The notes below the pieces were generated by a model. The model was not told the origin of the DNA and did no database searches. It was given only the letters and a program-made list of their open reading frames with translations. This document shows, in pieces, positions 1 to 52,859 of a stretch of 52,859 bases of DNA. This DNA comes from a virus (lineage: Duplodnaviria; Caudoviricetes): positions 1-52,859 of IMG/VR virus record IMGVR_UViG_3300033489_000012; one strand, 5' to 3'. The position numbers were made by a program, and so were the translations under genes. Each line of letters opens with the position of its first letter. Positions within the stretch are counted from its first letter, which is position 1.

Positions 1-45
1 GGCTGAAATCCTGACGTTTTCGAGAGCGGTTTCGCATCACAAGAA

Positions 46-74
46 AAGATACGCAGAAGCCAGAAATTTGTCAA
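46..74 (-). promoter_or_regulatory. sigma70-type promoter pointing left, out of the window
   Basis: Minus strand reads TTGACA-17 nt-TATCTT. Confidence 0.6.
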
Positions 75-140
75 GAAAAATCAGCGACCAGAAAAATCAA
101 ACTGACCCACTACCAAAATCCTTCACCAATTCAAGTGATT

Positions 141-170
141 AGGGTCAACTGCAGTTGACCCTTTTTATTT
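141..170 (+). terminator. Intrinsic terminator / perfect palindrome
   Basis: AGGGTCAACTGCAGTTGACCCT (22-bp palindrome, 141-162) followed by TTTTATTT. Confidence 0.7.
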
Positions 171-222
171 CTTCCAAAGAGGGGGTCACACAAAATAGTT
201 GGGGAATTGCAGAAAAAATATC

Positions 223-252
223 TTGACATTGTTTTTGGAATAAGCTTTAAAT
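223..252 (+). promoter_or_regulatory. Candidate late promoter upstream of terS
   Basis: TTGACA at 223-228; the AT-rich -10 region (TTTAAAT) is non-canonical. Confidence 0.4.
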
Positions 253-381
253 AAAACGAAGGGACAATTCGAAGTCGTGAAAAGAATTATACGACAGAAC
301 TGTCCCTTCTGTCTTTAGAGGCCCCAGCGATTCCATAGGAAGGGACGCTGGGGCTTCGTTGTTTAGGAGAAAACATCCGAT

Positions 382-852
382 ATGCCTAACCCAAAGGGGA
401 ATAAACTAAAACAGAGAACCGAGTTAACACCGGAACGCTTGGAGAAATTCCTTATTGTACTGGCTGCGAATGGGGGAATGGTATCTCATGCTGCTAAAAA
501 TGTGCGGATATCGAGAACGGCTTTATATGAAAAACGGCGAGAAGATGAGGAATTCCGAAAGAAATGGGATGAAGCCCATCAACTGGGGATTGAAGTGCTG
601 GAGGATGAAGCCAAGAATCGTGCCCTGAACGGGACAAACAAACCAATTTATTATGAGGGGGAAGTGGTCGGGTTCAGCAAGGAAAAATCCGACACGCTCA
701 TGCGACTGATCCTTCAGGCATATAATCCAAAATATCGGGAGAAACATGAGATCACCGGAGCCGATGGAGGACCGTTGATATCCAAAGTTACGGTTTATCT
801 TCCAGACAACCAAAGAGGCAAAACTAAGCCAACAAAGGAGAAAGCCAGTTGA
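382..852 (+). CDS. terS: Terminase small subunit
   Basis: N-terminal HTH, LEDEAKNRA...SDTLMRLIL...HEITGADGGPL motifs; directly before terL; AGGAG RBS. Confidence 0.85.
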   Translation: MPNPKGNKLKQRTELTPERLEKFLIVLAANGGMVSHAAKNVRISRTALYEKRREDEEFRKKWDEAHQLGIEVLEDEAKNRALNGTNKPIYYEGEVVGFSKEKSDTLMRLILQAYNPKYREKHEITGADGGPLISKVTVYLPDNQRGKTKPTKEKAS

Positions 853-2231
853 CGATACCAGTGGAAGCGGCATTAATCGGGGAAGTCAAGGAGATCAGAC
901 CTCAACCCGGATCCCAGGAACGGTCGCTTGGCACTTCTGCCGATATCTCGGTTTACGGAGGAGCTGCTGGAGCTGGCAAAACGTTTTCGCTCTTAATGGA
1001 GCCTTTACGTCACATCGACAATCCCCGGTTCGGAGCCGTCATCTTCCGCAGAACTTATCCCCAAATTACCAATGAAGGGGGTCTGTGGGATACCTCGGCA
1101 GAAATTTATCCGCTTTGTGGCGGCATTCCTAAATCGGCTACAGCCGAGTGGATATTTCCCTCCGGCGCTAAGGTAAAATTTGCTCACATGCAGTATGAGG
1201 ACGATCGCTTCCAATGGGACGGAGCCCAGATCCCATTCATCGGGTTTGATCAATTAGAATCGTTCTCTTTCCGTCAATTTTTCTATATGCTTTCCCGAAA
1301 TAGATCCACCTGCGGAGTGGTTCCCTATATCCGGGCTACCTGTAACCCGGATCCAGATCATTGGCTCCGGCATTTTATGGCCTGGTGGATTGACGAGAAA
1401 ACCGGTCTTCCTATTATGGCTCGTTCCGGAGTGATCCGTTGGTTTGTGATTCTTAATAACGAAACGCATTGGGCCGACACGAAAGAGGAATTGACTGTAC
1501 GATTCGGAAAAACCACAAGACCGAAGAGTTTTACTTTTATCCCGGGTAATATCCGGGACAATCAGATTTTACTTACCCAAAATCCGGAATATCTGGCAAA
1601 CCTTCAAGCCCTTCCTCAAGTGGACATGGAGCGGTTATTGGGGGGTAACTGGAATGTGCGGGAGACGGCGGGAACGATCTTAAAAAGGATCTGGTTTGAG
1701 ATCGTGGAAGCGGCACCAGCCCTGGTCGATCATATCCGCTATTGGGATAGAGCCGGGACCGAGGCGAAGAAGGCGACGGCAAAGACCTCCTGGACTGCCG
1801 GTTGCCGGATGGGCAAGGATGCGAAGGGGGTTTATTACATCACCGGCATGGAGCGATTTCAGGGGCACCCCTTAGAAGTGGAACTATCCCTAAAAAATAC
1901 GGCTACGCAGGACGGAAGGGGGGTTAGGATTGGAATTGAGCAGGATCCGGCGCAAGCGGGAAAAATGGAGGCGCTTTACCAGGTGCGAAACTTAGCCGGT
2001 TATAATGTGATGGTCAACCCGGTGCGTGAATCCAAGGGGGCAAGGGTCAAACCGTTTTCGGCGCAGGCAAAGGCGGGGAACGTCAAATTGGTCCGCGGAC
2101 AATGGAATGAGGATTTCCTCCGGGAAGCGGAGAATTTTGACGGGACGGAAGATTGCGTTTCGGATCAAATCGATGCTTGTAGCGGGGCATTTCTACTCTT
2201 AACCTCGGTTAAAATGGCGGGGGTATGGTGA
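849..2231 (+). CDS. terL: Terminase large subunit
   Basis: Walker A GGAAGAGKT, IGFDQL Walker B variant, ATCNP motif III, C-terminal nuclease (YWD, DQIDA). Confidence 0.95.
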   Translation: MTIPVEAALIGEVKEIRPQPGSQERSLGTSADISVYGGAAGAGKTFSLLMEPLRHIDNPRFGAVIFRRTYPQITNEGGLWDTSAEIYPLCGGIPKSATAEWIFPSGAKVKFAHMQYEDDRFQWDGAQIPFIGFDQLESFSFRQFFYMLSRNRSTCGVVPYIRATCNPDPDHWLRHFMAWWIDEKTGLPIMARSGVIRWFVILNNETHWADTKEELTVRFGKTTRPKSFTFIPGNIRDNQILLTQNPEYLANLQALPQVDMERLLGGNWNVRETAGTILKRIWFEIVEAAPALVDHIRYWDRAGTEAKKATAKTSWTAGCRMGKDAKGVYYITGMERFQGHPLEVELSLKNTATQDGRGVRIGIEQDPAQAGKMEALYQVRNLAGYNVMVNPVRESKGARVKPFSAQAKAGNVKLVRGQWNEDFLREAENFDGTEDCVSDQIDACSGAFLLLTSVKMAGVW

Positions 2232-2250
2232 GATGAAAGGAGGGCTATAA

Positions 2251-2610
2251 GTGGAAATAGCATTACGGGATTTAATGACTTTCTTCATCGGCATCATAGG
2301 GATAGCGGTCGGTTATGGGATATTAAAGCAACAGGCAAAAACAAGCATCGACGACATAAAGAAGATCAAAGAATGTCTTTCCGTTATCGATGGGAGCCAT
2401 CCGGATAGCAAGGGAGTGTCCATCTTTATTAAGCGGAACGAATGCGAGGAAAAAGAAGAAGAGAATGTGAGGCAGATCGGAGAGATAAAATTGAGATTAG
2501 ACGGACAACATAAGGCATTGAAAGGGTTGCAGAATTTTGCCAGGCACCAACTAGAGACAGAGAAATTGTCACTTATCGAAATCAACAAAATTCTTAACGG
2601 AGATGGTTGA
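2251..2610 (+). CDS. Small membrane-anchored coiled-coil protein
   Basis: N-terminal hydrophobic helix, good RBS, overlaps the portal start. Confidence 0.6.
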   Translation: MEIALRDLMTFFIGIIGIAVGYGILKQQAKTSIDDIKKIKECLSVIDGSHPDSKGVSIFIKRNECEEKEEENVRQIGEIKLRLDGQHKALKGLQNFARHQLETEKLSLIEINKILNGDG

Positions 2611-3992
2611 TGGCGGAAAAGAAATCCGATACAAAGACGGCTAAAAAAGAAGCTCTCACCGCGAATGAGAAGGCGGTACTGCTTCATGCCTTATCCTCCG
2701 CCATGCAGATTCGGGCGGAGATCGCTTCCCGGCTGGGTAAATCCTTCGGGGACAAACGGGATCTATACGAAACTCTCGGCTACAGTAAAACTCCGAGCTT
2801 CAACGATTACATGGCTTGTTATGAGAGACAAGACATTGCCAAAGCCATTATCGACAAACCGGTGGAGGCATGCTGGGGAAAACCTCCCGAGATCAGCGAA
2901 TCACTGGAAAAGCAGACCGAATTTGAGACGGCATGGACAGATCTTAACAACAGGATTAAAATCTGGCATTATCTCTCCAGGGTTGACCAGCTGGCGAGTA
3001 TCGGAGAATACGCGGTTCTTTTGATGGGATTTGACGATAGCGGCGGATTCGATAAGGCGGTTACCGGGAAGCCCAAGTTGCTTTATCTTTGTCCGTATTC
3101 TCAAGCAGATACGGAAATTTCCGAATACGAGAAGAATCCGAAGAACGAACGCTTTGGCCTTCCCTTAATTTATTCGATTAAAATGAGATCGGGGATATTG
3201 TCAGAAGGGAGCACTTCAAAAGACGTGCACTGGTCCCGGGTTATTCATGTGGCACAGGGGTGTTTGCAAAACGATGTTTTCGGCACTCCGCAGTTAAGAT
3301 CGGTCTTGAACCGGCTGCAGGATTTAGATAAGATTCTGGGTGGATCGGCGGAGATGTTCTGGAGAGGGGCATGGGGGGGACTAAATTTTAAGTTGGACCC
3401 AGATGCAAATCTATCGGAGCCACAAAAGACCGATATGATAGACGAAATCGAGAAATATATTCACCGACTGCAAAGATACATCCGGACCGTGGGGGTGGAT
3501 GTGCAGGAGCTGGGGGGAACGGTAGCGGACCCGGCGAGCCATGTGGATGCACAACTAACCTTGATTTCGGCGGCAACTGGAATACCGAAAAGAATTCTGC
3601 TCGGATCGGAGCGGGGGGAATTGGCATCCAGCCAAGACGAAAAATCATGGATGGATCAGGTAGATCAGAGACGGAAATTATACTGCGAATCGTTCATCCT
3701 TCGACCCCTTATTGATCGGTTAATCAAATTGAAAGCTTTATCCACACCCCAAAAGGGCTATCAGTGCATTTGGCCCGATCTGATGCAGTCAAGTGAAAAG
3801 GAAAAGGCGGAGGTCGGGGAGATAAAGTCGAGGACGCTGGGGAATTATGCTAACTCGATTGGAGCCGATACGGTGGTCCCCCGGGAGACATTCCTGACCG
3901 ACATCATGGGGATGAGCAAGGAGAAGGTGGAGCAGATAGACAAAATACTGGAAGGAAGTTACGAAGATGAAGATGCAGATGCAGATGAATAG
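2607..3992 (+). CDS. Portal protein (DUF1073 type)
   Basis: Position after terL; VHWSRVIH and TGIPKRILLGSERGELASSQD motifs. Confidence 0.9.
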   Translation: MMAEKKSDTKTAKKEALTANEKAVLLHALSSAMQIRAEIASRLGKSFGDKRDLYETLGYSKTPSFNDYMACYERQDIAKAIIDKPVEACWGKPPEISESLEKQTEFETAWTDLNNRIKIWHYLSRVDQLASIGEYAVLLMGFDDSGGFDKAVTGKPKLLYLCPYSQADTEISEYEKNPKNERFGLPLIYSIKMRSGILSEGSTSKDVHWSRVIHVAQGCLQNDVFGTPQLRSVLNRLQDLDKILGGSAEMFWRGAWGGLNFKLDPDANLSEPQKTDMIDEIEKYIHRLQRYIRTVGVDVQELGGTVADPASHVDAQLTLISAATGIPKRILLGSERGELASSQDEKSWMDQVDQRRKLYCESFILRPLIDRLIKLKALSTPQKGYQCIWPDLMQSSEKEKAEVGEIKSRTLGNYANSIGADTVVPRETFLTDIMGMSKEKVEQIDKILEGSYEDEDADADE

Positions 3993-4422
3993 GCGCAGCT
4001 TTTTGTTTTCTTTTATTTTGTCTTGTTTGGGCGTTCTTTTCGCCAAGATTGCTTTGGGTGAAAACCGGATCACAGATTGCAAGGATTGCCGGGGGGACTA
4101 TGCCTGTTGCAAGGGCATAGAGAATCCGGATGGCTTGTTTCATATCCCTGTTTTTGGTTGGGAGCGGGACATCCTGATCGAACAGGGGGGGTTGGGGGGT
4201 GTTAAGGTCGGACATTTCGAGGATTTCGGGGCAGGTATTTTTATCTGGCATAGCGAGTCAAGGGATTGCCCCTTCTTAAAAGACAATAGATGTTTGATAT
4301 ACGATAAACGTCCGAAGCCATGTAGGGTTTATTATTGTGATGACTGGAAATTAACGGAAGCGGAGCGGTTAAAAATCGAACAGAAAGTAGACGGGGAGTG
4401 GAATGAGAATACTTGTAAGTAG
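3985..4422 (+). CDS. YkgJ-family cysteine-cluster protein with twin-arginine-like leader
   Basis: CxxC...CC and CPFL...CLIYDKRPxxCRxY motifs; N-terminus MNRRSFL plus hydrophobic stretch (start moved to 3985). Confidence 0.75.
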   Translation: MNRRSFLFSFILSCLGVLFAKIALGENRITDCKDCRGDYACCKGIENPDGLFHIPVFGWERDILIEQGGLGGVKVGHFEDFGAGIFIWHSESRDCPFLKDNRCLIYDKRPKPCRVYYCDDWKLTEAERLKIEQKVDGEWNENTCK

Positions 4423-5083
4423 TATACTTTTGCTTCTGCTATTTAATCTTGGTTGGGGAGACCATGAGACTATCCGTCCGACCAAAGAGAGGGGAGAGTC
4501 GGGTTGGGCTTGTACAGGCGGGGGATGCAGTGATTCAACGGCGGTAAGCGATCAAAGTGATTTAACCTATGTCTCTGCTTCTACGATTGGTTTTGAATCC
4601 GGTTTTGCCCTTACCGACTTCATTATTCAGCAAGGTTTTGACAGCTTGCAAATCTTTGTTAGAGCCAATAGTAGTACGGCAGGGAATACCATAGCTTTGG
4701 GTTGGGGATGCTTTGAGACTGAATTTGGGGAAAATCACTGGGCAGTTTGTAACGGTATTTGTTTTTACGATACGGGGGAACAGGGAGAATGCAGTGGGGC
4801 AGATACGGTAACGCTTGGAACTTTGATCTCGAATTTCTGGGTGATAACCCTAACTTATGATCCCAGTGTAGGATTGCCCTGGGATACGACCCATTTTAAT
4901 AATAGTACGTATCCGTATTGGCATAGTAGTCTGCTCAATTTAGAATGCACAACGGTAGGAAGCAAGCAGGTAAATTACGTCTACGAAATTTGGGCGGAGA
5001 GATGGTGGACGCCGGAGGCAGTGCCTGAAAATAAAAATATAGAAAGACGGATGAGAAATTTAAGGGAATCTACAAATAAATAA
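4403..5083 (+). CDS. Putative exported protein, Cys-containing
   Basis: Sec-type signal MRILVSSILLLLLFNLGWG; beta-rich mature region. Confidence 0.65.
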   Translation: MRILVSSILLLLLFNLGWGDHETIRPTKERGESGWACTGGGCSDSTAVSDQSDLTYVSASTIGFESGFALTDFIIQQGFDSLQIFVRANSSTAGNTIALGWGCFETEFGENHWAVCNGICFYDTGEQGECSGADTVTLGTLISNFWVITLTYDPSVGLPWDTTHFNNSTYPYWHSSLLNLECTTVGSKQVNYVYEIWAERWWTPEAVPENKNIERRMRNLRESTNK

Positions 5084-5096
5084 CGGGAGAGTTTTT

Positions 5097-6638
5097 ATGA
5101 AAAGAGTATGTTATTTTGTTGTTTTATTGATCTTGTTTTTAGGGATTAGTTCTGCTTTTGGGTATTTCGGTGAATTCGGAGATGGGACGTCTCCTTCCGA
5201 TACTGTCCGGTTAAGTTTTTGCACTTGGGATTCCTCCGGTCATGGGGCTAATGCCGATACCGTTGAATGGAAGCGGTTTTGGCATGGTGTTTTGATTGAC
5301 AGCACAAGAGACGCAGCGAACACCTATTTAATAAGACCCGGAATGTACTCGTTACCAAAAAGAGCTTATTCTCCGGGAAAGTATGGAGAGTATGAGGTTT
5401 ATTTTTGGTTTAACTATATAGACAAAGATCAGAGAGTTTACCAGTCTGATAGTTATACCGTTAGACAGGGTGATTTAAAACCAATGGCGGTTAATGTATC
5501 GGCAGACCATGTAAAAGCTTCAAATTATTTTTATGCTCCCAATGCAGCTTATTATGATTCAACGCCAACACAGCGATCTACAGGAGAAGCGTTACATCCT
5601 GATGTTGTATATGATCCCAATGGTTGGAAAGGACATAAATTTTGGATGGCATTTACGCCTTATGGGGATGAACCGGAAGACCCGCAGATTCTTGTAAGTG
5701 ATGATGGAAGAAATTGGAAGTTTCCACGGGCTTACTATGTTTATGTAGATTCTGCTGAAGATAGTAGAATGTTTGCTGATCCGGATTTAATCTGGGATGC
5801 AAGACAAGATACGCTATGGTGTTTTTATACTCGGCTTATTCAAACCGTTGAAGAGACTACTTATGTATGTCAAAAAGCTTCTGTTGATGGTGTTACTTGG
5901 GGTGGTCGCATATTAACTTGGAAAAATACTGGTTTAGGGATTATGAACCCCTCTTTGGTATATGATCCAAGTAGTGCTCAATATAGAATGTATTATGTTC
6001 GAGGTTTTACCGGCACTTCGAAACTATACTACAAAGATAATCCTATTTTAGGGGGAACGGGTTGGTCAAGTGCCGATACTATCCCTTGTATTATTCCACA
6101 TATTGCTGGTAAAAAACTTTGGCATCTAAACGTAAATAAAGTTTGGGATGGTTATCACGGCTTCTTTTTAGAATGTGATTCTACTACCAGTGGGTCGGAG
6201 GGGGTTTTGTATTTTGCTAAAAGTTCCGATGGAATAACGTGGACAATAGACGATATTCCACTTTTGACCAAAGGCAAAGCTGCTGCTTGGGATTCTAACT
6301 GGGTTTATCAGGCTTCAGCTGTTCCTTTGACAAGAAATGGTATCTTGACTTATGGTTTATGGTATTCTGCCCAGGGCGGTTTAAATAATGAGTTTCATAT
6401 AGGGTACACAGAACTTAAATTCTTGGCTGATTTAAACAATATATATGCGATAAAAAATAAGACCGAAGATTTATCGAATTTTTTGGGGGCAGAATCCGGA
6501 GATACGATTGTCTTTTATCCTACCGATGGTTCGGCAAATAAGGATAGTTGCGCAGTCTTTCATAACGGATGGAAAAGGAGCTTGAGCTTTGGTCACAGCA
6601 ATAATCCGGCGGTCATTGATACTACTTTTACTCGTTAG
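5097..6638 (+). CDS. Putative exported protein with glycoside-hydrolase-like beta-propeller domain
   Basis: Signal peptide; HPDVVY..WMAFTPY..EDPQILVSDDGRNW; Asp-box-like SVDGVTW and SSDGITW repeats. Confidence 0.7.
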   Translation: MKRVCYFVVLLILFLGISSAFGYFGEFGDGTSPSDTVRLSFCTWDSSGHGANADTVEWKRFWHGVLIDSTRDAANTYLIRPGMYSLPKRAYSPGKYGEYEVYFWFNYIDKDQRVYQSDSYTVRQGDLKPMAVNVSADHVKASNYFYAPNAAYYDSTPTQRSTGEALHPDVVYDPNGWKGHKFWMAFTPYGDEPEDPQILVSDDGRNWKFPRAYYVYVDSAEDSRMFADPDLIWDARQDTLWCFYTRLIQTVEETTYVCQKASVDGVTWGGRILTWKNTGLGIMNPSLVYDPSSAQYRMYYVRGFTGTSKLYYKDNPILGGTGWSSADTIPCIIPHIAGKKLWHLNVNKVWDGYHGFFLECDSTTSGSEGVLYFAKSSDGITWTIDDIPLLTKGKAAAWDSNWVYQASAVPLTRNGILTYGLWYSAQGGLNNEFHIGYTELKFLADLNNIYAIKNKTEDLSNFLGAESGDTIVFYPTDGSANKDSCAVFHNGWKRSLSFGHSNNPAVIDTTFTR

Positions 6639-6912
6639 TCTATTTTTAGTCTCGATCTGCTTCGGAGATATGAGGGTTCCAGGAGACTGGAGATTTAGAA
6701 CTTCGTTTAATAGAGACTGGAGATTCCAGGATTCAGGGGTTGCCGGGGGAACCATTCCTCAGCCAGCCCGGATTTACGATAACGGAGCGATTGCCAAGAT
6801 TTTTGATAATGGAATGATTTTTCAAATCTTTAAATATTGGCAGATAAGAGAGGAACAAAACGGCGTCATTTTTCTGAAAGCAAACGGAGATATGGTCAAA
6901 ATCAATCCTTAA
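6589..6912 (+). CDS. Small putative exported protein
   Basis: Hydrophobic leader; internal short repeats (DWRF x2, xDNGxI x2). Confidence 0.55.
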   Translation: MVTAIIRRSLILLLLVSLFLVSICFGDMRVPGDWRFRTSFNRDWRFQDSGVAGGTIPQPARIYDNGAIAKIFDNGMIFQIFKYWQIREEQNGVIFLKANGDMVKINP

Positions 6913-6925
6913 AAAGGAGGTTTAG

Positions 6926-8179
6926 GTGGCGATATTTAAGAGCATTCCGGAAAAACTGAGACTGCTTCTAATGCTCGTCGTTGCGGTTTCAGTCTTGTGG
7001 GTCCCGGTTTGGGCGGTGATAAACCGAATAACCGGATCGAATATCATCGACGGAAACGGGCTCCGGTTCGGAACGGCAGTTGGGGGAAAGGATTCGCTGG
7101 TAGTCTTGCCGGGATACACGATGTTATTTGACGGCGATTCGGTAGAGATTGACACAACCAACCTGAAATCCTTGTTCGCTAATTATTTTGTGACCCTTGG
7201 AACCATTCAAGATATCGGCGGGGTAAAACATTTTACCGATACCTTGGCAACAGGCACCCAGGGGACGGACGGAATTTTTAAGATTTATTCGGAACAGGGC
7301 GGAACCGATTTTGGGATTGTTTTTAAACCTCATGCTACGATGACACAGACAACGGTTTATCTCTGGCCTGCCAATGATGGGGATGCGAGTCAATTTCTAC
7401 AAAGTGACGGAGCGGGGAATCTTACCTGGGCAACGCCTTCGGGATCAGGGGATATGTTAAAAGCGACCTATGATGTATTAGAATCCGGAGTCGTGGATGA
7501 TGTTGACACCATTGGGACGCAGATAGCGGCTGCGCTGTCTTACAGAACCACTCCGGCAGCGGTTTCCGCCTTACTGGGTGATTCACTTGGGGACTATCTT
7601 ACCTCTACTGTCATAGCTGCGTGGATTGGAGATTCCCTGGGAGATTATTTGACGGCAACAGCCATAGGTGCGATACTAAGCGATTCAATGTGGAACCCCA
7701 CATTCTTGCCTCGAAATAATAGCCTGGCGATCGGTGAAGGTTTGGATGATAGTGTTAGCGTTTTATATCCCTTAAGATCAGGAGTTATCAGCTGGGCAGT
7801 GAAACATATAAACGAATCGGGCGCGGCCGCCGACCAAATGGATACCGTAGTTTTCAGCTGGATATTGCCGGCAGGCGTGCCGGATGTGGATTCGATCACT
7901 TTTAATTTGAGAACATCGAGTGCGGATACCGCTGTCAGCGGTCTAAGAGTGAGGTGCTTCAAGCAGACGGCAGAATTGGGAGCGAAGACCGCACTTACCG
8001 CCACACTGATAGGATTCTTTACGGCTACAGATGCCTGGGAGCATAAAACCATCGCGGGAGCAAGCATCGGAGCGATTGCCGGAGGGAATGAATTGTCTAT
8101 TGAGATGTGCGTCCAGACAGATGCGGCTGCGGTAGTTTGGCATGACGAGCCAAAGGTTTGGTGCATGAATAAACAGTAA
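6926..8179 (+). CDS. Tail-fibre-like protein with signal peptide
   Basis: Leader ending VPVWA; WPANDGDASQFLQSDGAGNLTWAT and GSGDMLKATYD motifs typical of phage fibres; GDSLGDYLT repeats. Confidence 0.6.
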   Translation: MAIFKSIPEKLRLLLMLVVAVSVLWVPVWAVINRITGSNIIDGNGLRFGTAVGGKDSLVVLPGYTMLFDGDSVEIDTTNLKSLFANYFVTLGTIQDIGGVKHFTDTLATGTQGTDGIFKIYSEQGGTDFGIVFKPHATMTQTTVYLWPANDGDASQFLQSDGAGNLTWATPSGSGDMLKATYDVLESGVVDDVDTIGTQIAAALSYRTTPAAVSALLGDSLGDYLTSTVIAAWIGDSLGDYLTATAIGAILSDSMWNPTFLPRNNSLAIGEGLDDSVSVLYPLRSGVISWAVKHINESGAAADQMDTVVFSWILPAGVPDVDSITFNLRTSSADTAVSGLRVRCFKQTAELGAKTALTATLIGFFTATDAWEHKTIAGASIGAIAGGNELSIEMCVQTDAAAVVWHDEPKVWCMNKQ

Positions 8180-8189
8180 TCGGAGCTAC

Positions 8190-9224
8190 ATGAAGAAAAT
8201 CCTAATAATGATTGGCCTTGTGATCTCGTTATGTTCCAGTCTGCCAGCGCAGACCATAACACTCAGGGATACTCTTTTTCTTTCCAAAGCCACCCATATG
8301 AATGACGACCTGGCAAGCTGGGATTCGGTCTTCGTTAAGATCATGCGGGGATCGGTTCTGGTTTCGAGAATCAAATTAACCGAAGGGGACAGCGGGGAAT
8401 ATGCCGGTGTATATAAACCAACTTATAGCGGCGATTTTGTGGCGCAATACTATGCCGTCTATGCGGGGGAGATCATCAGAGAGGAGGAATATTTTAGCGT
8501 TTTGGATACTACCGCATTCATGGGATCGGCGGCGGGATTAACGGCGCAGGAGATAGTTGACTCTCTGGTTGGCCGAGGATGGTTCCCGGGGACGGGGGCG
8601 TATGCATGTACGGTCCAGGTAAGGGATAGTTCGGCAGAAGCTGGGATAAATGCCGTTCATGTGATTATTAGAAATAATGATCAATCGGCTACGATAAGAC
8701 ATGGCTGGACCAATGCCGATGGGAAAGTGTGGTTCGCCCTGGATTCGCTCGGGACAGGGGCAAGTTACAAACCCTGGCTATTACAACTGGGCTATAATTT
8801 TGTCTTCCCGGAGACAATGGATGTGCGCGGGCCCGATACATGGACGTTTTACGGCACCGCTTTTGACTGGGGAGGACCACCGCCCGATTCACAAACTATG
8901 GTGGCGGGACAGATATTTGATTTAACCTTAGATAGTCTTTCCGGGGTGAAGGTATCGGCAAAACTTTATATTCCGGCCGGCGGGATTTTGCATTACCATG
9001 AACATCCGATAACGCCATTCGAGGTTGTAGATACCACCGGGGCGGATGGAAAGTTTAGATTGAATCTACTTTCCAACGATTTGCTCTGGCCGCAGCCGAA
9101 TCATTATATTTTTAATTTCATATACCCGGCGACTAAAGACGGGAAGTTTTTCATTAAGGCGGACACCGTGGATGTGCCGTACAGCGCCACGGCGGTTGAA
9201 TACGGAACTTTGAAGGGGTGGTAA
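8190..9224 (+). CDS. Putative exported beta-sandwich protein (carboxypeptidase-regulatory/prealbumin-like domains)
   Basis: Signal MKKILIMIGLVISLCSSLPA; repeated TNADGK and TTGADGKF motifs. Confidence 0.65.
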   Translation: MKKILIMIGLVISLCSSLPAQTITLRDTLFLSKATHMNDDLASWDSVFVKIMRGSVLVSRIKLTEGDSGEYAGVYKPTYSGDFVAQYYAVYAGEIIREEEYFSVLDTTAFMGSAAGLTAQEIVDSLVGRGWFPGTGAYACTVQVRDSSAEAGINAVHVIIRNNDQSATIRHGWTNADGKVWFALDSLGTGASYKPWLLQLGYNFVFPETMDVRGPDTWTFYGTAFDWGGPPPDSQTMVAGQIFDLTLDSLSGVKVSAKLYIPAGGILHYHEHPITPFEVVDTTGADGKFRLNLLSNDLLWPQPNHYIFNFIYPATKDGKFFIKADTVDVPYSATAVEYGTLKGW

Positions 9225-9225
9225 C

Positions 9226-9435
9226 TTGAAAATCGAAATATGCATAGGGAACACGATAAAAAGAGTTGACAAATCCGTGATACCCTATTTACTTTACCTG
9301 TGTGATTCAAGCGAGAAGGAATTGACCGGTAAGACCGCTTTTGAGCTCAACTGGTTCAAGGGCGGGATAACGAATATGAACCGAAACAAAAATCCTCTAT
9401 CTGGGGTGGAGGAAACGGAGAGCGTGAGGTTATGA
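9226..9435 (+). CDS. Small protein, possibly DUF2292/YezD-like
   Basis: 69 aa; TGKxxFELNWxxGGI and C-terminal ExxxRL pattern; resemblance recalled, not searched. Confidence 0.45.
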   Translation: MKIEICIGNTIKRVDKSVIPYLLYLCDSSEKELTGKTAFELNWFKGGITNMNRNKNPLSGVEETESVRL

Positions 9436-9608
9436 ATGAATTTAGAGCTAACGAAGACTTGGTTTTGGTAGAACTGAATCACCAAGAAGTTAGCAGGATT
9501 GCTGGTGCTTTAGAAAATCAAGATATATGGGAAGGACATTCTAGAGGTGATTCAAAATTGAGTTTGGAATTTGCTTGTCTCTTGGAAAAAATAGAAAAAA
9601 GAGTATGA
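9432..9608 (+). CDS. Hypothetical 58-aa protein (not in ORF track)
   Basis: MNEFRANEDLVLVELNHQEVSRI...EKRV, bounded by two junction repeats. Confidence 0.65.
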   Translation: MNEFRANEDLVLVELNHQEVSRIAGALENQDIWEGHSRGDSKLSLEFACLLEKIEKRV

Positions 9609-9612
9609 GATT

Positions 9613-9894
9613 ATGATAAAAACCACCAAGGAACTCATAGCGGATTTTAAGAAAAAGAGTCAAGTAAATCTAGAGGTAAGTAGAGCTTGGGCTGAGAAAC
9701 AGTTCTATGGGGATAATGTAGGACGTATGTTCCCTAATGTTCATAACTATAAACTCACCCTTCCTGACGGAACAACACTTGAATTTGCTGGTTTTGTTTA
9801 TCTTCCCGTAAGTATTCCAGAAGGAAAGAAATCTGTTAATATTGAAATCCATAGGATTGGTAAGGTAAAGGTAATAAGGAGACAGAGAGTGTGA
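9613..9894 (+). CDS. Hypothetical protein (cassette)
   Basis: ORF bounded by junction repeats; AT-rich. Confidence 0.65.
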   Translation: MIKTTKELIADFKKKSQVNLEVSRAWAEKQFYGDNVGRMFPNVHNYKLTLPDGTTLEFAGFVYLPVSIPEGKKSVNIEIHRIGKVKVIRRQRV

Positions 9895-9898
9895 GGTT

Positions 9899-10084
9899 AT
9901 GAGTGATATGACCTGGAAGGAATTCAAAGAGGGTATTGATAAAAAACTCGTCGCAGAAAATATATCCGAAGATACCCCAATTGAATATATTGATATTTCG
10001 CATCCCCCAAAAAATGCTATTGAGGACGATAGGGTTTATATATTAGTGGATTCACAGGGAATTGGCATTGCTCAACATTCATAG
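9899..10084 (+). CDS. Hypothetical protein (cassette)
   Basis: ORF bounded by junction repeats. Confidence 0.65.
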   Translation: MSDMTWKEFKEGIDKKLVAENISEDTPIEYIDISHPPKNAIEDDRVYILVDSQGIGIAQHS

Positions 10085-10099
10085 GGAGAGTGTGAGGCT

Positions 10100-10483
10100 A
10101 TGATAACAATAATCTTAGCGATATTGGCCATTATAATATCTGTCGGTAATTTGATTTATTTGAATAGATGCGTCAACAAAACCGAATGTGGAAAACTACG
10201 GCATGCCCAAGATAAAGCTATGTATGAGGAGATGCATCCAGAAGTAAAGACAACAAAATTACCTGATAATCTATTTCTGTGTAGTGTAAAAGAAAAATTT
10301 ATTCAATTTTTGCCATCTTCAAAAAAAGAAGGTGAATCAATATCATGCCCTCTTTGTAAGGATACTCATACACTGATTCCCGCGGAATGGATCCCGGGTC
10401 TTGACTATTCAAAACTGACAGAAGTTACAGATATCGAATCTGTTAATTCGGGATTTAAACTATACCTAAAGATCATGGTGTGA
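10100..10483 (+). CDS. Membrane-anchored hypothetical protein
   Basis: N-terminal TM helix; CPLC motif. Confidence 0.6.
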   Translation: MITIILAILAIIISVGNLIYLNRCVNKTECGKLRHAQDKAMYEEMHPEVKTTKLPDNLFLCSVKEKFIQFLPSSKKEGESISCPLCKDTHTLIPAEWIPGLDYSKLTEVTDIESVNSGFKLYLKIMV

Positions 10484-10806
10484 TGAATTTAATATGCGCA
10501 ATTTATATGAAGATACAATGGAGCATAAGTTGGAGAATCCGAGCATGGCATAGAATCCATGCCTTCTGTTGGGGAATCTGGTTTAAGATCCAAGATTTTA
10601 TTCGACTGATATTCCCGCATGTAAAACCATGGCTTAAGGCAGCCGGGAATATTCCGAAGGGAGGAATGGTTTGCATGAATAATTCAGGAGAAATAGAACC
10701 GGTTCCAAGAGCATCATTCGAATCAACAATTGGTGTCGCCATTGCTTCACTTCCAGACGGATTATTTAGAATAAAACTGGAGGAAAATTCGGAGTTGAGA
10801 CCATGA
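10480..10806 (+). CDS. Hypothetical protein
   Basis: Coupled start/stop; C-terminal half loosely like cement/DUF2190 proteins. Confidence 0.5.
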   Translation: MMNLICAIYMKIQWSISWRIRAWHRIHAFCWGIWFKIQDFIRLIFPHVKPWLKAAGNIPKGGMVCMNNSGEIEPVPRASFESTIGVAIASLPDGLFRIKLEENSELRP

Positions 10807-11294
10807 AAACAACACGTAAAGCATTTTTATATATAGCCAATAAACCCACTTCAAGAACTTTGAAATTGGTAGGAATTATAACCAAAATGGAGGCGATAAT
10901 ACATCCCTCTAATTTTGATCGAGCCATAATTCATAATCATAATAAGTCTTTTAAACTCCCCCTCCCAATTGAACCATCAGAACTCAAACTTATTATAGAG
11001 CGCAACGAAACAATAAAGAGAAAATCACTTCCTGCGGTTTCTTCTGATGCATTTAAACTTACGCCTTGTCTGGTTTTGCTTGACGACAGTTACAGGTTGC
11101 ACTTATTTACATTTATGGCATATTGCACCTCTGGAGTTCCACCACAGAACCCGGGTATTTTTAAATTGAGAGTTTTAGGGAGAGTTGATCTCCAGGTTTT
11201 GGGGAAAAGAAAATATAGGGAACTTACTAAATCTCTTGATTTATCAAAAAAGTGGCCATGTAATACTATTGACAGGAGAGTATTCGAACCATGA
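10803..11294 (+). CDS. Hypothetical protein
   Basis: Translationally coupled ORF, AT-rich. Confidence 0.55.
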   Translation: MKTTRKAFLYIANKPTSRTLKLVGIITKMEAIIHPSNFDRAIIHNHNKSFKLPLPIEPSELKLIIERNETIKRKSLPAVSSDAFKLTPCLVLLDDSYRLHLFTFMAYCTSGVPPQNPGIFKLRVLGRVDLQVLGKRKYRELTKSLDLSKKWPCNTIDRRVFEP

Positions 11295-11494
11295 AAATCT
11301 TGAAGATTGACAAAGATATGGTGCAGGTGGAGTTGACGAGAGAGGAAATAGAAACCATTAGGGTGGATTTAAGGTGGGGAGATAATAATCTCCCGAAGGA
11401 ACTTGAAGCATTAAAAGAAATGATGGATAGGGGAGTGCGTCTATATTCTGCCACTCCCGGCGGTACTTCAAAATTCCCAAAGGGAATTAATTAA
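11291..11494 (+). CDS. Hypothetical protein
   Basis: GGAG RBS; DMVQVELTREEI resembles the 9432 ORF. Confidence 0.6.
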   Translation: MKILKIDKDMVQVELTREEIETIRVDLRWGDNNLPKELEALKEMMDRGVRLYSATPGGTSKFPKGIN

Positions 11495-11507
11495 AAACTG
11501 AATAAGC

Positions 11508-11525
11508 AGTATCGGACACCGGATA
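11508..11525 (+). repeat. Truncated 5' copy of the conserved late-operon element
   Basis: AGTATCGGACACCGGATA, matching 11824-11841 at 17/18 positions; preceded by AAAACTGAATA as at 15442. Confidence 0.75.
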
Positions 11526-11535
11526 GGAGTATTAA

Positions 11536-11796
11536 ATGATAGAATATATTTGTGATGTCTGTGGGAAAGAAATCAGTGGGCCTGAATTTGCAGATTCAAC
11601 CATTCCTTTCCGTTCCTCGCCGATTGTAATTGAAGTAAAAGCAGAAAAAACACACAGAGTGGCTTTTGATGAATACATGGTAAAGGATCAACCAATTCTT
11701 TACAAAAAAATGCAAGTACATAAAGAGTGTGCAGATAAATTGATTGAAGAGATCGCGGGGGTGCTAAAAAAATACAGGAGAACTAATCATAGATAA
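11536..11796 (+). CDS. Small Zn-binding hypothetical protein
   Basis: CDVCG...HKEC; AGGAG RBS. Confidence 0.65.
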   Translation: MIEYICDVCGKEISGPEFADSTIPFRSSPIVIEVKAEKTHRVAFDEYMVKDQPILYKKMQVHKECADKLIEEIAGVLKKYRRTNHR

Positions 11797-11824
11797 TTAA
11801 TTGGGCATTTAAAAATTTAAGATA

Positions 11825-11888
11825 GTATCGGACACTGGATATAACCCAAGCCGATGTGATGGCAGAAATGTCATTGCATCGGTTTTTT
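11825..11888 (+). promoter_or_regulatory. Conserved antiterminator-like element plus intrinsic terminator (copy 1)
   Basis: GTATCGGACACTGGATATAACCCAAGCCGAT, then hairpin closing ATCGG and TTTTTT. Confidence 0.8.
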
Positions 11889-11916
11889 GTTGGGTAAAAA
11901 TTTAACGGGAGTTTGT

Positions 11917-12186
11917 ATGATAGAAAAAATGTGGTGCCCTATTTGTGGAGATTTTAAAACCCCCTTGTCTAAGATCACATATAAGGCGGGAATACAAGAA
12001 ATACTGGTGGATTGCGGCCACTACATGTATCTCAATCTGCATAATATTTGGAGAATTCATCCGGACGGAGAAAGGTATGCCGAAGCTTCGTTCAAGGAAA
12101 TGTTCGGTCAACCCCTGGAAATTGATGAAGACACCATAATAGAAGCGATTAGGGAAGCGCTAAAAAAGGGGAAACTGGACAAATAA
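11917..12186 (+). CDS. Zn-ribbon hypothetical protein
   Basis: WCPICG...DCGH; GGGAG RBS before ATG 11917. Confidence 0.55.
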   Translation: MIEKMWCPICGDFKTPLSKITYKAGIQEILVDCGHYMYLNLHNIWRIHPDGERYAEASFKEMFGQPLEIDEDTIIEAIREALKKGKLDK

Positions 12187-12189
12187 TTA

Positions 12190-13182
12190 TTGAAAAATAT
12201 GATAAGCACAACTCAAGTTCCAGAAGCGCATCATCATGGCAGGACCTACTTCTGCCTGAATCAGTCCCGGCGGATAGATCCGAGCAGAACCGGCGGAATC
12301 CAGAGGCGGTTCATCACCGAGATCAACAGACGGTTCAACCTGCTCAAAACCGAGATCAAAAAATCGGTTGTGGACAATGACTGTTTCGGACTCCAACCGA
12401 TGATTCATGCTTTAGCCACTGTTCCGGAAAGGGCTTTTGCCTTTGAGACTACGGATGAGAAGATCAAGAAATTTATGGCATGGCTGGAGGAACAGGAAAA
12501 CCTCTACATCCTGTCGGAGGGGCGGGAAGGACTGCTGATCATTATTCGGCCCGGGATAATCAGCGGGAATAAGCCCTGGACCAACATCTTTATCGATTCT
12601 GCCTATTCGCAGGGGATCAAAAGGGCAAGAGAGGAGCTTAGGCGAGCCGGCTATGATATTGCTTCGTTCGAGGCATTTCCCCGGGGGATCGGCGGACTGA
12701 TGAATCAGCCATTTCATGCGGAGCGGGTGGCGGTCATCTATACCAGGACCTTTGAGGATCTCAAAACAGTCACCCAGTTTATGAATGGGCAAACCAGGAG
12801 ATTGATTGCGGATGGTTTGACCACCGGATTGGCACAGGGGATGGCGGAGGGTAAGGGGCCGATGCAAATTGCCCGGGAGCTGGTTAAGGATGTAGCGAAC
12901 CGGGTTGATAAGATCGGGATTACCCGGGCCAGAATGATAGCGCGGACAGAGGTGATGCGGGCGCATCATGTAGCGAATATTGCGGAATATCGGCAGGCAG
13001 AGGCGGAGATGCAGGTTACGGTCGAAGCGGAATGGTTGACGGCGGGATATGATGTCTGCCCGGAGTGCGAGGACTTGGAGAGGAAAGTATTTACACTGGA
13101 TGAAATAGAAGGGATGTTGCCTCGTCACCCTAATTGCCGCTGCGTCGCTAGGCCAGTAGTAAAATCGGAAAAGGAGAAATAA
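12190..13182 (+). CDS. Head morphogenesis protein (MuF / SPP1 gp7 family)
   Basis: RARMIARTE and VCPEC...PRHPNCRC motifs. Confidence 0.92.
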   Translation: MKNMISTTQVPEAHHHGRTYFCLNQSRRIDPSRTGGIQRRFITEINRRFNLLKTEIKKSVVDNDCFGLQPMIHALATVPERAFAFETTDEKIKKFMAWLEEQENLYILSEGREGLLIIIRPGIISGNKPWTNIFIDSAYSQGIKRAREELRRAGYDIASFEAFPRGIGGLMNQPFHAERVAVIYTRTFEDLKTVTQFMNGQTRRLIADGLTTGLAQGMAEGKGPMQIARELVKDVANRVDKIGITRARMIARTEVMRAHHVANIAEYRQAEAEMQVTVEAEWLTAGYDVCPECEDLERKVFTLDEIEGMLPRHPNCRCVARPVVKSEKEK

Positions 13183-13185
13183 ATC

Positions 13186-14922
13186 ATGCCGTATCCACAT
13201 TATCATTCATGCCGATTGAATCCTCCGGGTCGTTACGAGGAATTTACAACAGTATCCCGTTCAACCCATGATACCCACAAGGAATATTCTGTGATTCGAG
13301 GCAGAAAACCTGACGGAAGCTGGGAAGACCAGGCATTCCGTTATCCCCGGGACCGCTGGAGTGCTGACCAGGCACGGCAGCACTGCGCAGCGCATGATGG
13401 TTCATTCGAGGCGGCCAATCCGCAGGCAAACGAAGGAGGAGAAATACTAAGATGGAACACGGCTCATTTTGCCATCAATTTGCCATTAAGACATGAGAAT
13501 TTTGAAGGACGCCCCCATCTGGTGGCTCCAGTGGTGGCGTTGGTAGAGGGAGTGCATAATAATTATTTTTATCCGGCCGAAGAGATAGGGAAATTTGTAA
13601 GCTGCTGGGATGGAGTGCCTCTGCCGGTTTTTCATCCGGAGGATTTTGGAAAAAATGTTACGGCCAACACGCCGGAACTGATTGAGGAGAGATCGGTGGG
13701 AAGATTCTTCCATGCTCAATTTGATCCGGACGGCGGGAAGTTAAAGGGGGAATTGTGGATCGATATTGGGAAGGCGGAAAAGGTATCGCCGGAAGTGTTG
13801 GTATTAATCCAGTCGGGGGGGCAGTTGGAGGTGTCGACGGCGCTTTGGCTGGATGAGGACGGAACACCGGGGATGTGGCATGGGGAGGAATACCAGGCAA
13901 CCGTGATGAATTACAGACCAGATCATATCGCGCTTCTTCCCGGCGGGGAGGGGGCGTGTTCATGGGCGGATGGTTGCGGTGTGCGGGCGAATAAACAAAA
14001 TCAAAAAGGAGGATCGGTGAAAGACGAAAAGGGTGAGGAAAAGAAGGGAAAGTTAAAAGTGCTGATTCAGCAGATCAAAGATTTATTCCGGGAGGAAAAG
14101 CCTGTCCGGATCCAGGTAACCAACGAAATGAGCCACGAGGATCTGCGGACCAAGATTCAAAGGGCATTGGATGCTCTGGATAACCAGGGTTGGGTGCATT
14201 TTGTCTCGGCAATCTACGACAATTTCATCATCTATGAGGCGAGGGGAACCAACCCGAATGAGATCGGGGCTCCGGGCAACCAGCAAGCCGTCAAGCTTTA
14301 CAAACGTGGCTATACCATCGACACGGAAAAGAATATAACCTTAAAGGACGACGTTGAGGAGGTGAGAGAGGTAACCGAGTATGTGCCAGTAACTCAACCA
14401 GCCGGAAATTCAAAGACAAATCAATGCGATAACCCCAAAAAGGAGGTAACTGTGGAGAAAAAGAAAGAACTGATCGACGCCCTCATAAGTTGCAACGGCA
14501 CCCGGTTCGAGGAAAAGGACAGGGAGTGGCTGAACACCCTTGAGGAGGAGCGATTAGAGACTCTGAAGGCGGTGGATCCGCCCAAGGCACCAGACCCGAA
14601 GGTGAACGAGCCGCCGAAGCCGGTGACGGTGGAGGAATTCGTGGGCAATGCCCCGCCGGAGATCCGGAGCATCTTAACCCGGGCGGTCAACCGGGATAAG
14701 GAGATCAAGGCTCAACTGGTGGATGAACTTATGAAGAATGAGCGGAATAAGTTTTCCAGGGAGACATTGGAAGAGAGGGACATTGAGACTCTGGAGAAAC
14801 TTGCTGCTCTCGCCCAGGTGGAGGTGGACTTTTCCGCGGCAAGCGGTGGACCAGCCAGCAACCAGGAGAAAAAAGTCCCGGACATGCCGTCCTCGTATGT
14901 CCCTGCCGCGGCAGTTAAGTAG
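13186..14922 (+). CDS. Prohead protease/scaffold (DUF2213 type) with extra N-terminal domain
   Basis: EVST and PDHIALLPGGEGACSWADGCGVRAN motifs; charged C-terminal scaffold. Confidence 0.85.
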   Translation: MPYPHYHSCRLNPPGRYEEFTTVSRSTHDTHKEYSVIRGRKPDGSWEDQAFRYPRDRWSADQARQHCAAHDGSFEAANPQANEGGEILRWNTAHFAINLPLRHENFEGRPHLVAPVVALVEGVHNNYFYPAEEIGKFVSCWDGVPLPVFHPEDFGKNVTANTPELIEERSVGRFFHAQFDPDGGKLKGELWIDIGKAEKVSPEVLVLIQSGGQLEVSTALWLDEDGTPGMWHGEEYQATVMNYRPDHIALLPGGEGACSWADGCGVRANKQNQKGGSVKDEKGEEKKGKLKVLIQQIKDLFREEKPVRIQVTNEMSHEDLRTKIQRALDALDNQGWVHFVSAIYDNFIIYEARGTNPNEIGAPGNQQAVKLYKRGYTIDTEKNITLKDDVEEVREVTEYVPVTQPAGNSKTNQCDNPKKEVTVEKKKELIDALISCNGTRFEEKDREWLNTLEEERLETLKAVDPPKAPDPKVNEPPKPVTVEEFVGNAPPEIRSILTRAVNRDKEIKAQLVDELMKNERNKFSRETLEERDIETLEKLAALAQVEVDFSAASGGPASNQEKKVPDMPSSYVPAAAVK

Positions 14923-14984
14923 AGAAATCGAGGGGGCAAGGATTAAGAAAGAAGATTTAAAACCTTTAAAATGGGAGAATAACA

Positions 14985-15440
14985 ATGGCTTACAAAAAAG
15001 TAGTGGTTGCGGGGAATCCGAAATACAAGGAGGCCAAAGCCAATGCCGCCATCACCCCGGGTCATCTGGTGGAGCGGATGAGCACCGGAAATGTGCGGGT
15101 GCATGCCACGGGAGGCGGCTCGTGTCAGAAGATGTTTGCCATAGAGGACTCCGGCCGTGGCAAAACCATCGATGATGCGTATGAAGCCGCCCAGCAGGCT
15201 CAACTCGCCATCTGCCAGCCCGGGGATGAAATCTATGCCCTCCTGTACAATGGCGAGCATGCCTACAAGCACTCGCTCCTGGAGTCACAGGGAGACGGAA
15301 CCCTACGGGTGGTGGATGCTGATGCCTCTTGGGGTGCGATAGCACTCAATTCCATCGTTGGGGAGGCATTGGAGGAAGTGGACATGAGCGGGTCGAGCGG
15401 AGAGGATCCCTCAGCCCGGATACTCATCGAGATCTGGTAA
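14985..15440 (+). CDS. Capsid cement/decoration protein
   Basis: AITPGHLV...LLESQGDGTL...IVGEALE; lies between scaffold and capsid genes. Confidence 0.8.
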   Translation: MAYKKVVVAGNPKYKEAKANAAITPGHLVERMSTGNVRVHATGGGSCQKMFAIEDSGRGKTIDDAYEAAQQAQLAICQPGDEIYALLYNGEHAYKHSLLESQGDGTLRVVDADASWGAIALNSIVGEALEEVDMSGSSGEDPSARILIEIW

Positions 15441-15456
15441 TAAAACTGAATAGTTA

Positions 15457-15521
15457 GTTCGGACACTGGATATCAACCAAGCCGATCAGTCCCGCAAAAA
15501 TGCGGGATGGATCGGTTTTTT
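15457..15521 (+). promoter_or_regulatory. Conserved antiterminator-like element plus intrinsic terminator (copy 2)
   Basis: GTTCGGACACTGGATATCAACCAAGCCGAT, hairpin, TTTTTT; immediately upstream of the capsid gene. Confidence 0.8.
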
Positions 15522-15564
15522 GTTACCGGAAACGGAAGGAAAACTTTTAACGAAAGGATGGAAA

Positions 15565-16563
15565 ATGAAAAACAAACTTTTAGGTGCGCAAGTGGAGGCG
15601 GTGGTAAACGGTCGAGCCTTCGGCAGTGTGGCGGAGCGGCTTTTGGCGAACGGGTTCAAGGTGAACGAGTTACGCCAGAACGCTACCACTCTTCGCCACG
15701 AAGAATGGCAATTCTATGATCAGGCCATCGTGGACGCCGCCAGACCAATCCTGGTAGGTGTGAACGACCTGAGCTCACGGGGACTGGTGTTCAATCTGGA
15801 TGGTATGGCTAATAAAATCCTGATGTGGGAGACCGGAAGCGCCAGTGGCGGAGCCCAGATGGGGATGAAACCCAACCTTACTCCCCGGGGAGACAGGAAG
15901 ACCTTCACGCCTCATTATCTACCCTTAGTCTGCACCTTCGACTATTTCAATATCGACATCCGAGATTTGAATTCTAGTCGAAAGGGGACTATGTCCTTAG
16001 ATAAGAGCCAGGCGGCGGACTGCGGCTTCAACGTTGCAGACAAAATCGAGGAGGTGCTTTTCCGGGGCGCCAGTTCCTATAAATTCGGCGATGCCATCAT
16101 CTATGGTTACTGCGATCATCCTGACCGGAATCAAGTGACCTTAGCCACTCAATGGGACGCCTCGGCCGCAACCGGAGCTATAATCGTGGATGATGTGTTG
16201 GCCATGAGACAGGCGCTTCTCGACGATTACCAATACGGACCCTGTGGTCTGTATGTACCCCCGAACTACGCATCCGCCATCGCGGAAGATTATAAGACCT
16301 ACGGCACCATCACCGTAGCCCAGAGGATTGCGGAAATCGAGGGAATAGAGTTCGTCAAGGTGGCGCCGAAACTCGCCGATGACAACGTGGTTTTAGTCCA
16401 GCTCTCGAGCAAAACCGTGGAGATCGTGATCGGGATGGACATCACCAATATCCCGTGGGAATCTCCGGGTGGCTTCGAGCTTAACCAACTGGTGCTTGCC
16501 ATCATGGTGCCGCGGATCAAATCCGATGATGACGGTCGCTGCGGAGTCGCACACTTAGCATAA
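15565..16563 (+). CDS. Major capsid protein (HK97 fold, encapsulin/linocin-like family)
   Basis: TLRHEEWQFYD...GVNDL, IYGYCDHPDR and IMVPRIKSD..GRCGVAH motifs; start moved to ATG 15565, after the terminator. Confidence 0.9.
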   Translation: MKNKLLGAQVEAVVNGRAFGSVAERLLANGFKVNELRQNATTLRHEEWQFYDQAIVDAARPILVGVNDLSSRGLVFNLDGMANKILMWETGSASGGAQMGMKPNLTPRGDRKTFTPHYLPLVCTFDYFNIDIRDLNSSRKGTMSLDKSQAADCGFNVADKIEEVLFRGASSYKFGDAIIYGYCDHPDRNQVTLATQWDASAATGAIIVDDVLAMRQALLDDYQYGPCGLYVPPNYASAIAEDYKTYGTITVAQRIAEIEGIEFVKVAPKLADDNVVLVQLSSKTVEIVIGMDITNIPWESPGGFELNQLVLAIMVPRIKSDDDGRCGVAHLA

Positions 16564-16614
16564 ATTCAAACAGGGGAAACGGTAACCAAACCGAAATTCC
16601 CTAAGGAGGTAATC

Positions 16615-16974
16615 GTGCCCAGATACAGATTGAAAAGCGGTAAACTGATCGTTCGCACAGGAGGCAAAAAGACCGTCTACCGCAAGGGACAGATCGTTAC
16701 CCTGGATCCGTTGCAGGCAAAGCCGTTTTTGGATACATTGGAACAACTTGACCCGGATCCACCTGCGCCACAACCAAAAGCCGGGTTGAAGGCGGTGCAT
16801 GTCGGGGCGGGGAAATACAACGTGGTCAATGAGGCGACAGGGAAGAAAATCAACGATAAACTTCTGACCAAAGAGGCGGCGGCGGCGCTGGTTGAGGCTG
16901 AAACTCCTGAGATTGACCCCGAACTTGGCAAAGGACCGGATCTCGACGTCATCGACCCTCCCGCCGAAGATTAG
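16615..16974 (+). CDS. Hypothetical virion-associated protein
   Basis: Strong AAGGAGGT RBS; directly after the capsid gene. Confidence 0.7.
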   Translation: MPRYRLKSGKLIVRTGGKKTVYRKGQIVTLDPLQAKPFLDTLEQLDPDPPAPQPKAGLKAVHVGAGKYNVVNEATGKKINDKLLTKEAAAALVEAETPEIDPELGKGPDLDVIDPPAED

Positions 16975-17616
16975 GTGATGCGGAATCCCAACCTCTGGGT
17001 GGTCCCAAAGATATGGCAGGGGGGCGAATGCTTCATCCTGGGTGGCGGTCCGAGCCTCAACCGGGTCAATATGGAGCTTTTGAGGAATAAGCGGTGCCTT
17101 GCCGTCAACAATGCCTTTAAGTTGGGCGACTGGATTGATGCAATGTTTTTCGGAGACCTCAATTTCCACCGATGGGAAAAGCACAACCTTCTGAATTTCG
17201 CCGGGCTAAAGGTAACGATTCGGGGAGAACTCATCAATGCGCCGGGAATCAAGGTGATGCGACGGGACAATTCGCCGAATGCGGGGATATCGACCAGGCC
17301 CGGAATATTGAACTGGAATTATAGCTCCGGAGCCTGCGCCATCAATCTGGCCTATCTTTTCGGAGTCAAAAGGATCATCCTGCTGGGGTTTGACATGAAA
17401 ATGGACGGCGGCCGTCACAATTATCATACCGATTACCCGACGGCAAATGATCCTCCGCCCAAAAAGCACGATCCGAACAGCCGGTATACCAGATTTATGA
17501 AACCGTTTCCTGCGATAGCGGAGTCGCTCAAAAGATTGAATGTGGAGTGTTTGAATGCCACGGAAGGAAGCGCGCTGACAGTTTTCCCGATGGTTCGACT
17601 GGAGGATGTGGTATGA
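16975..17616 (+). CDS. MptE-like / DUF115 (Maf-type) glycosyltransferase-related protein
   Basis: ILGGGPSL, LAVNNA and SSGACAINLAYLFGVKRIILLGFD motifs. Confidence 0.75.
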   Translation: MMRNPNLWVVPKIWQGGECFILGGGPSLNRVNMELLRNKRCLAVNNAFKLGDWIDAMFFGDLNFHRWEKHNLLNFAGLKVTIRGELINAPGIKVMRRDNSPNAGISTRPGILNWNYSSGACAINLAYLFGVKRIILLGFDMKMDGGRHNYHTDYPTANDPPPKKHDPNSRYTRFMKPFPAIAESLKRLNVECLNATEGSALTVFPMVRLEDVV

Positions 17617-18323
17617 TCACCATAGCCACCGTGTTCAAGAAAGGTGGGGGGTATGATGTTTCCTATATTATGAAATTGGCGGCAGGAATTGAGGCGAACC
17701 TGAAAACGCCCCATATCTTCATGTGCCTCTCGGATGAATTGGAGAAAAACATTGGTATCAGTGAACTTCCAAATCATTACATCGTACCGCTACGGCATAG
17801 TTGGCCCGGGTGGTGGGCTAAGATGGGGCTCTTTTCACTCCAGGGACCAGCGCTTTACTTTGACTTAGACACGGTGATCACCGGAGCGATTGATGACCTG
17901 GCGAGGTGGATTGTAAATAACCCGGGTCCGCTGGTGATGCTGCGGGGATTTTACCGGGGCGATCAGTGTTCCGGGATCATGGGTTGGAATGGTAATTTAA
18001 CCTGGATTTTTGATCAGTTCCGAATCAATTTTGGCAATCAGGCGGCGTTTCACAAAGAGAGGCAGGGAGTTTCGATGACGGTTGGGAACAAGCGATTCAG
18101 GGGAGACCAGGACTGGTTAAAGGAATTGAGCCGACAGAGATCAGACCAGATAAAAGTCGTCATGGCGCAGGATATTTTTCCGGGAATCTATAGTTATAAG
18201 GTGGACATTCTGCCGAAAGGGAAATTGCCTGCGGATGCAAAAATAATTTGTTTTCATGGTCTTCCGCGACCGGCAGAAATTAAGCCGCAACCGGAATGGT
18301 TGAAGAAGCACTGGGGAGAATGA
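17613..18323 (+). CDS. GT-A fold glycosyltransferase (GT8-like)
   Basis: YFDLD (DxD), GDQDW and IICFHGLPRP motifs; start moved to 17613. Confidence 0.8.
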   Translation: MITIATVFKKGGGYDVSYIMKLAAGIEANLKTPHIFMCLSDELEKNIGISELPNHYIVPLRHSWPGWWAKMGLFSLQGPALYFDLDTVITGAIDDLARWIVNNPGPLVMLRGFYRGDQCSGIMGWNGNLTWIFDQFRINFGNQAAFHKERQGVSMTVGNKRFRGDQDWLKELSRQRSDQIKVVMAQDIFPGIYSYKVDILPKGKLPADAKIICFHGLPRPAEIKPQPEWLKKHWGE

Positions 18324-19636
18324 AATTGATATATCCCGATGATTTTATTAATAGGGCTATCTGCATAGATTGCCGTGGAGGGTTGAAGTTACTGCCGGAT
18401 AATTCCATCTCTGCCTGCATTACCGATCCCCCTTATGAGTTAGGTTTTATGGGTAAGGCATGGGATAAGAAGGGCGTAGCTTATGATGTCGATATGTGGC
18501 GTGAAGTCCTACGGGTCTTGAAACCTGGCGGACACTTACTCTCTTTCGGCGGAAGCAGAACCTATCACCGTATGGCTTGCGCTATTGAGGACGCTGGTTT
18601 TGAGATAAGGGATATGATTGAATGGGTTTACGGATCAGGATTCCCGAAGAGTTTAAATATTAGCAAGGCGATAGATAAAAAGGCAGGGGGGAAAAGGAAA
18701 GTGGTAGGAGTCAATCCAAACTATTGCGAAAACAGAGTGGATAGTATCGGAACGGCAAATGGTATTTATGGTGGTGCGGGACCAGACAAGGGAAAATATA
18801 TTACTGCTCCCCTAACATCCGAAGCCCAACGATGGTCTGGTTGGGGCACTGCTCTCAAGCCCGCACACGAGCCGATTTGCATGGCAAGAAAACCTCTATC
18901 TGAAAAGACCGTTGCCGAGAATGTGTTGAAGTATGGAACAGGGGGGATCAATGTGGATGGATGTAGAGTAGAGACAACAGGGGATGAATTGCCTGAATTA
19001 AATAGGGTTAGTAAACGCCCAGCGGATAAGGCTTCTGGTTTTATGACATCAACAAAGCATACATTTATTCCATCCCAAGGTCGCTTTCCCGCCAACTTAA
19101 TCCACGATGGCTCGGATGAAGTGCTGGCGGAATTTCCATCAACTGAAACACACGAGGGGATATGTCACAAATATAGTGGAACATCAATGTTCGGACTCGG
19201 AGGAGTTGGGAGAAGTCATGCAAATTCCGGCTCTGCCGCCCGATTCTTTTACTGTGCGAAAGCAAGCAAGACGGAAAGAGATATGGGATGTGGAGGGGGA
19301 GAAGAAAAACAAAGAGATGAAGGTCGAAAAAAAGGGAATCCAGGTGGTGATAATCCAAGAAATTGTGGTTTAAATAAAAGAACCAATTACCATCCCACCG
19401 TCAAGCCCCTTGCCCTTATGCGTTACCTGTGCCGATTAGTTACTCCGCCAGGTGGTGTGGTTATTGATCCTTTTGCCGGTTCTGGAAGCACTCTGATTGC
19501 GGCGGCGCAAGAGGGGTTTCAGTTTATAGGGTTTGATGATGTACCCGCTTATGTGGAAATCACAGAGAAAAGATTGAATGCCGTGCCTAAAACTTTGTTT
19601 AACCCGGTTCTTGTGGGAGAATATGGGACAAGATAG
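18320..19636 (+). CDS. DNA N6-adenine/N4-cytosine methyltransferase (beta class)
   Basis: TDPPY, HPTVKP and DPFAGSGST motifs. Confidence 0.92.
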   Translation: MKLIYPDDFINRAICIDCRGGLKLLPDNSISACITDPPYELGFMGKAWDKKGVAYDVDMWREVLRVLKPGGHLLSFGGSRTYHRMACAIEDAGFEIRDMIEWVYGSGFPKSLNISKAIDKKAGGKRKVVGVNPNYCENRVDSIGTANGIYGGAGPDKGKYITAPLTSEAQRWSGWGTALKPAHEPICMARKPLSEKTVAENVLKYGTGGINVDGCRVETTGDELPELNRVSKRPADKASGFMTSTKHTFIPSQGRFPANLIHDGSDEVLAEFPSTETHEGICHKYSGTSMFGLGGVGRSHANSGSAARFFYCAKASKTERDMGCGGGEEKQRDEGRKKGNPGGDNPRNCGLNKRTNYHPTVKPLALMRYLCRLVTPPGGVVIDPFAGSGSTLIAAAQEGFQFIGFDDVPAYVEITEKRLNAVPKTLFNPVLVGEYGTR

Positions 19637-19834
19637 ACTTTTCATATTACATCGACACGATATTGTATTCTGTCTGTATAATGGCGGATTCTGGATTCGT
19701 TTCTGGGGTAGGGGTATTGCCATAATCAATAAAATCAAACACCGCCCGCCTTTCAGTGAAAGACATGGTTACAAGAAAGTATTCAGGATTGGAAGGTATG
19801 GCATTGAATTGTTGGGAAGAAGCTCAAGGGGAGA

Positions 19835-20152
19835 ATGATGGATTTTACTTACTTATTACAACCACCCAAAAGATATACCTTTGAACAACCAAAATTAAAA
19901 CAATGGGTAGAAAAATGGTGTGTGGGGAAGGTTTTGAATCTATTCGCGGGCAAAGTGAAATTAAATGTAGATGAATACAGGGTAGACTTAGATAAAACAA
20001 TGCTGGCGGGGCGGATGGTCCGGACCCCCGAATATGCAACAGACCTAATCGGGCGGTGCGGAGGAAAAGTTGTTTACGTTTCGGACATGACCAAATTTCC
20101 GCAATATAGAAGCGGTTGGTATTATATGAAAGTGGTCAAAGCGGAGGGATGA
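19835..20152 (+). pseudogene. Probable chimeric or truncated methyltransferase-like gene
   Basis: N-terminal half has a VLNLFAG SAM motif but no catalytic part; sequence character changes near 20000. Confidence 0.45.
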
Positions 20153-20448
20153 TGACCAGACCGGTATACGATTATCTGTGCTCGATAGGAGAGCTTTTCG
20201 ATAAACTCTCGATCCAGAACATCGTCTGTTATGACTCCAATACAAAGATTCTGGAGGAGCGCAGTAAGCCCGAGCCGGATGATCATGTAATCAGTCAGCT
20301 CGAGTTTAAGGCACGGACAGCCGGGGAGCAGAGAGTGAGATTGAAGGATGAGATTAACCACCGGCTAAATGAGGCGATTAGGAACGGAGGAATCGGGACG
20401 GCGCCGGAGGTAAGAACCTATAAAATGCCGGGAGAAAAGGATGCCTGA
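20149..20448 (+). CDS. Small helical protein (DUF4254/DUF6165-like)
   Basis: SIGELFDKLSI...RVRLKDEIN pattern, seen beside glycosyltransferase genes. Confidence 0.55.
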   Translation: MMTRPVYDYLCSIGELFDKLSIQNIVCYDSNTKILEERSKPEPDDHVISQLEFKARTAGEQRVRLKDEINHRLNEAIRNGGIGTAPEVRTYKMPGEKDA

Positions 20449-20986
20449 GAGCCAACAGCCACTGGAGGGACAAAGAATAATGACCGAGGATATCCTCTCC
20501 AAACCCGACAGGATTGTTCTTGACGTCGGAGCTGGAAGCGGGAAGTGGGGTCAGCTTCTGCGGGGTAAAGTTATCGGGATAGTTGCTATTGAGGTCTGGC
20601 CGCCATGTGTAGATGTACTTCGTAAGTCCGGGCTTTACGATGAAGTGATTGAAGGAAATATCAGGGGGTTTCAGGATTGGGCGCCATATAATACCGTTAT
20701 CCTGGGAGACATTCTGGAGCATTTCTGCCGAAAAAAAGGAACGCAGCTGGTTGAGACGGTAAGGGGGATTGAAGCAGATGTTTATTTGACCATCCCGATC
20801 TCTCCCTGCCCACAAGATGGCACGGTATACAATAATCCATACGAGACGCACCATGAGCAGTGGACGCATGAGCAGGTGATGGCCTTGGGCTTTAAACCGT
20901 TGCATCGGGGATTCAATGAAGCCGGAACGGTGGAGATAGGAACTTATATTTTAGGGAAGGGTGGAGATGAAAACAGAAGGATATAA
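20441..20986 (+). CDS. Class I SAM-dependent methyltransferase (non-DNA)
   Basis: VLDVGAGSG, GDILEH and NPYETH motifs. Confidence 0.85.
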   Translation: MPESQQPLEGQRIMTEDILSKPDRIVLDVGAGSGKWGQLLRGKVIGIVAIEVWPPCVDVLRKSGLYDEVIEGNIRGFQDWAPYNTVILGDILEHFCRKKGTQLVETVRGIEADVYLTIPISPCPQDGTVYNNPYETHHEQWTHEQVMALGFKPLHRGFNEAGTVEIGTYILGKGGDENRRI

Positions 20987-20991
20987 ATAAA

Positions 20992-22593
20992 ATGAATATT
21001 CCCTGTAGTTGCGGTTCAATGGTCTCACGAGAGGAGGAAAAACAGAATATCCCCGTCCTCGTATGTGAATGTGGCATCATCCGGCAAAAGATAGAGATAA
21101 CGATTGAGGAATTGGAATGCTGGTATCGAAATACATATTATCAAGATGTCTATCGACACTCCTATGATCATGACCGACTGGTGGCCAAGGAACGACTGGA
21201 ACAATATCGAAGAAATGATGTTCTCCTCAAATCTGGAGACATCGTTATTGATATTGGTTCTGGGAACGGGGCTTTTGTCGATATGGCACGAGAGTCAGAT
21301 CTGTCTGCCTATGGTTGTGATATTCATACTAATCACAATAGATGGACCTACAACATGAAACTCAAGGACATTCATTTCCCCAGCAATTATGCATCTCTAA
21401 TCACACTTCACGATTCACTTGAACACATGGTATCCCCACAGGATACTCTCGAGACGGCACAACGCATCCTCAAAAACGAGGGGTGGCTCATAATAGATTT
21501 CCCGGATTTTTTTTCCGAAGACGGAAAACATCATTGGAAAAAGATTGAACATCTTTGGTTCTTCACTGCCGATCAATTGCAATCACTACTCGAACGATAT
21601 GGATTTAAAGTCGTTAAGATTCACAAACCTATCCCATCTAAAATTGTTCTATATGCACAGAAAATTTCTCCAGTACAATCGGCTCGTATCCTGGTGCCCC
21701 CCGGCATAGGAGATATTTACTGGGTGATGTGCAAGTTGCAGTCGTTCCTGGAAGTAAACAACATCAAACTTCCCGAAATATGGATACTAAGCACACAGTC
21801 GGACCGTAACCGATCGCTGGATTATGTCCGTAAAGTACCTTTTGTGATCGCAGGGGGTTATTATGACTGCAAGCAAAAAGACTTACCCGTTTGGCATCAA
21901 GCTTATTTCGAAAATGGTCCAGGTATCTTTAGGAATGTGTTAGGATTCGATTTTTTCTTATCTGCGAACGGACCCTTCCGTTTTAATAAGACCCTTGAAC
22001 AGATTATGCCTAAATATCAAGTTAACTGGTATCCTCCCATCTTTAGTTCTCTCGAAGAGATGGAATATGGTGCTCGATGGCAAGAAAAATCGGGTCCGTT
22101 TATAGTTGCTTTCTTTGTGGAGCATGGAACATACAAGCAATGGCTCGCCGATCTCCCCGTCGAACAGATATTCAATATTCTGCAACAGATCCACCGTACC
22201 ACGGGACATAAAATTATATTGACTGGTGCGGAATGGAATCGTCCTTCTAAGAACAATATTTATGCAAAATTACTGTTACTCGACAGACAACAGTCAAATC
22301 GTTTTTTGATTGACCTGAGCGGGCAGACGACCCTAGAACAATTTTTCGGTCTATTGCGTTCCGCTTCTGGATGTATAGGGTTTTGTGGAGGTAATACTAT
22401 TATGTCGGTTGTATTCAAAAAACCGACGATGATTTTATGGAATAATTATTATCCCGAATCATTTTGGAAAAATTCTTGCCCGCCAGATTCACTCGGACAC
22501 TGGTATTTACCTGTAAGTACAAAATCGGGGGGTAATAACATTGCCAATGAGTTTGTCAACCTTATAGAGAAAAATCCGTCTGTGGGTGAATAA
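20992..22593 (+). CDS. Fusion of class I methyltransferase and GT9 (heptosyltransferase-like) glycosyltransferase
   Basis: IDIGSGNG and DSLEH, then PPGIGDIYW and IDLSGQTTL...LRSASGCIG. Confidence 0.8.
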   Translation: MNIPCSCGSMVSREEEKQNIPVLVCECGIIRQKIEITIEELECWYRNTYYQDVYRHSYDHDRLVAKERLEQYRRNDVLLKSGDIVIDIGSGNGAFVDMARESDLSAYGCDIHTNHNRWTYNMKLKDIHFPSNYASLITLHDSLEHMVSPQDTLETAQRILKNEGWLIIDFPDFFSEDGKHHWKKIEHLWFFTADQLQSLLERYGFKVVKIHKPIPSKIVLYAQKISPVQSARILVPPGIGDIYWVMCKLQSFLEVNNIKLPEIWILSTQSDRNRSLDYVRKVPFVIAGGYYDCKQKDLPVWHQAYFENGPGIFRNVLGFDFFLSANGPFRFNKTLEQIMPKYQVNWYPPIFSSLEEMEYGARWQEKSGPFIVAFFVEHGTYKQWLADLPVEQIFNILQQIHRTTGHKIILTGAEWNRPSKNNIYAKLLLLDRQQSNRFLIDLSGQTTLEQFFGLLRSASGCIGFCGGNTIMSVVFKKPTMILWNNYYPESFWKNSCPPDSLGHWYLPVSTKSGGNNIANEFVNLIEKNPSVGE

Positions 22594-23307
22594 ATGAAAA
22601 AGCCAATTCTCATAACCGGGATGGAGCGGTCGGGGATCTCGCTGATCAGCGAGGTGGTCCAGATCTGCGGAGCATTGAAGGGAACGCCCAATGAAATCCG
22701 GGATCTGTTGGTCAAGCCGTTTCTGCGGGGAATCAAGGCGGATCCGAACGGGCAGTCACCCTTGCCTGATATCGAGATGTGCAAAAAGCTGGCGGATAGT
22801 CTAAAGGATAAGTGGAGACAGAGAGTCGAAGACATATTTTCCATGAATGGATTGTTGAATCTGGAAAATAATTGCTGGTTTTATGCCGATCCGAAGAGCG
22901 TATTGATCTGGCCAATTTGGGTGAGGGCGTTTCCGGAGGCGCGCTGGATCATCGTGCGAAGGAAGGATAATGACATTATCCGGTCGTGCCTGAAGACCGG
23001 TTACATGTCTGCTTATGACGATGCCAAGGGTTGGTGGGGGTGGCTGGAGACTTACAAAAGGCGATTTTCCGAATTGACGGAGAATAAAGAATTGTCTGTC
23101 TGGCAGATCTGGCCGCAACGGATGATTCAGGGGAGACTGGCGGAAGTCAAAGCGATGATTCACTTTTTAGGGTTGGAGTGGAAAGAAAAGGAGATGGACA
23201 ATTTCATAACACCGATTCTATGGAAGGAAGGAATCTTTGAAACTATCGTCGAAGATTCAAACGAGAGGAGCAAAATATGTCAATCCGGGCAAGCGAAGGG
23301 GAAGTAA
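22594..23307 (+). CDS. Sulfotransferase-fold protein
   Basis: ILITGMERSG 5'-PSB-like loop; FPEARWIIVRR motif. Confidence 0.75.
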   Translation: MKKPILITGMERSGISLISEVVQICGALKGTPNEIRDLLVKPFLRGIKADPNGQSPLPDIEMCKKLADSLKDKWRQRVEDIFSMNGLLNLENNCWFYADPKSVLIWPIWVRAFPEARWIIVRRKDNDIIRSCLKTGYMSAYDDAKGWWGWLETYKRRFSELTENKELSVWQIWPQRMIQGRLAEVKAMIHFLGLEWKEKEMDNFITPILWKEGIFETIVEDSNERSKICQSGQAKGK

Positions 23308-23642
23308 AAGCAGTGATCCAGACGGAGCTGACCGAAGAAGAGGTAGTTCCATTCCTGACGACCGCCAATGTAATGGTGACGGACATTTTAAACGACGAAG
23401 GATACGGCGATGCGCTTCTGAAACAGATTGAGATCTATCTGGCGGCTCATTTCGTGGCTATCCGGGATCCGCAGGTGAAGTCGGAGACTATCGGAGAGGT
23501 AGCCACCAGTTATCATGGACAGTCGGGAATGGGCTTGAACTTCACTCCGTACGGGCAACAGGTGCTGCTTCTGGACCATCACGGCGTATTTGCACGGATC
23601 CAGGAGACGAAACGGCAGGCAGAGATAAAGGCATTGGGATGA
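23277..23642 (+). CDS. Head-tail adaptor (DUF4054-like)
   Basis: YLAAHF and TPYGQQ motifs; synteny. Confidence 0.8.
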   Translation: MSIRASEGEVKAVIQTELTEEEVVPFLTTANVMVTDILNDEGYGDALLKQIEIYLAAHFVAIRDPQVKSETIGEVATSYHGQSGMGLNFTPYGQQVLLLDHHGVFARIQETKRQAEIKALG

Positions 23643-23986
23643 GCCCGAGCAGATCGAGCAATTTTACCAGGAATTTAAAGCAGACTGCCACCTACTGGGG
23701 GAACCCGGTTTCGGATGGTTACGGTGGCAGGAACTTTGACGCCCCGGTAGAAATTGATGTTCGCTGGGAGGACAAACAGGAATTGTTTACCGATACGAGC
23801 GGCCAGGAAAAATTATCCCGGGCGGTTGTCTTTGTCGGAGAAGACGTCCAGGTGGGGGGTTATCTTTTTCTAGGATCATCATCGGCGGGGAATCCGCTGG
23901 ATGTGTCGGGAGCATACGAGATTAAGCAATTCAGCAAGATCCCGGATCTCAAAGCGGAGAATTTTTTGAGGAAGATATGGCTGTAA
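23639..23986 (+). CDS. Head closure protein
   Basis: QTATYW...DGYGG motif; synteny. Confidence 0.75.
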   Translation: MSPSRSSNFTRNLKQTATYWGNPVSDGYGGRNFDAPVEIDVRWEDKQELFTDTSGQEKLSRAVVFVGEDVQVGGYLFLGSSSAGNPLDVSGAYEIKQFSKIPDLKAENFLRKIWL

Positions 23987-24408
23987 GCAAATGGCAGGGA
24001 TATAGCGTCAATATAACCGGGCTGGATCAGGTATTGGCTAATTTGAATAAGGAGGTGCGGAAAATCCAGGATCGGACCAAGGCGGGATTGTGGGAAGCAC
24101 TTTTGAAAGTTAAGTACGATGTCCTTCCTCTAACGCCGATTAAACATGGGCATCTTCGGGGTTCTTGTTATACAATTCCCGGACCAGCGGGCAAACAAGT
24201 CGCTGAACATCCGGAGCCAATTAAAACTTCTTCGGGAATTGCGGGAGAGATAGGTTTTACTGCCACCTATGCACCATTTGTGCACGAGATTGATAAGCAT
24301 TATACCGTCGGGGCGTGGAAGTTTTTGGAGAGAGCGTTAAAAATGAATTATGACAAAATACTCGACATCATCCGGCGCAGGGCGCATGTGGATACGGGGA
24401 GGGATTAG
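23977..24408 (+). CDS. Neck protein (HK97 gp10-like)
   Basis: TPIKHGHLRGS, YAPFVHE and KFLERAL motifs. Confidence 0.85.
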   Translation: MAVSKWQGYSVNITGLDQVLANLNKEVRKIQDRTKAGLWEALLKVKYDVLPLTPIKHGHLRGSCYTIPGPAGKQVAEHPEPIKTSSGIAGEIGFTATYAPFVHEIDKHYTVGAWKFLERALKMNYDKILDIIRRRAHVDTGRD

Positions 24409-24410
24409 AG

Positions 24411-24806
24411 ATGAATGCTCCGAGTATGGACATTAAAGATTTGTTGGATGGTGAGTCCTCCCTGGGGTTGACCTTCGGGACGGATCTATTCGTTTCCGAA
24501 ATGCCCCCGATTCCAGATTTGTGTGTTTGCGTTTACGATACGGGAGGAGAACCACCCAACCCTGACTATGACTATATGAAGCCGACCATTCAAGTACGAA
24601 TTCGGGGGGATAAGGGGGAATACCGGGCGGCTTACGATCTGGCCTTGTCAATACAGAATTTTTTGAACGGAATGCATAATGAAGAGGTAAATGGGACGCG
24701 ATACATTGGGATTTGGGCGGAGGGGGATGTCTTTTTCATAGGATACGATGAAAACCACAGGCCGGAATTGACCGTTAATTTTCGGTTGCACAGAACGACT
24801 GCTTAA
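24411..24806 (+). CDS. Tail terminator protein
   Basis: PTIQVRIRG and DENHRPELTVNF motifs. Confidence 0.8.
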   Translation: MNAPSMDIKDLLDGESSLGLTFGTDLFVSEMPPIPDLCVCVYDTGGEPPNPDYDYMKPTIQVRIRGDKGEYRAAYDLALSIQNFLNGMHNEEVNGTRYIGIWAEGDVFFIGYDENHRPELTVNFRLHRTTA

Positions 24807-24898
24807 CAGTTTTGAGTAGAGAGTTAAGGGTGCGGAGGAAAAGAAAGGAGAGAATATAGAGTTAAGAGTTTAGAGTAAAGAGGACAAAATCTATAGTA

Positions 24899-24963
24899 GT
24901 ATCGGACACCGGAAATAACCCGAGCCGATTCGCTTCCCATACGGGAGGCGGGTCGGCTTTTTT
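24899..24963 (+). promoter_or_regulatory. Conserved antiterminator-like element plus intrinsic terminator (copy 3)
   Basis: GTATCGGACACCGGAAATAACCCGAGCCGAT, hairpin, TTTTTT; immediately upstream of the tail tube gene. Confidence 0.8.
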
Positions 24964-24996
24964 GTTGGAAAACAATCTAACGAATGGAGGCACAAA

Positions 24997-25413
24997 ATGT
25001 CAGATGCAATTGCAGCAACAGAAACACAATTTAAACGTGGTGATGGAGCTTCTCCGGAAGTTTTCACGCACATAGGCGAGGTAATCACTGTCCCGTTACC
25101 CAATTTGGACAGTGAGGAGATTGATGTAACCCACCTGAATTCTCCGAGTCAAGCCAGGGAGTATCTCCTGGGATTCAAAGATTCGGGTATACTTGAACTG
25201 CCAATGAATTTCGTCCGGACAGATTACGAAGTTCTTTTGGACGACTACGATACCCAAGATATCCACAACTACCAGATTGTATTGTCGGACGAAACCACCT
25301 TTGAATTCGCGGGTTATGTCAAGGGTCTGGGTGGAGAAGCCGGAACCGGGAAGCAGGTAACTGCTACAGTGCGCATAAGAATTACGGGGGGTGTGGAATT
25401 AGTCTCCGCATAA
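24997..25413 (+). CDS. Major tail tube protein
   Basis: IDVTHLNS...EYLLGFKDSG and FAGYV...IRITG motifs (lambda gpV-like family). Confidence 0.9.
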   Translation: MSDAIAATETQFKRGDGASPEVFTHIGEVITVPLPNLDSEEIDVTHLNSPSQAREYLLGFKDSGILELPMNFVRTDYEVLLDDYDTQDIHNYQIVLSDETTFEFAGYVKGLGGEAGTGKQVTATVRIRITGGVELVSA

Positions 25414-25476
25414 AAAGGGAGTCAAGGAGAAATATTCATATCACAAAAACAAACCATTAACCAACAGGAGAACCAA

Positions 25477-25863
25477 ATGAACATCTTAACCAAAGATGCA
25501 ATTCTAAACGCGGACGATCTTCAGACCGAAACGGTTTCGGTGCCGGAATGGGGGGGAGAGGTTCTGGTTAAAACCCTGACCGGAACGGAACGGGATGAGT
25601 TTGAGAACTCCATCCTGGGGGACAAGGAAAAGCCGGATATCACCAATGTGCGGGCAAAGGCGGTCTCTCTTTGTGTGGTGGATCCGGAGGGGAAGCGGAT
25701 ATTTTCGGCAGAGGACGTTTTGAAACTCGGAGGCAAAAATAGTCGAGCTTTAGATCGAGTCTTTGCAGTTTTTCAACGAATTAACGGCATGCGAAAGAAG
25801 GATATGGAGGAACTGATAAAAAACTCCGAAGGCGCCCAAGGCGCCAATTCCATTTCCGCCTAG
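25477..25863 (+). CDS. Tail assembly chaperone (gpG-like)
   Basis: VPEWGGEVLVKTLTGTERDEFE; slippery site near the 3' end. Confidence 0.88.
   Translation: MNILTKDAILNADDLQTETVSVPEWGGEVLVKTLTGTERDEFENSILGDKEKPDITNVRAKAVSLCVVDPEGKRIFSAEDVLKLGGKNSRALDRVFAVFQRINGMRKKDMEELIKNSEGAQGANSISA
25818..25824 (+). other. Programmed -1 frameshift site A AAA AAC
   Basis: The -1 frame continues KKLRRRPRRQFHFRLALALG into the 25866-26243 ORF. Confidence 0.85.
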
Positions 25864-25865
25864 CA

Positions 25866-26243
25866 TTGGCTTTGGGTTTTCCGCATCCGGATTACATGCT
25901 CCGGATCCTGACGAGTCATCAACTGCGGGAATGGGAAGCATGGTATGCTATCGAACCGTTCGGACAGTTCCCGGAATATCTGCGGACCGGAATCGTGGCA
26001 TCGATGATTGCCAATGTGAACCGAGGTAAAAAAGAAGATAAGCTTTTTCAACCGTCCGATTTCATGCCCCCGGAGATGGTAGGTGAAAAGAGCGAAACCA
26101 AGATTCAATCGGTCCAGGAGCAAGAGATGATCCTTAAGCAAATCTTTGGCTGGGCCAAGAAAAAGGGTTTAACCAAAAAGGATAAGCTGATGCCTCCTAT
26201 GGTAAAGGCGAAACCAATCCCCGGAAAGAGGAAAAATGGCTAA
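25866..26243 (+). CDS. Tail assembly chaperone C-terminal extension (gpT-like)
   Basis: EWEAWYAIEPFG...ASMIAN motif; reached by frameshift. Confidence 0.85.
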   Translation: MALGFPHPDYMLRILTSHQLREWEAWYAIEPFGQFPEYLRTGIVASMIANVNRGKKEDKLFQPSDFMPPEMVGEKSETKIQSVQEQEMILKQIFGWAKKKGLTKKDKLMPPMVKAKPIPGKRKNG

Positions 26244-28689
26244 TCTCGGAACACTCTATGCACAAATAGGTCTGGATACCGCCCTCCTGAAGCGAAATGC
26301 GGGAGAGGCACAAAGCATTTTGAACAGCTCGGTCAATTCCATGAAATCTACCTTGGCCGGGCTGGCCGGGGTTTTGGGGGTAGGGATGGGGGTGGCGGGA
26401 TTGGTGGCGGTGGTCAAAAGCGCGGTGTCGTCTTATTCGGATGCCGAGTCATCCATAAAACGATTAAGCATAGCGGTGGAGAGCACCGGAGCGGTTTGGG
26501 AATCGGCTAAGGATGGAATTATATCTTATACGCAGGAAATGCAAAAAACCACCCGGTTCAGCGATGAGGAGGTTCAGGCCTCCCTATCCCGGGTGATCAA
26601 TTTAACCGGAAACGTCGGGGAAAGTTTCAGGATAACCTCACTGGCTGCGGACCTGGCTGCCGCCGGGTTTGGGGGACTAGAAGAGACCACCAGTCTACTT
26701 AGCCGGACTATGAGCGGGAACACCATGATGCTGGAGAAGCAATTGCCCATACTCAAAGAAATGTTCAAGGACTTAGGGGAGGGTGCCACTAATGCGCAGA
26801 AGGCGGAGGTGGCTTTCCGTTATCTGAATGAGCGGTGGGGGGGAGCTGCGCAAAAAGATTTGCTCACTTTTGCCGGGGCGATGCAATCCCTGAAAAACTG
26901 GGTGGATGAGATAAAAGAGGCATTTGGCGGGGTGATTGCGATTCAACTTTTGCCCCGGATAAGGGAATGGCGGGATGCCATAATCGGGTTTATAGAAAGC
27001 GGGAAAGTAGACAAATGGGCTAAGGATTTTGGGGAAGCGATTGTCAAGTATGGGGGGATGGTGAAGGACTGGATGATCTGGCTTTGGGAACATCGGAACA
27101 CCATAAAAACAGCATTTGAGATATTCTTAACCTATAAAATTATTCAGGGTATAAATTCGATGTATTCAGGCTTAGTTGGTTTAGCCACTCAAATAGGAGT
27201 ATGCACCGCTCAAGCAACTGCCTTTGCTTTAACCCCATTGGGGGCTGCTTTGTTGGCCGGAACAGCTTTATACTTTGAAGCGAAAATGATTTTATCAATT
27301 CCGAAAGAGGAGGAAATTAAGAATGCCGCTATGCAGATTAAAACCTACCTCCAGGAATCGTTCGCACCATTGGATGAAACCTATAAAAAGACCAGCGCAG
27401 CATTTCAGGAAATTGCAGGATTAATATCTGGCACTGTTAAGGGAATACCCGCAAAAATAAAACTACCGGGAATAGATTTGGGGGGAGGAGTGAAAGAGAG
27501 AAAGATTCAGACCCCGGAAATGGATCTGGGGATTTTCAAATCCTCAATCGATCTGCAGGTGGCGGGATATAAAGATCTTCTGGATCATGCGGTAAGGACA
27601 AAGGCGGATTTGAGTGCGGTCTGGGGAGATTATTCGAGAGCAAGGATTGAGCAGATCAAGATGGAAGGCGAGGAGATGTTTAAGCAGGGGGCGCCCATAG
27701 AATTGATACTTCAATTGAGCCGATTTAGAATAGCAGATCTGGAAAAAGAGCGCAAGGGATTGTTGGATAACACTGCCGCCACCAAAGAACTGCTCGACAC
27801 TTCGGTTGGATTATACCAGGGGATTTTTAGCTCGGAGGTGACATCAATAGAAACGAAAAAAGCCCTCTGGGAGGATTATAAAAACGTCCGGTTCCTGCAA
27901 ATAGAGGCGGAGGCGAAGAAACTTGAGGAACTGGGAGTATCCCAGAGTTTAATTGACGCAACCGTACTGGCCGAAAAGGCGGAAGTTTTAAGTCAAGAAA
28001 GAGAGCTATACGCGGAGCATTCGGAGTTTGTGAGGGGGATCTATCAGGGACTATATCAGGGCATAGGTGATTTTGCGGGGAATATGGTGAAAGGAATGTT
28101 TGACACTCACAAGAGTTTCTACGCAAACTTACAGTCGGCGGCGAAGGCATTCGGGGATTTCCTGATAAATCTTTTAGGGAGTTTAGTCGCTACCTGGATT
28201 ACCAGTCATCTAATAGAAATCGGGCTATTCAAAACCAAGGAAATGGCTAAGACTGCGATCTTAGCACAGGAGATAGCGAAGCGAAAAGCTATGGAAGCTG
28301 CGGCCAGTTTCTTGGGTCCTTTGGGGACCATAGCGGGATTGTTTTCATTGGCTTTTTCCAAGGGTGGCTTGGTTCAGGCATTACAGACTGGAGGTATGGT
28401 CACCGGGGGAATCTGGGGGAGGGATTCGGTGCCGATCATAGCTATGCCGGGGGAATATTATTTTAAGGAACCATCGGCGCGAAAGATTGGGATCCCGGCG
28501 CTGGAATATATGAATAGAACCGGAACGATACCGGGAAAAAGTGGTGATACCACAATTCAGGTGGAGATGGGGGATTTTAATTTTGGTGGGATGAATCGCA
28601 GAGATGCTTTGCTTTTTCCTCTCGAATTCAAAGATAAAGTCCTGGAAGTTTTTAAGGAATTAGTCAAAAAGCACAAACTGGAGATATAA
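26236..28689 (+). CDS. Tape measure protein
   Basis: 817 aa, Ala/Gly-rich helical; C-terminal GGMVTGG..RDSVPIIAMPGEY; follows the chaperones. Confidence 0.92.
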   Translation: MANLGTLYAQIGLDTALLKRNAGEAQSILNSSVNSMKSTLAGLAGVLGVGMGVAGLVAVVKSAVSSYSDAESSIKRLSIAVESTGAVWESAKDGIISYTQEMQKTTRFSDEEVQASLSRVINLTGNVGESFRITSLAADLAAAGFGGLEETTSLLSRTMSGNTMMLEKQLPILKEMFKDLGEGATNAQKAEVAFRYLNERWGGAAQKDLLTFAGAMQSLKNWVDEIKEAFGGVIAIQLLPRIREWRDAIIGFIESGKVDKWAKDFGEAIVKYGGMVKDWMIWLWEHRNTIKTAFEIFLTYKIIQGINSMYSGLVGLATQIGVCTAQATAFALTPLGAALLAGTALYFEAKMILSIPKEEEIKNAAMQIKTYLQESFAPLDETYKKTSAAFQEIAGLISGTVKGIPAKIKLPGIDLGGGVKERKIQTPEMDLGIFKSSIDLQVAGYKDLLDHAVRTKADLSAVWGDYSRARIEQIKMEGEEMFKQGAPIELILQLSRFRIADLEKERKGLLDNTAATKELLDTSVGLYQGIFSSEVTSIETKKALWEDYKNVRFLQIEAEAKKLEELGVSQSLIDATVLAEKAEVLSQERELYAEHSEFVRGIYQGLYQGIGDFAGNMVKGMFDTHKSFYANLQSAAKAFGDFLINLLGSLVATWITSHLIEIGLFKTKEMAKTAILAQEIAKRKAMEAAASFLGPLGTIAGLFSLAFSKGGLVQALQTGGMVTGGIWGRDSVPIIAMPGEYYFKEPSARKIGIPALEYMNRTGTIPGKSGDTTIQVEMGDFNFGGMNRRDALLFPLEFKDKVLEVFKELVKKHKLEI

Positions 28690-31600
28690 ATGGCGGCAAT
28701 TTGTTGGTCTATAGTGAGTACAGATTTTCCCAATTTTGGAGAAGTGGCCGTTGGGGATTTTGTAGAGCATACGTTTAGAATAACCAATACGGGTGATGGA
28801 ACTTTGGCAGGAACGGTTGCAATGATTACGGGGACGAACTTTTCCATTCAGGGGACGGCGGCTTATTCTTTAGGGGCTGGACAATCCCAGGATTTTACGA
28901 TCAGATTTGCGCCGATAAGCATCGGAACAAAATCTGATATAATTGATGCTGGCAATGACCTCTGCTACGACAGAAATGTTATAGGCAAAGGCATCTCTGG
29001 TGCGATTTGCAAAATCCTGACACCTTATGATTACGCTAAGCCAGTGGATGCCCTTCTTGCATCGGGTTCACCCGCAGCATCTTTGAATTTTGGATCGGTT
29101 GCTGTGGGTAGTTATGTTGAGATGAAATTCAAAATAAAAAATACCGGAGAGGTAGGTAACCTTGCCGGCACCGTATCTGTTGGAGGATCGGACTTTTCTA
29201 TTCAGGGGACGGCGGCATACAATTTAGCTCCCCAGGCATCCCAAGAATTTACCGTTCGATTTGCGCCTTCATCGTATGGCTTAAAAACTGATTTCATAGA
29301 GACGGGGAATACTCTCTGTGATGATATTCCAATTATGGGAACGGGGAAAATGGCGCCTTCTTATATTCAGATAAATTGCGGGGTCGATCCTCTTTTACTG
29401 GATTTTGGAGACGTTGGCATCGGCGATCAAAAAGACTTGCAATTTCAAATCACAAATATGGCCGATACGGGAACTTTGGCTGGAACTGTCTCCGTTTCTG
29501 GTTCGGGATTTTCAATAGTAGGAACGGCTGCTTATAGTTTGGCTTCCGGAGTATCTCAGACCTTTACTGTCCGTTTTGCCCCGACAACTTTTGGTGAAAA
29601 ATCCGTTTTTGTTGAGACGGGAAATAATCTATGTAAAGATATTCGGGCTACGGGAAAAGGGAAAATGGTCGCCCTCCCTATTGAGTTTTGCAGGATCGAG
29701 CCGAAAGAATTGAATTTTGGAAATGTGGGAATAAATAACTCTTCCGATCTTAAATTTCAGATAACCAATATTGGAATGGTTAATCATCTCGAAGGAACTG
29801 CCAGTATTATCGGGTCTGAATTTTCACTTCCCGATACCACCTATTATTTTCTTGCGCCCGGGGGAAAGGCGTCAATAATAGTTCGATTCACCCCCACGAG
29901 TTTTGGAGTCAAAACGGCTTTCGTCAACCTGGGGAATACCACCTGTCATGACGTCGCACTTACCGGACGCGGTGCGATGGAAGCCATACCCTTACCTGAA
30001 TTTTGTAATGTGGATCCCCTGGAGATAGACTTCGGCATTATACCTTTCGGTAGCTATGCGGAAGCTCCATTCAAGATCACCAATACGGGAAGAATCGCAA
30101 CTTTAGCCGGCACGGTTGCCGTCACCAGTGACGATTTCTCGATTCAGGGAACGGCTACCTATAGTTTGACTCCCGGGCAGTCTCAGACATTCACGCTAAG
30201 ATTTAAACCCACGACTTTCGGGCCTAAGTCTGTTTTTATCGATACGGGCAATATGGTATGTAAGGACATTCTTGCCAAGGGATCAGCTCGGATGAGAGCT
30301 GTGCCCCTTGATTTTTGCGAAGTTATTGTTGGGGACAAAGGGATGGATTTTGGCGTAGTTCAAGTCGGAAGCTATGCTGATATAAAATTCGAGATTAAGA
30401 ATGTCGGGGTTGTGGCTTCCCCGGAGACTGCAAATTTAGTCGGCGCAGTTTCAATTGACGGACCGGACTTTGATATCCAGGGAACGAGTGAATACGATTT
30501 AGCACCCGGGGAATCTTCTGTCTTTACTCTTAGGTTTGCTCCGCAAAGGCCCGGATTGAAATCAAAAATAGTCGATCTGGGGAATAGTTTATGCAAAAAT
30601 TTATCCGCAACCGGAGTAGGATTCGGTCCTGTAGCCATACCTATAACTACTTGTGAAGTAATAACGGCCGGTCTTGATTTTGGAGACGTGTTAATTGGCG
30701 AATCGTTAGAAAAAACGATCCGGATTAAGAACACGGGAACCGATGGAAATTTGACGGGAACGGTTTCGGTTGTTGGCCCCGATTTTACGATCCAGGGATC
30801 GGCGACTTATGATCTGGCGCCCGGGGGATCTAAATGGTTTACCATTCGCTTTGCGCCCTTATCAACAGGATACAAGGAAAAGACCATAGAAACCGGCAAC
30901 GCCTTATGTTCCGACCTGACCGTGACTGGAACTGGAACTTCGGCGCCAATCTGCACCCTTGATGTCACCAGTCTTGATTTTGGAAATGTTGCGGTAGATG
31001 AATATTCAGAAAAACAGTTTACTATCACGAATGATGGACAGGAATCGCTTGCCGGAACGGTATCGGCAAACGGGACGGGTTTCTCCATCCAAGGGACGGC
31101 TGCCTATAATTTAGGTGCCGGAGAGTATCAAAACTTTACGGTAAGATTCACACCTGGAAGTCTGGGGGTTAAGACCGGAATCATAGAAACCGGCAATGTC
31201 TTATGTTCTGACATCTACGTTACGGGAACAGGAGGCAGTACATGTACTTTGGATCCCACGTCTTTAAACTTCGGAACTGTGGGGACAGAAACCATTAAAG
31301 ACATGATTTTGCGGATCACGAATTACGGAACCGCCGTATTGTCCGGCACGGTTAGTATCGCCACCGGGGGGAGTCAATTCAGCATTATCGGTGATGCCAC
31401 CTATTCGTTGGCAACCGGAGAGTATCAGGACTTCACTATTCGATTTACATCGGATGAGCCAGGCGTATTCCCTGGGAGTGTGGAGACCGGAAATGCCTTG
31501 TGTTCGGACATCACATTGACTGCCACTGCGATATATATTGCCACTACCCCGTTCTTCGATTATGAATCAACAACGGTTTATTTGCGCAAGACTCCCATCC

Positions 31601-31926
31601 CGCCATATCCCGTTAGCCCGGAAATACCAGCAACAATTAGCAGAACGGAAGATTTGAAGATAAAGGTATACGAGCATGGACTGGCCGGAGATAAAAAACG
31701 GACCATCGTCTTAACCGCTTACATGAAGATCGTTGATGATGTGGGCTACCGATGGCTGGATCTGGAAAGTTTCTATCACGAAACCATACACGGAGCCCGG
31801 GAAAGATTCACCTTCTCCGATGGAGTTCATGTTTATACGGTCAGGATGACTGATTTTGGATCTCCGCAGCAGGAGACCTCGAATATTATGAAGATACGAA
31901 TGGTTTTAGAGGAAGACTACGCATGA
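28690..31926 (+). CDS. Distal-tail-like protein with nine tandem Ig-like (choice-of-anchor D/ASH-type) repeats
   Basis: Nine ~105-aa repeats C..LDFG.V......F.I.N.G...L.G.V....F..RF.P...G.K....TGN.LC.D, plus a ~125-aa C-terminal domain; sits in the Dit position. Confidence 0.75.
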   Translation: MAAICWSIVSTDFPNFGEVAVGDFVEHTFRITNTGDGTLAGTVAMITGTNFSIQGTAAYSLGAGQSQDFTIRFAPISIGTKSDIIDAGNDLCYDRNVIGKGISGAICKILTPYDYAKPVDALLASGSPAASLNFGSVAVGSYVEMKFKIKNTGEVGNLAGTVSVGGSDFSIQGTAAYNLAPQASQEFTVRFAPSSYGLKTDFIETGNTLCDDIPIMGTGKMAPSYIQINCGVDPLLLDFGDVGIGDQKDLQFQITNMADTGTLAGTVSVSGSGFSIVGTAAYSLASGVSQTFTVRFAPTTFGEKSVFVETGNNLCKDIRATGKGKMVALPIEFCRIEPKELNFGNVGINNSSDLKFQITNIGMVNHLEGTASIIGSEFSLPDTTYYFLAPGGKASIIVRFTPTSFGVKTAFVNLGNTTCHDVALTGRGAMEAIPLPEFCNVDPLEIDFGIIPFGSYAEAPFKITNTGRIATLAGTVAVTSDDFSIQGTATYSLTPGQSQTFTLRFKPTTFGPKSVFIDTGNMVCKDILAKGSARMRAVPLDFCEVIVGDKGMDFGVVQVGSYADIKFEIKNVGVVASPETANLVGAVSIDGPDFDIQGTSEYDLAPGESSVFTLRFAPQRPGLKSKIVDLGNSLCKNLSATGVGFGPVAIPITTCEVITAGLDFGDVLIGESLEKTIRIKNTGTDGNLTGTVSVVGPDFTIQGSATYDLAPGGSKWFTIRFAPLSTGYKEKTIETGNALCSDLTVTGTGTSAPICTLDVTSLDFGNVAVDEYSEKQFTITNDGQESLAGTVSANGTGFSIQGTAAYNLGAGEYQNFTVRFTPGSLGVKTGIIETGNVLCSDIYVTGTGGSTCTLDPTSLNFGTVGTETIKDMILRITNYGTAVLSGTVSIATGGSQFSIIGDATYSLATGEYQDFTIRFTSDEPGVFPGSVETGNALCSDITLTATAIYIATTPFFDYESTTVYLRKTPIPPYPVSPEIPATISRTEDLKIKVYEHGLAGDKKRTIVLTAYMKIVDDVGYRWLDLESFYHETIHGARERFTFSDGVHVYTVRMTDFGSPQQETSNIMKIRMVLEEDYA

Positions 31927-34247
31927 AAACTCTGCCGGCAGCGATAGAGGCGGGAAAGGCGGGGAATTCAAAAAGGATAATCTTGTTTCGAATCATTCCT
32001 GAGCCGACTGATACCTGGACCGAGTTTCTCTGGGCAACCCAGGAGATAACCATAACGGACTGGGGGGGCGGAGGAACGTATAAAAAGTTCCTGGGGGGGA
32101 TTCTGGCAGAAGGCAAATTAGGCAGAATCCAAGAGTCAATAGATGTGGGCAAAGGTGGAAATGTGGCGACTGTTAGCAATCTCTCATTCGAGATCGCCAA
32201 CCCAGAGTACAGCGGAGAGGACCGATTCGATCAATCTTTCGCTCTTCATAACCTGGAGAACCGGACCTGCGAGATCTACCTCGCCTTCTATACGGGTTCT
32301 ACTCTGGCATATCCGAACATCCTTAAGCATCATACTTTTTTGGTTGAGGATGTCTCATATAATTATGAAACCTACAAGATTGAACTAAGAGACGCACAAG
32401 CCAAGAGGCATAAGGATATACCCGATTTAGTCCTGGATGACACAAATTATCCCAGGACGCCAAGATCAAACAAGGGACTGGCTGTTCCATTAGTGTACGG
32501 CAATCAGATTGAGGGTGATTTTAAGCATCATGACAAAAATCTCGTGCCAGCGTATAAGTGCGATACGGATAAGGTGGCTTTCATAATGTCGAGAAATAAA
32601 ACCGCAATCAGCCCCCGCTTGGTATTCCATGATTTCTGTCTTTACTTCAGCGACATTAATCGGTATGCTTTAATTTATCCACGTAATGCCGGGGCGAATT
32701 TCGGTTTGAGTTCTGATCGTCCAAGCACGCTGTCATTGCCATATGGTCATATACTCAAAGCGACTTTTTGGTCGCAGGGGCAAGAACAGGGTTCACGCAC
32801 CGATCCATGGGACTTGGATTTGTCAAACGTTACCGACAATGACGATTCAACCGGACTGATCTTGACTTCGGGGCAAAAGTTATTTTTGAAATTTCCGGTG
32901 CCCACTGTGGAATTCGCTCACATCTTAGAGGAAAGCAAGTTGAAATTAGTTATTCAAATTGGGACAATAAATACTAACTTCCCGTCAGCCGTTGCTATTG
33001 CCAAATATTTTAATCCCGACACCTTTTTGGGAGAGGGGGGGGGAGAACAGAGCGAGGGCAGACCATCGAATGGTGTAATAATTACCGGGGATTATCAAAA
33101 TAAGAATTTTGTTTATAAATTCGGGCTGGACAAAACCGCACATGGAAAAAGTGAGACAGGTATGGACCAATATGATCCATGGACTTTGAATGAGATTCAG
33201 ACTTACGATTTTGGAATCGATGTCTACGACTGGACTCCAAGCATAGAGATAAAAAATATGTATCTGGAATTAGAGGATTTAATTTTTGAAGCCAGATATG
33301 CTGTATCGGCAGCAGGACTCAAAATCCAGCAGGAAAGACAAAAAAGGAGAGGATTGACCGGGGGATTGTATTCCACCGATATAATATTCATTCCGAATCT
33401 TGGTGAGAACTTCGGAGACTGGATTTCCGATAAGCGCAACAATGGTCTCTTAGGCTCGACTCTTATAGAAACCGGCGCCTATATTATCGAATGCATTTTA
33501 AGGAATGAGTTGGGACTCACCTCCGCCGAAATAGACGTTGAATCCTTTGATCTACTGGGCAATGTTACGTCTGGCGAGCGCAAGAACTGGAAGCTCGCTG
33601 GCAATGTAGATTCTCAAGACAATTCCCTGGATGTGATTAAGGGATTGTGTAGAGAACTTTGCATCGGTTATTTCTGTGATTATCAAAACAAGGAATCGGT
33701 AATCGCCCTGAAGAAGCAGACGGCGGTGAAAACCATCGACCGGGAGACTATCTGTGAGGGCAAAATTGCGATTAAGTTTTCAGACCTGGATTTGGTATAC
33801 AATAAATTTTATATTCACTATAAGAAGAACAACAACGATACCTATGACTCGACAAAATTTTTAACCGCCGCCGATCATAATTTAATAAGCAATGACAGGG
33901 CGGGGACTCCGGATACCTATACGGGCTTATGCGCCGATAGTCAGACAAAATATAATACGACCAAGAAATTCGAGATAAAATGCAACTGGATCAGGGACGA
34001 TGCCACAGCGGATTTATTGTGCCGGTGGCTTGCCGAATGGTTCTGTTATCGTCATTTTATCCCTGAATTTTCGGCCGGTTTGGACCATATTGAATTGGAG
34101 ATGGGGGATCAGATTAAGTTGAACCACACACTACTGCCGACAGGGGTCTCCGATGACGATTCATTTATGATTTGGGATATTGATTTCGATATGGGCAACG
34201 ACAATATCGGATATAAACTGATCCAGATACCGGATCTGTTGGAATAA
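31923..34247 (+). CDS. Tail tip / baseplate hub protein
   Basis: VPLVYG motif; C-terminal IRDDATA...LEMGDQI; synteny. Confidence 0.75.
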   Translation: MKTLPAAIEAGKAGNSKRIILFRIIPEPTDTWTEFLWATQEITITDWGGGGTYKKFLGGILAEGKLGRIQESIDVGKGGNVATVSNLSFEIANPEYSGEDRFDQSFALHNLENRTCEIYLAFYTGSTLAYPNILKHHTFLVEDVSYNYETYKIELRDAQAKRHKDIPDLVLDDTNYPRTPRSNKGLAVPLVYGNQIEGDFKHHDKNLVPAYKCDTDKVAFIMSRNKTAISPRLVFHDFCLYFSDINRYALIYPRNAGANFGLSSDRPSTLSLPYGHILKATFWSQGQEQGSRTDPWDLDLSNVTDNDDSTGLILTSGQKLFLKFPVPTVEFAHILEESKLKLVIQIGTINTNFPSAVAIAKYFNPDTFLGEGGGEQSEGRPSNGVIITGDYQNKNFVYKFGLDKTAHGKSETGMDQYDPWTLNEIQTYDFGIDVYDWTPSIEIKNMYLELEDLIFEARYAVSAAGLKIQQERQKRRGLTGGLYSTDIIFIPNLGENFGDWISDKRNNGLLGSTLIETGAYIIECILRNELGLTSAEIDVESFDLLGNVTSGERKNWKLAGNVDSQDNSLDVIKGLCRELCIGYFCDYQNKESVIALKKQTAVKTIDRETICEGKIAIKFSDLDLVYNKFYIHYKKNNNDTYDSTKFLTAADHNLISNDRAGTPDTYTGLCADSQTKYNTTKKFEIKCNWIRDDATADLLCRWLAEWFCYRHFIPEFSAGLDHIELEMGDQIKLNHTLLPTGVSDDDSFMIWDIDFDMGNDNIGYKLIQIPDLLE

Positions 34248-34304
34248 AATCTTAAACAGAGACCTGAACCATGCGATTCAGGGCGGAGGAGGTAGTAAGA
34301 AATA

Positions 34305-34721
34305 ATGGGATTTAAAAAGGGAGAATATAAACACTCAGAAGAAACCATAAAGAAAATGTCCGAATTCCAGAAATTGCAGAAAGGGAAACCTAAATCTGAA
34401 AAATTTAAACAAGTTAGAATGGGAAGTGGAAATCCTAACTGGAAAGGAGGAAAAAGAAAAGATGTAAATGGTTATGTCTATATTTATATGCCCAATCATC
34501 CTTTTACATATAAGGGACATTGTGTCCTTGAACATCGCTTTGTTATGGAAAAACATTTAGGTAGGACTCTTTTGCCGACAGAAGTTGTCCATCATATTAA
34601 TGGGATTACAGATGATAATAGGATTGAAAATCTGATGCTCTTTACTAATGGAGAACATGTGAAACTTCACCAATTAAAGAAAAATTCTAATTCAAAAAAC
34701 AAAGGAAGGAGAGTAAGATGA
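34305..34721 (+). CDS. HNH homing endonuclease with NUMOD3 motif
   Basis: HSEETIKKMS and EHRFVMEKHLGR...VHHING...DNRIENL motifs; AT-rich. Confidence 0.92.
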   Translation: MGFKKGEYKHSEETIKKMSEFQKLQKGKPKSEKFKQVRMGSGNPNWKGGKRKDVNGYVYIYMPNHPFTYKGHCVLEHRFVMEKHLGRTLLPTEVVHHINGITDDNRIENLMLFTNGEHVKLHQLKKNSNSKNKGRRVR

Positions 34722-35245
34722 AAAAGTTGCTGGTAATCGTATTGGCAGTTCTTTTCGTTCTGCCGGTTGTTTGTGGAGCCCAGGAGGTGCAATCAAAGTG
34801 GGCGAAGGGTACCGGAGGGGTATTCTGTACCTATGGACAGTTTCAGAAAGCAGAGTTTAGCGGGATTTTCAACGTGGAGGGTCTGCTTCGTCTCAAAGGT
34901 GATAAACTCTACGGAGGGGCGCAATACCGGAAGATCAACAATGAGGGACTTTCATTCAACGATCTTACCGCTATGATTTATTTGTATACCCGGGATCTGA
35001 ATAAATCCATTGAGGATAAGAAGCCACAATTGTATTTGAAAGTGGGTGTCGGTGGAGCGCATGAGACCGGGACACTTGCGGTGGTATCGGTCAATGGTGG
35101 ATTCGGTTTACTGATCCCGACACCCATAACAAATACAGGGGGACTCGTCGTGGAACTGACCGGATTTAATATTTTCCAACCCTCCGAGAATGACGTTTCT
35201 TCAATTCTTTTCACCGCGGGGATTCAGGCAGGACTGGACTTCTGA
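34718..35245 (+). CDS. Outer-membrane beta-barrel protein (Lom/Ail-like)
   Basis: Signal peptide, amphipathic strands, terminal FTAGIQAGLDF beta-signal. Confidence 0.7.
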   Translation: MKKLLVIVLAVLFVLPVVCGAQEVQSKWAKGTGGVFCTYGQFQKAEFSGIFNVEGLLRLKGDKLYGGAQYRKINNEGLSFNDLTAMIYLYTRDLNKSIEDKKPQLYLKVGVGGAHETGTLAVVSVNGGFGLLIPTPITNTGGLVVELTGFNIFQPSENDVSSILFTAGIQAGLDF

Positions 35246-35300
35246 TGCGGTCAACGGATGAAACAGATTAAACGGACGAAACCTTTAACAAGGAGAGATT

Positions 35301-35561
35301 ATGGAAAGTTTGATTTATATTTTGAACGTCATAGCGGCCCTCATCATAATCCCTTTAACCACTTGGTTGAAGATGAAATTACCCGATCTTAGTTTTCTGC
35401 CACCACTGGTTGCCTTGGGGCTCGCCACCATTTTTGCGGTGGGGATTGATTGGGTGGGAGGTTTTCACCTCGACACAAAAACCCTACTCATGATCATCTT
35501 CGGATCCCAGTTCGTGGCTCAGCTCGGCTATGAGGGGAAGAAGATGGTCAATGGAGGATAG
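35301..35561 (+). CDS. Holin
   Basis: 86 aa with 2-3 TM helices, upstream of the endolysin. Confidence 0.7.
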   Translation: MESLIYILNVIAALIIIPLTTWLKMKLPDLSFLPPLVALGLATIFAVGIDWVGGFHLDTKTLLMIIFGSQFVAQLGYEGKKMVNGG

Positions 35562-35562
35562 T

Positions 35563-35820
35563 ATGGATATCTTTGATATTTTCAAACCACTGATGCCGAT
35601 CCTGCAGAAGGCGGTCAAGATCGAGTACGATAAAAAGGCGGTGGCCGAGTTGGTTCTTTATCTGCTTGGACCAGAGGAGAAGGATGACGAAACGGCTAAG
35701 ATGCTGGATGCGGTGATCAAGGGCGGAGAAGTGGTGGAGGTGGTGGATGGTCCGATAGCCAAAGCCGAAATCAAGAATCTCCGGGATTGGGCAAACAAGG
35801 CGAGATCTGATGTTCGATAA
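35563..35820 (+). CDS. Hypothetical protein (lysis region)
   Basis: GGAGG RBS before ATG 35563. Confidence 0.6.
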   Translation: MDIFDIFKPLMPILQKAVKIEYDKKAVAELVLYLLGPEEKDDETAKMLDAVIKGGEVVEVVDGPIAKAEIKNLRDWANKARSDVR

Positions 35821-36247
35821 AAAGCAATTCAAGGACCTGATCACCCGGGTTTTATCGGAGCATCCGGAGCTTTTATCCGATTCAGCCGTCAATCTACTTT
35901 TAAGCACCGCGGCTCAAGAAAGCCAATTCGGAAGATATTTGAGACAGGTAGGGGGAGGTCCTGCCTTAGGGGTTTTTCAGATGGAGCCGGAGACGTTCAT
36001 CTGGCTGCAGAGTGTTTATTTTGACGTTTACCCGGAGATATCAATCAGGATGGCGGAGGAACTCGAGTGGGATCTTCGGTTGTCTATCTTTATGGCTCGG
36101 TTAAAATACAGGTCGATACCCACCAAGCTTCCCGATGCAAACGATATCCCCGGTATGGCAAAATACTGGAACAGGTACTATAATGCAAATCCCGACCATG
36201 GCACCGATGCCGAATTTATAGAAAACTATCAGCGGTTCGTAGCATAA
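35810..36247 (+). CDS. Endolysin (lysozyme-like fold)
   Basis: TAAQES catalytic Glu, GPALGVFQMEP and AKYWNRYYN motifs. Confidence 0.8.
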   Translation: MFDKKQFKDLITRVLSEHPELLSDSAVNLLLSTAAQESQFGRYLRQVGGGPALGVFQMEPETFIWLQSVYFDVYPEISIRMAEELEWDLRLSIFMARLKYRSIPTKLPDANDIPGMAKYWNRYYNANPDHGTDAEFIENYQRFVA

Positions 36248-36643
36248 TCAAGACTTTTCTTGAAGAATAGGAGGAACACTGTTTGCGTCTTTAAGGGAAG
36301 GAAAGCGCCAGGGGAGCCGTTCTAAACTATTAATCACTTGTTCGATTTTTGTATTTGCTCGGATTACTCGATCTGGCATGTTTTGGATTTGCTGAATCTC
36401 GTTATCTTTTACCACATAGCAACACCCAGGAAGTTCCCGTGTTGTTGTTCCCTTCTCATCCTTGATAATAAGGTAATGCATCGGGACATTGAGATATCTA
36501 TGGTTCCCAAAGATGTTGCCAAAATCAACAAAAGAGCCAATGTACATTTTTCGGATTTTCCTCACACCAGCAATACGGTGTTCATGCATTTCTGGTTCTA
36601 TGACTAAAACCAACACTCTTTCACCTTCATGGGGATTGGGCAT
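36248..36643 (-). CDS. Hypothetical protein (moron gene 3)
   Basis: AAAGGAGTGA RBS; last gene of a leftward operon. Confidence 0.7.
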   Translation of the reverse strand: MPNPHEGERVLVLVIEPEMHEHRIAGVRKIRKMYIGSFVDFGNIFGNHRYLNVPMHYLIIKDEKGTTTRELPGCCYVVKDNEIQQIQNMPDRVIRANTKIEQVINSLERLPWRFPSLKDANSVPPILQEKS

Positions 36644-36655
36644 TGTTCACTCCTT

Positions 36656-36793
36656 TCAATTTGATTTTTTATCTTTCCATCGGTGACTACACTTACGGCA
36701 AACCCTTGTTTTATTTACAAGGGAATAGGTATTAGAGCTGCCGCATTCCGGACAGGGGAAAGACTTCGGGATTTTCTTTTTAGAGATTTTCAT
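36656..36793 (-). CDS. 45-aa Zn-ribbon protein (not in ORF track; moron gene 2)
   Basis: MKISKKKIPKSFPCPECGSSNTY...VCRKCSHRW; ATGA overlap with the upstream gene. Confidence 0.7.
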   Translation of the reverse strand: MKISKKKIPKSFPCPECGSSNTYSLVNKTRVCRKCSHRWKDKKSN

Positions 36794-37329
36794 AGTTCAA
36801 TTTTCATCCGTTTTATTGTATTAGCGGGGAACTTGTATGGTAAATTAGCAGATTTGGCAAGTTTATGACAGGCCCGTTTTGATAAGGGATGACAACCCCA
36901 CAGTTCCGAAATTGCCGTGGTAAGTTTGAATGAAAATTTTGACCTGGTTTCTGACATCAAATAAGCATCAAACGTAAAGAGTTCCACCCAATACCTGTCA
37001 TTGGTTAGAACTACAAAAGGATGGGGCTTGTGATCATCCAGGGAAGTTATGGGGAATGGTACTTGTGTGTCTCCAGGAAATTTTATTGAGTCCATCTTAC
37101 CAATTTTTTCCCATTTAGGAGGAATTATAACAAAATCAAGTATCGGAGGTTTGGTGCGAGGAAGAAAATTACCGGGTTCTTTAAAGAAAGCTTTACCTAT
37201 CTTGCCCCTTACGAATTTATGAAATGGTACTTTGGTTTTTGCATATTCTATTTCAGTGATCTGTCCCATTAAATTTAGAATATCCGTATCGGGGCTATCA
37301 CCCATATATAAATATGTCTTTGTTACCAT
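36790..37329 (-). CDS. Hypothetical protein (moron gene 1)
   Basis: Start moved to ATG 37329 after an AGGAG RBS and promoter; AT-rich. Confidence 0.7.
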   Translation of the reverse strand: MVTKTYLYMGDSPDTDILNLMGQITEIEYAKTKVPFHKFVRGKIGKAFFKEPGNFLPRTKPPILDFVIIPPKWEKIGKMDSIKFPGDTQVPFPITSLDDHKPHPFVVLTNDRYWVELFTFDAYLMSETRSKFSFKLTTAISELWGCHPLSKRACHKLAKSANLPYKFPANTIKRMKIEL

Positions 37330-37354
37330 TTTACTAATCTCCTTTATTTTAATC

Positions 37355-37383
37355 AATATACGCACACACATAACAAAAGTCAA
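37355..37383 (-). promoter_or_regulatory. sigma70 promoter of the leftward moron
   Basis: TTGACT-17 nt-TATATT. Confidence 0.7.
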
Positions 37384-37429
37384 GAAAAATCGTATAGATA
37401 TAGAAAGTATTTTTGTAAGGAGAAAACCC

Positions 37430-37708
37430 ATGCCCATATTCAAACCCAAGAAAGGACCAGTCTTTAAGTGGAGTCGACTGCTTCACTTTATGTTGGCCGC
37501 CCTGATCACGGCTTATGGCGGCCATCTTTGGGGATATGAAGGGAGTGTCTTTGCCGGGATAGGATCAATTCTGATGGGGTTCTCCTGGGAACTATATAAC
37601 AAATTCAAGGGGAGAGGATCTCATCCCTATGGAGACGCCTTGGACTTCTGGTCGTTCGTTTTGGGAGCTGTCACGGCAGGGATAGGATGGTTAATTTTAG
37701 GAGGATAG
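37430..37708 (+). CDS. Small membrane protein
   Basis: AAGGAG RBS; three hydrophobic segments. Confidence 0.65.
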   Translation: MPIFKPKKGPVFKWSRLLHFMLAALITAYGGHLWGYEGSVFAGIGSILMGFSWELYNKFKGRGSHPYGDALDFWSFVLGAVTAGIGWLILGG

Positions 37709-37774
37709 ATTTCCTTAAAAAAGACACCCCGAGGACAAACTTCTTCTAAGTCTGCAAATACCACTGTTTTACTT

Positions 37775-37815
37775 AGGTTTTGCAGACCTCTGCCTTCCCA
37801 CTTGGCTAAGCCGCC
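37775..37815 (-). other. attP core: 5' half of a tRNA-Cys(GCA) gene
   Basis: Minus strand GGCGGCTTAGCCAAGTGGGAAGGCAGAGGTCTGCAAAACCT gives the 5' acceptor strand, D arm and GCA anticodon arm; no T arm or 3' strand; 125 bp from the integrase stop. Confidence 0.85.
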
Positions 37816-37940
37816 ATAAGTCTTTATGTATTAATATAACTGATTGTCAATAAAATGCTTTCGGTGGTTTTTCATATTCTTTTGAACCGGTGGAAATACG
37901 GGCAAATATGTTGAAATCCCAGACTATAGTTACAAATTGG

Positions 37941-38960
37941 CTACAATCTATTGACCGCCTTTCCGACTCTTTCCTTAGATGTATGGTCATAATGTTTAAC
38001 GGTAGTCATGATCGATTTATGGCGTAATGTATCCTGAATTGTTTTGGGATCTTCTTTCAATCCCCAGAGAACCCAGGCTGTGTAATCCCGGATATCTTTC
38101 AACGTCCGGATATTCTGCAGGCCAATTTTGTCTCTAAACCTTCCTATCCTTGCGCTAGCTTCATTCTCCGACCAGGGGAATAGTTTTTGGTCTTTACCTC
38201 TCGGCATCTCCTTTATGATTCGCGTCAACTTTTTCGGTATTGGTACGAGCTGAGCCTCCCCGCTCTTTGTCTTGGCCAGGTGGATGACCCGTTTTTTTAT
38301 ATCAACGTCTGCCCATTCGAGATTTAGGATTTCGGAGCGGCGGCAGCCGGTATAGTACAGAAACTGTAAGTACGTCGCATAGGGTTTATCGTCAATTCCA
38401 AATAATTTCTTTAAGTCCTCTTTGCCATGAATATAGGTGCGGTCTTTTTTTGGCTCCCGGTAATGAACGGCATCCCGGGTGGGATCCGCCGGAGCGTATC
38501 TCTTCTGCGGACCCTCCTTGAAAGACGTCCGGATCGTAGAGGTGTACCGGTTCTTGGTGGCATTGGCTTTTCTGCCGATGGTCTCCATAAAAAGATTGAA
38601 ATGATTCGCGGTGACGTCCGAGATAAATTTAACCTGGTTGATCTTAAGGAAATCGATCCAGGGCCTGAGCCGATGCTTGGCTGCCAGGGTGGTGTTCCAG
38701 GTGCGGTTTTGGGAAAAGTATGCCAGGAACTGACGATAAAACTCCTCCACGGTGATGGTTTGGGTTTGGATCGGCTTCTGGGGGTATGCCTCTTTTTGAG
38801 CATCCATCCAGCGGCCCAGGAGACGGTACGCCTCGATCTTGTTTTTTATGGGGAAGGGAAGCCCCAGGAACCGATGAAGGGAACGAGCCCGGCTTTCCCC
38901 ATTTTCGGACCACTTGATCCAGAAAATCTTATTGCGAGGGTAGAGGTGCATGGAAACCAA
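37941..38960 (-). CDS. int: Tyrosine integrase
   Basis: TGCRRSE, KTK, KDIR (HxxR variant) and LRH...TTVKHY catalytic motifs. Confidence 0.93.
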   Translation of the reverse strand: MVSMHLYPRNKIFWIKWSENGESRARSLHRFLGLPFPIKNKIEAYRLLGRWMDAQKEAYPQKPIQTQTITVEEFYRQFLAYFSQNRTWNTTLAAKHRLRPWIDFLKINQVKFISDVTANHFNLFMETIGRKANATKNRYTSTIRTSFKEGPQKRYAPADPTRDAVHYREPKKDRTYIHGKEDLKKLFGIDDKPYATYLQFLYYTGCRRSEILNLEWADVDIKKRVIHLAKTKSGEAQLVPIPKKLTRIIKEMPRGKDQKLFPWSENEASARIGRFRDKIGLQNIRTLKDIRDYTAWVLWGLKEDPKTIQDTLRHKSIMTTVKHYDHTSKERVGKAVNRL

Positions 38961-38975
38961 CAGGCTGTTGATTTT

Positions 38976-39257
38976 TTAGTATGAAATTATGATTACCAAA
39001 TAAATAATGGCCATATAACCAAAGAGGACCATCATGGCCCTCATAAAATTATTATCTCTTTGAATCTTGCTTATGTTATCGCCGTGCCGAGACGGAAGCA
39101 CCAAAATATAAATTAGCGTTACCAAACCAAATAAAAGCCCCCAGATTGCCCAAGCACCACCATCCCTATTTTTACGTTCAGCTAAGAAGAGACATGGCAA
39201 TCCGAAGAGAATTGTTGAAACTAACACACTAATAGTTATTATAACAAAAATCATCAT
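38976..39257 (-). CDS. Membrane protein (lysogenic operon)
   Basis: Three TM segments; AERKNR..WAIWGLLFG motif. Confidence 0.7.
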   Translation of the reverse strand: MMIFVIITISVLVSTILFGLPCLFLAERKNRDGGAWAIWGLLFGLVTLIYILVLPSRHGDNISKIQRDNNFMRAMMVLFGYMAIIYLVIIISY

Positions 39258-39275
39258 ATATTCCTCCTGATTACC

Positions 39276-39590
39276 CTATTTGAACTTCCTAAGATCGGCT
39301 TTCATCATTTTTTCTGCTGCCCGCGGATTCTGCCATTTTGCTGGGGCAGGTGAGCTGCTCTCTTTTTGACAATGGGGGCAGACCGTAGCGGTATATTGCA
39401 TCAGTTCTTTACAGTATGGACAGTTCCTCCTGGAGCCACGGATGACCAATATGATTAGGATGCCGAAGGGACCAAAGAGAAATCCCAGTATAAACCCCAG
39501 AATGCTCCTGTCTTTTTTATGTCCGATCAAGCTGGCTACGATGCCACATAATAATCCCAAAATGAAGAGCCAACCTAAAATTGCTTCCAA
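39276..39590 (-). CDS. Membrane protein with C-terminal Zn ribbon
   Basis: Two TM segments, then CPYC...CPHC. Confidence 0.75.
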   Translation of the reverse strand: MEAILGWLFILGLLCGIVASLIGHKKDRSILGFILGFLFGPFGILIILVIRGSRRNCPYCKELMQYTATVCPHCQKESSSPAPAKWQNPRAAEKMMKADLRKFK

Positions 39591-39598
39591 ATTTTCTC

Positions 39599-40282
39599 CT
39601 ATTCAAATTTTTTCCATGCCCAGACCACCTTGCCGAGGATCAAGCCCTCTTTCTGGGAGGTTAGGATGGGCATATTTTCCTCCTCCCACTTCGCATTAAA
39701 AGCCTTGAAGTAAAATTTGTCCTTCAGTATGATCAACTGCTTGACCGTAACCTGAAAATCTCCGCAGTGACAGGCGACCAGCTTCTTTTTGAGCTTCTGC
39801 GGATCCCGCTCTTTAACGTCGACCGCTACGATATCTCCATCCTCCAAAACCGGGATCATGGAATTACCTTTAACGAAGATTGCCTGATAACTACCTCCTT
39901 TCTTTAAAGCCCGGCTATGAATGAGGCAGGTACCCTCCACATTGTTTTCGTCAATCTCCAGACCGGAGCCGAGGGAAGCCGGGTCTGCCAGGAGGGGAAC
40001 CGGGACAAAATTCTCGATGTTCTCACCGTAGATAGGTTTTCCGGAGACAATGATCTTATGCTCGATGATGGGCGTGGGATGTGGTTCATAACCAAATAAC
40101 TCGGCAATTGATACATTTAGACCCCTGGCAATAGCAAAAAGGGTATCGAGGTTGGGTTTCTGCCTCCCATTCAAAATTTTAGATAAATGCGACTCAGCTA
40201 TACCGGAAAGTCGAGCAGCATGCCCAGCCGAAATCCCCTTTTTGGTTATAAGCTTTTTTATCTCCCCGGATACATCAATCAT
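39599..40282 (-). CDS. cI: CI-like repressor (XRE HTH plus S24 peptidase)
   Basis: N-terminal HTH; VKGNSM..GDIVAVD and TVK motifs; divergent from cro. Confidence 0.93.
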   Translation of the reverse strand: MIDVSGEIKKLITKKGISAGHAARLSGIAESHLSKILNGRQKPNLDTLFAIARGLNVSIAELFGYEPHPTPIIEHKIIVSGKPIYGENIENFVPVPLLADPASLGSGLEIDENNVEGTCLIHSRALKKGGSYQAIFVKGNSMIPVLEDGDIVAVDVKERDPQKLKKKLVACHCGDFQVTVKQLIILKDKFYFKAFNAKWEEENMPILTSQKEGLILGKVVWAWKKFE

Positions 40283-40298
40283 ACAATTATTTAATATC

Positions 40299-40318
40299 TC
40301 TTGACTAATAAGTCAAGA
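40299..40318. promoter_or_regulatory. Candidate operator palindrome
   Basis: TCTTGACT-AATA-AGTCAAGA between cI and cro. Confidence 0.55.
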
Positions 40319-40348
40319 CCTTATATGCAAAATACATTAAATACCCTA

Positions 40349-40376
40349 TTGACAAGTATTAAAGATTAAGTATACT
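40349..40376 (+). promoter_or_regulatory. Early rightward promoter (PR-like)
   Basis: TTGACA-16 nt-TATACT upstream of cro. Confidence 0.75.
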
Positions 40377-40422
40377 ACAGCCGACAAAGGATAGTGTAAC
40401 TCATCAAGGAGGTGTTTTAGAC

Positions 40423-40647
40423 ATGCAAAATCGAATAAGGGAAGTCCTAAAAGAAAAAAAAATGACCCAGGCGGAACTTGGGATTGCGAGCGGTTTGGGT
40501 GAAACGATGATTAGCAAGATCATCAACAAGGAGACTGATGTCCAAATGAGCACCGCTATAAAAATCGCTGAAGCCCTGGGGGTGTCGGTAATAGATATTT
40601 TTGGAGCGGAGTTAAAACCGGAACCGATCAAACAAAAGTCAGCATAA
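40423..40647 (+). CDS. cro: Cro-like HTH regulator
   Basis: 74-aa XRE HTH; AAGGAGGTG RBS. Confidence 0.88.
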   Translation: MQNRIREVLKEKKMTQAELGIASGLGETMISKIINKETDVQMSTAIKIAEALGVSVIDIFGAELKPEPIKQKSA

Positions 40648-40664
40648 AGTGATTTCGGGGTGAT

Positions 40665-40841
40665 ATGAAAATTCACAAAGTCTGTATCTGCGGTAAGATT
40701 ATCGGGACTGCCTTTGTAAATAACGGGACCGATATCGAGATTACTTCTCACGGGATCTGCCCTGCCTGCGGCGGTAACCCGAGGAGAGGGTCTGTTATCG
40801 GTAAGCTGGAGAACGTTGATAAATCCAAAAGGGGATGGTAA
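40665..40841 (+). CDS. 58-aa Zn-finger protein (not in ORF track)
   Basis: MKIHKVCICGKIIG...TSHGICPACGG; GGGGTGAT RBS. Confidence 0.7.
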   Translation: MKIHKVCICGKIIGTAFVNNGTDIEITSHGICPACGGNPRRGSVIGKLENVDKSKRGW

Positions 40842-40850
40842 GGAGAAAGT

Positions 40851-41078
40851 ATGAGTTATCATCCAATTTTTAACGCTAAGGGTGTTCAACCGTGTTTGCG
40901 GTATAAATCGGACGGGAATACGATTGGGAGATCGTGCTCTACCTGCATTATCCGGGACGGGGAGATTCAGACCATCGATGGTCTGGTTGTGCTGGTTCGC
41001 TGTTCGCGGAGAAAAATGCACGACATCCCGCCTCCGGCTAAGCAAGAAGAGATTTTTCCGGTTGAGGCGACTCAATAG
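40851..41078 (+). CDS. Hypothetical Cys-containing protein
   Basis: AAGGAG RBS. Confidence 0.55.
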   Translation: MSYHPIFNAKGVQPCLRYKSDGNTIGRSCSTCIIRDGEIQTIDGLVVLVRCSRRKMHDIPPPAKQEEIFPVEATQ

Positions 41079-41114
41079 TCCAAGAGAAAAGATCGTGGCT
41101 CTACGAGGCTTAAA

Positions 41115-41453
41115 ATGAGTTCCAGGTATGGTCTGAAGTTGAGAGTTGAAGAAATTGTCGAATCGGCCAGGGAGAGGGGCATCGATCTGACCGGAAAAGA
41201 TATTCGGACTATTTTTCTCTATGAGGTCGGCAAGCTTCGGATGATGTCCATGAGGGTCTTTTTGATCGTTCATGATTTTGGTCGGGAAAAGTTCTGCCGG
41301 GAACCACAAAAACACGGATTTGTCAAAATCGGCGGTGAATGGTTCATCCCGGTTTATAACATTCCTCAAATTTTGGCTGGTCGGGTGCTGGTAGACGGCA
41401 AATGGGAGATGCCCGCAAATAAAAAGAGGTCGTCGGAAGTGTCTATCCGATGA
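41115..41453 (+). CDS. Hypothetical protein, possible Xis/HTH_17-like DNA-binding domain
   Basis: FVKIGGEWFIP resembles the excisionase wing motif; early-operon position. Confidence 0.45.
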   Translation: MSSRYGLKLRVEEIVESARERGIDLTGKDIRTIFLYEVGKLRMMSMRVFLIVHDFGREKFCREPQKHGFVKIGGEWFIPVYNIPQILAGRVLVDGKWEMPANKKRSSEVSIR

Positions 41454-41458
41454 CCTCT
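41417..41458 (-). ncRNA. Candidate ~40-nt antisense RNA (OOP-like)
   Basis: Consensus promoter followed at once by a hairpin (41423-41460) and a U-tract. Confidence 0.55.
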
Positions 41459-41463
41459 TTACC

Positions 41464-41492
41464 ATTATAACCAAATCGGAGAGATTTGTCAA
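41464..41492 (-). promoter_or_regulatory. Perfect-consensus sigma70 promoter, antisense to the early operon
   Basis: TTGACA-17 nt-TATAAT on the minus strand. Confidence 0.85.
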
Positions 41493-41707
41493 GTGGAAAA
41501 ATTTAAAGAACCTGTGCAAAAAGTAAACATTTTCAGTGAATCGAAAAATCCAAGGAAACGCTCACAGCGGATTAATTCATTTAAGCAATTCCGGAAGCGC
41601 TTAAGGCTTCTGGTACTGAAGGAAGGGTACTCGTTCGATGGGGCTGATTTCCTGGCCAGGCGGTCCTTTCGAAGGGTGCTAAAACCTTAACCCAATGGAG
41701 GTTTGAA

Positions 41708-41971
41708 TTGTTTGCCGTGCTTCTGGTTGTAGGAATGTTTATGCTCTCCGGGGCGGGAGTAACCTTGAACCCGGGGGATATTTGGGTTCATCCTCCGCCC
41801 CTGGACGTCACTGCGAAGATCATTAGCGTGGGCAGCGATGTCGAGCTTGGAATCCGGATCAACGGCGGTAATTTCCTGCTCGTCCGCGCAAACAATGACG
41901 AGCTGCAAAACTGGCTGATTAATAACCGATTTCACCGTCAAGTGCAAGCAATCCCTTTGCCGCCGCGATAA
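41708..41971 (+). CDS. Small membrane/exported protein
   Basis: GGAGG RBS; hydrophobic N-terminus. Confidence 0.55.
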   Translation: MFAVLLVVGMFMLSGAGVTLNPGDIWVHPPPLDVTAKIISVGSDVELGIRINGGNFLLVRANNDELQNWLINNRFHRQVQAIPLPPR

Positions 41972-42111
41972 GGGATGCCGGATAATTTGCGGTGAGGTTC
42001 TCTGAAAAATTGCGTTTCACCTCCCTCTGGATAGTGAAAACGCAAGAGCCGATGTGGGCGAGGTCCTCAAGCCCCCCCTACCTCGCTCCCCGGCTCGAAA
42101 AAAGAGGGAAT

Positions 42112-42288
42112 ATGATTTTTCGATACGATTCAAATTACTTTTTCAAACAATGCTCGGGTCAGTATCCGCCCGGGAAAGGGTGTGATCTGAGACTGAACCC
42201 ATCAAAGTATGGACTAGGAAGCTGGGAGGAGCTGGGAAAGAAATGTCCATTAAAAAAACGCCAATTGCGGAAGGGGGAATACGCATGA
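42112..42288 (+). CDS. Small Cys-containing hypothetical protein
   Basis: GAGGG RBS before ATG 42112; coupled to the next ORF. Confidence 0.5.
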   Translation: MIFRYDSNYFFKQCSGQYPPGKGCDLRLNPSKYGLGSWEELGKKCPLKKRQLRKGEYA

Positions 42289-42533
42289 AAAGGCATGAGG
42301 GTTTGATAGTTTGGTTCTGTGGAGTAATAGCCGTTTCGCTTTATGCCCTGGCCTTGCTCTGGATTGTGTCGGGAGACATGGAACCGATAAGCCGCAAACC
42401 GATTCATCCGGTTTCGGATTACGTCGGATTACAAATTAAAGAAGGTCGGGTACCGAGTGCCGAGGAAATCGAGGCGGTAAGAATCAGGGCGATAAGCGTC
42501 ATTGATTCGCTAAGGGAAAGTGGGTTGTATTGA
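42285..42533 (+). CDS. Membrane-anchored hypothetical protein
   Basis: One TM helix; coupled start. Confidence 0.55.
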   Translation: MKRHEGLIVWFCGVIAVSLYALALLWIVSGDMEPISRKPIHPVSDYVGLQIKEGRVPSAEEIEAVRIRAISVIDSLRESGLY

Positions 42534-42669
42534 AAGAAGGTGGTTTGAATGCCAAGAGAATGGAGGCGGAAGATGGCGGCTAAAATTTACAGGTTATGGT
42601 TCTGGATCAGTCGACCCGGGACCATGAAGAAGATTAAAGAGAGACTCCGGAGGTTGCAGGGAGGAAACC

Positions 42670-42852
42670 ATGAAAATTGATGTCGAGGGGCAGATGGTTA
42701 AATCCATGCGGGATAGGCGAAAATTAACGGAAATGTTGAGTGAGGAAGAATTAAATCGGATGAAGAACCGGCATATCAAGAGTCCGCTGCAGAAGGAAGA
42801 GGAGAGGAATGCGTTGAAAGCTAGGGTGGTGGATGATATCTGGTTGAGGTGA
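42670..42852 (+). CDS. Hypothetical protein
   Basis: GGGAGG RBS. Confidence 0.55.
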   Translation: MKIDVEGQMVKSMRDRRKLTEMLSEEELNRMKNRHIKSPLQKEEERNALKARVVDDIWLR

Positions 42853-42854
42853 AG

Positions 42855-43004
42855 ATGCGGTCAAATCTTAAATGTGAAAAGTGCGGACACATTTTCCCGG
42901 TTCAGAGATTTAATTCGAAGAGAAGGGAGAAAAGGCACAAGAAGAGATTATGGTGCATCATCTGCAGGAAAGTAACGGTACACAGGGAAAACTATCAAAG
43001 CTGA
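42855..43004 (+). CDS. 49-aa Zn-ribbon protein resembling ribosomal protein bL33 (not in ORF track)
   Basis: MRSNLKCEKCGHIFPVQRFNSKRREKRHKKRLWCIICRKVTVHRENYQS; GAGGTGA RBS. Confidence 0.65.
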   Translation: MRSNLKCEKCGHIFPVQRFNSKRREKRHKKRLWCIICRKVTVHRENYQS

Positions 43005-43021
43005 GGGGAGGTGAAAAGAAA

Positions 43022-43699
43022 ATGGCAATAGAAATTAAACGTGGATGTGGTTATCGAAAAGTGGGGGGGATTTATCTGGTGGGTGATGGATTGTCGGCGG
43101 TGTGTGATCGCCTACCCTATCCCTTGGAAGTTTGCCGAGTGTGCGGAGCTGGAATTAAGCCGAGCCGTGGGATTCAGTGGTTGGATGGAAAGGAGTTCTT
43201 TGGGGGAAACTGTAAGGATTTCATGCGTGGATTATCTAACCCTGATAATTGTCATGGTTTTGAGTGTCCGATTTGTTATTCGGATGGTCTCGGTAAAACT
43301 GGTCTCATGTGGGTTGGGGAAAAATTCTATCCCACCGTGGAAAGTTTCGTCTTGGAGGCAGAGAAGCAAGGAGTATCGAAGCGGATATCACAAATACCCC
43401 GGGATATCGAGATTGGCAAGACCTGGATTCTTCTGGCGCACACTAAAGGAAAGAATAAACGGAGAGTCATAAAAGGCTCCACTGGAAAGGTTGAGGAGAT
43501 CACTTGGGTATCAGCGATTTTCTATGCCTTCAAGCCGAAGCAAATCGAGATGATTGTGACGGATCAGATCGCGGAAGAGGAATTGGATAAGTTACAGAAG
43601 AGAGGAATCACTCCAGTGGTAGTGCCGCACAATGATCCCGATCACAATCCAAAGGGTAAAGGAGACCAGGTTGAGTCACCGGAGTTCGAAATAGTATAA
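43022..43699 (+). CDS. Cys-rich hypothetical phage protein
   Basis: RGCGYRKVGGIYL and LMWVGEKFY motifs; start moved to 43022 after GGGAGGTGA. Confidence 0.7.
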   Translation: MAIEIKRGCGYRKVGGIYLVGDGLSAVCDRLPYPLEVCRVCGAGIKPSRGIQWLDGKEFFGGNCKDFMRGLSNPDNCHGFECPICYSDGLGKTGLMWVGEKFYPTVESFVLEAEKQGVSKRISQIPRDIEIGKTWILLAHTKGKNKRRVIKGSTGKVEEITWVSAIFYAFKPKQIEMIVTDQIAEEELDKLQKRGITPVVVPHNDPDHNPKGKGDQVESPEFEIV

Positions 43700-43783
43700 A
43701 GCAAACTCCCCTTCGGTCCGGCGAAAGACTAAAGGGGAGAGTTTTCAAACAGTCACTTTTTATATACGGAAGGGACGGAAAAA

Positions 43784-44356
43784 ATGTCAAGCATAAAAAT
43801 GACGTCACCTGAAAAAATAGAGGATGATTTCTTAGCCGAGATTTTACCGGTAGGAGAGGTCGGCGCGGAGATCGTCCTGGAGGAGCCGGCTCAGGCGGAT
43901 CACCAGATCCAGAGAATAGCCCGGCTTATGCAGAAGGGGGAGGATATAAAAGGTTTTGTCGCGGGAGAAATGAAGCGACTGCAGGAATATCTCGAGCGGA
44001 AACTTCAGACTCTCCAGGGAGAGATTGACTGGAGGTCTGGACCCCTGGAGATTTATATGCGGGATGCGAATCGCCGGAATCCAAAGATCAAATCGCTGGA
44101 CCTGCCGCATGGGAAGCTGAAGCTCCGGGCGCAACAGGATAAGTTTGAAATCGACGAGGAGAAAGTTTTAGGATGGGCAGGGGATCATTTGCAGGAGGCG
44201 GCAAGCTTCACAGAAACCAAGATCGTGATCCGGAAAGACAATTTGAAGAAGTTCATCAAAGAAACGGGTGAGATGGTGGACGGGGTGACAATTGAGCCGG
44301 CTGGTGAATCGAAGTTCTATCTGGAGATCAAAGGGGGTGAGAAGAACGGTGAATAA
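43784..44356 (+). CDS. Host-nuclease inhibitor (Mu Gam-like)
   Basis: Coiled coil, then KSLDLPHGKLKLR...DGVTI. Confidence 0.8.
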   Translation: MSSIKMTSPEKIEDDFLAEILPVGEVGAEIVLEEPAQADHQIQRIARLMQKGEDIKGFVAGEMKRLQEYLERKLQTLQGEIDWRSGPLEIYMRDANRRNPKIKSLDLPHGKLKLRAQQDKFEIDEEKVLGWAGDHLQEAASFTETKIVIRKDNLKKFIKETGEMVDGVTIEPAGESKFYLEIKGGEKNGE

Positions 44357-44360
44357 TGAT

Positions 44361-45344
44361 ATGGCAGAAAAGGATAAAAATCTTCCGGTTGCCATAGCGG
44401 GACAAATAATGACCCTGGATGAGTACACCTCTCTGATTATAGCGAGAGACCAGTTTATCCTGAAGTATCTCAAACGGGGAAAGGATTATGCGAAGATCAA
44501 GGGGTGGCAAAAGGAGGGGTTGCTTGAACCCGGGGCGGAAAAGCTGTGCGAACTTTTTCATCTAAGACCGGAATTTGAGATCGTTCGATTACAGGTAGAT
44601 TTCGACAGACCCATTCCATTCATCGCCTACTGGATTAAATGCACCCTGTTTCGGAAAGATACGGATAAAAAGGCAGGTGATGCCATTGCATCCTGCAACA
44701 CGATGGAGGAGAAATATCGATACCGCTGGGTTAAAAAGGACGATCTCCCCGAAGGGACCGATTTGGCAAGTGTGGTATCTAAAAAGACGGATTATGGCAT
44801 AAAATACCGGGTAATAAATGAAGAGACGGCGGCTCTGGATAATACCATTATCCAGATTGCCGAGAAGAGGGCGTATGTGGCAGTTGTGCGGAAATCCACA
44901 CAGACATCGGACAGATTCGTTTCGGGGGAGGAATCCGCTGCGAATGGAGCCGCCAAACCCACAACTCCCGCCAAACCGGGGAACAAAATCACCGTCGAGA
45001 CTAAGTCGGTCATACTGCTCAGCATGAAGAATTTGAGCGAAGAGGAGCAGAAACGGTTAAAGCTCAAATTAGATATCGAGCATCCCAAGACGGTGACGGA
45101 GAAAGATCTATTGACCGAAGCGGACGGGCAAAAGGTAATCAAATTCATCGGGTACAGGGAAAGGGTCATTGATCTCAAGGAGAAATTGAACAATCATTTT
45201 GTGGGGGATCTCGAGGCAGTTGATAAGTTTTGCCGGGAGACCTTGAAATTAAACTCCGCCGTGGAGATCGACAAGCTGGTTCCGGAGCAGATTGAAACAC
45301 TGGACAAGGCTTTGGAGAAAAAGATCGAGGATGATTTGTTTTAG
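44361..45344 (+). CDS. Probable single-strand annealing/recombination protein
   Basis: GKDY...LLEPGAEKL and NTIIQIAEKRAYV motifs; follows the Gam-like gene. Confidence 0.6.
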   Translation: MAEKDKNLPVAIAGQIMTLDEYTSLIIARDQFILKYLKRGKDYAKIKGWQKEGLLEPGAEKLCELFHLRPEFEIVRLQVDFDRPIPFIAYWIKCTLFRKDTDKKAGDAIASCNTMEEKYRYRWVKKDDLPEGTDLASVVSKKTDYGIKYRVINEETAALDNTIIQIAEKRAYVAVVRKSTQTSDRFVSGEESAANGAAKPTTPAKPGNKITVETKSVILLSMKNLSEEEQKRLKLKLDIEHPKTVTEKDLLTEADGQKVIKFIGYRERVIDLKEKLNNHFVGDLEAVDKFCRETLKLNSAVEIDKLVPEQIETLDKALEKKIEDDLF

Positions 45345-45373
45345 GATTGATAAAGAGTTTTTTAATAAATCAT

Positions 45374-45440
45374 GCCGACCGTAGCTCAAGATTGAGAGCG
45401 ACCCTTGGCGGGGGATGATGCCCGTACGGGCCGGTCGGCA
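45374..45440 (+). ncRNA. tRNA-like cloverleaf element (non-canonical)
   Basis: GCCGACCG/CGGTCGGC closing stem, TA, GCTC/GAGC D-like arm, short central arm, GCCC-GTAC-GGGC arm with no TTC loop. Confidence 0.55.
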
Positions 45441-45474
45441 TTTAAACCTCAAAACCATAGGAGGGAGATAGAAA

Positions 45475-45666
45475 ATGAAATTCTTCGGAAGCATAAGTAA
45501 CCTCGGGATGGTGACAAAAAAGGAAGCCGAAGTTGAAAAGGATTATGTCAAGATCACCGTACTGATTCCGGTTTCCAATAAAATTGGCATCGCTGAATTT
45601 GCCTCTCATTACCGCGATATGAGCCAGTTCACCATCGAAAAGATACAACAGGACATGAAGCTTTAA
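45475..45666 (+). CDS. Hypothetical protein
   Basis: AGGAGG RBS. Confidence 0.6.
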   Translation: MKFFGSISNLGMVTKKEAEVEKDYVKITVLIPVSNKIGIAEFASHYRDMSQFTIEKIQQDMKL

Positions 45667-45686
45667 CTGCAGGAGGAGATAGTTTA

Positions 45687-46196
45687 GTGGGATCCCAAAA
45701 GTCGAAAATATCGCTGGAGAGGGCACAGAGTATAGCACAGACACTGTTCCATGATATTTCTGAATTCTGTTGGAAATGGTATACCGTGGGCAGTATCAGA
45801 CGGCAGAAGTTAGAAGTTAACGATGTGGATATTCTGATCATCCCCCGGAAAGGTGGGGGGATGGTGGAACTGGCGTATTGGGGAAAGAGATTGAAGGATG
45901 GCAACCGGGTTCTGTCAATGGGATCGACCAAGATGCAATTTCTCTATATGGGTGTCCAGGTGGATCTTTATTTTGCCACCCCGGAGACCTGGATACCGCT
46001 TCTCGTGATTAGGACGGGATCTGCGGAACATAATGTCAAACTATGCAAAAGAGCAAAAAGCTTGGGTATGATACTTCATGCCGATGGACGGGGAATTTAC
46101 ACCAAAGAAGGAAGCCGGCTCAAGACGGATACGGAAGAGGAATTTTTTAACCGGCTGGATATGCCTTATATCAGGCCGGAGGAGAGGGAGATATGA
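45687..46196 (+). CDS. Minimal PolX / pol-beta-family nucleotidyltransferase
   Basis: VGSIRR...NDVDILI, QVDL, TGSAEHN and TEEEFF...YIRPEERE motifs. Confidence 0.88.
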   Translation: MGSQKSKISLERAQSIAQTLFHDISEFCWKWYTVGSIRRQKLEVNDVDILIIPRKGGGMVELAYWGKRLKDGNRVLSMGSTKMQFLYMGVQVDLYFATPETWIPLLVIRTGSAEHNVKLCKRAKSLGMILHADGRGIYTKEGSRLKTDTEEEFFNRLDMPYIRPEEREI

Positions 46197-46438
46197 GAGT
46201 AGAAAAAACAGAACGGGGGTTTGAGATAATTCGTTTTGAAGATCATAATGGTTATCCATGCCATTTACAACAAAGCAGCTTGGCAAATTATGAACCTCCG
46301 GGCAGTTCAGCCATTTGGTTAGGTAGACAGGACAATCCCGCGCATCTCGAATTAAATCAAGTCAGGAAAATAGTCAAACATCTTCAAAATTGGTTGGGTA
46401 ACGGTAGTTTTGAAAACGGAGAAAAAGCCGGAGGATGA
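46193..46438 (+). CDS. Hypothetical phage protein
   Basis: TERGF...LQQSSLA...AIWLG pattern; coupled start. Confidence 0.7.
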   Translation: MRVEKTERGFEIIRFEDHNGYPCHLQQSSLANYEPPGSSAIWLGRQDNPAHLELNQVRKIVKHLQNWLGNGSFENGEKAGG

Positions 46439-46529
46439 AGGAACGGAGAAGCCGACGGAATAAGGCGGGATTCAACCCAGGTAAGCCCCTTCTCTACGGA
46501 GAGGGGGCTTGCTGAGGAGATAGAACAGG

Positions 46530-46766
46530 ATGGATGAAAAAATAAGATTAATCGCTTTGTGGGCTAAGCAAAAAGAAATCAGAGCATTACAAAAAGCAAG
46601 GGAAAAATCCGGTGAACATTATGTCTATTGGGATGCGAAAGCCTGTGCTTTTTCTCAGGTGTGGGAATTTATCGTTTTTGATGGGAAAAAAGTGGGATCA
46701 GGAATAAGTCCGGAAGAATACAACAAAGCAAATTTGGAATGGTCGAAATTAGCCAATGAAACTTAA
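46530..46766 (+). CDS. Hypothetical protein
   Basis: ORF with RBS in the early operon. Confidence 0.55.
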   Translation: MDEKIRLIALWAKQKEIRALQKAREKSGEHYVYWDAKACAFSQVWEFIVFDGKKVGSGISPEEYNKANLEWSKLANET

Positions 46767-47199
46767 GAACTATACAAGTTCTGTGCCGGCTGAGCGGAGC
46801 GTTGCCCTGATTGAGAAAAAGCTCATCGAGGTTGGGGCAGACCGCATAAGCAAAATCTACGAAAAGGGGCGCATTTCCGGGATTGTGTTCCAGATTAACA
46901 GAAACGATCATCCGCAGACGTTCAAGCTTTCCGCCAATACACCAATCATAGCAGAAATCATGCTGGCGGGGATCAAAAAGAAGCGCAAGGAGACGGAAGT
47001 CCGGGTCCGTGAGCAGGCGGAGCGGACCGGGTGGAAGCTGGTTTTGGATGACGTCGAGATCCAGGTGGCCAAAATCCTGATTGCACGACGTGAGATCATC
47101 GAAGTGTTTCTGCCCTACATCTTTGATCTGGAGAAGAATGTAACATTCTACGAAAAGCTGGTTGAGTCAAAATTTAAGCTACTGAAGGCGCCAGGATGA
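46756..47199 (+). CDS. Hypothetical phage protein
   Basis: KNYTSSVPAERS...QAERTGWK pattern; overlapping start. Confidence 0.7.
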   Translation: MKLKNYTSSVPAERSVALIEKKLIEVGADRISKIYEKGRISGIVFQINRNDHPQTFKLSANTPIIAEIMLAGIKKKRKETEVRVREQAERTGWKLVLDDVEIQVAKILIARREIIEVFLPYIFDLEKNVTFYEKLVESKFKLLKAPG

Positions 47200-47552
47200 A
47201 GGAGGTGATACGGATGATAGAACGAAACGCAATCATTTGTAGTGCGTATTTTGAGACTGAGAGAGGTTTGTCGGCTTGGTTAGTGTTGGACTTTGGGGGG
47301 GGACAGAAGCAAGGATTTGGTGGTTATTCTCTTTATCCGCCACAGAACAAGGGAAATTATGCCGGGCATTTTATTTGGAGGGTTTTTCAGATTGCGGAGG
47401 TGAATGATTGGTGTGCTTTAGTGGGAAAACCCGCTAGAGTAAGAATTGGGGATCTCCACATTGTTTCTATCGGGCACATTATAAAGGATGACTGGTTTGA
47501 TCCCGCAAAAGAGTTTGAAGAGATTAGGTTGAACTCAAAGATTCAAAACTAA
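47196..47552 (+). CDS. Hypothetical phage protein
   Basis: QGFGGYSL...IGHIIKDDWFDP pattern. Confidence 0.7.
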   Translation: MKEVIRMIERNAIICSAYFETERGLSAWLVLDFGGGQKQGFGGYSLYPPQNKGNYAGHFIWRVFQIAEVNDWCALVGKPARVRIGDLHIVSIGHIIKDDWFDPAKEFEEIRLNSKIQN

Positions 47553-47576
47553 CCATTGGACGGACAGAGGGGACGG

Positions 47577-48431
47577 ATGCCACGAAAACCTACGCCATGG
47601 TTTCCACTTTACGCTTCAGAATTACTCGAAGATGAAAAATCGGCAATAGAAGTTTTGACCCACCATGAGATGGGAATTGTAACCCGTCTTTGGGCAAAAA
47701 TGTGGCTCAATGGAGTGGAAAGGGGTGCTCTCTATTTAAAAGAAAACACACCGATGACGGATGAACAAATTGCAAAATTCCTACACCTACCAATTGAAGA
47801 GTGGGGGCAAATTAGGGAGAAGTTAGTAGGGCAAGTCGGGATACTAAAAGTGGGGGGGAACGGGGAGTTATATTCTAAGCGTTTACGTAACTTTAAGACT
47901 AAATGGGAGTTATATGGTGACTCAAAAAGAAAAATAACGGAATCCAAAAAGACACCAAAAAGAAAAATACCGGAAAGAAACCGGACGACAGAATTAGAAG
48001 TAGAATTAGAAGTAGAATTAGAAAAGAATAAAAGATACCTTCCCGTTTCCGAAAATCTTAAACAACTTATCCACAAAAACAACCCCAAGGCAAAAATAAC
48101 AGAGAAGCAAGTCAATGACTGGGCGAATGATGTCCGGTTGATGGTGGAGAGGGACGAAAGGACGGTGGATGAAATAATCGAGCTTATTGAGTTTTCTCAG
48201 GGGCATCGGTTTTGGAAGATAAATATTTTGAGTATGGGAGCGTTACGTGAGAAATTTGATCGATTAACCTTGGAGATGAACGAGAAAAAGAATCCTCGTG
48301 GGAATGAATCGGGGATATGTGGGGCTTGCAAAAAGCAGATGGCTGACATGGGGGATGAATGGTTTTGCTCCGATTGTGGGCATAGGGTCCCTAAAGCTCA
48401 AGGTATGGCGGCCCGGGGACGGGCACCATGA
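47577..48431 (+). CDS. Replication initiator (lambda O-like)
   Basis: N-terminal PWFPLYASE; C-terminal RLMVERD...FWKINILS...LREKFDRL; internal repeats. Confidence 0.8.
   Translation: MPRKPTPWFPLYASELLEDEKSAIEVLTHHEMGIVTRLWAKMWLNGVERGALYLKENTPMTDEQIAKFLHLPIEEWGQIREKLVGQVGILKVGGNGELYSKRLRNFKTKWELYGDSKRKITESKKTPKRKIPERNRTTELEVELEVELEKNKRYLPVSENLKQLIHKNNPKAKITEKQVNDWANDVRLMVERDERTVDEIIELIEFSQGHRFWKINILSMGALREKFDRLTLEMNEKKNPRGNESGICGACKKQMADMGDEWFCSDCGHRVPKAQGMAARGRAP
47923..48023 (+). repeat. Candidate origin iterons inside the initiator gene
   Basis: CAAAAAGAAAAATAMCGGAA at 47923 and 47956; AGAATTAGAAGT about x2.8 at 47990-48023. Confidence 0.55.
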
Positions 48432-48569
48432 GAGGAGGTGATTCCGATGTGGAAGTAAGCTAAGTGTTCCACCGATCAACGGTTAAAGTTTTCGTGGTAA
48501 AAAACTCAAACTAACCAAGCCCCCCGGTTGCCCATACGGGTGACTGGGGGGGGAAAGAGAAAATGAAAA

Positions 48570-49568
48570 GTGAGGCACATAGATTTATTCAGTGGTATCG
48601 GGGGTTTCGCTTTAGCCTGTCAAATGGTATGGGGAAATGAGTATGAGAATGTTTTCTTCTGTGACAATAACAAGTTTTGCCAGGAAGTCATCAAAAAGAA
48701 TTTCGGAAGGGAGAGTTTGATCTATGACGACATCCGGGGAGTCACAAGGAAGCGGGTTATTGCCGACACCCGAAGCGCAAAACAGCACGGGTTACCAGAT
48801 GGTACGGGGAAAGAAAGTGCCGAGGTTAGGATCGGTGGTGGGTCTATTACCAACACCGACAGAAGACATGGTAAATGGGAGAAAAGGAAACTACGCACAG
48901 GGCGGAGCATCTTTGACGGGCATATTGACCTTCTTACCGGCGGATTCCCCTGCCAGCCTTTTTCCGTTGCGGGAAAACAACGAGGCAAGACGGATGACCG
49001 TTACCTCTGGCCGGAGATGCTTAGGATTATTAAAGAGTTTCAGCCCACTTGGGTCATTGGTGAAAATGTTGCTGGTTTCATCCCGATGGCACTCGACACG
49101 GTGTGTGCTGATCTGGAAGCCGAAGGTTACGAAGTCCAACCGCTTGTTATTCCAGCTTGCGCCGTCAATGCGCCGCACCGGAGAGACAGGGTGTGGATTA
49201 TTGGGTACAGTAACAAGCGGATCGGGGACAAAAGGGAGATCGGCAAAGTGGGGGGAAGGCAAAAACCCAACTCCCCAGGAAATGGTTGCCATGCTCCCGA
49301 CACCACGTCAAAACGACTTCCAGCCTCACAGTCCGGGATGCACTCAAATCAGGGGGAAACTGAATCACCAGACTGGGATCAAAACTGGATTGAAGTTGCA
49401 ACCGAATTTTGTCGAGTGGATGATGGGATTTCCGTTGAACTGGACGGATTTAAACTCACCAAGGCGGGACACCGGGTTGAAAGACTGAAAGCTTTAGGTA
49501 ATGCCATCGTACCGCAGGTAGTGGTGGAGATACTGGAAGCAATAAAAACTATTAAGGGAAATGTTTGA
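48570..49568 (+). CDS. DNA cytosine-5 methyltransferase
   Basis: DLFSGIGG, GGFPCQPFS, ENV, HRRDRVW and LGNAIVPQV motifs. Confidence 0.93.
   Translation: MRHIDLFSGIGGFALACQMVWGNEYENVFFCDNNKFCQEVIKKNFGRESLIYDDIRGVTRKRVIADTRSAKQHGLPDGTGKESAEVRIGGGSITNTDRRHGKWEKRKLRTGRSIFDGHIDLLTGGFPCQPFSVAGKQRGKTDDRYLWPEMLRIIKEFQPTWVIGENVAGFIPMALDTVCADLEAEGYEVQPLVIPACAVNAPHRRDRVWIIGYSNKRIGDKREIGKVGGRQKPNSPGNGCHAPDTTSKRLPASQSGMHSNQGETESPDWDQNWIEVATEFCRVDDGISVELDGFKLTKAGHRVERLKALGNAIVPQVVVEILEAIKTIKGNV
48724..49488 (+). CDS. Out-of-frame gene nested in the C5 methyltransferase (putative second subunit)
   Basis: 254 open codons; LPTP repeats and LQPNFVEWMMGFPLNWTD (motif IX-like). Confidence 0.6.
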   Translation: MTTSGESQGSGLLPTPEAQNSTGYQMVRGKKVPRLGSVVGLLPTPTEDMVNGRKGNYAQGGASLTGILTFLPADSPASLFPLRENNEARRMTVTSGRRCLGLLKSFSPLGSLVKMLLVSSRWHSTRCVLIWKPKVTKSNRLLFQLAPSMRRTGETGCGLLGTVTSGSGTKGRSAKWGEGKNPTPQEMVAMLPTPRQNDFQPHSPGCTQIRGKLNHQTGIKTGLKLQPNFVEWMMGFPLNWTDLNSPRRDTGLKD

Positions 49569-49589
49569 AACCGAAACAGGAGGATAATC

Positions 49590-49931
49590 ATGCCAAAAGC
49601 AAGTGTTAAAATCATGTTGAGCTATGACTATTGCCACTTCGAGGTCTGCCTGGGTTCGGATGAGGATTTAAGTTTGAAACAGGTGGATGATTTGCGCAAG
49701 GAGGCTCAGCGGCTGGCGGATAAGGCGGTGAAGCAATACCGGATTGCGAAGGAAAAATATCGGGAAGTTCTGGAACTTGAGGATGTCTTTGAAAGACAGC
49801 GGGAAGAACTAAAAGCCATTGCCGAAATGCCAGATGACGAGCGGACACCGGCACAGAGGGGAAAACTCAAAGCATATTCAGACTGGCTATGGAATAAAGA
49901 ACATGCTTACGATTACACGGATGAAGAATGA
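49590..49931 (+). CDS. Hypothetical coiled-coil protein
   Basis: AGGAGG RBS. Confidence 0.7.
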   Translation: MPKASVKIMLSYDYCHFEVCLGSDEDLSLKQVDDLRKEAQRLADKAVKQYRIAKEKYREVLELEDVFERQREELKAIAEMPDDERTPAQRGKLKAYSDWLWNKEHAYDYTDEE

Positions 49932-50365
49932 AACTTTCCTTTGTGATTTTTGCAAAGCTTCCGAGTTACCATGACCTCGATACCGGGGCAACGCCACAGG
50001 TGAGGAGCGCGATTAAGAGAAAGTTTATGACCAGATTCTTCTGGGCGATAAAAGAAGGGACACAACTGGCAAAGATTCATCACCCGGGTAATATGAGTTA
50101 CTTCAAAGAGCCGGTGCGAATCGACCTGGTGATTCATGATAGATGGCGAAGATCACCAGACCGGGACAATTATATCCAGAGCGCAGGGAAGCTTATCGTT
50201 GACCAGTTCTTCTCCACCAAAACCCGGATGGCCGCCATAAACCTTTTGCCGGACGATAAAGACGTCAAATGGGGAGAAGTGGAATTCAAACAGGGGAATC
50301 CGATGGTGGAGGTAACGATAGAGACGGTTGGGCAAGTTTCGGAGACAAACAGGTGCGAAAATTAA
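49928..50365 (+). CDS. RusA-like Holliday junction resolvase
   Basis: RRSPDRDNY...KLIVD...LPDD motifs. Confidence 0.65.
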   Translation: MKLSFVIFAKLPSYHDLDTGATPQVRSAIKRKFMTRFFWAIKEGTQLAKIHHPGNMSYFKEPVRIDLVIHDRWRRSPDRDNYIQSAGKLIVDQFFSTKTRMAAINLLPDDKDVKWGEVEFKQGNPMVEVTIETVGQVSETNRCEN

Positions 50366-50388
50366 ACCTATAAAACAGTGGGTCTGAA

Positions 50389-50598
50389 ATGTTTAACATG
50401 AAACCAGATGTAATGTTGGAACCGAAAATATCCAGGGTCCCGGTGCATAATCCGGATGGCTCGGTGGAGAAATGGCTGACCTTCCAGGGCTGGGATGACA
50501 GTGGGAGACCGTTCTTTAAAGGGGAGAATGGGGACTTGTATTATTTGGAGACCATGGCAGAAATCAAGCAGTGCGGGGCGGAGAGACTTAAGAATTGA
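50389..50598 (+). CDS. Hypothetical protein
   Basis: ORF within the operon. Confidence 0.45.
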   Translation: MFNMKPDVMLEPKISRVPVHNPDGSVEKWLTFQGWDDSGRPFFKGENGDLYYLETMAEIKQCGAERLKN

Positions 50599-50613
50599 AG
50601 AAGAAAATCAGCT

Positions 50614-50913
50614 ATGAAAACGGGTGAAATTCACTATCGAAAGTACGACACTTGCCGGGATTTGCAGGTTTTGCTTCAACTTCTAATTGAATCCGGATCG
50701 GCGGGGATCAGTACCCTGGAGATTATTCACCGGACGGGGTTTTGCGCGATCAATTCTATGATATCCGAACTCAGGGCAAATCGGATCCCGGTCCCGGATG
50801 CCGAGCAAAGAGGGCGGAGATTTTATTATTATCCCCCACCCCCGGGGAGATGGGATCCGATTGAGAAGAGATGGGAAATTACAGGGATGGTGCAAGCGGA
50901 GATGAAACTGTGA
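50614..50913 (+). CDS. Winged-HTH protein
   Basis: ISTLEII...INSMISELRANRI pattern. Confidence 0.6.
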   Translation: MKTGEIHYRKYDTCRDLQVLLQLLIESGSAGISTLEIIHRTGFCAINSMISELRANRIPVPDAEQRGRRFYYYPPPPGRWDPIEKRWEITGMVQAEMKL

Positions 50914-51527
50914 GCAAGCTTGAAGAGTGGACAAATACAATCCAGTGCGGTGACTGCCTTAAACTTATGCGTGAGCTTCCCGACGGGTGTATCGACCTGG
51001 TGGTGACTGATCCGCCGTATGGGAAAGAATTTATGTATGTTTGGGAAAATCTATCTGAACAATCGAATCGTCTCTTAAAAAAGACGGGATGGTTATTGAC
51101 TTATTCGGGAAGTTTATATTTGCCAGAAGTTTTAACAAGTCTTTCAAAATACATGATATATAGAGCAATAATTATAGTCCTCCATGCGCAAAGGAATTTC
51201 TGCTGGCGCAATAAAATGATAGATGGATGGAAGCCAGTTCTTTTATATGGATTTGATAATTTAGAAGATACTCCAATGCAACAAAATGTTTTATGGCCAT
51301 CATCCCAAGATAAGAGATTCCATAAATGGGGATAAGTTGAAAAAGAGTCCCTTTGTTTTATATCAGACTATTCTCGCCCGGGAGACCTCATCCTTGACCC
51401 TTTTGCTGGTTCTGGTACTACGTTGGTAGCAGCTAAGAATCTTGGCAGGCGGTTTATCGGATTTGAGATCAACCCGGATTACGTCAAAATATGTGAGGAT
51501 AGATTGAGGCAGGAGATTCTTTTATAA
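50910..51527 (+). pseudogene. DNA amino-methyltransferase interrupted by an in-frame TAA at 51333-51335
   Basis: TDPPY before the stop; the same frame continues [11 protein letters not shown]...DRLRQEILL to 51527. Confidence 0.85.
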
Positions 51528-51544
51528 TAAAGGGCAGGCATGAT

Positions 51545-52204
51545 ATGGACTGGAAAGAAAAATATATAAATAAAATTACGTGTATTGATTGTCTTGAGGG
51601 GATGAAGGAACTCCCGGATAAATCCATCGATTTAATATATGCCGATCCTCCCTTTAATACTCAGGGATCAATCGGAAGTTTTTCAAGGTCTTATCCCTCC
51701 AATTCAAACGATAAGTTATCAGAGAGTGATTATGATAAATTTTGTAAAGTGTGGTTTAAATTAGCCAGAAGGAAATCCAAGAAATTATTAGTTACTCCGG
51801 GAGTTTCTAATATTGGTCGTTATTCTAATGCTTATTGGGTGATTGTTATAAATAAACCATCCTCCCCATCATTTAATCGTTTTGGTGGTTATAATTGCTG
51901 GGAACCTCTTTTAGTTTATGATAAACCTGTTCAACGAATTTTAAGGGATGTGGTTCTCTATGATTCAAAGAGTTTTAAAAATGACGGATTGAGTAAACAT
52001 CCGTGTCCGGACTCTATTGAAATGGTTCGATGGATTATAGATACCTGGACTAATCCAGGGGATATTGTTTGTGATATTTTTAGCGGGACTGGAACAACAG
52101 CAGTAATTTGCAAAGAAAAAAATAGAAGATTTATAGCCTTTGAGATTGAACCAATTTATGTTGAGATGGGCAACGATAGATTACGCCAAGAGATTTTACT
52201 ATGA
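51545..52204 (+). CDS. DNA N6-adenine/N4-cytosine methyltransferase (beta class)
   Basis: ADPPF, HPCP and DIFSGTGTT motifs. Confidence 0.9.
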   Translation: MDWKEKYINKITCIDCLEGMKELPDKSIDLIYADPPFNTQGSIGSFSRSYPSNSNDKLSESDYDKFCKVWFKLARRKSKKLLVTPGVSNIGRYSNAYWVIVINKPSSPSFNRFGGYNCWEPLLVYDKPVQRILRDVVLYDSKSFKNDGLSKHPCPDSIEMVRWIIDTWTNPGDIVCDIFSGTGTTAVICKEKNRRFIAFEIEPIYVEMGNDRLRQEILL

Positions 52205-52270
52205 AGAAATGTTCCCACCTGAAATTCAGCTTACAGGAACTGGCACAGGGAACGATGTGGTGAAACGAAT

Positions 52271-52585
52271 ATGAAGCACGAAGTAAAACAAACCTATAAA
52301 AAGAAATGTCCTTATTGCCCCCGCCCAGCCATCCGGGTTACGTGTGGCAGAAAACGGTGTATGAAAAAGCACGCTCAAATTTCCAATGCAGAGCATTATC
52401 GGAATATGCCAAAGGAAAAGCGGAGACTCCGGGATCGGCAGCATTATCTCCGAAGTCTGGGGGTGGAGATCAAAAAGGCGAAACCCGTAGAAGAGTCGAG
52501 TAAAACGATAATTCACCCGATTAATCTACAGAGATTGAGCGGGGATAGGTTTGTAAAGGCGGTTAACCGGATATTGAGGGGATAA
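52271..52585 (+). CDS. Basic Cys-motif hypothetical protein
   Basis: CPYC...TCGRKRC. Confidence 0.55.
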   Translation: MKHEVKQTYKKKCPYCPRPAIRVTCGRKRCMKKHAQISNAEHYRNMPKEKRRLRDRQHYLRSLGVEIKKAKPVEESSKTIIHPINLQRLSGDRFVKAVNRILRG

Positions 52586-52813
52586 ATGAAAAAAGGGAAA
52601 TGGGAATTCCATAGTGGCGATCCAGAACTGATCGGGCAGAAGTTGAAGCAGGTGACCAAACCATTCAGGGATCCTGCTCAACTGGATAATTACCTGGCGG
52701 ATTTTGAAGGGATAAAGACAGTGATTCAGAGAAGGGAAATTGAAGTTAGAAAGGGAAAATTCGGGAAGGAAAAAAAGATGGTTTGGGAATATACATTATT
52801 TAGAGTTGCATAA
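52586..52813 (+). CDS. Hypothetical protein
   Basis: GAGGGG RBS. Confidence 0.55.
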   Translation: MKKGKWEFHSGDPELIGQKLKQVTKPFRDPAQLDNYLADFEGIKTVIQRREIEVRKGKFGKEKKMVWEYTLFRVA

Positions 52814-52859
52814 AAAACTTCAAAATAATCCTTGACAATTTTTGCTTAAGACTATTTAT

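Follow-up and report, generated by a model that had tools for sequence, protein, structure and literature searches.

Modular receptor-binding proteins and tailspikes of tailed phages, such as P22 gp9, Sf6 gp14 and those of CBA120, combine a conserved N-terminal adaptor with an exchangeable distal domain that is an enzyme or a lectin. Among exported phage proteins, SAR endolysins and spanins are late lysis proteins, while lambda Lom and Bor are phage morons encoding exported proteins. To our knowledge, no tailed phage adds periplasmic parts to its particle, and our literature search found no paper on such an addition. In Bacteroidota, a general O-glycosylation system acts on the motif D(S/T)(A/I/L/V/M/T) (PMC8550257; see also PMC12871550).

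Here we analyzed a stretch of 52,859 nucleotides from an uncultured virus (IMGVR_UViG_3300033489_000012:1-52859, hereafter the window), in which an earlier note, made from the sequence alone, had described six consecutive genes with export signals between portal and head genes. The six ORFs, all on the plus strand, are present as described (Table 1). They form a mobile late-gene cassette, and their predicted products share the build of receptor-binding proteins, in which a conserved N-terminal adaptor is combined with an enzyme or lectin-like distal part. We tentatively read the cassette as an exported, host-glycosylated, glycan-targeting set, most likely held in the periplasm and docking on virions at lysis, a preference held somewhat short of even confidence.

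Table 1. Coordinates of the cassette genes, their borders and other window features discussed in the text.
Feature	Position	Strand	Description
Portal gene	2607-3992	+	Upstream border of insertion; PF06381, E 7e-34
ORF1	3967 or 3985-4422	+	Predicted Tat-type leader, then Cys-rich CxxCxxCC putative metal-binding domain (10 Cys)
ORF2	4403-5083	+	Predicted Sec-type leader, GWG↓D; 7 Cys; uncertain fold, jelly-roll lead only
ORF3	5097-6638	+	Predicted Sec-type leader, SSA↓F or AFG↓Y; N-terminal adaptor; beta-propeller carbohydrate-active centre; conserved C-terminal tail
ORF4	6589-6912	+	Small predicted-secreted protein, CFG↓D
ORF5	6926-8179	+	Predicted leader, VWA↓V; fibre-repeat shaft; C-terminal jelly-roll domain
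ORF6	8190-9224	+	Predicted Sec leader, LPA↓Q; three beta-sandwich domains, distal one swappable
Second low-GC insert of small ORFs	9226-12186	+	Between cassette and MuF; GC 0.378
Terminator-like hairpin	11848-11885		Closes second insert
MuF-like minor head gene	12190-13182	+	Downstream border of insertion; PF04233, E 1.5e-13
Cytoplasmic sugar-tailoring genes	16975-23307		Sialyltransferase-like, glycosyltransferase, methyltransferase, sulfotransferase
Tail hub gene	31923-34247
Lysis genes	34718-36247		Candidate outer-membrane lysis protein at 34718 adjoins holin-like gene
Integrase	37941-38960
CI-like repressor	39599-40282

Leaders were called with our own heuristic, which considers n-region charge, an uncharged core, hydropathy and a small-residue cleavage site. 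By this heuristic, all six proteins carry a leader with a net n-region charge of +1 to +3, an uncharged core of 16-22 residues and a best 8-residue hydropathy of 2.7-3.9. The Sec leaders of ORF2-ORF6 have a net charge of +1 to +2, cores of 17-22 residues and AxA-type sites (predicted cleavage sites in Table 1). The Tat consensus is (S/T)-R-R-x-F-L-K ahead of a moderately hydrophobic core; ORF1 read from the ATG at 3985 starts with MNRRSFLF, a twin-arginine motif followed by a core of hydropathy 2.67 (an alternative ATG lies at 3967), and its homologue at L002:6796-7194 keeps the motif as MNRRNFLK. Of 51 genes in a curated list, 10 bear leaders, six of the ten consecutively; when gene order was shuffled 200,000 times, a run of at least six leader genes came up 100 times.

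The leaders are also conserved among relatives: in 14/14 members of the ORF6 family, in 10/10 ORF5-family members in alignment A4, in all three relatives of the ORF3 N-domain and in the sole free-standing ORF4 relative. A profile of ORF5 added 14 new full-length proteins to two already in A4 (16 rows), of which 12 have the leader, while the other two are ORF calls that start inside it. The note had seen a signal-peptide-like leader, one Tat-like and five Sec-like, on every ORF from 3985 to 9224, and this is now stronger than first noted, given the heuristic, the shuffles and the homologues; it had proposed that homologues lacking leaders would refute it, and this refutation fails, because relatives keep them. 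That the leaders go unused, the true starts lying downstream or the frames arising by chance, is close to refuted. Such a reading could draw on ORF2, without sequence relatives among the fetched loci, and on the heuristic nature of the calls, but wherever a family has relatives, these share the leader as protein sequence, ORF5 and ORF6 have no downstream in-frame start just past the leader, the six-gene run is improbable and the motif excess described below is confined to cassette proteins. We infer that ORF1-ORF6 are exported and their leaders cleaved, as predicted from sequence.

Q follows the predicted cleavage site in 12/14 ORF6-family members, which resemble in this the Bacteroidetes Q-rule substrates of signal peptidase I (PMC5837995). 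Unlike such Bacteroidota substrates, these are phage proteins whose glycosylation is only predicted, only 1/5 Sec leaders of the window obeys the Q-rule, and GGAG-type ribosome sites precede most of the six ORFs. The host is probably Bacteroidota-like; genome scans gave no match that would name it, and the relatives of TerL were uninformative on this point. Class Bacteroidia rarely uses GGAG ribosome sites, and the host may therefore lie outside this class. In the Q-rule paper, Ignavibacterium album has a high Q-value of 77% (PMC5837995).

The cassette proteins are rich in the O-glycosylation motif. In ORF2, ORF3, ORF5 and ORF6 together, D[ST][AILVMT] occurs 34 times vs 6.7 expected, a ratio of 5.08, whereas six control motifs in the same proteins occur at 0.73-1.13 times chance. 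The excess is seen in each protein (observed vs expected: ORF2, 4 vs 0.67; ORF3, 10 vs 1.97; ORF5, 12 vs 2.64; ORF6, 8 vs 1.48), at a load of 2-3 motifs per 100 residues. The test was extended to 47 further window proteins, of which none had an excess at p < 0.05; the Ig-repeat tail protein of the window has one motif vs 5.1 expected. Cassette proteins of three other uncultured phages (loci L002, L003 and L005) and proteins P0008-P0029 keep the excess (z ~3-8). In L002, by contrast, TerL, portal, MuF, scaffold and MCP show none, and neither do P0004 and P0006, propeller relatives without a leader. Like substrates of the Bacteroidota general O-glycosylation system, the cassette proteins combine a Sec leader with numerous motif copies, and they would be O-glycosylated at D(S/T)(A/I/L/V/M/T) sites, judging from this distribution.

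ORF3 illustrates the modularity best. It consists of an adaptor (residues ~23-140), a propeller centre (~148-440) and a C-terminal tail (~447-513). Residues 148-272 match residues 37-165 of PDB 6n1a_A (E 1.8e-11), which was deposited as 'Carbohydrate-binding protein' and which may be a GalNAc deacetylase; the centre also matches phrog_37952, and Pfam BNR_2 (PF13088) is found in the ORF3 relative P0004. For the glycosidase-like propeller that had been suggested at 5097, the evidence is the 6n1a match and BNR_2 in a relative. The adaptor is common to P0002 and P0003, where it is joined to ORF6-type distal domains, and the protein at L005:1020-3074 has the ORF3 adaptor and tail around a different centre, the Pfam PF01522 polysaccharide deacetylase (CE4).

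ORF6 was modeled by AF2 with a pLDDT of 79.1, giving beta-sandwich domains at residues 21-105, 138-224 (CnaB/transthyretin-like) and 235-327; where a beta-sandwich protein had been noted at 8190, the model thus holds three such domains. Domain 2, compared as residues 137-226, aligns with a CnaB2 domain (Z 11.8, rmsd 1.7, 85 aligned), and ORF6 scores 23.7 bits against PF13620 (CarboxypepD_reg), below the cut-off of 32.3. Domain 3 aligns with the neck fibre of cyanophage A-1(L) (Z 11.2, rmsd 2.3, 95 aligned) and with a lambda tail-tip chain (Z 9.3). The matched folds are of generic kinds found in surface adhesins, namely Ig-like, CnaB and pilin-type domains. Relatives of ORF6 (n=13) keep the N-domain and have three kinds of C-terminal ending.

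ORF5 has a shaft of fibre repeats with the motif LPANDGDASQFLQSDGAGNLTW and a C-terminal domain that resembles carbohydrate-binding modules, best CBM61 (Z 9.0, rmsd 3.0, 112 aligned); phage tail and fibre chains score Z 7.7-8.6 against it. The beta-sandwich arrangements behind these matches, and behind that of ORF6 domain 3 to the neck fibre, are widespread ones. This domain is the most conserved part of ORF5, unlike most fibre tips. The AF2 model has a mean pLDDT of 47.9 and is confident in the C-terminal domain only, with pLDDT <50 at residues 33-105 and 174-300; such a poor monomer model of the shaft would be compatible with an obligate oligomer. Tail-fibre matches of this poor model in BFVD reached TM <= 0.23. 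The ORF5 profile matched 1185 library proteins, and the fibre module occurs as a repeat in giant proteins, with a hydrophobic leader in 80/146 representatives. The tail-fibre motif noted at 6926 is real, but the module is not virion-specific, because it is repeated in giant proteins, many of them leader-bearing.

The N-terminus of ORF5 bears on whether some leaders are uncleaved anchors, with ORF5 a type II inner-membrane protein, its shaft reaching across the periplasm, and the set an envelope-spanning lysis or release structure following spanin-like logic. The ORF5 n-region is conserved (MAIFKSIPEKLR), with a family pattern K-x-I/L-x-E-K-I/L-R that is unusual for a plain signal peptide, the core has 21 uncharged residues and AF2 draws a single helix over residues 7-35; the cassette also adjoins lysis genes in two relatives. 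Like SAR endolysins and spanins, its products are probably made late and bound for the periplasm ahead of lysis. However, conservation extends to the AxA site of ORF5 and to the mature N-terminus, INRIxGxN, which suits cleavage, and beside the holin-like gene the window already encodes a candidate outer-membrane lysis protein. The cassette differs from SAR endolysins and spanins in that none of its proteins belongs to a muralytic or spanin-like family and the lysis genes of the window lie elsewhere, and we know of no counterpart of fibre repeats, lectin tip and enzymes in known lysis systems. We consider the anchor reading very improbable.

The remaining members are smaller or less defined. 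ORF1 matches Pfam PF03692 (CxxCxxCC) at 29.9 bits (cut-off 23), covering model positions 2-84 of 85; this family is a putative zinc- or iron-chelating domain. The Atlas model of ORF2 has low confidence (pLDDT 0.45), with structural leads that are only CBM-like or phage-cement-like. Proteins in the ORF2 slot of L002, L003 and L005 are unrelated to ORF2, yet have leaders and motif excess. ORF4 carries an MRVxGDWRF..WRFQ motif and a C-terminal 'ARIYDNGxIAxIFDNG' module; a leader-bearing homologue occupies the same slot at L005:3055-3324, and in L003 the ORF4-type module occurs as a C-terminal fusion to the upstream 392-aa protein, which is predicted to be exported.

Taken together, the cassette is like modular receptor-binding proteins and tailspikes such as P22 gp9, Sf6 gp14 and those of CBA120 in that one adaptor bears an enzyme or a binding domain, and in its fibre-repeat shaft, CBM-like tip and predicted deacetylase-type chemistry at polysaccharide. 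It is unlike them in that its members, candidate virion parts, are leader-bearing and rich in a periplasmic glycosylation motif, have no Pfam or PHROG fibre match, and are encoded at the portal-MuF junction and not past the tail genes.

The genes are tightly packed, with junctions from ORF1 to ORF6 of -20, +13, -50, +13 and +10 nt, and ORF1 from its 3967 start overlaps the portal stop by 26 nt. The cassette has a GC content of 0.451 vs 0.488 and 0.525 in the flanks. Promoter-like consensus matches number 31 in the block vs 24.4 in shuffles, with no convincing internal promoter or terminator; the only strong hairpin is the one that closes the second insert, 2.6 kb downstream of the cassette. 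Leaders are absent from this second insert, bar a membrane-type N-terminus at 10100, and none of its proteins has a Pfam match above any family's cut-off. Late expression of the cassette is likely, because its genes are packed against the portal gene and promoter space is absent.

The earlier note had proposed examining the conservation of the block in related phages; relatives keep the leaders, but the position of the cassette differs and it is often absent. It occupies the portal-MuF interval in this phage and in one relative, and it immediately follows the endolysin in L002 and L005. Seven relatives at a greater distance (L015, L017, L018, L034, L035, L039 and L040) have portal and MuF side by side. 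Within the stretches fetched, 33/35 MCP-related viral loci are missing the cassette. A multi-gene cassette is conserved in four loci, on the late strand in all four; its position varies among relatives, so it is no constant component of the head module. The portal-MuF junction of relatives holds varied cargo; in L021 and L037, for example, this includes large proteins of other kinds that bear leaders.

An integrase and a CI-like repressor mark this phage as temperate, and the cassette may therefore act in the lysogen. In lysogenic conversion, the prophage would give its host glycosylated surface or periplasmic adhesin-like proteins, in the manner of lambda Lom and Bor. The cassette shares with these morons signal-peptide proteins in a temperate late operon, deviant composition (its GC lies under both flanks) and patchy presence, and the varied junction cargo and the likeness of ORF6 to tandem adhesin or pilin domains fit this reading as well. 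However, its six co-oriented genes have no convincing promoter or terminator of their own, with no promoter space between portal and ORF1, they show fibre, enzyme and adaptor modularity, and they are conserved as a multi-gene set across four loci, all unlike Lom and Bor; in each of these loci the set is on the late strand. Furthermore, a pattern-limited scan of 185,579 species genomes gave no cassette matches, and no cassette relatives were found in cultured phages. We therefore regard lysogenic conversion as unlikely.

A further reading was unforeseen in the earlier note and is about as likely as docking, if somewhat doubtful in itself: the exported and glycosylated products may stay off the virion and act, in the envelope and the surroundings, as free glycan-processing proteins released at lysis. 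Their deacetylase-type enzymes and lectin-like proteins would then remove or cover polysaccharide on the cell surface late in infection. Effects could include progeny escape, no re-adsorption to debris, or the prevention of superinfection. The enzyme slot contains predicted carbohydrate-active domains, both by the 6n1a match and by PF01522 in L005, the cassette directly follows the endolysin in L002 and L005, and its absence from most relatives is what an accessory function predicts. Comparison of the cassette proteins with the tail, neck and head proteins of the window gave no resemblance, which also suits products without a virion partner. On the other hand, six proteins with adaptor-type exchange and a fibre shaft exceed the needs of a soluble enzyme, the heavy, conserved motif load suggests long-lived exposed proteins, and in the window itself 25 kb separate the cassette from the lysis genes.

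The note had proposed either that appendage proteins mature in the periplasm and are added to the virion at lysis or that the phage builds a structure on the host surface, and either may hold. Docking, the reading that we prefer, starts from the export reading of the note, whose premise is strongly supported by the conserved leaders, the conserved twin-arginine motif of ORF1 and the five-fold, confined motif excess; docking of the products to the virion itself is what we infer beyond it. As the note had observed, there is no recognizable fibre gene past the tail hub, where Pfam and PHROG searches gave no fibre family. This speaks for docking, as do the sharing of both hub (32% identity) and cassette with L002/L006, the CBM-like ORF5 tip and the likeness of ORF6 domain 3 to a neck fibre and the lambda tail-tip. 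Points against docking are the lack of a partner, the generic adhesin-type folds, the non-virion-specific ORF5 module and the lack of a fibre family, the six ORFs having no Pfam, PHROG or NCBIfam fibre or tailspike match at E 0.01-0.05 or better. The cassette also moves, accompanies lysis genes in two of the loci (L002 and L005) and is mostly absent in relatives. The temperate lifestyle, the low TM values in BFVD, the strong conservation of the ORF5 tip, the tentative host assignment and the lack of any known tailed phage that adds periplasmic parts count against docking as well.

Under docking, ORF1 would leave the cytoplasm folded, via Tat, whereas ORF2-ORF6 would cross via Sec, have their leaders removed and receive O-glycans in the periplasm, the host being Bacteroidota-like. 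ORF5 would form a fibre-repeat shaft with a lectin-like tip, ORF6 a string of beta-sandwich beads, the distal one swappable, ORF3 a sugar-modifying enzyme that is carried on an adaptor and differs in its catalytic centre from phage to phage by exchange, and ORF4 a small connector. The products would wait in the periplasm, join the cytoplasm-built particles once the inner membrane fails at lysis, and serve as host-recognition and polysaccharide-processing appendages of the phage.

A bolder version, which we consider a long shot, is that the whole host-recognition apparatus, an ORF4-ORF6 fibre with ORF3 enzymes, is built in the periplasm, carries host O-glycan edited by the sugar-tailoring genes of the window and is attached at burst. 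If true, tailed-phage assembly would gain a second branch outside the cytoplasm, and the virion surface would display host glycan that the phage has edited.

The six consecutive ORFs that the earlier note had placed between portal and head genes were confirmed in the window sequence and are tightly packed. ORF1 overlaps the portal stop, the other junctions measure -20, +13, -50, +13 and +10 nt, and most of the six ORFs have GGAG-type ribosome sites. As had been proposed, each ORF begins with a predicted leader (an export-signal-like stretch called by our own heuristic) in which a net positive n-region comes before 16-22 uncharged core residues and a small-residue site; that of ORF1 reads MNRRSFLF, a twin-arginine motif consistent with its suggested Tat character. 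Comparable hydrophobic N-termini were found in 10 of the 51 curated genes, six of them the cassette neighbours, and a run of such length arose in 100 of 200,000 gene-order shuffles. The earlier note held that homologues lacking leaders would speak against export; the relatives retain them. Leaders were kept in the ORF6 family (14/14), the ORF5 alignment (10/10) and the relatives of the ORF3 N-terminal domain (3/3), as well as in the single free-standing relative of ORF4, while the single ORF1 relative reads MNRRNFLK and no ORF2 relatives occurred among the fetched loci. An exhaustive ORF5 search gave 16 full-length rows among the matches listed, two of them already aligned; 12 of the 14 new ones had a leader, and the remaining two were ORF calls starting inside it. 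In ORF5, n-region, cleavage site and mature N-terminus are all conserved, with a shaft of variable length.

Features of the window discussed in the text, in genome order
Feature	Position (nt)	Strand	Remarks
Small and large terminase	382-2231
Small membrane-type ORF			between terminase and portal
Portal	2607-3992		directly before cassette
ORF1	3967/3985-4422	+	cassette
ORF2	4403-5083	+	cassette
ORF3	5097-6638	+	cassette
ORF4	6589-6912	+	cassette
ORF5	6926-8179	+	cassette
ORF6	8190-9224	+	cassette
Small low-GC ORFs			3 kb, between cassette and MuF-like gene
Tube-like ORF	9613-9894		93 residues, in low-GC insert
Hairpin, then T run	11848-11885		17 pairs
Last small ORF of insert	11887-12186
MuF-like head gene	from 12190
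DUF2213-type scaffold/protease			after MuF-like gene; Pfam score below cut-off
Head-decoration protein, then HK97-type capsid protein			after scaffold/protease
Sugar- and methyl-transfer genes	16975-23307		between capsid gene and head-tail connector genes
Tail tube protein	24997-25413
Lambda-like tail genes			lead up to tape measure (from 26236)
Ig-repeat protein	28690-31926		1078 residues, after tape measure
Hub	31923-34247		774 residues
HNH gene			after hub
Leader-bearing outer-membrane-like protein	34718-35245		~170 residues
Holin-like ORF, lysozyme-like protein			directly downstream of preceding gene
Integrase and CI-like repressor		opposite	early genes next

Four of the cassette proteins were also rich in D(S/T)(A/I/L/V/M/T), the tripeptide motif that belongs to the general O-glycosylation system of Bacteroidota (PMC8550257). 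Motif copies exceeded shuffle expectation in ORF2 (4 vs 0.67), ORF3 (10 vs 1.97), ORF5 (12 vs 2.64) and ORF6 (8 vs 1.48), together 34 vs 6.7 or 5.08 times chance, and six control motifs (wrong third residue, E first, N first, reversed, A/G in the middle, G first) stayed at 0.73-1.13 times chance. Among the 47 remaining window proteins that were tested, no excess reached p < 0.05. The Ig-repeat tail protein, although beta-rich, has one motif vs 5.1 expected, which argues against a general beta-strand artefact. The motifs are distributed along the cassette proteins, five of them within the ORF3 propeller, and the leaderless propeller relatives P0004 (0 vs 1.1 expected) and P0006 (2 vs 1.9) bear no such load. 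The excess recurred in cassette proteins of the metagenomic loci L002, L003 and L005 and in the database proteins P0008-P0029 (z ~3-8), weakly in a 303-residue cassette protein of L002 (z 1.3), and was absent from the L002 terminase, portal, MuF, scaffold and capsid proteins. In each of 14 additional full-length ORF5-like representatives the count was 2 to 4.5 times that expected analytically; giant proteins sharing only the fibre module had, among the matches listed, ratios of 1.21 (with leader) and 0.96 (without). Of the 14 ORF6-family members, 12 have Q after their predicted cleavage site, a position that fits the Q-rule of Bacteroidetes (PMC5837995); within the window, one of five Sec leaders obeys it. 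From the motif excess with its controls, its recurrence in relatives and the Q position in the ORF6 family, we conclude that the cassette proteins appear to be under selection for export and glycosylation in a Bacteroidota-like host.

The GGAG sites suggest a host that is no typical member of class Bacteroidia. TerL, the large terminase, matched 1489 records, all below 60% identity, and the best-ranked rows (48%) were Methanoculleus viruses and Rhizobium phages, uninformative on the host. Against cultured phages, blastn of the block and tblastn of ORF5 and ORF6 returned nothing, nor did viral-contig scans with the portal, ORF6, ORF5 or the ORF3 adaptor; viral-contig relatives were obtained only with the capsid protein alignment. 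Genome-contig scans with the ORF6-family and TerL alignments also returned nothing, but rest on few short patterns and are weak evidence of absence. The record of 52,859 bases is linear, with an estimated completeness of 85%, and represents a temperate siphovirus. In the protein database, the contig given for ORF3 and ORF6 has a length of 57,379 bases, more than that of the window, so the record is probably a fragment of a larger contig, which might hold host flanks.

ORF5- and ORF6-like genes were found in four metagenomic loci. L002 is, by sequence identity, a clear relative of the window phage (terminase 65%, capsid 65%, portal 51%, hub 32%); its portal-MuF interval starts with an outer-membrane-like leader protein, two membrane ORFs and a lysozyme, followed by a Tat-CxxCxxCC gene, two leader-bearing genes and the ORF5- and ORF6-like genes. 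In L005 the cassette lies after the endolysin and before early genes; in L003 early genes again come after it, and one of its genes encodes a TylF-type methyltransferase with no leader; L004, 2.4 kb long, is a fragment with only the ORF5- and ORF6-like genes. A capsid-based scan of viral contigs gave 35 loci; over the stretches fetched, two of them had the cassette, L006 and L007, both from the L002 phage or one almost identical to it. Several genes of the block stay together in some loci, but their position varies and most capsid-related loci lack them. The portal lies directly beside MuF in L015, L017, L018, L034, L035, L039 and L040, at 0.45-0.9 kb in L029, L012 and L014, and is separated from it by other cargo in L009, L010, L021, L036 and L037. 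Given that the junction is empty or variously filled among relatives, it is an insertion hot spot and the cassette its cargo. The cassette has a GC of 0.451, lower than its flanks (0.488 and 0.525). Large leader-bearing proteins with no motif excess and no Pfam family occupy the junction in two more distant relatives, L021 (2358-4598) and L037 (5069-6421); exported proteins may have been recruited there repeatedly, in phages with other hosts.

Several features beside the cassette were also recorded. The tube-like ORF in the low-GC insert resembles the tail tube protein (57% over 21 residues) and the L002 tube protein, and may be a tube-gene fragment or decoy. No terminator-like site within the first 16 kb is stronger than the hairpin, which closes the inserted region just before its last small ORF and MuF. 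The L002 MuF homologue (11043-13052) has 669 residues vs 330 in the window, with an insertion of ~340 residues splitting the conserved C-terminal part in an intein-like placement; no intein family of Pfam matched it. The genes after the capsid gene encode a sialyltransferase-like protein (phrog_4603, E 2.8e-33), a glycosyltransferase (phrog_1962), a DNA methylase, a Methyltransf_23 protein and a sulfotransferase-like protein, the last also found after the capsid gene in L002 and in the more distant relatives L008, L010, L011, L012 and L014; this group might tailor glycan for the capsid or the exported proteins. The Ig-repeat protein consists almost entirely of ASH/HYDIN-type repeats (PF15780, E 8.7e-57, six stretches), and its L006 homologue has only 343 residues. 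The outer-membrane-like protein, with a signal peptide and ending in an aromatic F, is homologous to L002:5196-5705 (phmmer E 6e-6), likewise directly upstream of holin-like and lysozyme-like genes, and is a candidate outer-membrane lysis component replacing recognisable spanins.

ORF1 joins its Tat leader to a CxxCxxCC metal-binding domain (PF03692), and ORF2 is Cys-rich with a modelled, uncertain jelly-roll-like fold; ORF2-slot proteins of four loci gave no mutual homology by phmmer (E up to 1). In ORF3, for which a glycosidase-like propeller had been proposed, the centre matches PDB 6n1a by sequence (E 1.8e-11), a putative GalNAc deacetylase whose identity the literature searched did not confirm, and the relative P0004 carries BNR_2. 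The propeller is followed by a C-terminal tail and preceded by an N-terminal domain of ~120 residues common to P0002 and P0003, in which it is joined to ORF6-type distal domains; in L005, this N-domain and the tail flank a CE4 polysaccharide deacetylase instead (PF01522, E 8e-14). Homology between the ORF3 and ORF6 N-domains was rejected at an hhalign probability of 0.25. ORF4 is small and predicted to be secreted, has a counterpart in the corresponding slot of L005, and is fused in L003 onto the end of the upstream protein. The ORF5 model is poor (pLDDT 47.9) except for a C-terminal jelly roll resembling carbohydrate-binding modules (Z 9.0). ORF5 does contain the tail-fibre motif, but its module had 1185 library matches, including giants of up to ~4,600 residues, and among the best 150 of these a hydrophobic leader was present on 80 of 146 newly returned representatives, so carrying the motif does not prove a virion fibre. 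The beta-sandwich reading of ORF6 extends to three such domains in the model (pLDDT 79.1), the second CnaB/transthyretin-like (Z 11.8) and the third resembling the neck fibre of a cyanophage (Z 11.2) and a tail-tip chain of lambda (Z 9.3). In relatives of ORF6 the N-domain is kept, and three types of C-terminal ending occur. NCBIfam matched none of the six proteins, and profiles of the ORF5 and ORF6 families found nothing in the PDB better than E 0.1. As a whole, modelled ORF6 resembles adhesin and pilin bead-strings. A typical lipobox is absent from all six leaders (ORF1 fits a loose pattern, its homologue does not), and T9SS sorting domains had no Pfam match in the cassette proteins.

Given that there is no promoter room beside the portal and no convincing promoter inside the block, we infer late co-expression with the structural genes. 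From leaders and motif load, the products would be periplasmic glycoproteins, which could dock onto particles at lysis. The cassette design, as read from sequence, resembles receptor-binding systems in its conserved adaptors, exchangeable enzyme and lectin parts, lectin-tipped shaft and small connector, and the tail module ends with the hub (no match in a PDB sequence search), with no recognisable fibre gene after it, as had been noted. On these grounds docking is the reading we tentatively favour. In textbook tailed phages all virion parts are assembled in the cytoplasm, and late addition of fibres and spikes in trans works in vitro for classical phages. Against docking count the lack of a known docking partner and of a curated fibre family match among the six proteins, the frequency of the fibre module in non-virion secreted proteins, and the association of the cassette with lysis genes in relatives; free-acting products that process polysaccharide for release or exclusion are a possible, if doubtful, alternative. 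The temperate lifestyle counts against docking as well, and lysogenic conversion by the cassette seems unlikely. We regard an anchored envelope structure built from the cassette proteins as very improbable.

The exported proteins known from tailed phages comprise lysis factors, exclusion proteins and single morons, and full-text searching yielded no paper that describes fibres or other parts of tailed phages maturing in the periplasm. The cassette would work most like modular receptor-binding proteins but belongs to no curated family of fibres; it shares the insertion behaviour of morons, without their autonomy. What sets it apart is that six genes lie together away from the tail genes, with a putatively Tat-exported metal protein and a motif excess that stands out against controls. 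We place it with the exported accessory or receptor-binding proteins of phages, with an appreciable chance that it forms part of an assembly route not described so far.

In our study, a six-gene set of fibre-, adhesin- and enzyme-like proteins marked for export bears an independent sequence signal that marks it for host periplasmic glycosylation, kept across relatives and absent elsewhere in the genome. Should the products become part of the particle, this would mean an unrecognised assembly route and phages carrying host glycans, with consequences for host-range prediction, for engineering phages of Bacteroidota-like bacteria, and for annotation, in which fibres go unnoticed if the search is confined to leaderless proteins encoded after the tail genes. 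If they act free, the cassette would be a new type of phage-encoded secreted polysaccharide-processing kit. Under either reading, the motif excess could serve as a sequence-only clue to the host phylum of uncultured phages.

What the first reader, a model, noticed from the sequence alone, without database searches (positions are those of the whole stretch)
11494..24963. Repeated, covarying RNA switch overlapping terminators before the head, capsid and tail-tube genes: candidate new phage antitermination system
Seen: three full copies (11825-11888, 15457-15521, 24899-24963) and one truncated copy (11508-11525) of GT(A)TCGG-ACAC-YGG-N7-CCR-AG-CCGAT. The inner stem covaries (TGG/CCA in two copies, CGG/CCG in the third). 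The 3' CCGA(T) can pair either with the upstream (A)TCGG or with the 3' arm of a strong hairpin followed by TTTTTTGTT, and these pairings are mutually exclusive. The terminator interiors differ while the upstream 30 nt are conserved. Two copies are preceded by AAAACTGAATA. Known: this geometry matches protein-bound antiterminators such as the BglG/SacY RAT. Inference: the terminators sit before essential genes and I see no lambda Q- or N-like gene, so a trans factor probably stabilises the upstream hairpin to allow late transcription.
Basis: partly seen in the sequence, partly recalled or inferred. Interest (0 to 1): 0.88.

Follow-up and report, generated by a model that had tools for sequence, protein, structure and literature searches.

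The report
Phage terminator switch and partner protein
A short RNA hairpin that competes with a strong transcription stop signal is repeated before the head and tail genes of an uncultured soil phage and always travels with one tiny unknown protein, which points to a new way for phages to time their late genes.

Summary
The window is a whole temperate-phage record. It holds three full copies and one 5' half copy of the motif (0 of 100 shuffles reach this).

Each full copy is a 27-nt hairpin. P1 is TCGG/CCGA, followed by a 4x2 internal loop and a stem P2. Its 3' strand is also the foot of a strong intrinsic terminator (-20 to -28 kcal/mol).

I found 15 distinct full copies in 10 viral contigs, plus one doubtful copy (L318) kept in the alignment.
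- P2 covaries: 4 of 4 pairs show double changes, and 0 of 500 shuffles match the score.
- TCGG, CCGA and the terminator's 3' TCGG never change.
- Hairpin and terminator come and go as one unit, always on the gene strand, 15-40 nt before portal, protease, capsid or tail-tube genes.
- Rfam has no match.

New here: a basic protein family of 53-87 aa (SP; window 9226-9435) with no Pfam, PHROG or fold match. It occurs in every contig of 7 kb or more with a bona fide element except the 9.3-kb fragment G005, and in none of about 137 element-free loci. It is the only protein the window shares with the most distant carriers.

Best reading (about 0.55): SP stabilises the weak hairpin and disables the terminator. 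This works like BglG/RAT but is not a member of that family. There are no expression data, so function is inferred.

The parts
9226..9435 (+). SP gene (69 aa, TTG start behind GAAGGGGTGG, stop overlaps next ATG): candidate trans factor
   Evidence: Translation, sequence. Family of 28 clusters and 73 representatives. pI is 8.0-10.1 in 28 of 28 members. It co-occurs with the element. No Pfam or PHROG match.
11494..11527 (+). Truncated copy: box AAAACTGAATA + TATCGGACACCGGATA. It lacks the 3' strand and the terminator and is fused to the RBS/ATG of ORF 11536-11796
   Evidence: Weak CM match, 19.8 bits. Same arrangement in G001 and L195.
11828..11854 (+). Copy 1 hairpin: P1 TCGG (11828-31)/CCGA (11851-54), loop ACAC, P2 TGG/CCA, loop ATATAAC, AG
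11851..11891 (+). Copy 1 intrinsic terminator (stem 11851-11882, -19.7 to -20.3 kcal/mol) and U-tract 11883-11891
15442..15453 (+). Box AAAACTGAATAG before copy 2 (clade-specific; stop codons in all three frames)
15459..15485 (+). Copy 2 hairpin: TCGG/CCGA, ACAC, TGG/CCA, loop ATATCAA, AG
15482..15524 (+). Copy 2 terminator (stem 15482-15515, -23.4 to -24.0 kcal/mol) and U-tract
   Evidence: The simple scanner missed it because of an internal mismatch.
24902..24928 (+). Copy 3 hairpin: TCGG/CCGA, ACAC, CGG/CCG (compensated), loop AAATAAC, AG
24924..24966 (+). Copy 3 terminator (stem 24924-24957, -28.3 kcal/mol, with G-U pairs valid only on this strand) and U-tract
11917..14922 (+). Genes behind copy 1: small ORF 11917-12186, Mu F-like head morphogenesis 12190-13182, scaffold/protease-like 13186-14922
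15565..16563 (+). Major capsid protein gene behind copy 2
24997..25413 (+). Major tail (tube) protein gene behind copy 3
   Evidence: phrog_158, E 3.8e-20

Best explanation
The repeat is a two-part transcription switch of phage late operons.

How it works (proposed)
- In the nascent RNA a weak 27-nt hairpin forms: P1 UCGG/CCGA, an asymmetric internal loop A-N-A-N / (A or C)G, a variable P2 and a variable loop.
- The hairpin shares its 3' strand (G)CCGA(U) with the foot of a strong intrinsic terminator.
- Left alone, the terminator wins and RNA polymerase stops 15-40 nt before the next structural gene.
- A phage-made factor, most likely the basic 53-87-aa protein SP encoded upstream in the same operon, binds the P1/internal-loop region and holds CCGA in the hairpin.
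- The terminator then loses its 4-6 bottom pairs, its remaining stem no longer reaches the U-tract, and polymerase reads on.
- Because SP is made from the promoter-proximal part of the late operon, the switches would delay or gate expression of scaffold/protease, capsid and tail genes. They would also keep these genes silent in the lysogen.

Shown: the structure, its covariation, the shared strand, the terminator strength, the positions and the SP co-occurrence.

Inferred: termination, read-through, RNA binding by SP and the timing role.
For: 1. Repeat is real: 3 matches against 0.00 expected.

2. Energetics.
- The three elements hold the strongest gene-strand terminators inside the 36-kb late block.
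- With flanks they fold at -32 to -41 kcal/mol, z -4.3 to -6.8, and 0 of 200 shuffles fold as well.
- The upstream hairpin alone is only -2 to -9 kcal/mol. A weak antiterminator with a strong terminator is what factor-dependent switches show (recalled general knowledge).

3. Relatives.
- There are 15 distinct full copies in 10 viral contigs: window x3, G001/G002, L195, G005, G003/G006, G004 x2, L299 x2, L308 x2, L311 and L314. L318 is a further, doubtful copy.
- The 15-row alignment holds 14 of these copies (not L195) plus L318.
- On this MAFFT alignment, not fitted to any structure, all 4 P2 pairs show changes on both sides. That is 20 cells, 93.3% of cells paired, 0 of 500 shuffles reaching the covariation score, and 23-51% paired when the partner is slid by 1-3 columns.
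- RNAalifold predicts the same P1+P2 by itself.
- At least 10 different P2 helices occur.

4. Invariant shared strand.
- TCGG, CCGA and the terminator's 3' TCGG are identical in 15 of 15 rows, while terminator tops differ freely.
- No variant foot exists among all strong gene-strand terminators of the SP-bearing contigs.

5. RNA-level, sense-strand features.
- There are G-U pairs in the stems and a U-tract on one side only.
- All copies share the orientation of the flanking genes and lie just upstream of a start codon.

6. One unit. Orthologous intergenic regions of G003/G004 that lack the hairpin also lack any terminator.

7. SP.
- The HMM hits 5 ORFs, all in element-bearing loci, and none in the 77 element-free capsid-related loci.
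- Starting instead from the element pattern, SP is found in L314 (2e-18), L299 (1e-6), L311 (3e-5) and L308 (9e-4), and in none of the about 60 chance loci.
- SP is the only window ORF that hits L299/L308. These phages have other portal and terminase families.
- SP always lies upstream on the same strand, 54 nt to 2.4 kb from an element.
- G004 has two paralogues, each before one element.
- pI is 8.0-10.1 in 28 of 28 members.

8. No known antiterminator family in 51 window ORFs. No Rfam match, even at E<=10, over the two stretches searched.
Against: - No RNA data exist: the only listed runs are DNA of one soil sample. So neither termination nor read-through has been seen.
- P1 never varies, so its pairing is not supported by covariation. 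My pattern scans required TCGG/CCGA, which biases the sample.
- The hairpin alone does not fold better than shuffles (z -1.0 to -2.1; 6-35 of 200 shuffles fold as well).
- The sample is small: 10 contigs, perhaps 6-7 independent lineages. The shuffle control ignores relatedness.
- SP has no detectable RNA-binding domain, no fold match, and only a marginal profile match to the uS17 beta-hairpin (E 0.0034).
- In the window the SP gene is 2.4 kb from the nearest element.
- G005, L195 and L318 show no SP in the sequence held. The first two are fragments of 9.3 and 1.2 kb; for L318 only 14 of 59 kb is held.
- The 5' half alone is conserved in front of small ORFs in three phages. A pure hairpin model does not explain this.
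- Terminators before the most abundant virion proteins are counter-intuitive unless read-through is efficient.
Confidence: 0.55

Rival explanations
1. Processive, nut-like loading site. The linear box plus hairpin recruits SP (and host Nus-type factors) onto RNA polymerase, which then ignores terminators in general. Local competition for CCGA would not be the mechanism.
For: - A linear conserved box lies 5 nt before the hairpin in one clade.
- SP is a small basic protein.
- There are several sites per genome.
- Small phage proteins are known to make RNAP terminator-resistant: Xp10 p7 and P23-45 gp39 (abstracts in the listing).
Against: - Every site sits directly on its own terminator and shares 4-6 nt with it, invariantly. 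A processive system needs one site per operon and no overlap.
- The box is absent in L299, L308 and L311.
- Hairpin loops are not conserved, unlike boxB (recalled).
Confidence: 0.15
2. The switch is real, but the factor is not SP. It would be a host protein, another phage protein or a small ligand. SP would be a linked passenger gene of the same mobile cassette.
For: - SP has no recognisable RNA-binding fold.
- Its distance to the element varies from 54 nt to 2.4 kb.
- Co-occurrence could reflect joint transfer.
Against: - SP is the only protein shared by otherwise unrelated carriers.
- Both directions of the association test came out clean.
- A 27-nt hairpin with a variable loop is small for a ligand pocket.
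- No other ORF tracks the element.
Confidence: 0.1
3. Passive module. A constitutive terminator with an extra 5' hairpin serves as operon insulator, 3'-end stabiliser or processing site, and as a recombination linker between gene cassettes. Read-through would not be regulated.
For: - The distribution among related phages is patchy.
- The element is present in the otherwise unrelated G001.
- Truncated copies flank different small ORFs, like moron cassettes.
- Multi-frame stop codons lie upstream.
Against: - Unregulated strong terminators before scaffold, capsid and tail-tube genes with no promoter behind them would starve essential genes.
- Invariance of the 5' TCGG, which mirrors the terminator's 3' foot, has no role in this model.
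- Covariation shows selection on the hairpin.
Confidence: 0.12
4. DNA-level site. The box plus TCGG...CCGA inverted repeat is a late promoter or operator bound by SP as a DNA-binding activator. Transcripts would start inside the terminator stem, so the terminator stops only upstream transcription.
For: - The 5' half with the box is conserved alone before ORFs.
- TCGG/CCGA is a fixed inverted repeat.
- A weak sigma-70-like match ends at 24897, before copy 3.
Against: - P2 keeps pairing through at least 10 different sequences with varying stem and loop lengths. A promoter spacer has no need for that.
- Half-site spacing varies over 17-21 nt.
- The box is missing in three carriers.
- No consistent -10 with T at -7 was found (my reading).
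- Promoter-like hits in the region are no more frequent than in shuffles.
Confidence: 0.08

Closest known systems
BglG/SacY/LicT antiterminators with their RAT RNA (recalled knowledge)
   Same: A roughly 29-nt imperfect hairpin with asymmetric internal loops overlaps the 5' arm of an intrinsic terminator by a few nucleotides. The hairpin is too weak alone and is stabilised by a small RNA-binding module of about 55 aa. Several targets exist per genome.
   Different: No CAT or PRD domain in SP or in 51 window ORFs (Pfam). The sequence is unrelated. The system is phage-encoded, sits in late structural operons and has no sugar-PTS link. SP is modelled as helix plus three strands, not the all-beta CAT fold (recalled).
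Lambda N with nut sites (boxA + boxB), and HK022 put RNA (recalled knowledge)
   Same: A phage RNA element, or an RNA element plus a small basic protein, that overcomes terminators. One clade has a linear box followed by a hairpin.
   Different: Those systems are processive, lie far upstream of terminators and have conserved loops (boxB) or two stem-loops (put). Here each site overlaps its own terminator, the loops vary, and no Rfam or Pfam match was found.
Lambda-type Q antiterminators at the late promoter (abstract of PMC7547250 seen in the listing; rest recalled)
   Same: A terminator just before late genes is overcome by a phage factor, and the short terminated RNA is the default product.
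   Different: Q binds DNA at one promoter. Here there are 1-3 sites inside operons, the RNA covaries, and no Q family was found.
Small RNAP-binding phage antiterminators: Xp10 p7 and P23-45 gp39 (abstracts in the listing)
   Same: Proteins of about 7 kDa from phages that suppress intrinsic termination.
   Different: They act on RNA polymerase without a dedicated RNA site. No sequence or fold link to SP was found.
TRAP, PyrR and ribosomal-protein leaders (attenuation by RNA-binding proteins; listing plus recall)
   Same: A protein decides between alternative antiterminator and terminator pairings. The same protein can also act at ribosome-binding sites, which could explain the truncated copies.
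   Different: In those systems the protein promotes termination. Here the default must be termination and the factor must prevent it.

Membership tests
BglG/SacY-RAT antitermination | Antiterminator hairpin overlapping the terminator's 5' arm | tested here: met
   CCGA(T) is shared by both structures in 15 of 15 aligned cores
BglG/SacY-RAT antitermination | CAT RNA-binding domain followed by PRD domains in the regulator | tested here: not met
   No such Pfam family at E<=1 in 5 SP members or at E<=0.01 in 51 window ORFs
BglG/SacY-RAT antitermination | RAT consensus sequence | not testable with these tools
   I saw no RAT model among the Rfam results. The consensus is only recalled and was not typed.
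Lambda N / nut | boxB hairpin with conserved loop, N-type arginine-rich protein, site remote from terminators | tested here: not met
   Loops vary in length and sequence. Each site abuts its terminator. No N family in Pfam scans.
HK022 put and other Rfam cis-antiterminator RNAs | Match to the family covariance model | tested here: not met
   0 matches at gathering score in the whole window. No match on the elements at E<=10 over 11400-12000 and 24800-25050. Copy 2 was covered only.
Q-type antiterminators | Q protein family; single site at the late promoter | tested here: not met
   No Q family in 51 ORFs. The record is about 85% complete, so a gene in the missing part cannot be excluded. Three sites lie inside the operon.
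ANTAR targets | Two tandem hexaloop hairpins; ANTAR-domain protein | tested here: not met
   Single hairpin with loops of 3-7 nt. No ANTAR domain in Pfam scans.
Intrinsic (factor-independent) terminator | G+C-rich hairpin directly followed by a U-tract | tested here: met
   Stems of -16 to -35 kcal/mol followed by 5-7 U in all copies
DUF2292/YezD (PF10055) for SP | Match to the Pfam model | tested here: not met
   Only an atlas lead at 0.82 with 30% of members. No Pfam hit in 5 SP members or in 10 remote relatives.

The most novel reading that the evidence does not exclude
A portable two-component antitermination cassette. A protein of about 57 aa from a new family reads a 27-nt hairpin and thereby disables the intrinsic terminator fused to it. 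The cassette has spread among unrelated tailed phages and multiplied inside late operons, where it acts as a staged timer of virion gene expression. It would be the first phage-encoded RAT-type (local, hairpin-stabilising) antiterminator and a very compact orthogonal switch.
Probability: 0.45. Interest if true: 0.85.

Novelty: new variant of a known kind. Interest (0 to 1): 0.78.

Why it matters
Late-gene control in tailed phages is understood for only a few models: Q, N, sigma factors and activators.

A local hairpin-versus-terminator switch, driven by a tiny phage protein and repeated inside the structural operon, would add a new regulatory logic. It would provide staged gating within one operon and tight silencing in the lysogen.

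It would also give a function to an orphan protein family and define a new RNA family absent from Rfam.

Because RNA and protein together are under 300 nt, the pair would be attractive as an orthogonal transcription switch.

It also shows how regulatory cassettes move between unrelated phages.

Tried and rejected
- **Known phages.** Megablast of 11400-25100 against GenBank phages gave no match.
- **Single-protein locus scans.** Scans with the capsid and tail-tube proteins found no relative. The capsid alignment was needed instead.
- **Genome collection.** The genome-contig scan gave 74 stretches. All were G+C-rich coding chance hits and none was real, so no host was found.
- **Mis-specified box pattern.** The box pattern was off by one base and missed known copies, but it happened to find L202.
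- **RNA evidence.** No RNA holder is listed. The two listed runs are DNA from one soil sample, which may be the source of this record.
- **SP fold.**
  - The first AlphaFold model had pLDDT 63. The second, of P0053, had pLDDT 79.
  - Foldseek against PDB gave no match at E<=0.001 for either model.
  - VIA wide gave a best Z of 5.0, within the noise range stated by the tool.
- **SP family leads.**
  - The DUF2292 lead from the atlas was not borne out. A paper search for DUF2292/YezD gave nothing functional (listing only).
  - The profile match to uS17 (E 0.0034 and 0.037) is too weak to build on.
  - No longer or fused SP forms were found, which the tool calls weak evidence.
  - No SP was found in 50,697 GenBank phage records.
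  - SP-pattern scans of viral contigs only re-found G001, G002 and G004.
- **Uninformative calls.** (profile against profile of two SP alignments) told nothing new. ORFs 11536-11796 and 11917-12186 are not significantly alike (E 0.16 and 0.23).
- **Ribosome-mediated attenuation: rejected.** The distance from the upstream stop codon to TCGG ranges from 16 to about 95 nt (my reading).
- **K-turn reading of the internal loop: rejected.** The loop does not fit the pattern as I recall it.
- **rrn-leader lead: not tested.** I recalled a resemblance of the box to rrn-leader boxA-type sequences. Sequence from memory may not be entered, so it remains an untested lead.
- **SP subtype against internal-loop variant.** I looked for a correspondence, but L314 breaks the pattern, so I make no claim.
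- **Literature.** Three keyword searches (listings with titles and abstract starts only, no paper read) showed no description of such a system. That is not proof that none is in print.
- **Not used.** Complex prediction was not used, because no protein-protein claim is made.
- **Rows dropped before counts.**
  - Chance pattern hits (L233, L253; about 55 loci).
  - The window hit at 52096 (-).
  - Duplicates L007/L185/L200 = L070 and L204 = L203.
  - L195 was left out of A11.
  - L301 and L336/L339/L348 were left out as unclear.
  - L318 was kept in A11 although doubtful.

Full report
**What the window is.** The window is a complete IMG/VR virus record of 52,859 bp, linear and estimated 85% complete.
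- Gene content is that of a temperate tailed phage:
  - terS 382-852, terL 849-2231, portal 2607-3992
  - a block of unknown genes at 3967-11796
  - Mu F-like protein 12190-13182, scaffold/protease-like 13186-14922, decoration 14985-15440
  - major capsid 15565-16563, major tail protein 24997-25413
  - integrase 37941-38960 (-), CI-like S24 repressor 39599-40282 (-), Cro-like HTH 40423-40647 (+)
  - Gam and several DNA methyltransferases
- All genes from 382 to about 36.2 kb lie on the + strand.
- It comes from a soil metagenome, and no RNA run holds it.
- It has no close relative among 50,697 GenBank phages.

**The observation.**
- They are far beyond chance: 3 matches against 0.00 expected, with 0 of 100 shuffles reaching 3. 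For the 14-mer there are 5 matches, with 0 of 100 shuffles reaching 5.
- Each full copy reads TCGG-ACAC-YGG-N7-CCR-AG-CCGA(T).
- The same CCGA(T) starts a long hairpin that ends in (A/G)TCGG and TTTTTTGTT.
- These hairpins are the strongest gene-strand terminators inside the late block.
- With flanks they fold at -32 to -41 kcal/mol, z -4.3 to -6.8.
- The upstream hairpin alone is only -5.8 to -8.0 kcal/mol and is not better than shuffles.
- The 28-nt cores are 23-26 of 28 identical between copies, while the terminator interiors are near random.

**Relatives.** Pattern scans of the viral, metagenome and genome collections were checked by eye for the terminator. I also ran a covariance model (R1) over 86 sources, including 80 loci related through the capsid protein.
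- Together these gave 15 distinct full copies in 10 viral contigs.
- The genome collection gave 0 real hits of 74.
- The element stands before:

| Gene downstream | Copies |
|---|---|
| Portal | L299a, L311 |
| Head protease or scaffold | L314, G003, G004 |
| Mu F operon and capsid gene | window |
| Major tail gene | window, G004, G005 |
| Endonuclease VII | G001 |

- It is always on the gene strand, 15-40 nt before the start codon.
- L299, L308 and L311 have portal and terminase families different from the window's.
- Within the capsid-related clade the element is patchy. The complete genome G003 has one copy, G004 has two and the window has three.
- Where the hairpin is missing in the orthologous intergenic region, the terminator is missing too. 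The two parts behave as one unit.

**Structure.**
- A MAFFT alignment of 15 cores (A11) was not fitted to any structure. It holds 14 of the 15 bona fide copies (L195 was left out) plus the doubtful L318.
- On it, all four P2 pairs change on both sides: 20 cells, pair types GC, CG, UA and AU, and 93.3% of cells paired.
- 0 of 500 shuffles reach the covariation score. Pairing falls to 23-51% when the 3' partners are slid by 1-3 columns.
- RNAalifold predicts the same two helices.
- At least ten different P2 helices occur, with loops of 3-7 nt. The stem matters, not its sequence.
- P1 (UCGG/CCGA), the A after UCGG, the G before CCGA and the terminator's 3' UCGG are invariant in all 15 rows.
- This invariance says nothing for or against P1 pairing, and my patterns demanded these letters.
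- However, a scan of every strong gene-strand terminator in the SP-bearing contigs found no variant foot.
- G-U pairs in the stems and one-sided U-tracts fit an RNA of the sense strand.
- Rfam has nothing: 0 matches at gathering score in the whole window, and nothing on the elements at E<=10 over the stretches holding copies 1 and 3.

**The partner protein.** Comparing the element-bearing contigs turned up a small ORF, SP. It is at window 9226-9435, 69 aa, with a good RBS.
- Homologues lie upstream of the element on the same strand:
  - in G001
  - in G003, where the stop codon is 54 nt before TCGG
  - twice in G004, one paralogue before each element
- An SP HMM hit only element-bearing loci and none of the 77 element-free capsid-related loci.
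- The reverse test started from the element pattern alone. It found SP in L314, L299, L311 and L308, and in none of the about 60 chance loci.
- SP is the only window ORF with a relative in L299/L308.
- The family is small: 28 clusters in 5.8 billion and 73 representatives in 1.84 billion.
- It is basic, with pI 8.0-10.1 in 28 of 28 members.
- It has no Pfam, PHROG or fold match.
- It is modelled as one helix plus three strands at pLDDT 79.
- It has only a marginal profile match to the uS17 beta-hairpin.

**Mechanism.**
- A weak antiterminator that shares 4-6 nt with a strong terminator is the layout of protein-dependent antitermination, as in BglG/SacY-RAT (recalled).
- The simplest model is that SP binds the P1/internal-loop region and holds CCGA. 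The shortened terminator stem then no longer reaches the U-tract.
- SP is encoded promoter-proximal, so the switches could gate scaffold, capsid and tail genes in sequence and silence them in the lysogen.
- These steps are inferred.

**Rivals.**
- A processive nut-like site. Against it: every site overlaps its own terminator.
- A factor other than SP.
- A passive insulator or recombination linker. Against it: essential genes would starve, and the 5' TCGG would have no role.
- A DNA promoter or operator. Against it: P2 covaries, the spacing varies over 17-21 nt, and the box is absent in three carriers.

**Unexplained.**
- The AAAAyTrAATAG box is confined to one clade. In 9 of 15 copies the 30 nt before TCGG carry stops in all three frames, so it may act as a ribosome barrier.
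- Half copies (box plus 5' strand) are fused to the RBS of different small ORFs 200-320 nt upstream of a full copy in the window, G001 and L195. They may be scars of cassette insertion or second targets for translational control.

**Novelty.**
- No Rfam or Pfam family, no cultured phage and no paper in three keyword searches (listings only) matches this.
- It works like RAT-type antitermination but fails that family's defining protein feature.
- I file it as a new variant of a known kind.

Noticed in passing
window 11494-11527; G001 (L070 3050-3081); L195 972-1007: 5' half copies of the element (box + TATCGGA...) are fused to the RBS and ATG of unrelated small ORFs. Each lies 200-320 nt upstream of a full copy. 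The pattern looks like moron-type cassette insertion within the hairpin loop, or like a second (translational) target.
   Followed up: partly
window 11798-11827, 15429-15458 and upstream of 13 other copies: In 9 of 15 copies the 30 nt before TCGG carry stop codons in all three frames, against 0.9% of random window 30-mers (a mostly coding background, so the contrast is overstated). This may be a ribosome barrier before the RNA switch.
   Followed up: partly
window 142-161, 214-250, 260-355; also 52834-52859: A plain terminator (142-161) is followed by a TTGACA promoter-like site and a structured leader. The leader holds a second hairpin (GCCCCAGCG...CGCTGGGGC + TTCGTTGTTT) just before terS. 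A similar TTGACA-type site is cut by the end of the record. G003 likewise has a plain terminator about 320 nt before terS.
   Followed up: no
window 18296-19636; 48570-49568; 51545-52204: There are three DNA methyltransferase genes. One (446 aa, phrog_67) sits in the middle of the structural gene block, and parts of it are shared with G001, G003 and G004.
   Followed up: no
window 3967-11796: About 8 kb of small genes of unknown function lies between portal and Mu F. It includes a CxxCxxCC protein (3967-4422) and the SP gene. This is unusual for a head module.
   Followed up: partly
window 849-2231: The closest large terminases among named phages are from Methanoculleus viruses (48%) and Rhizobium phages (47-48%). 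The host of this phage stays unknown. The strong Shine-Dalgarno sites, the TTGACA sites and the S24 repressor indicate a bacterium.
   Followed up: no
G004 (L205 6656-6829 and 18191-18445): One phage carries two SP paralogues of different subfamilies, each upstream of one element. The two elements have different 3' internal loops (CG and AG). This hints at matched specificities, but L314 breaks the pattern.
   Followed up: partly
window 15526-15564 and G003 19975-19991: The AACGAAAGGA leader before the capsid start codon is conserved with G003. The conserved TAACGRR after the terminators is therefore, at least for copy 2, the native 5' UTR of the capsid gene and not part of the element.
   Followed up: yes
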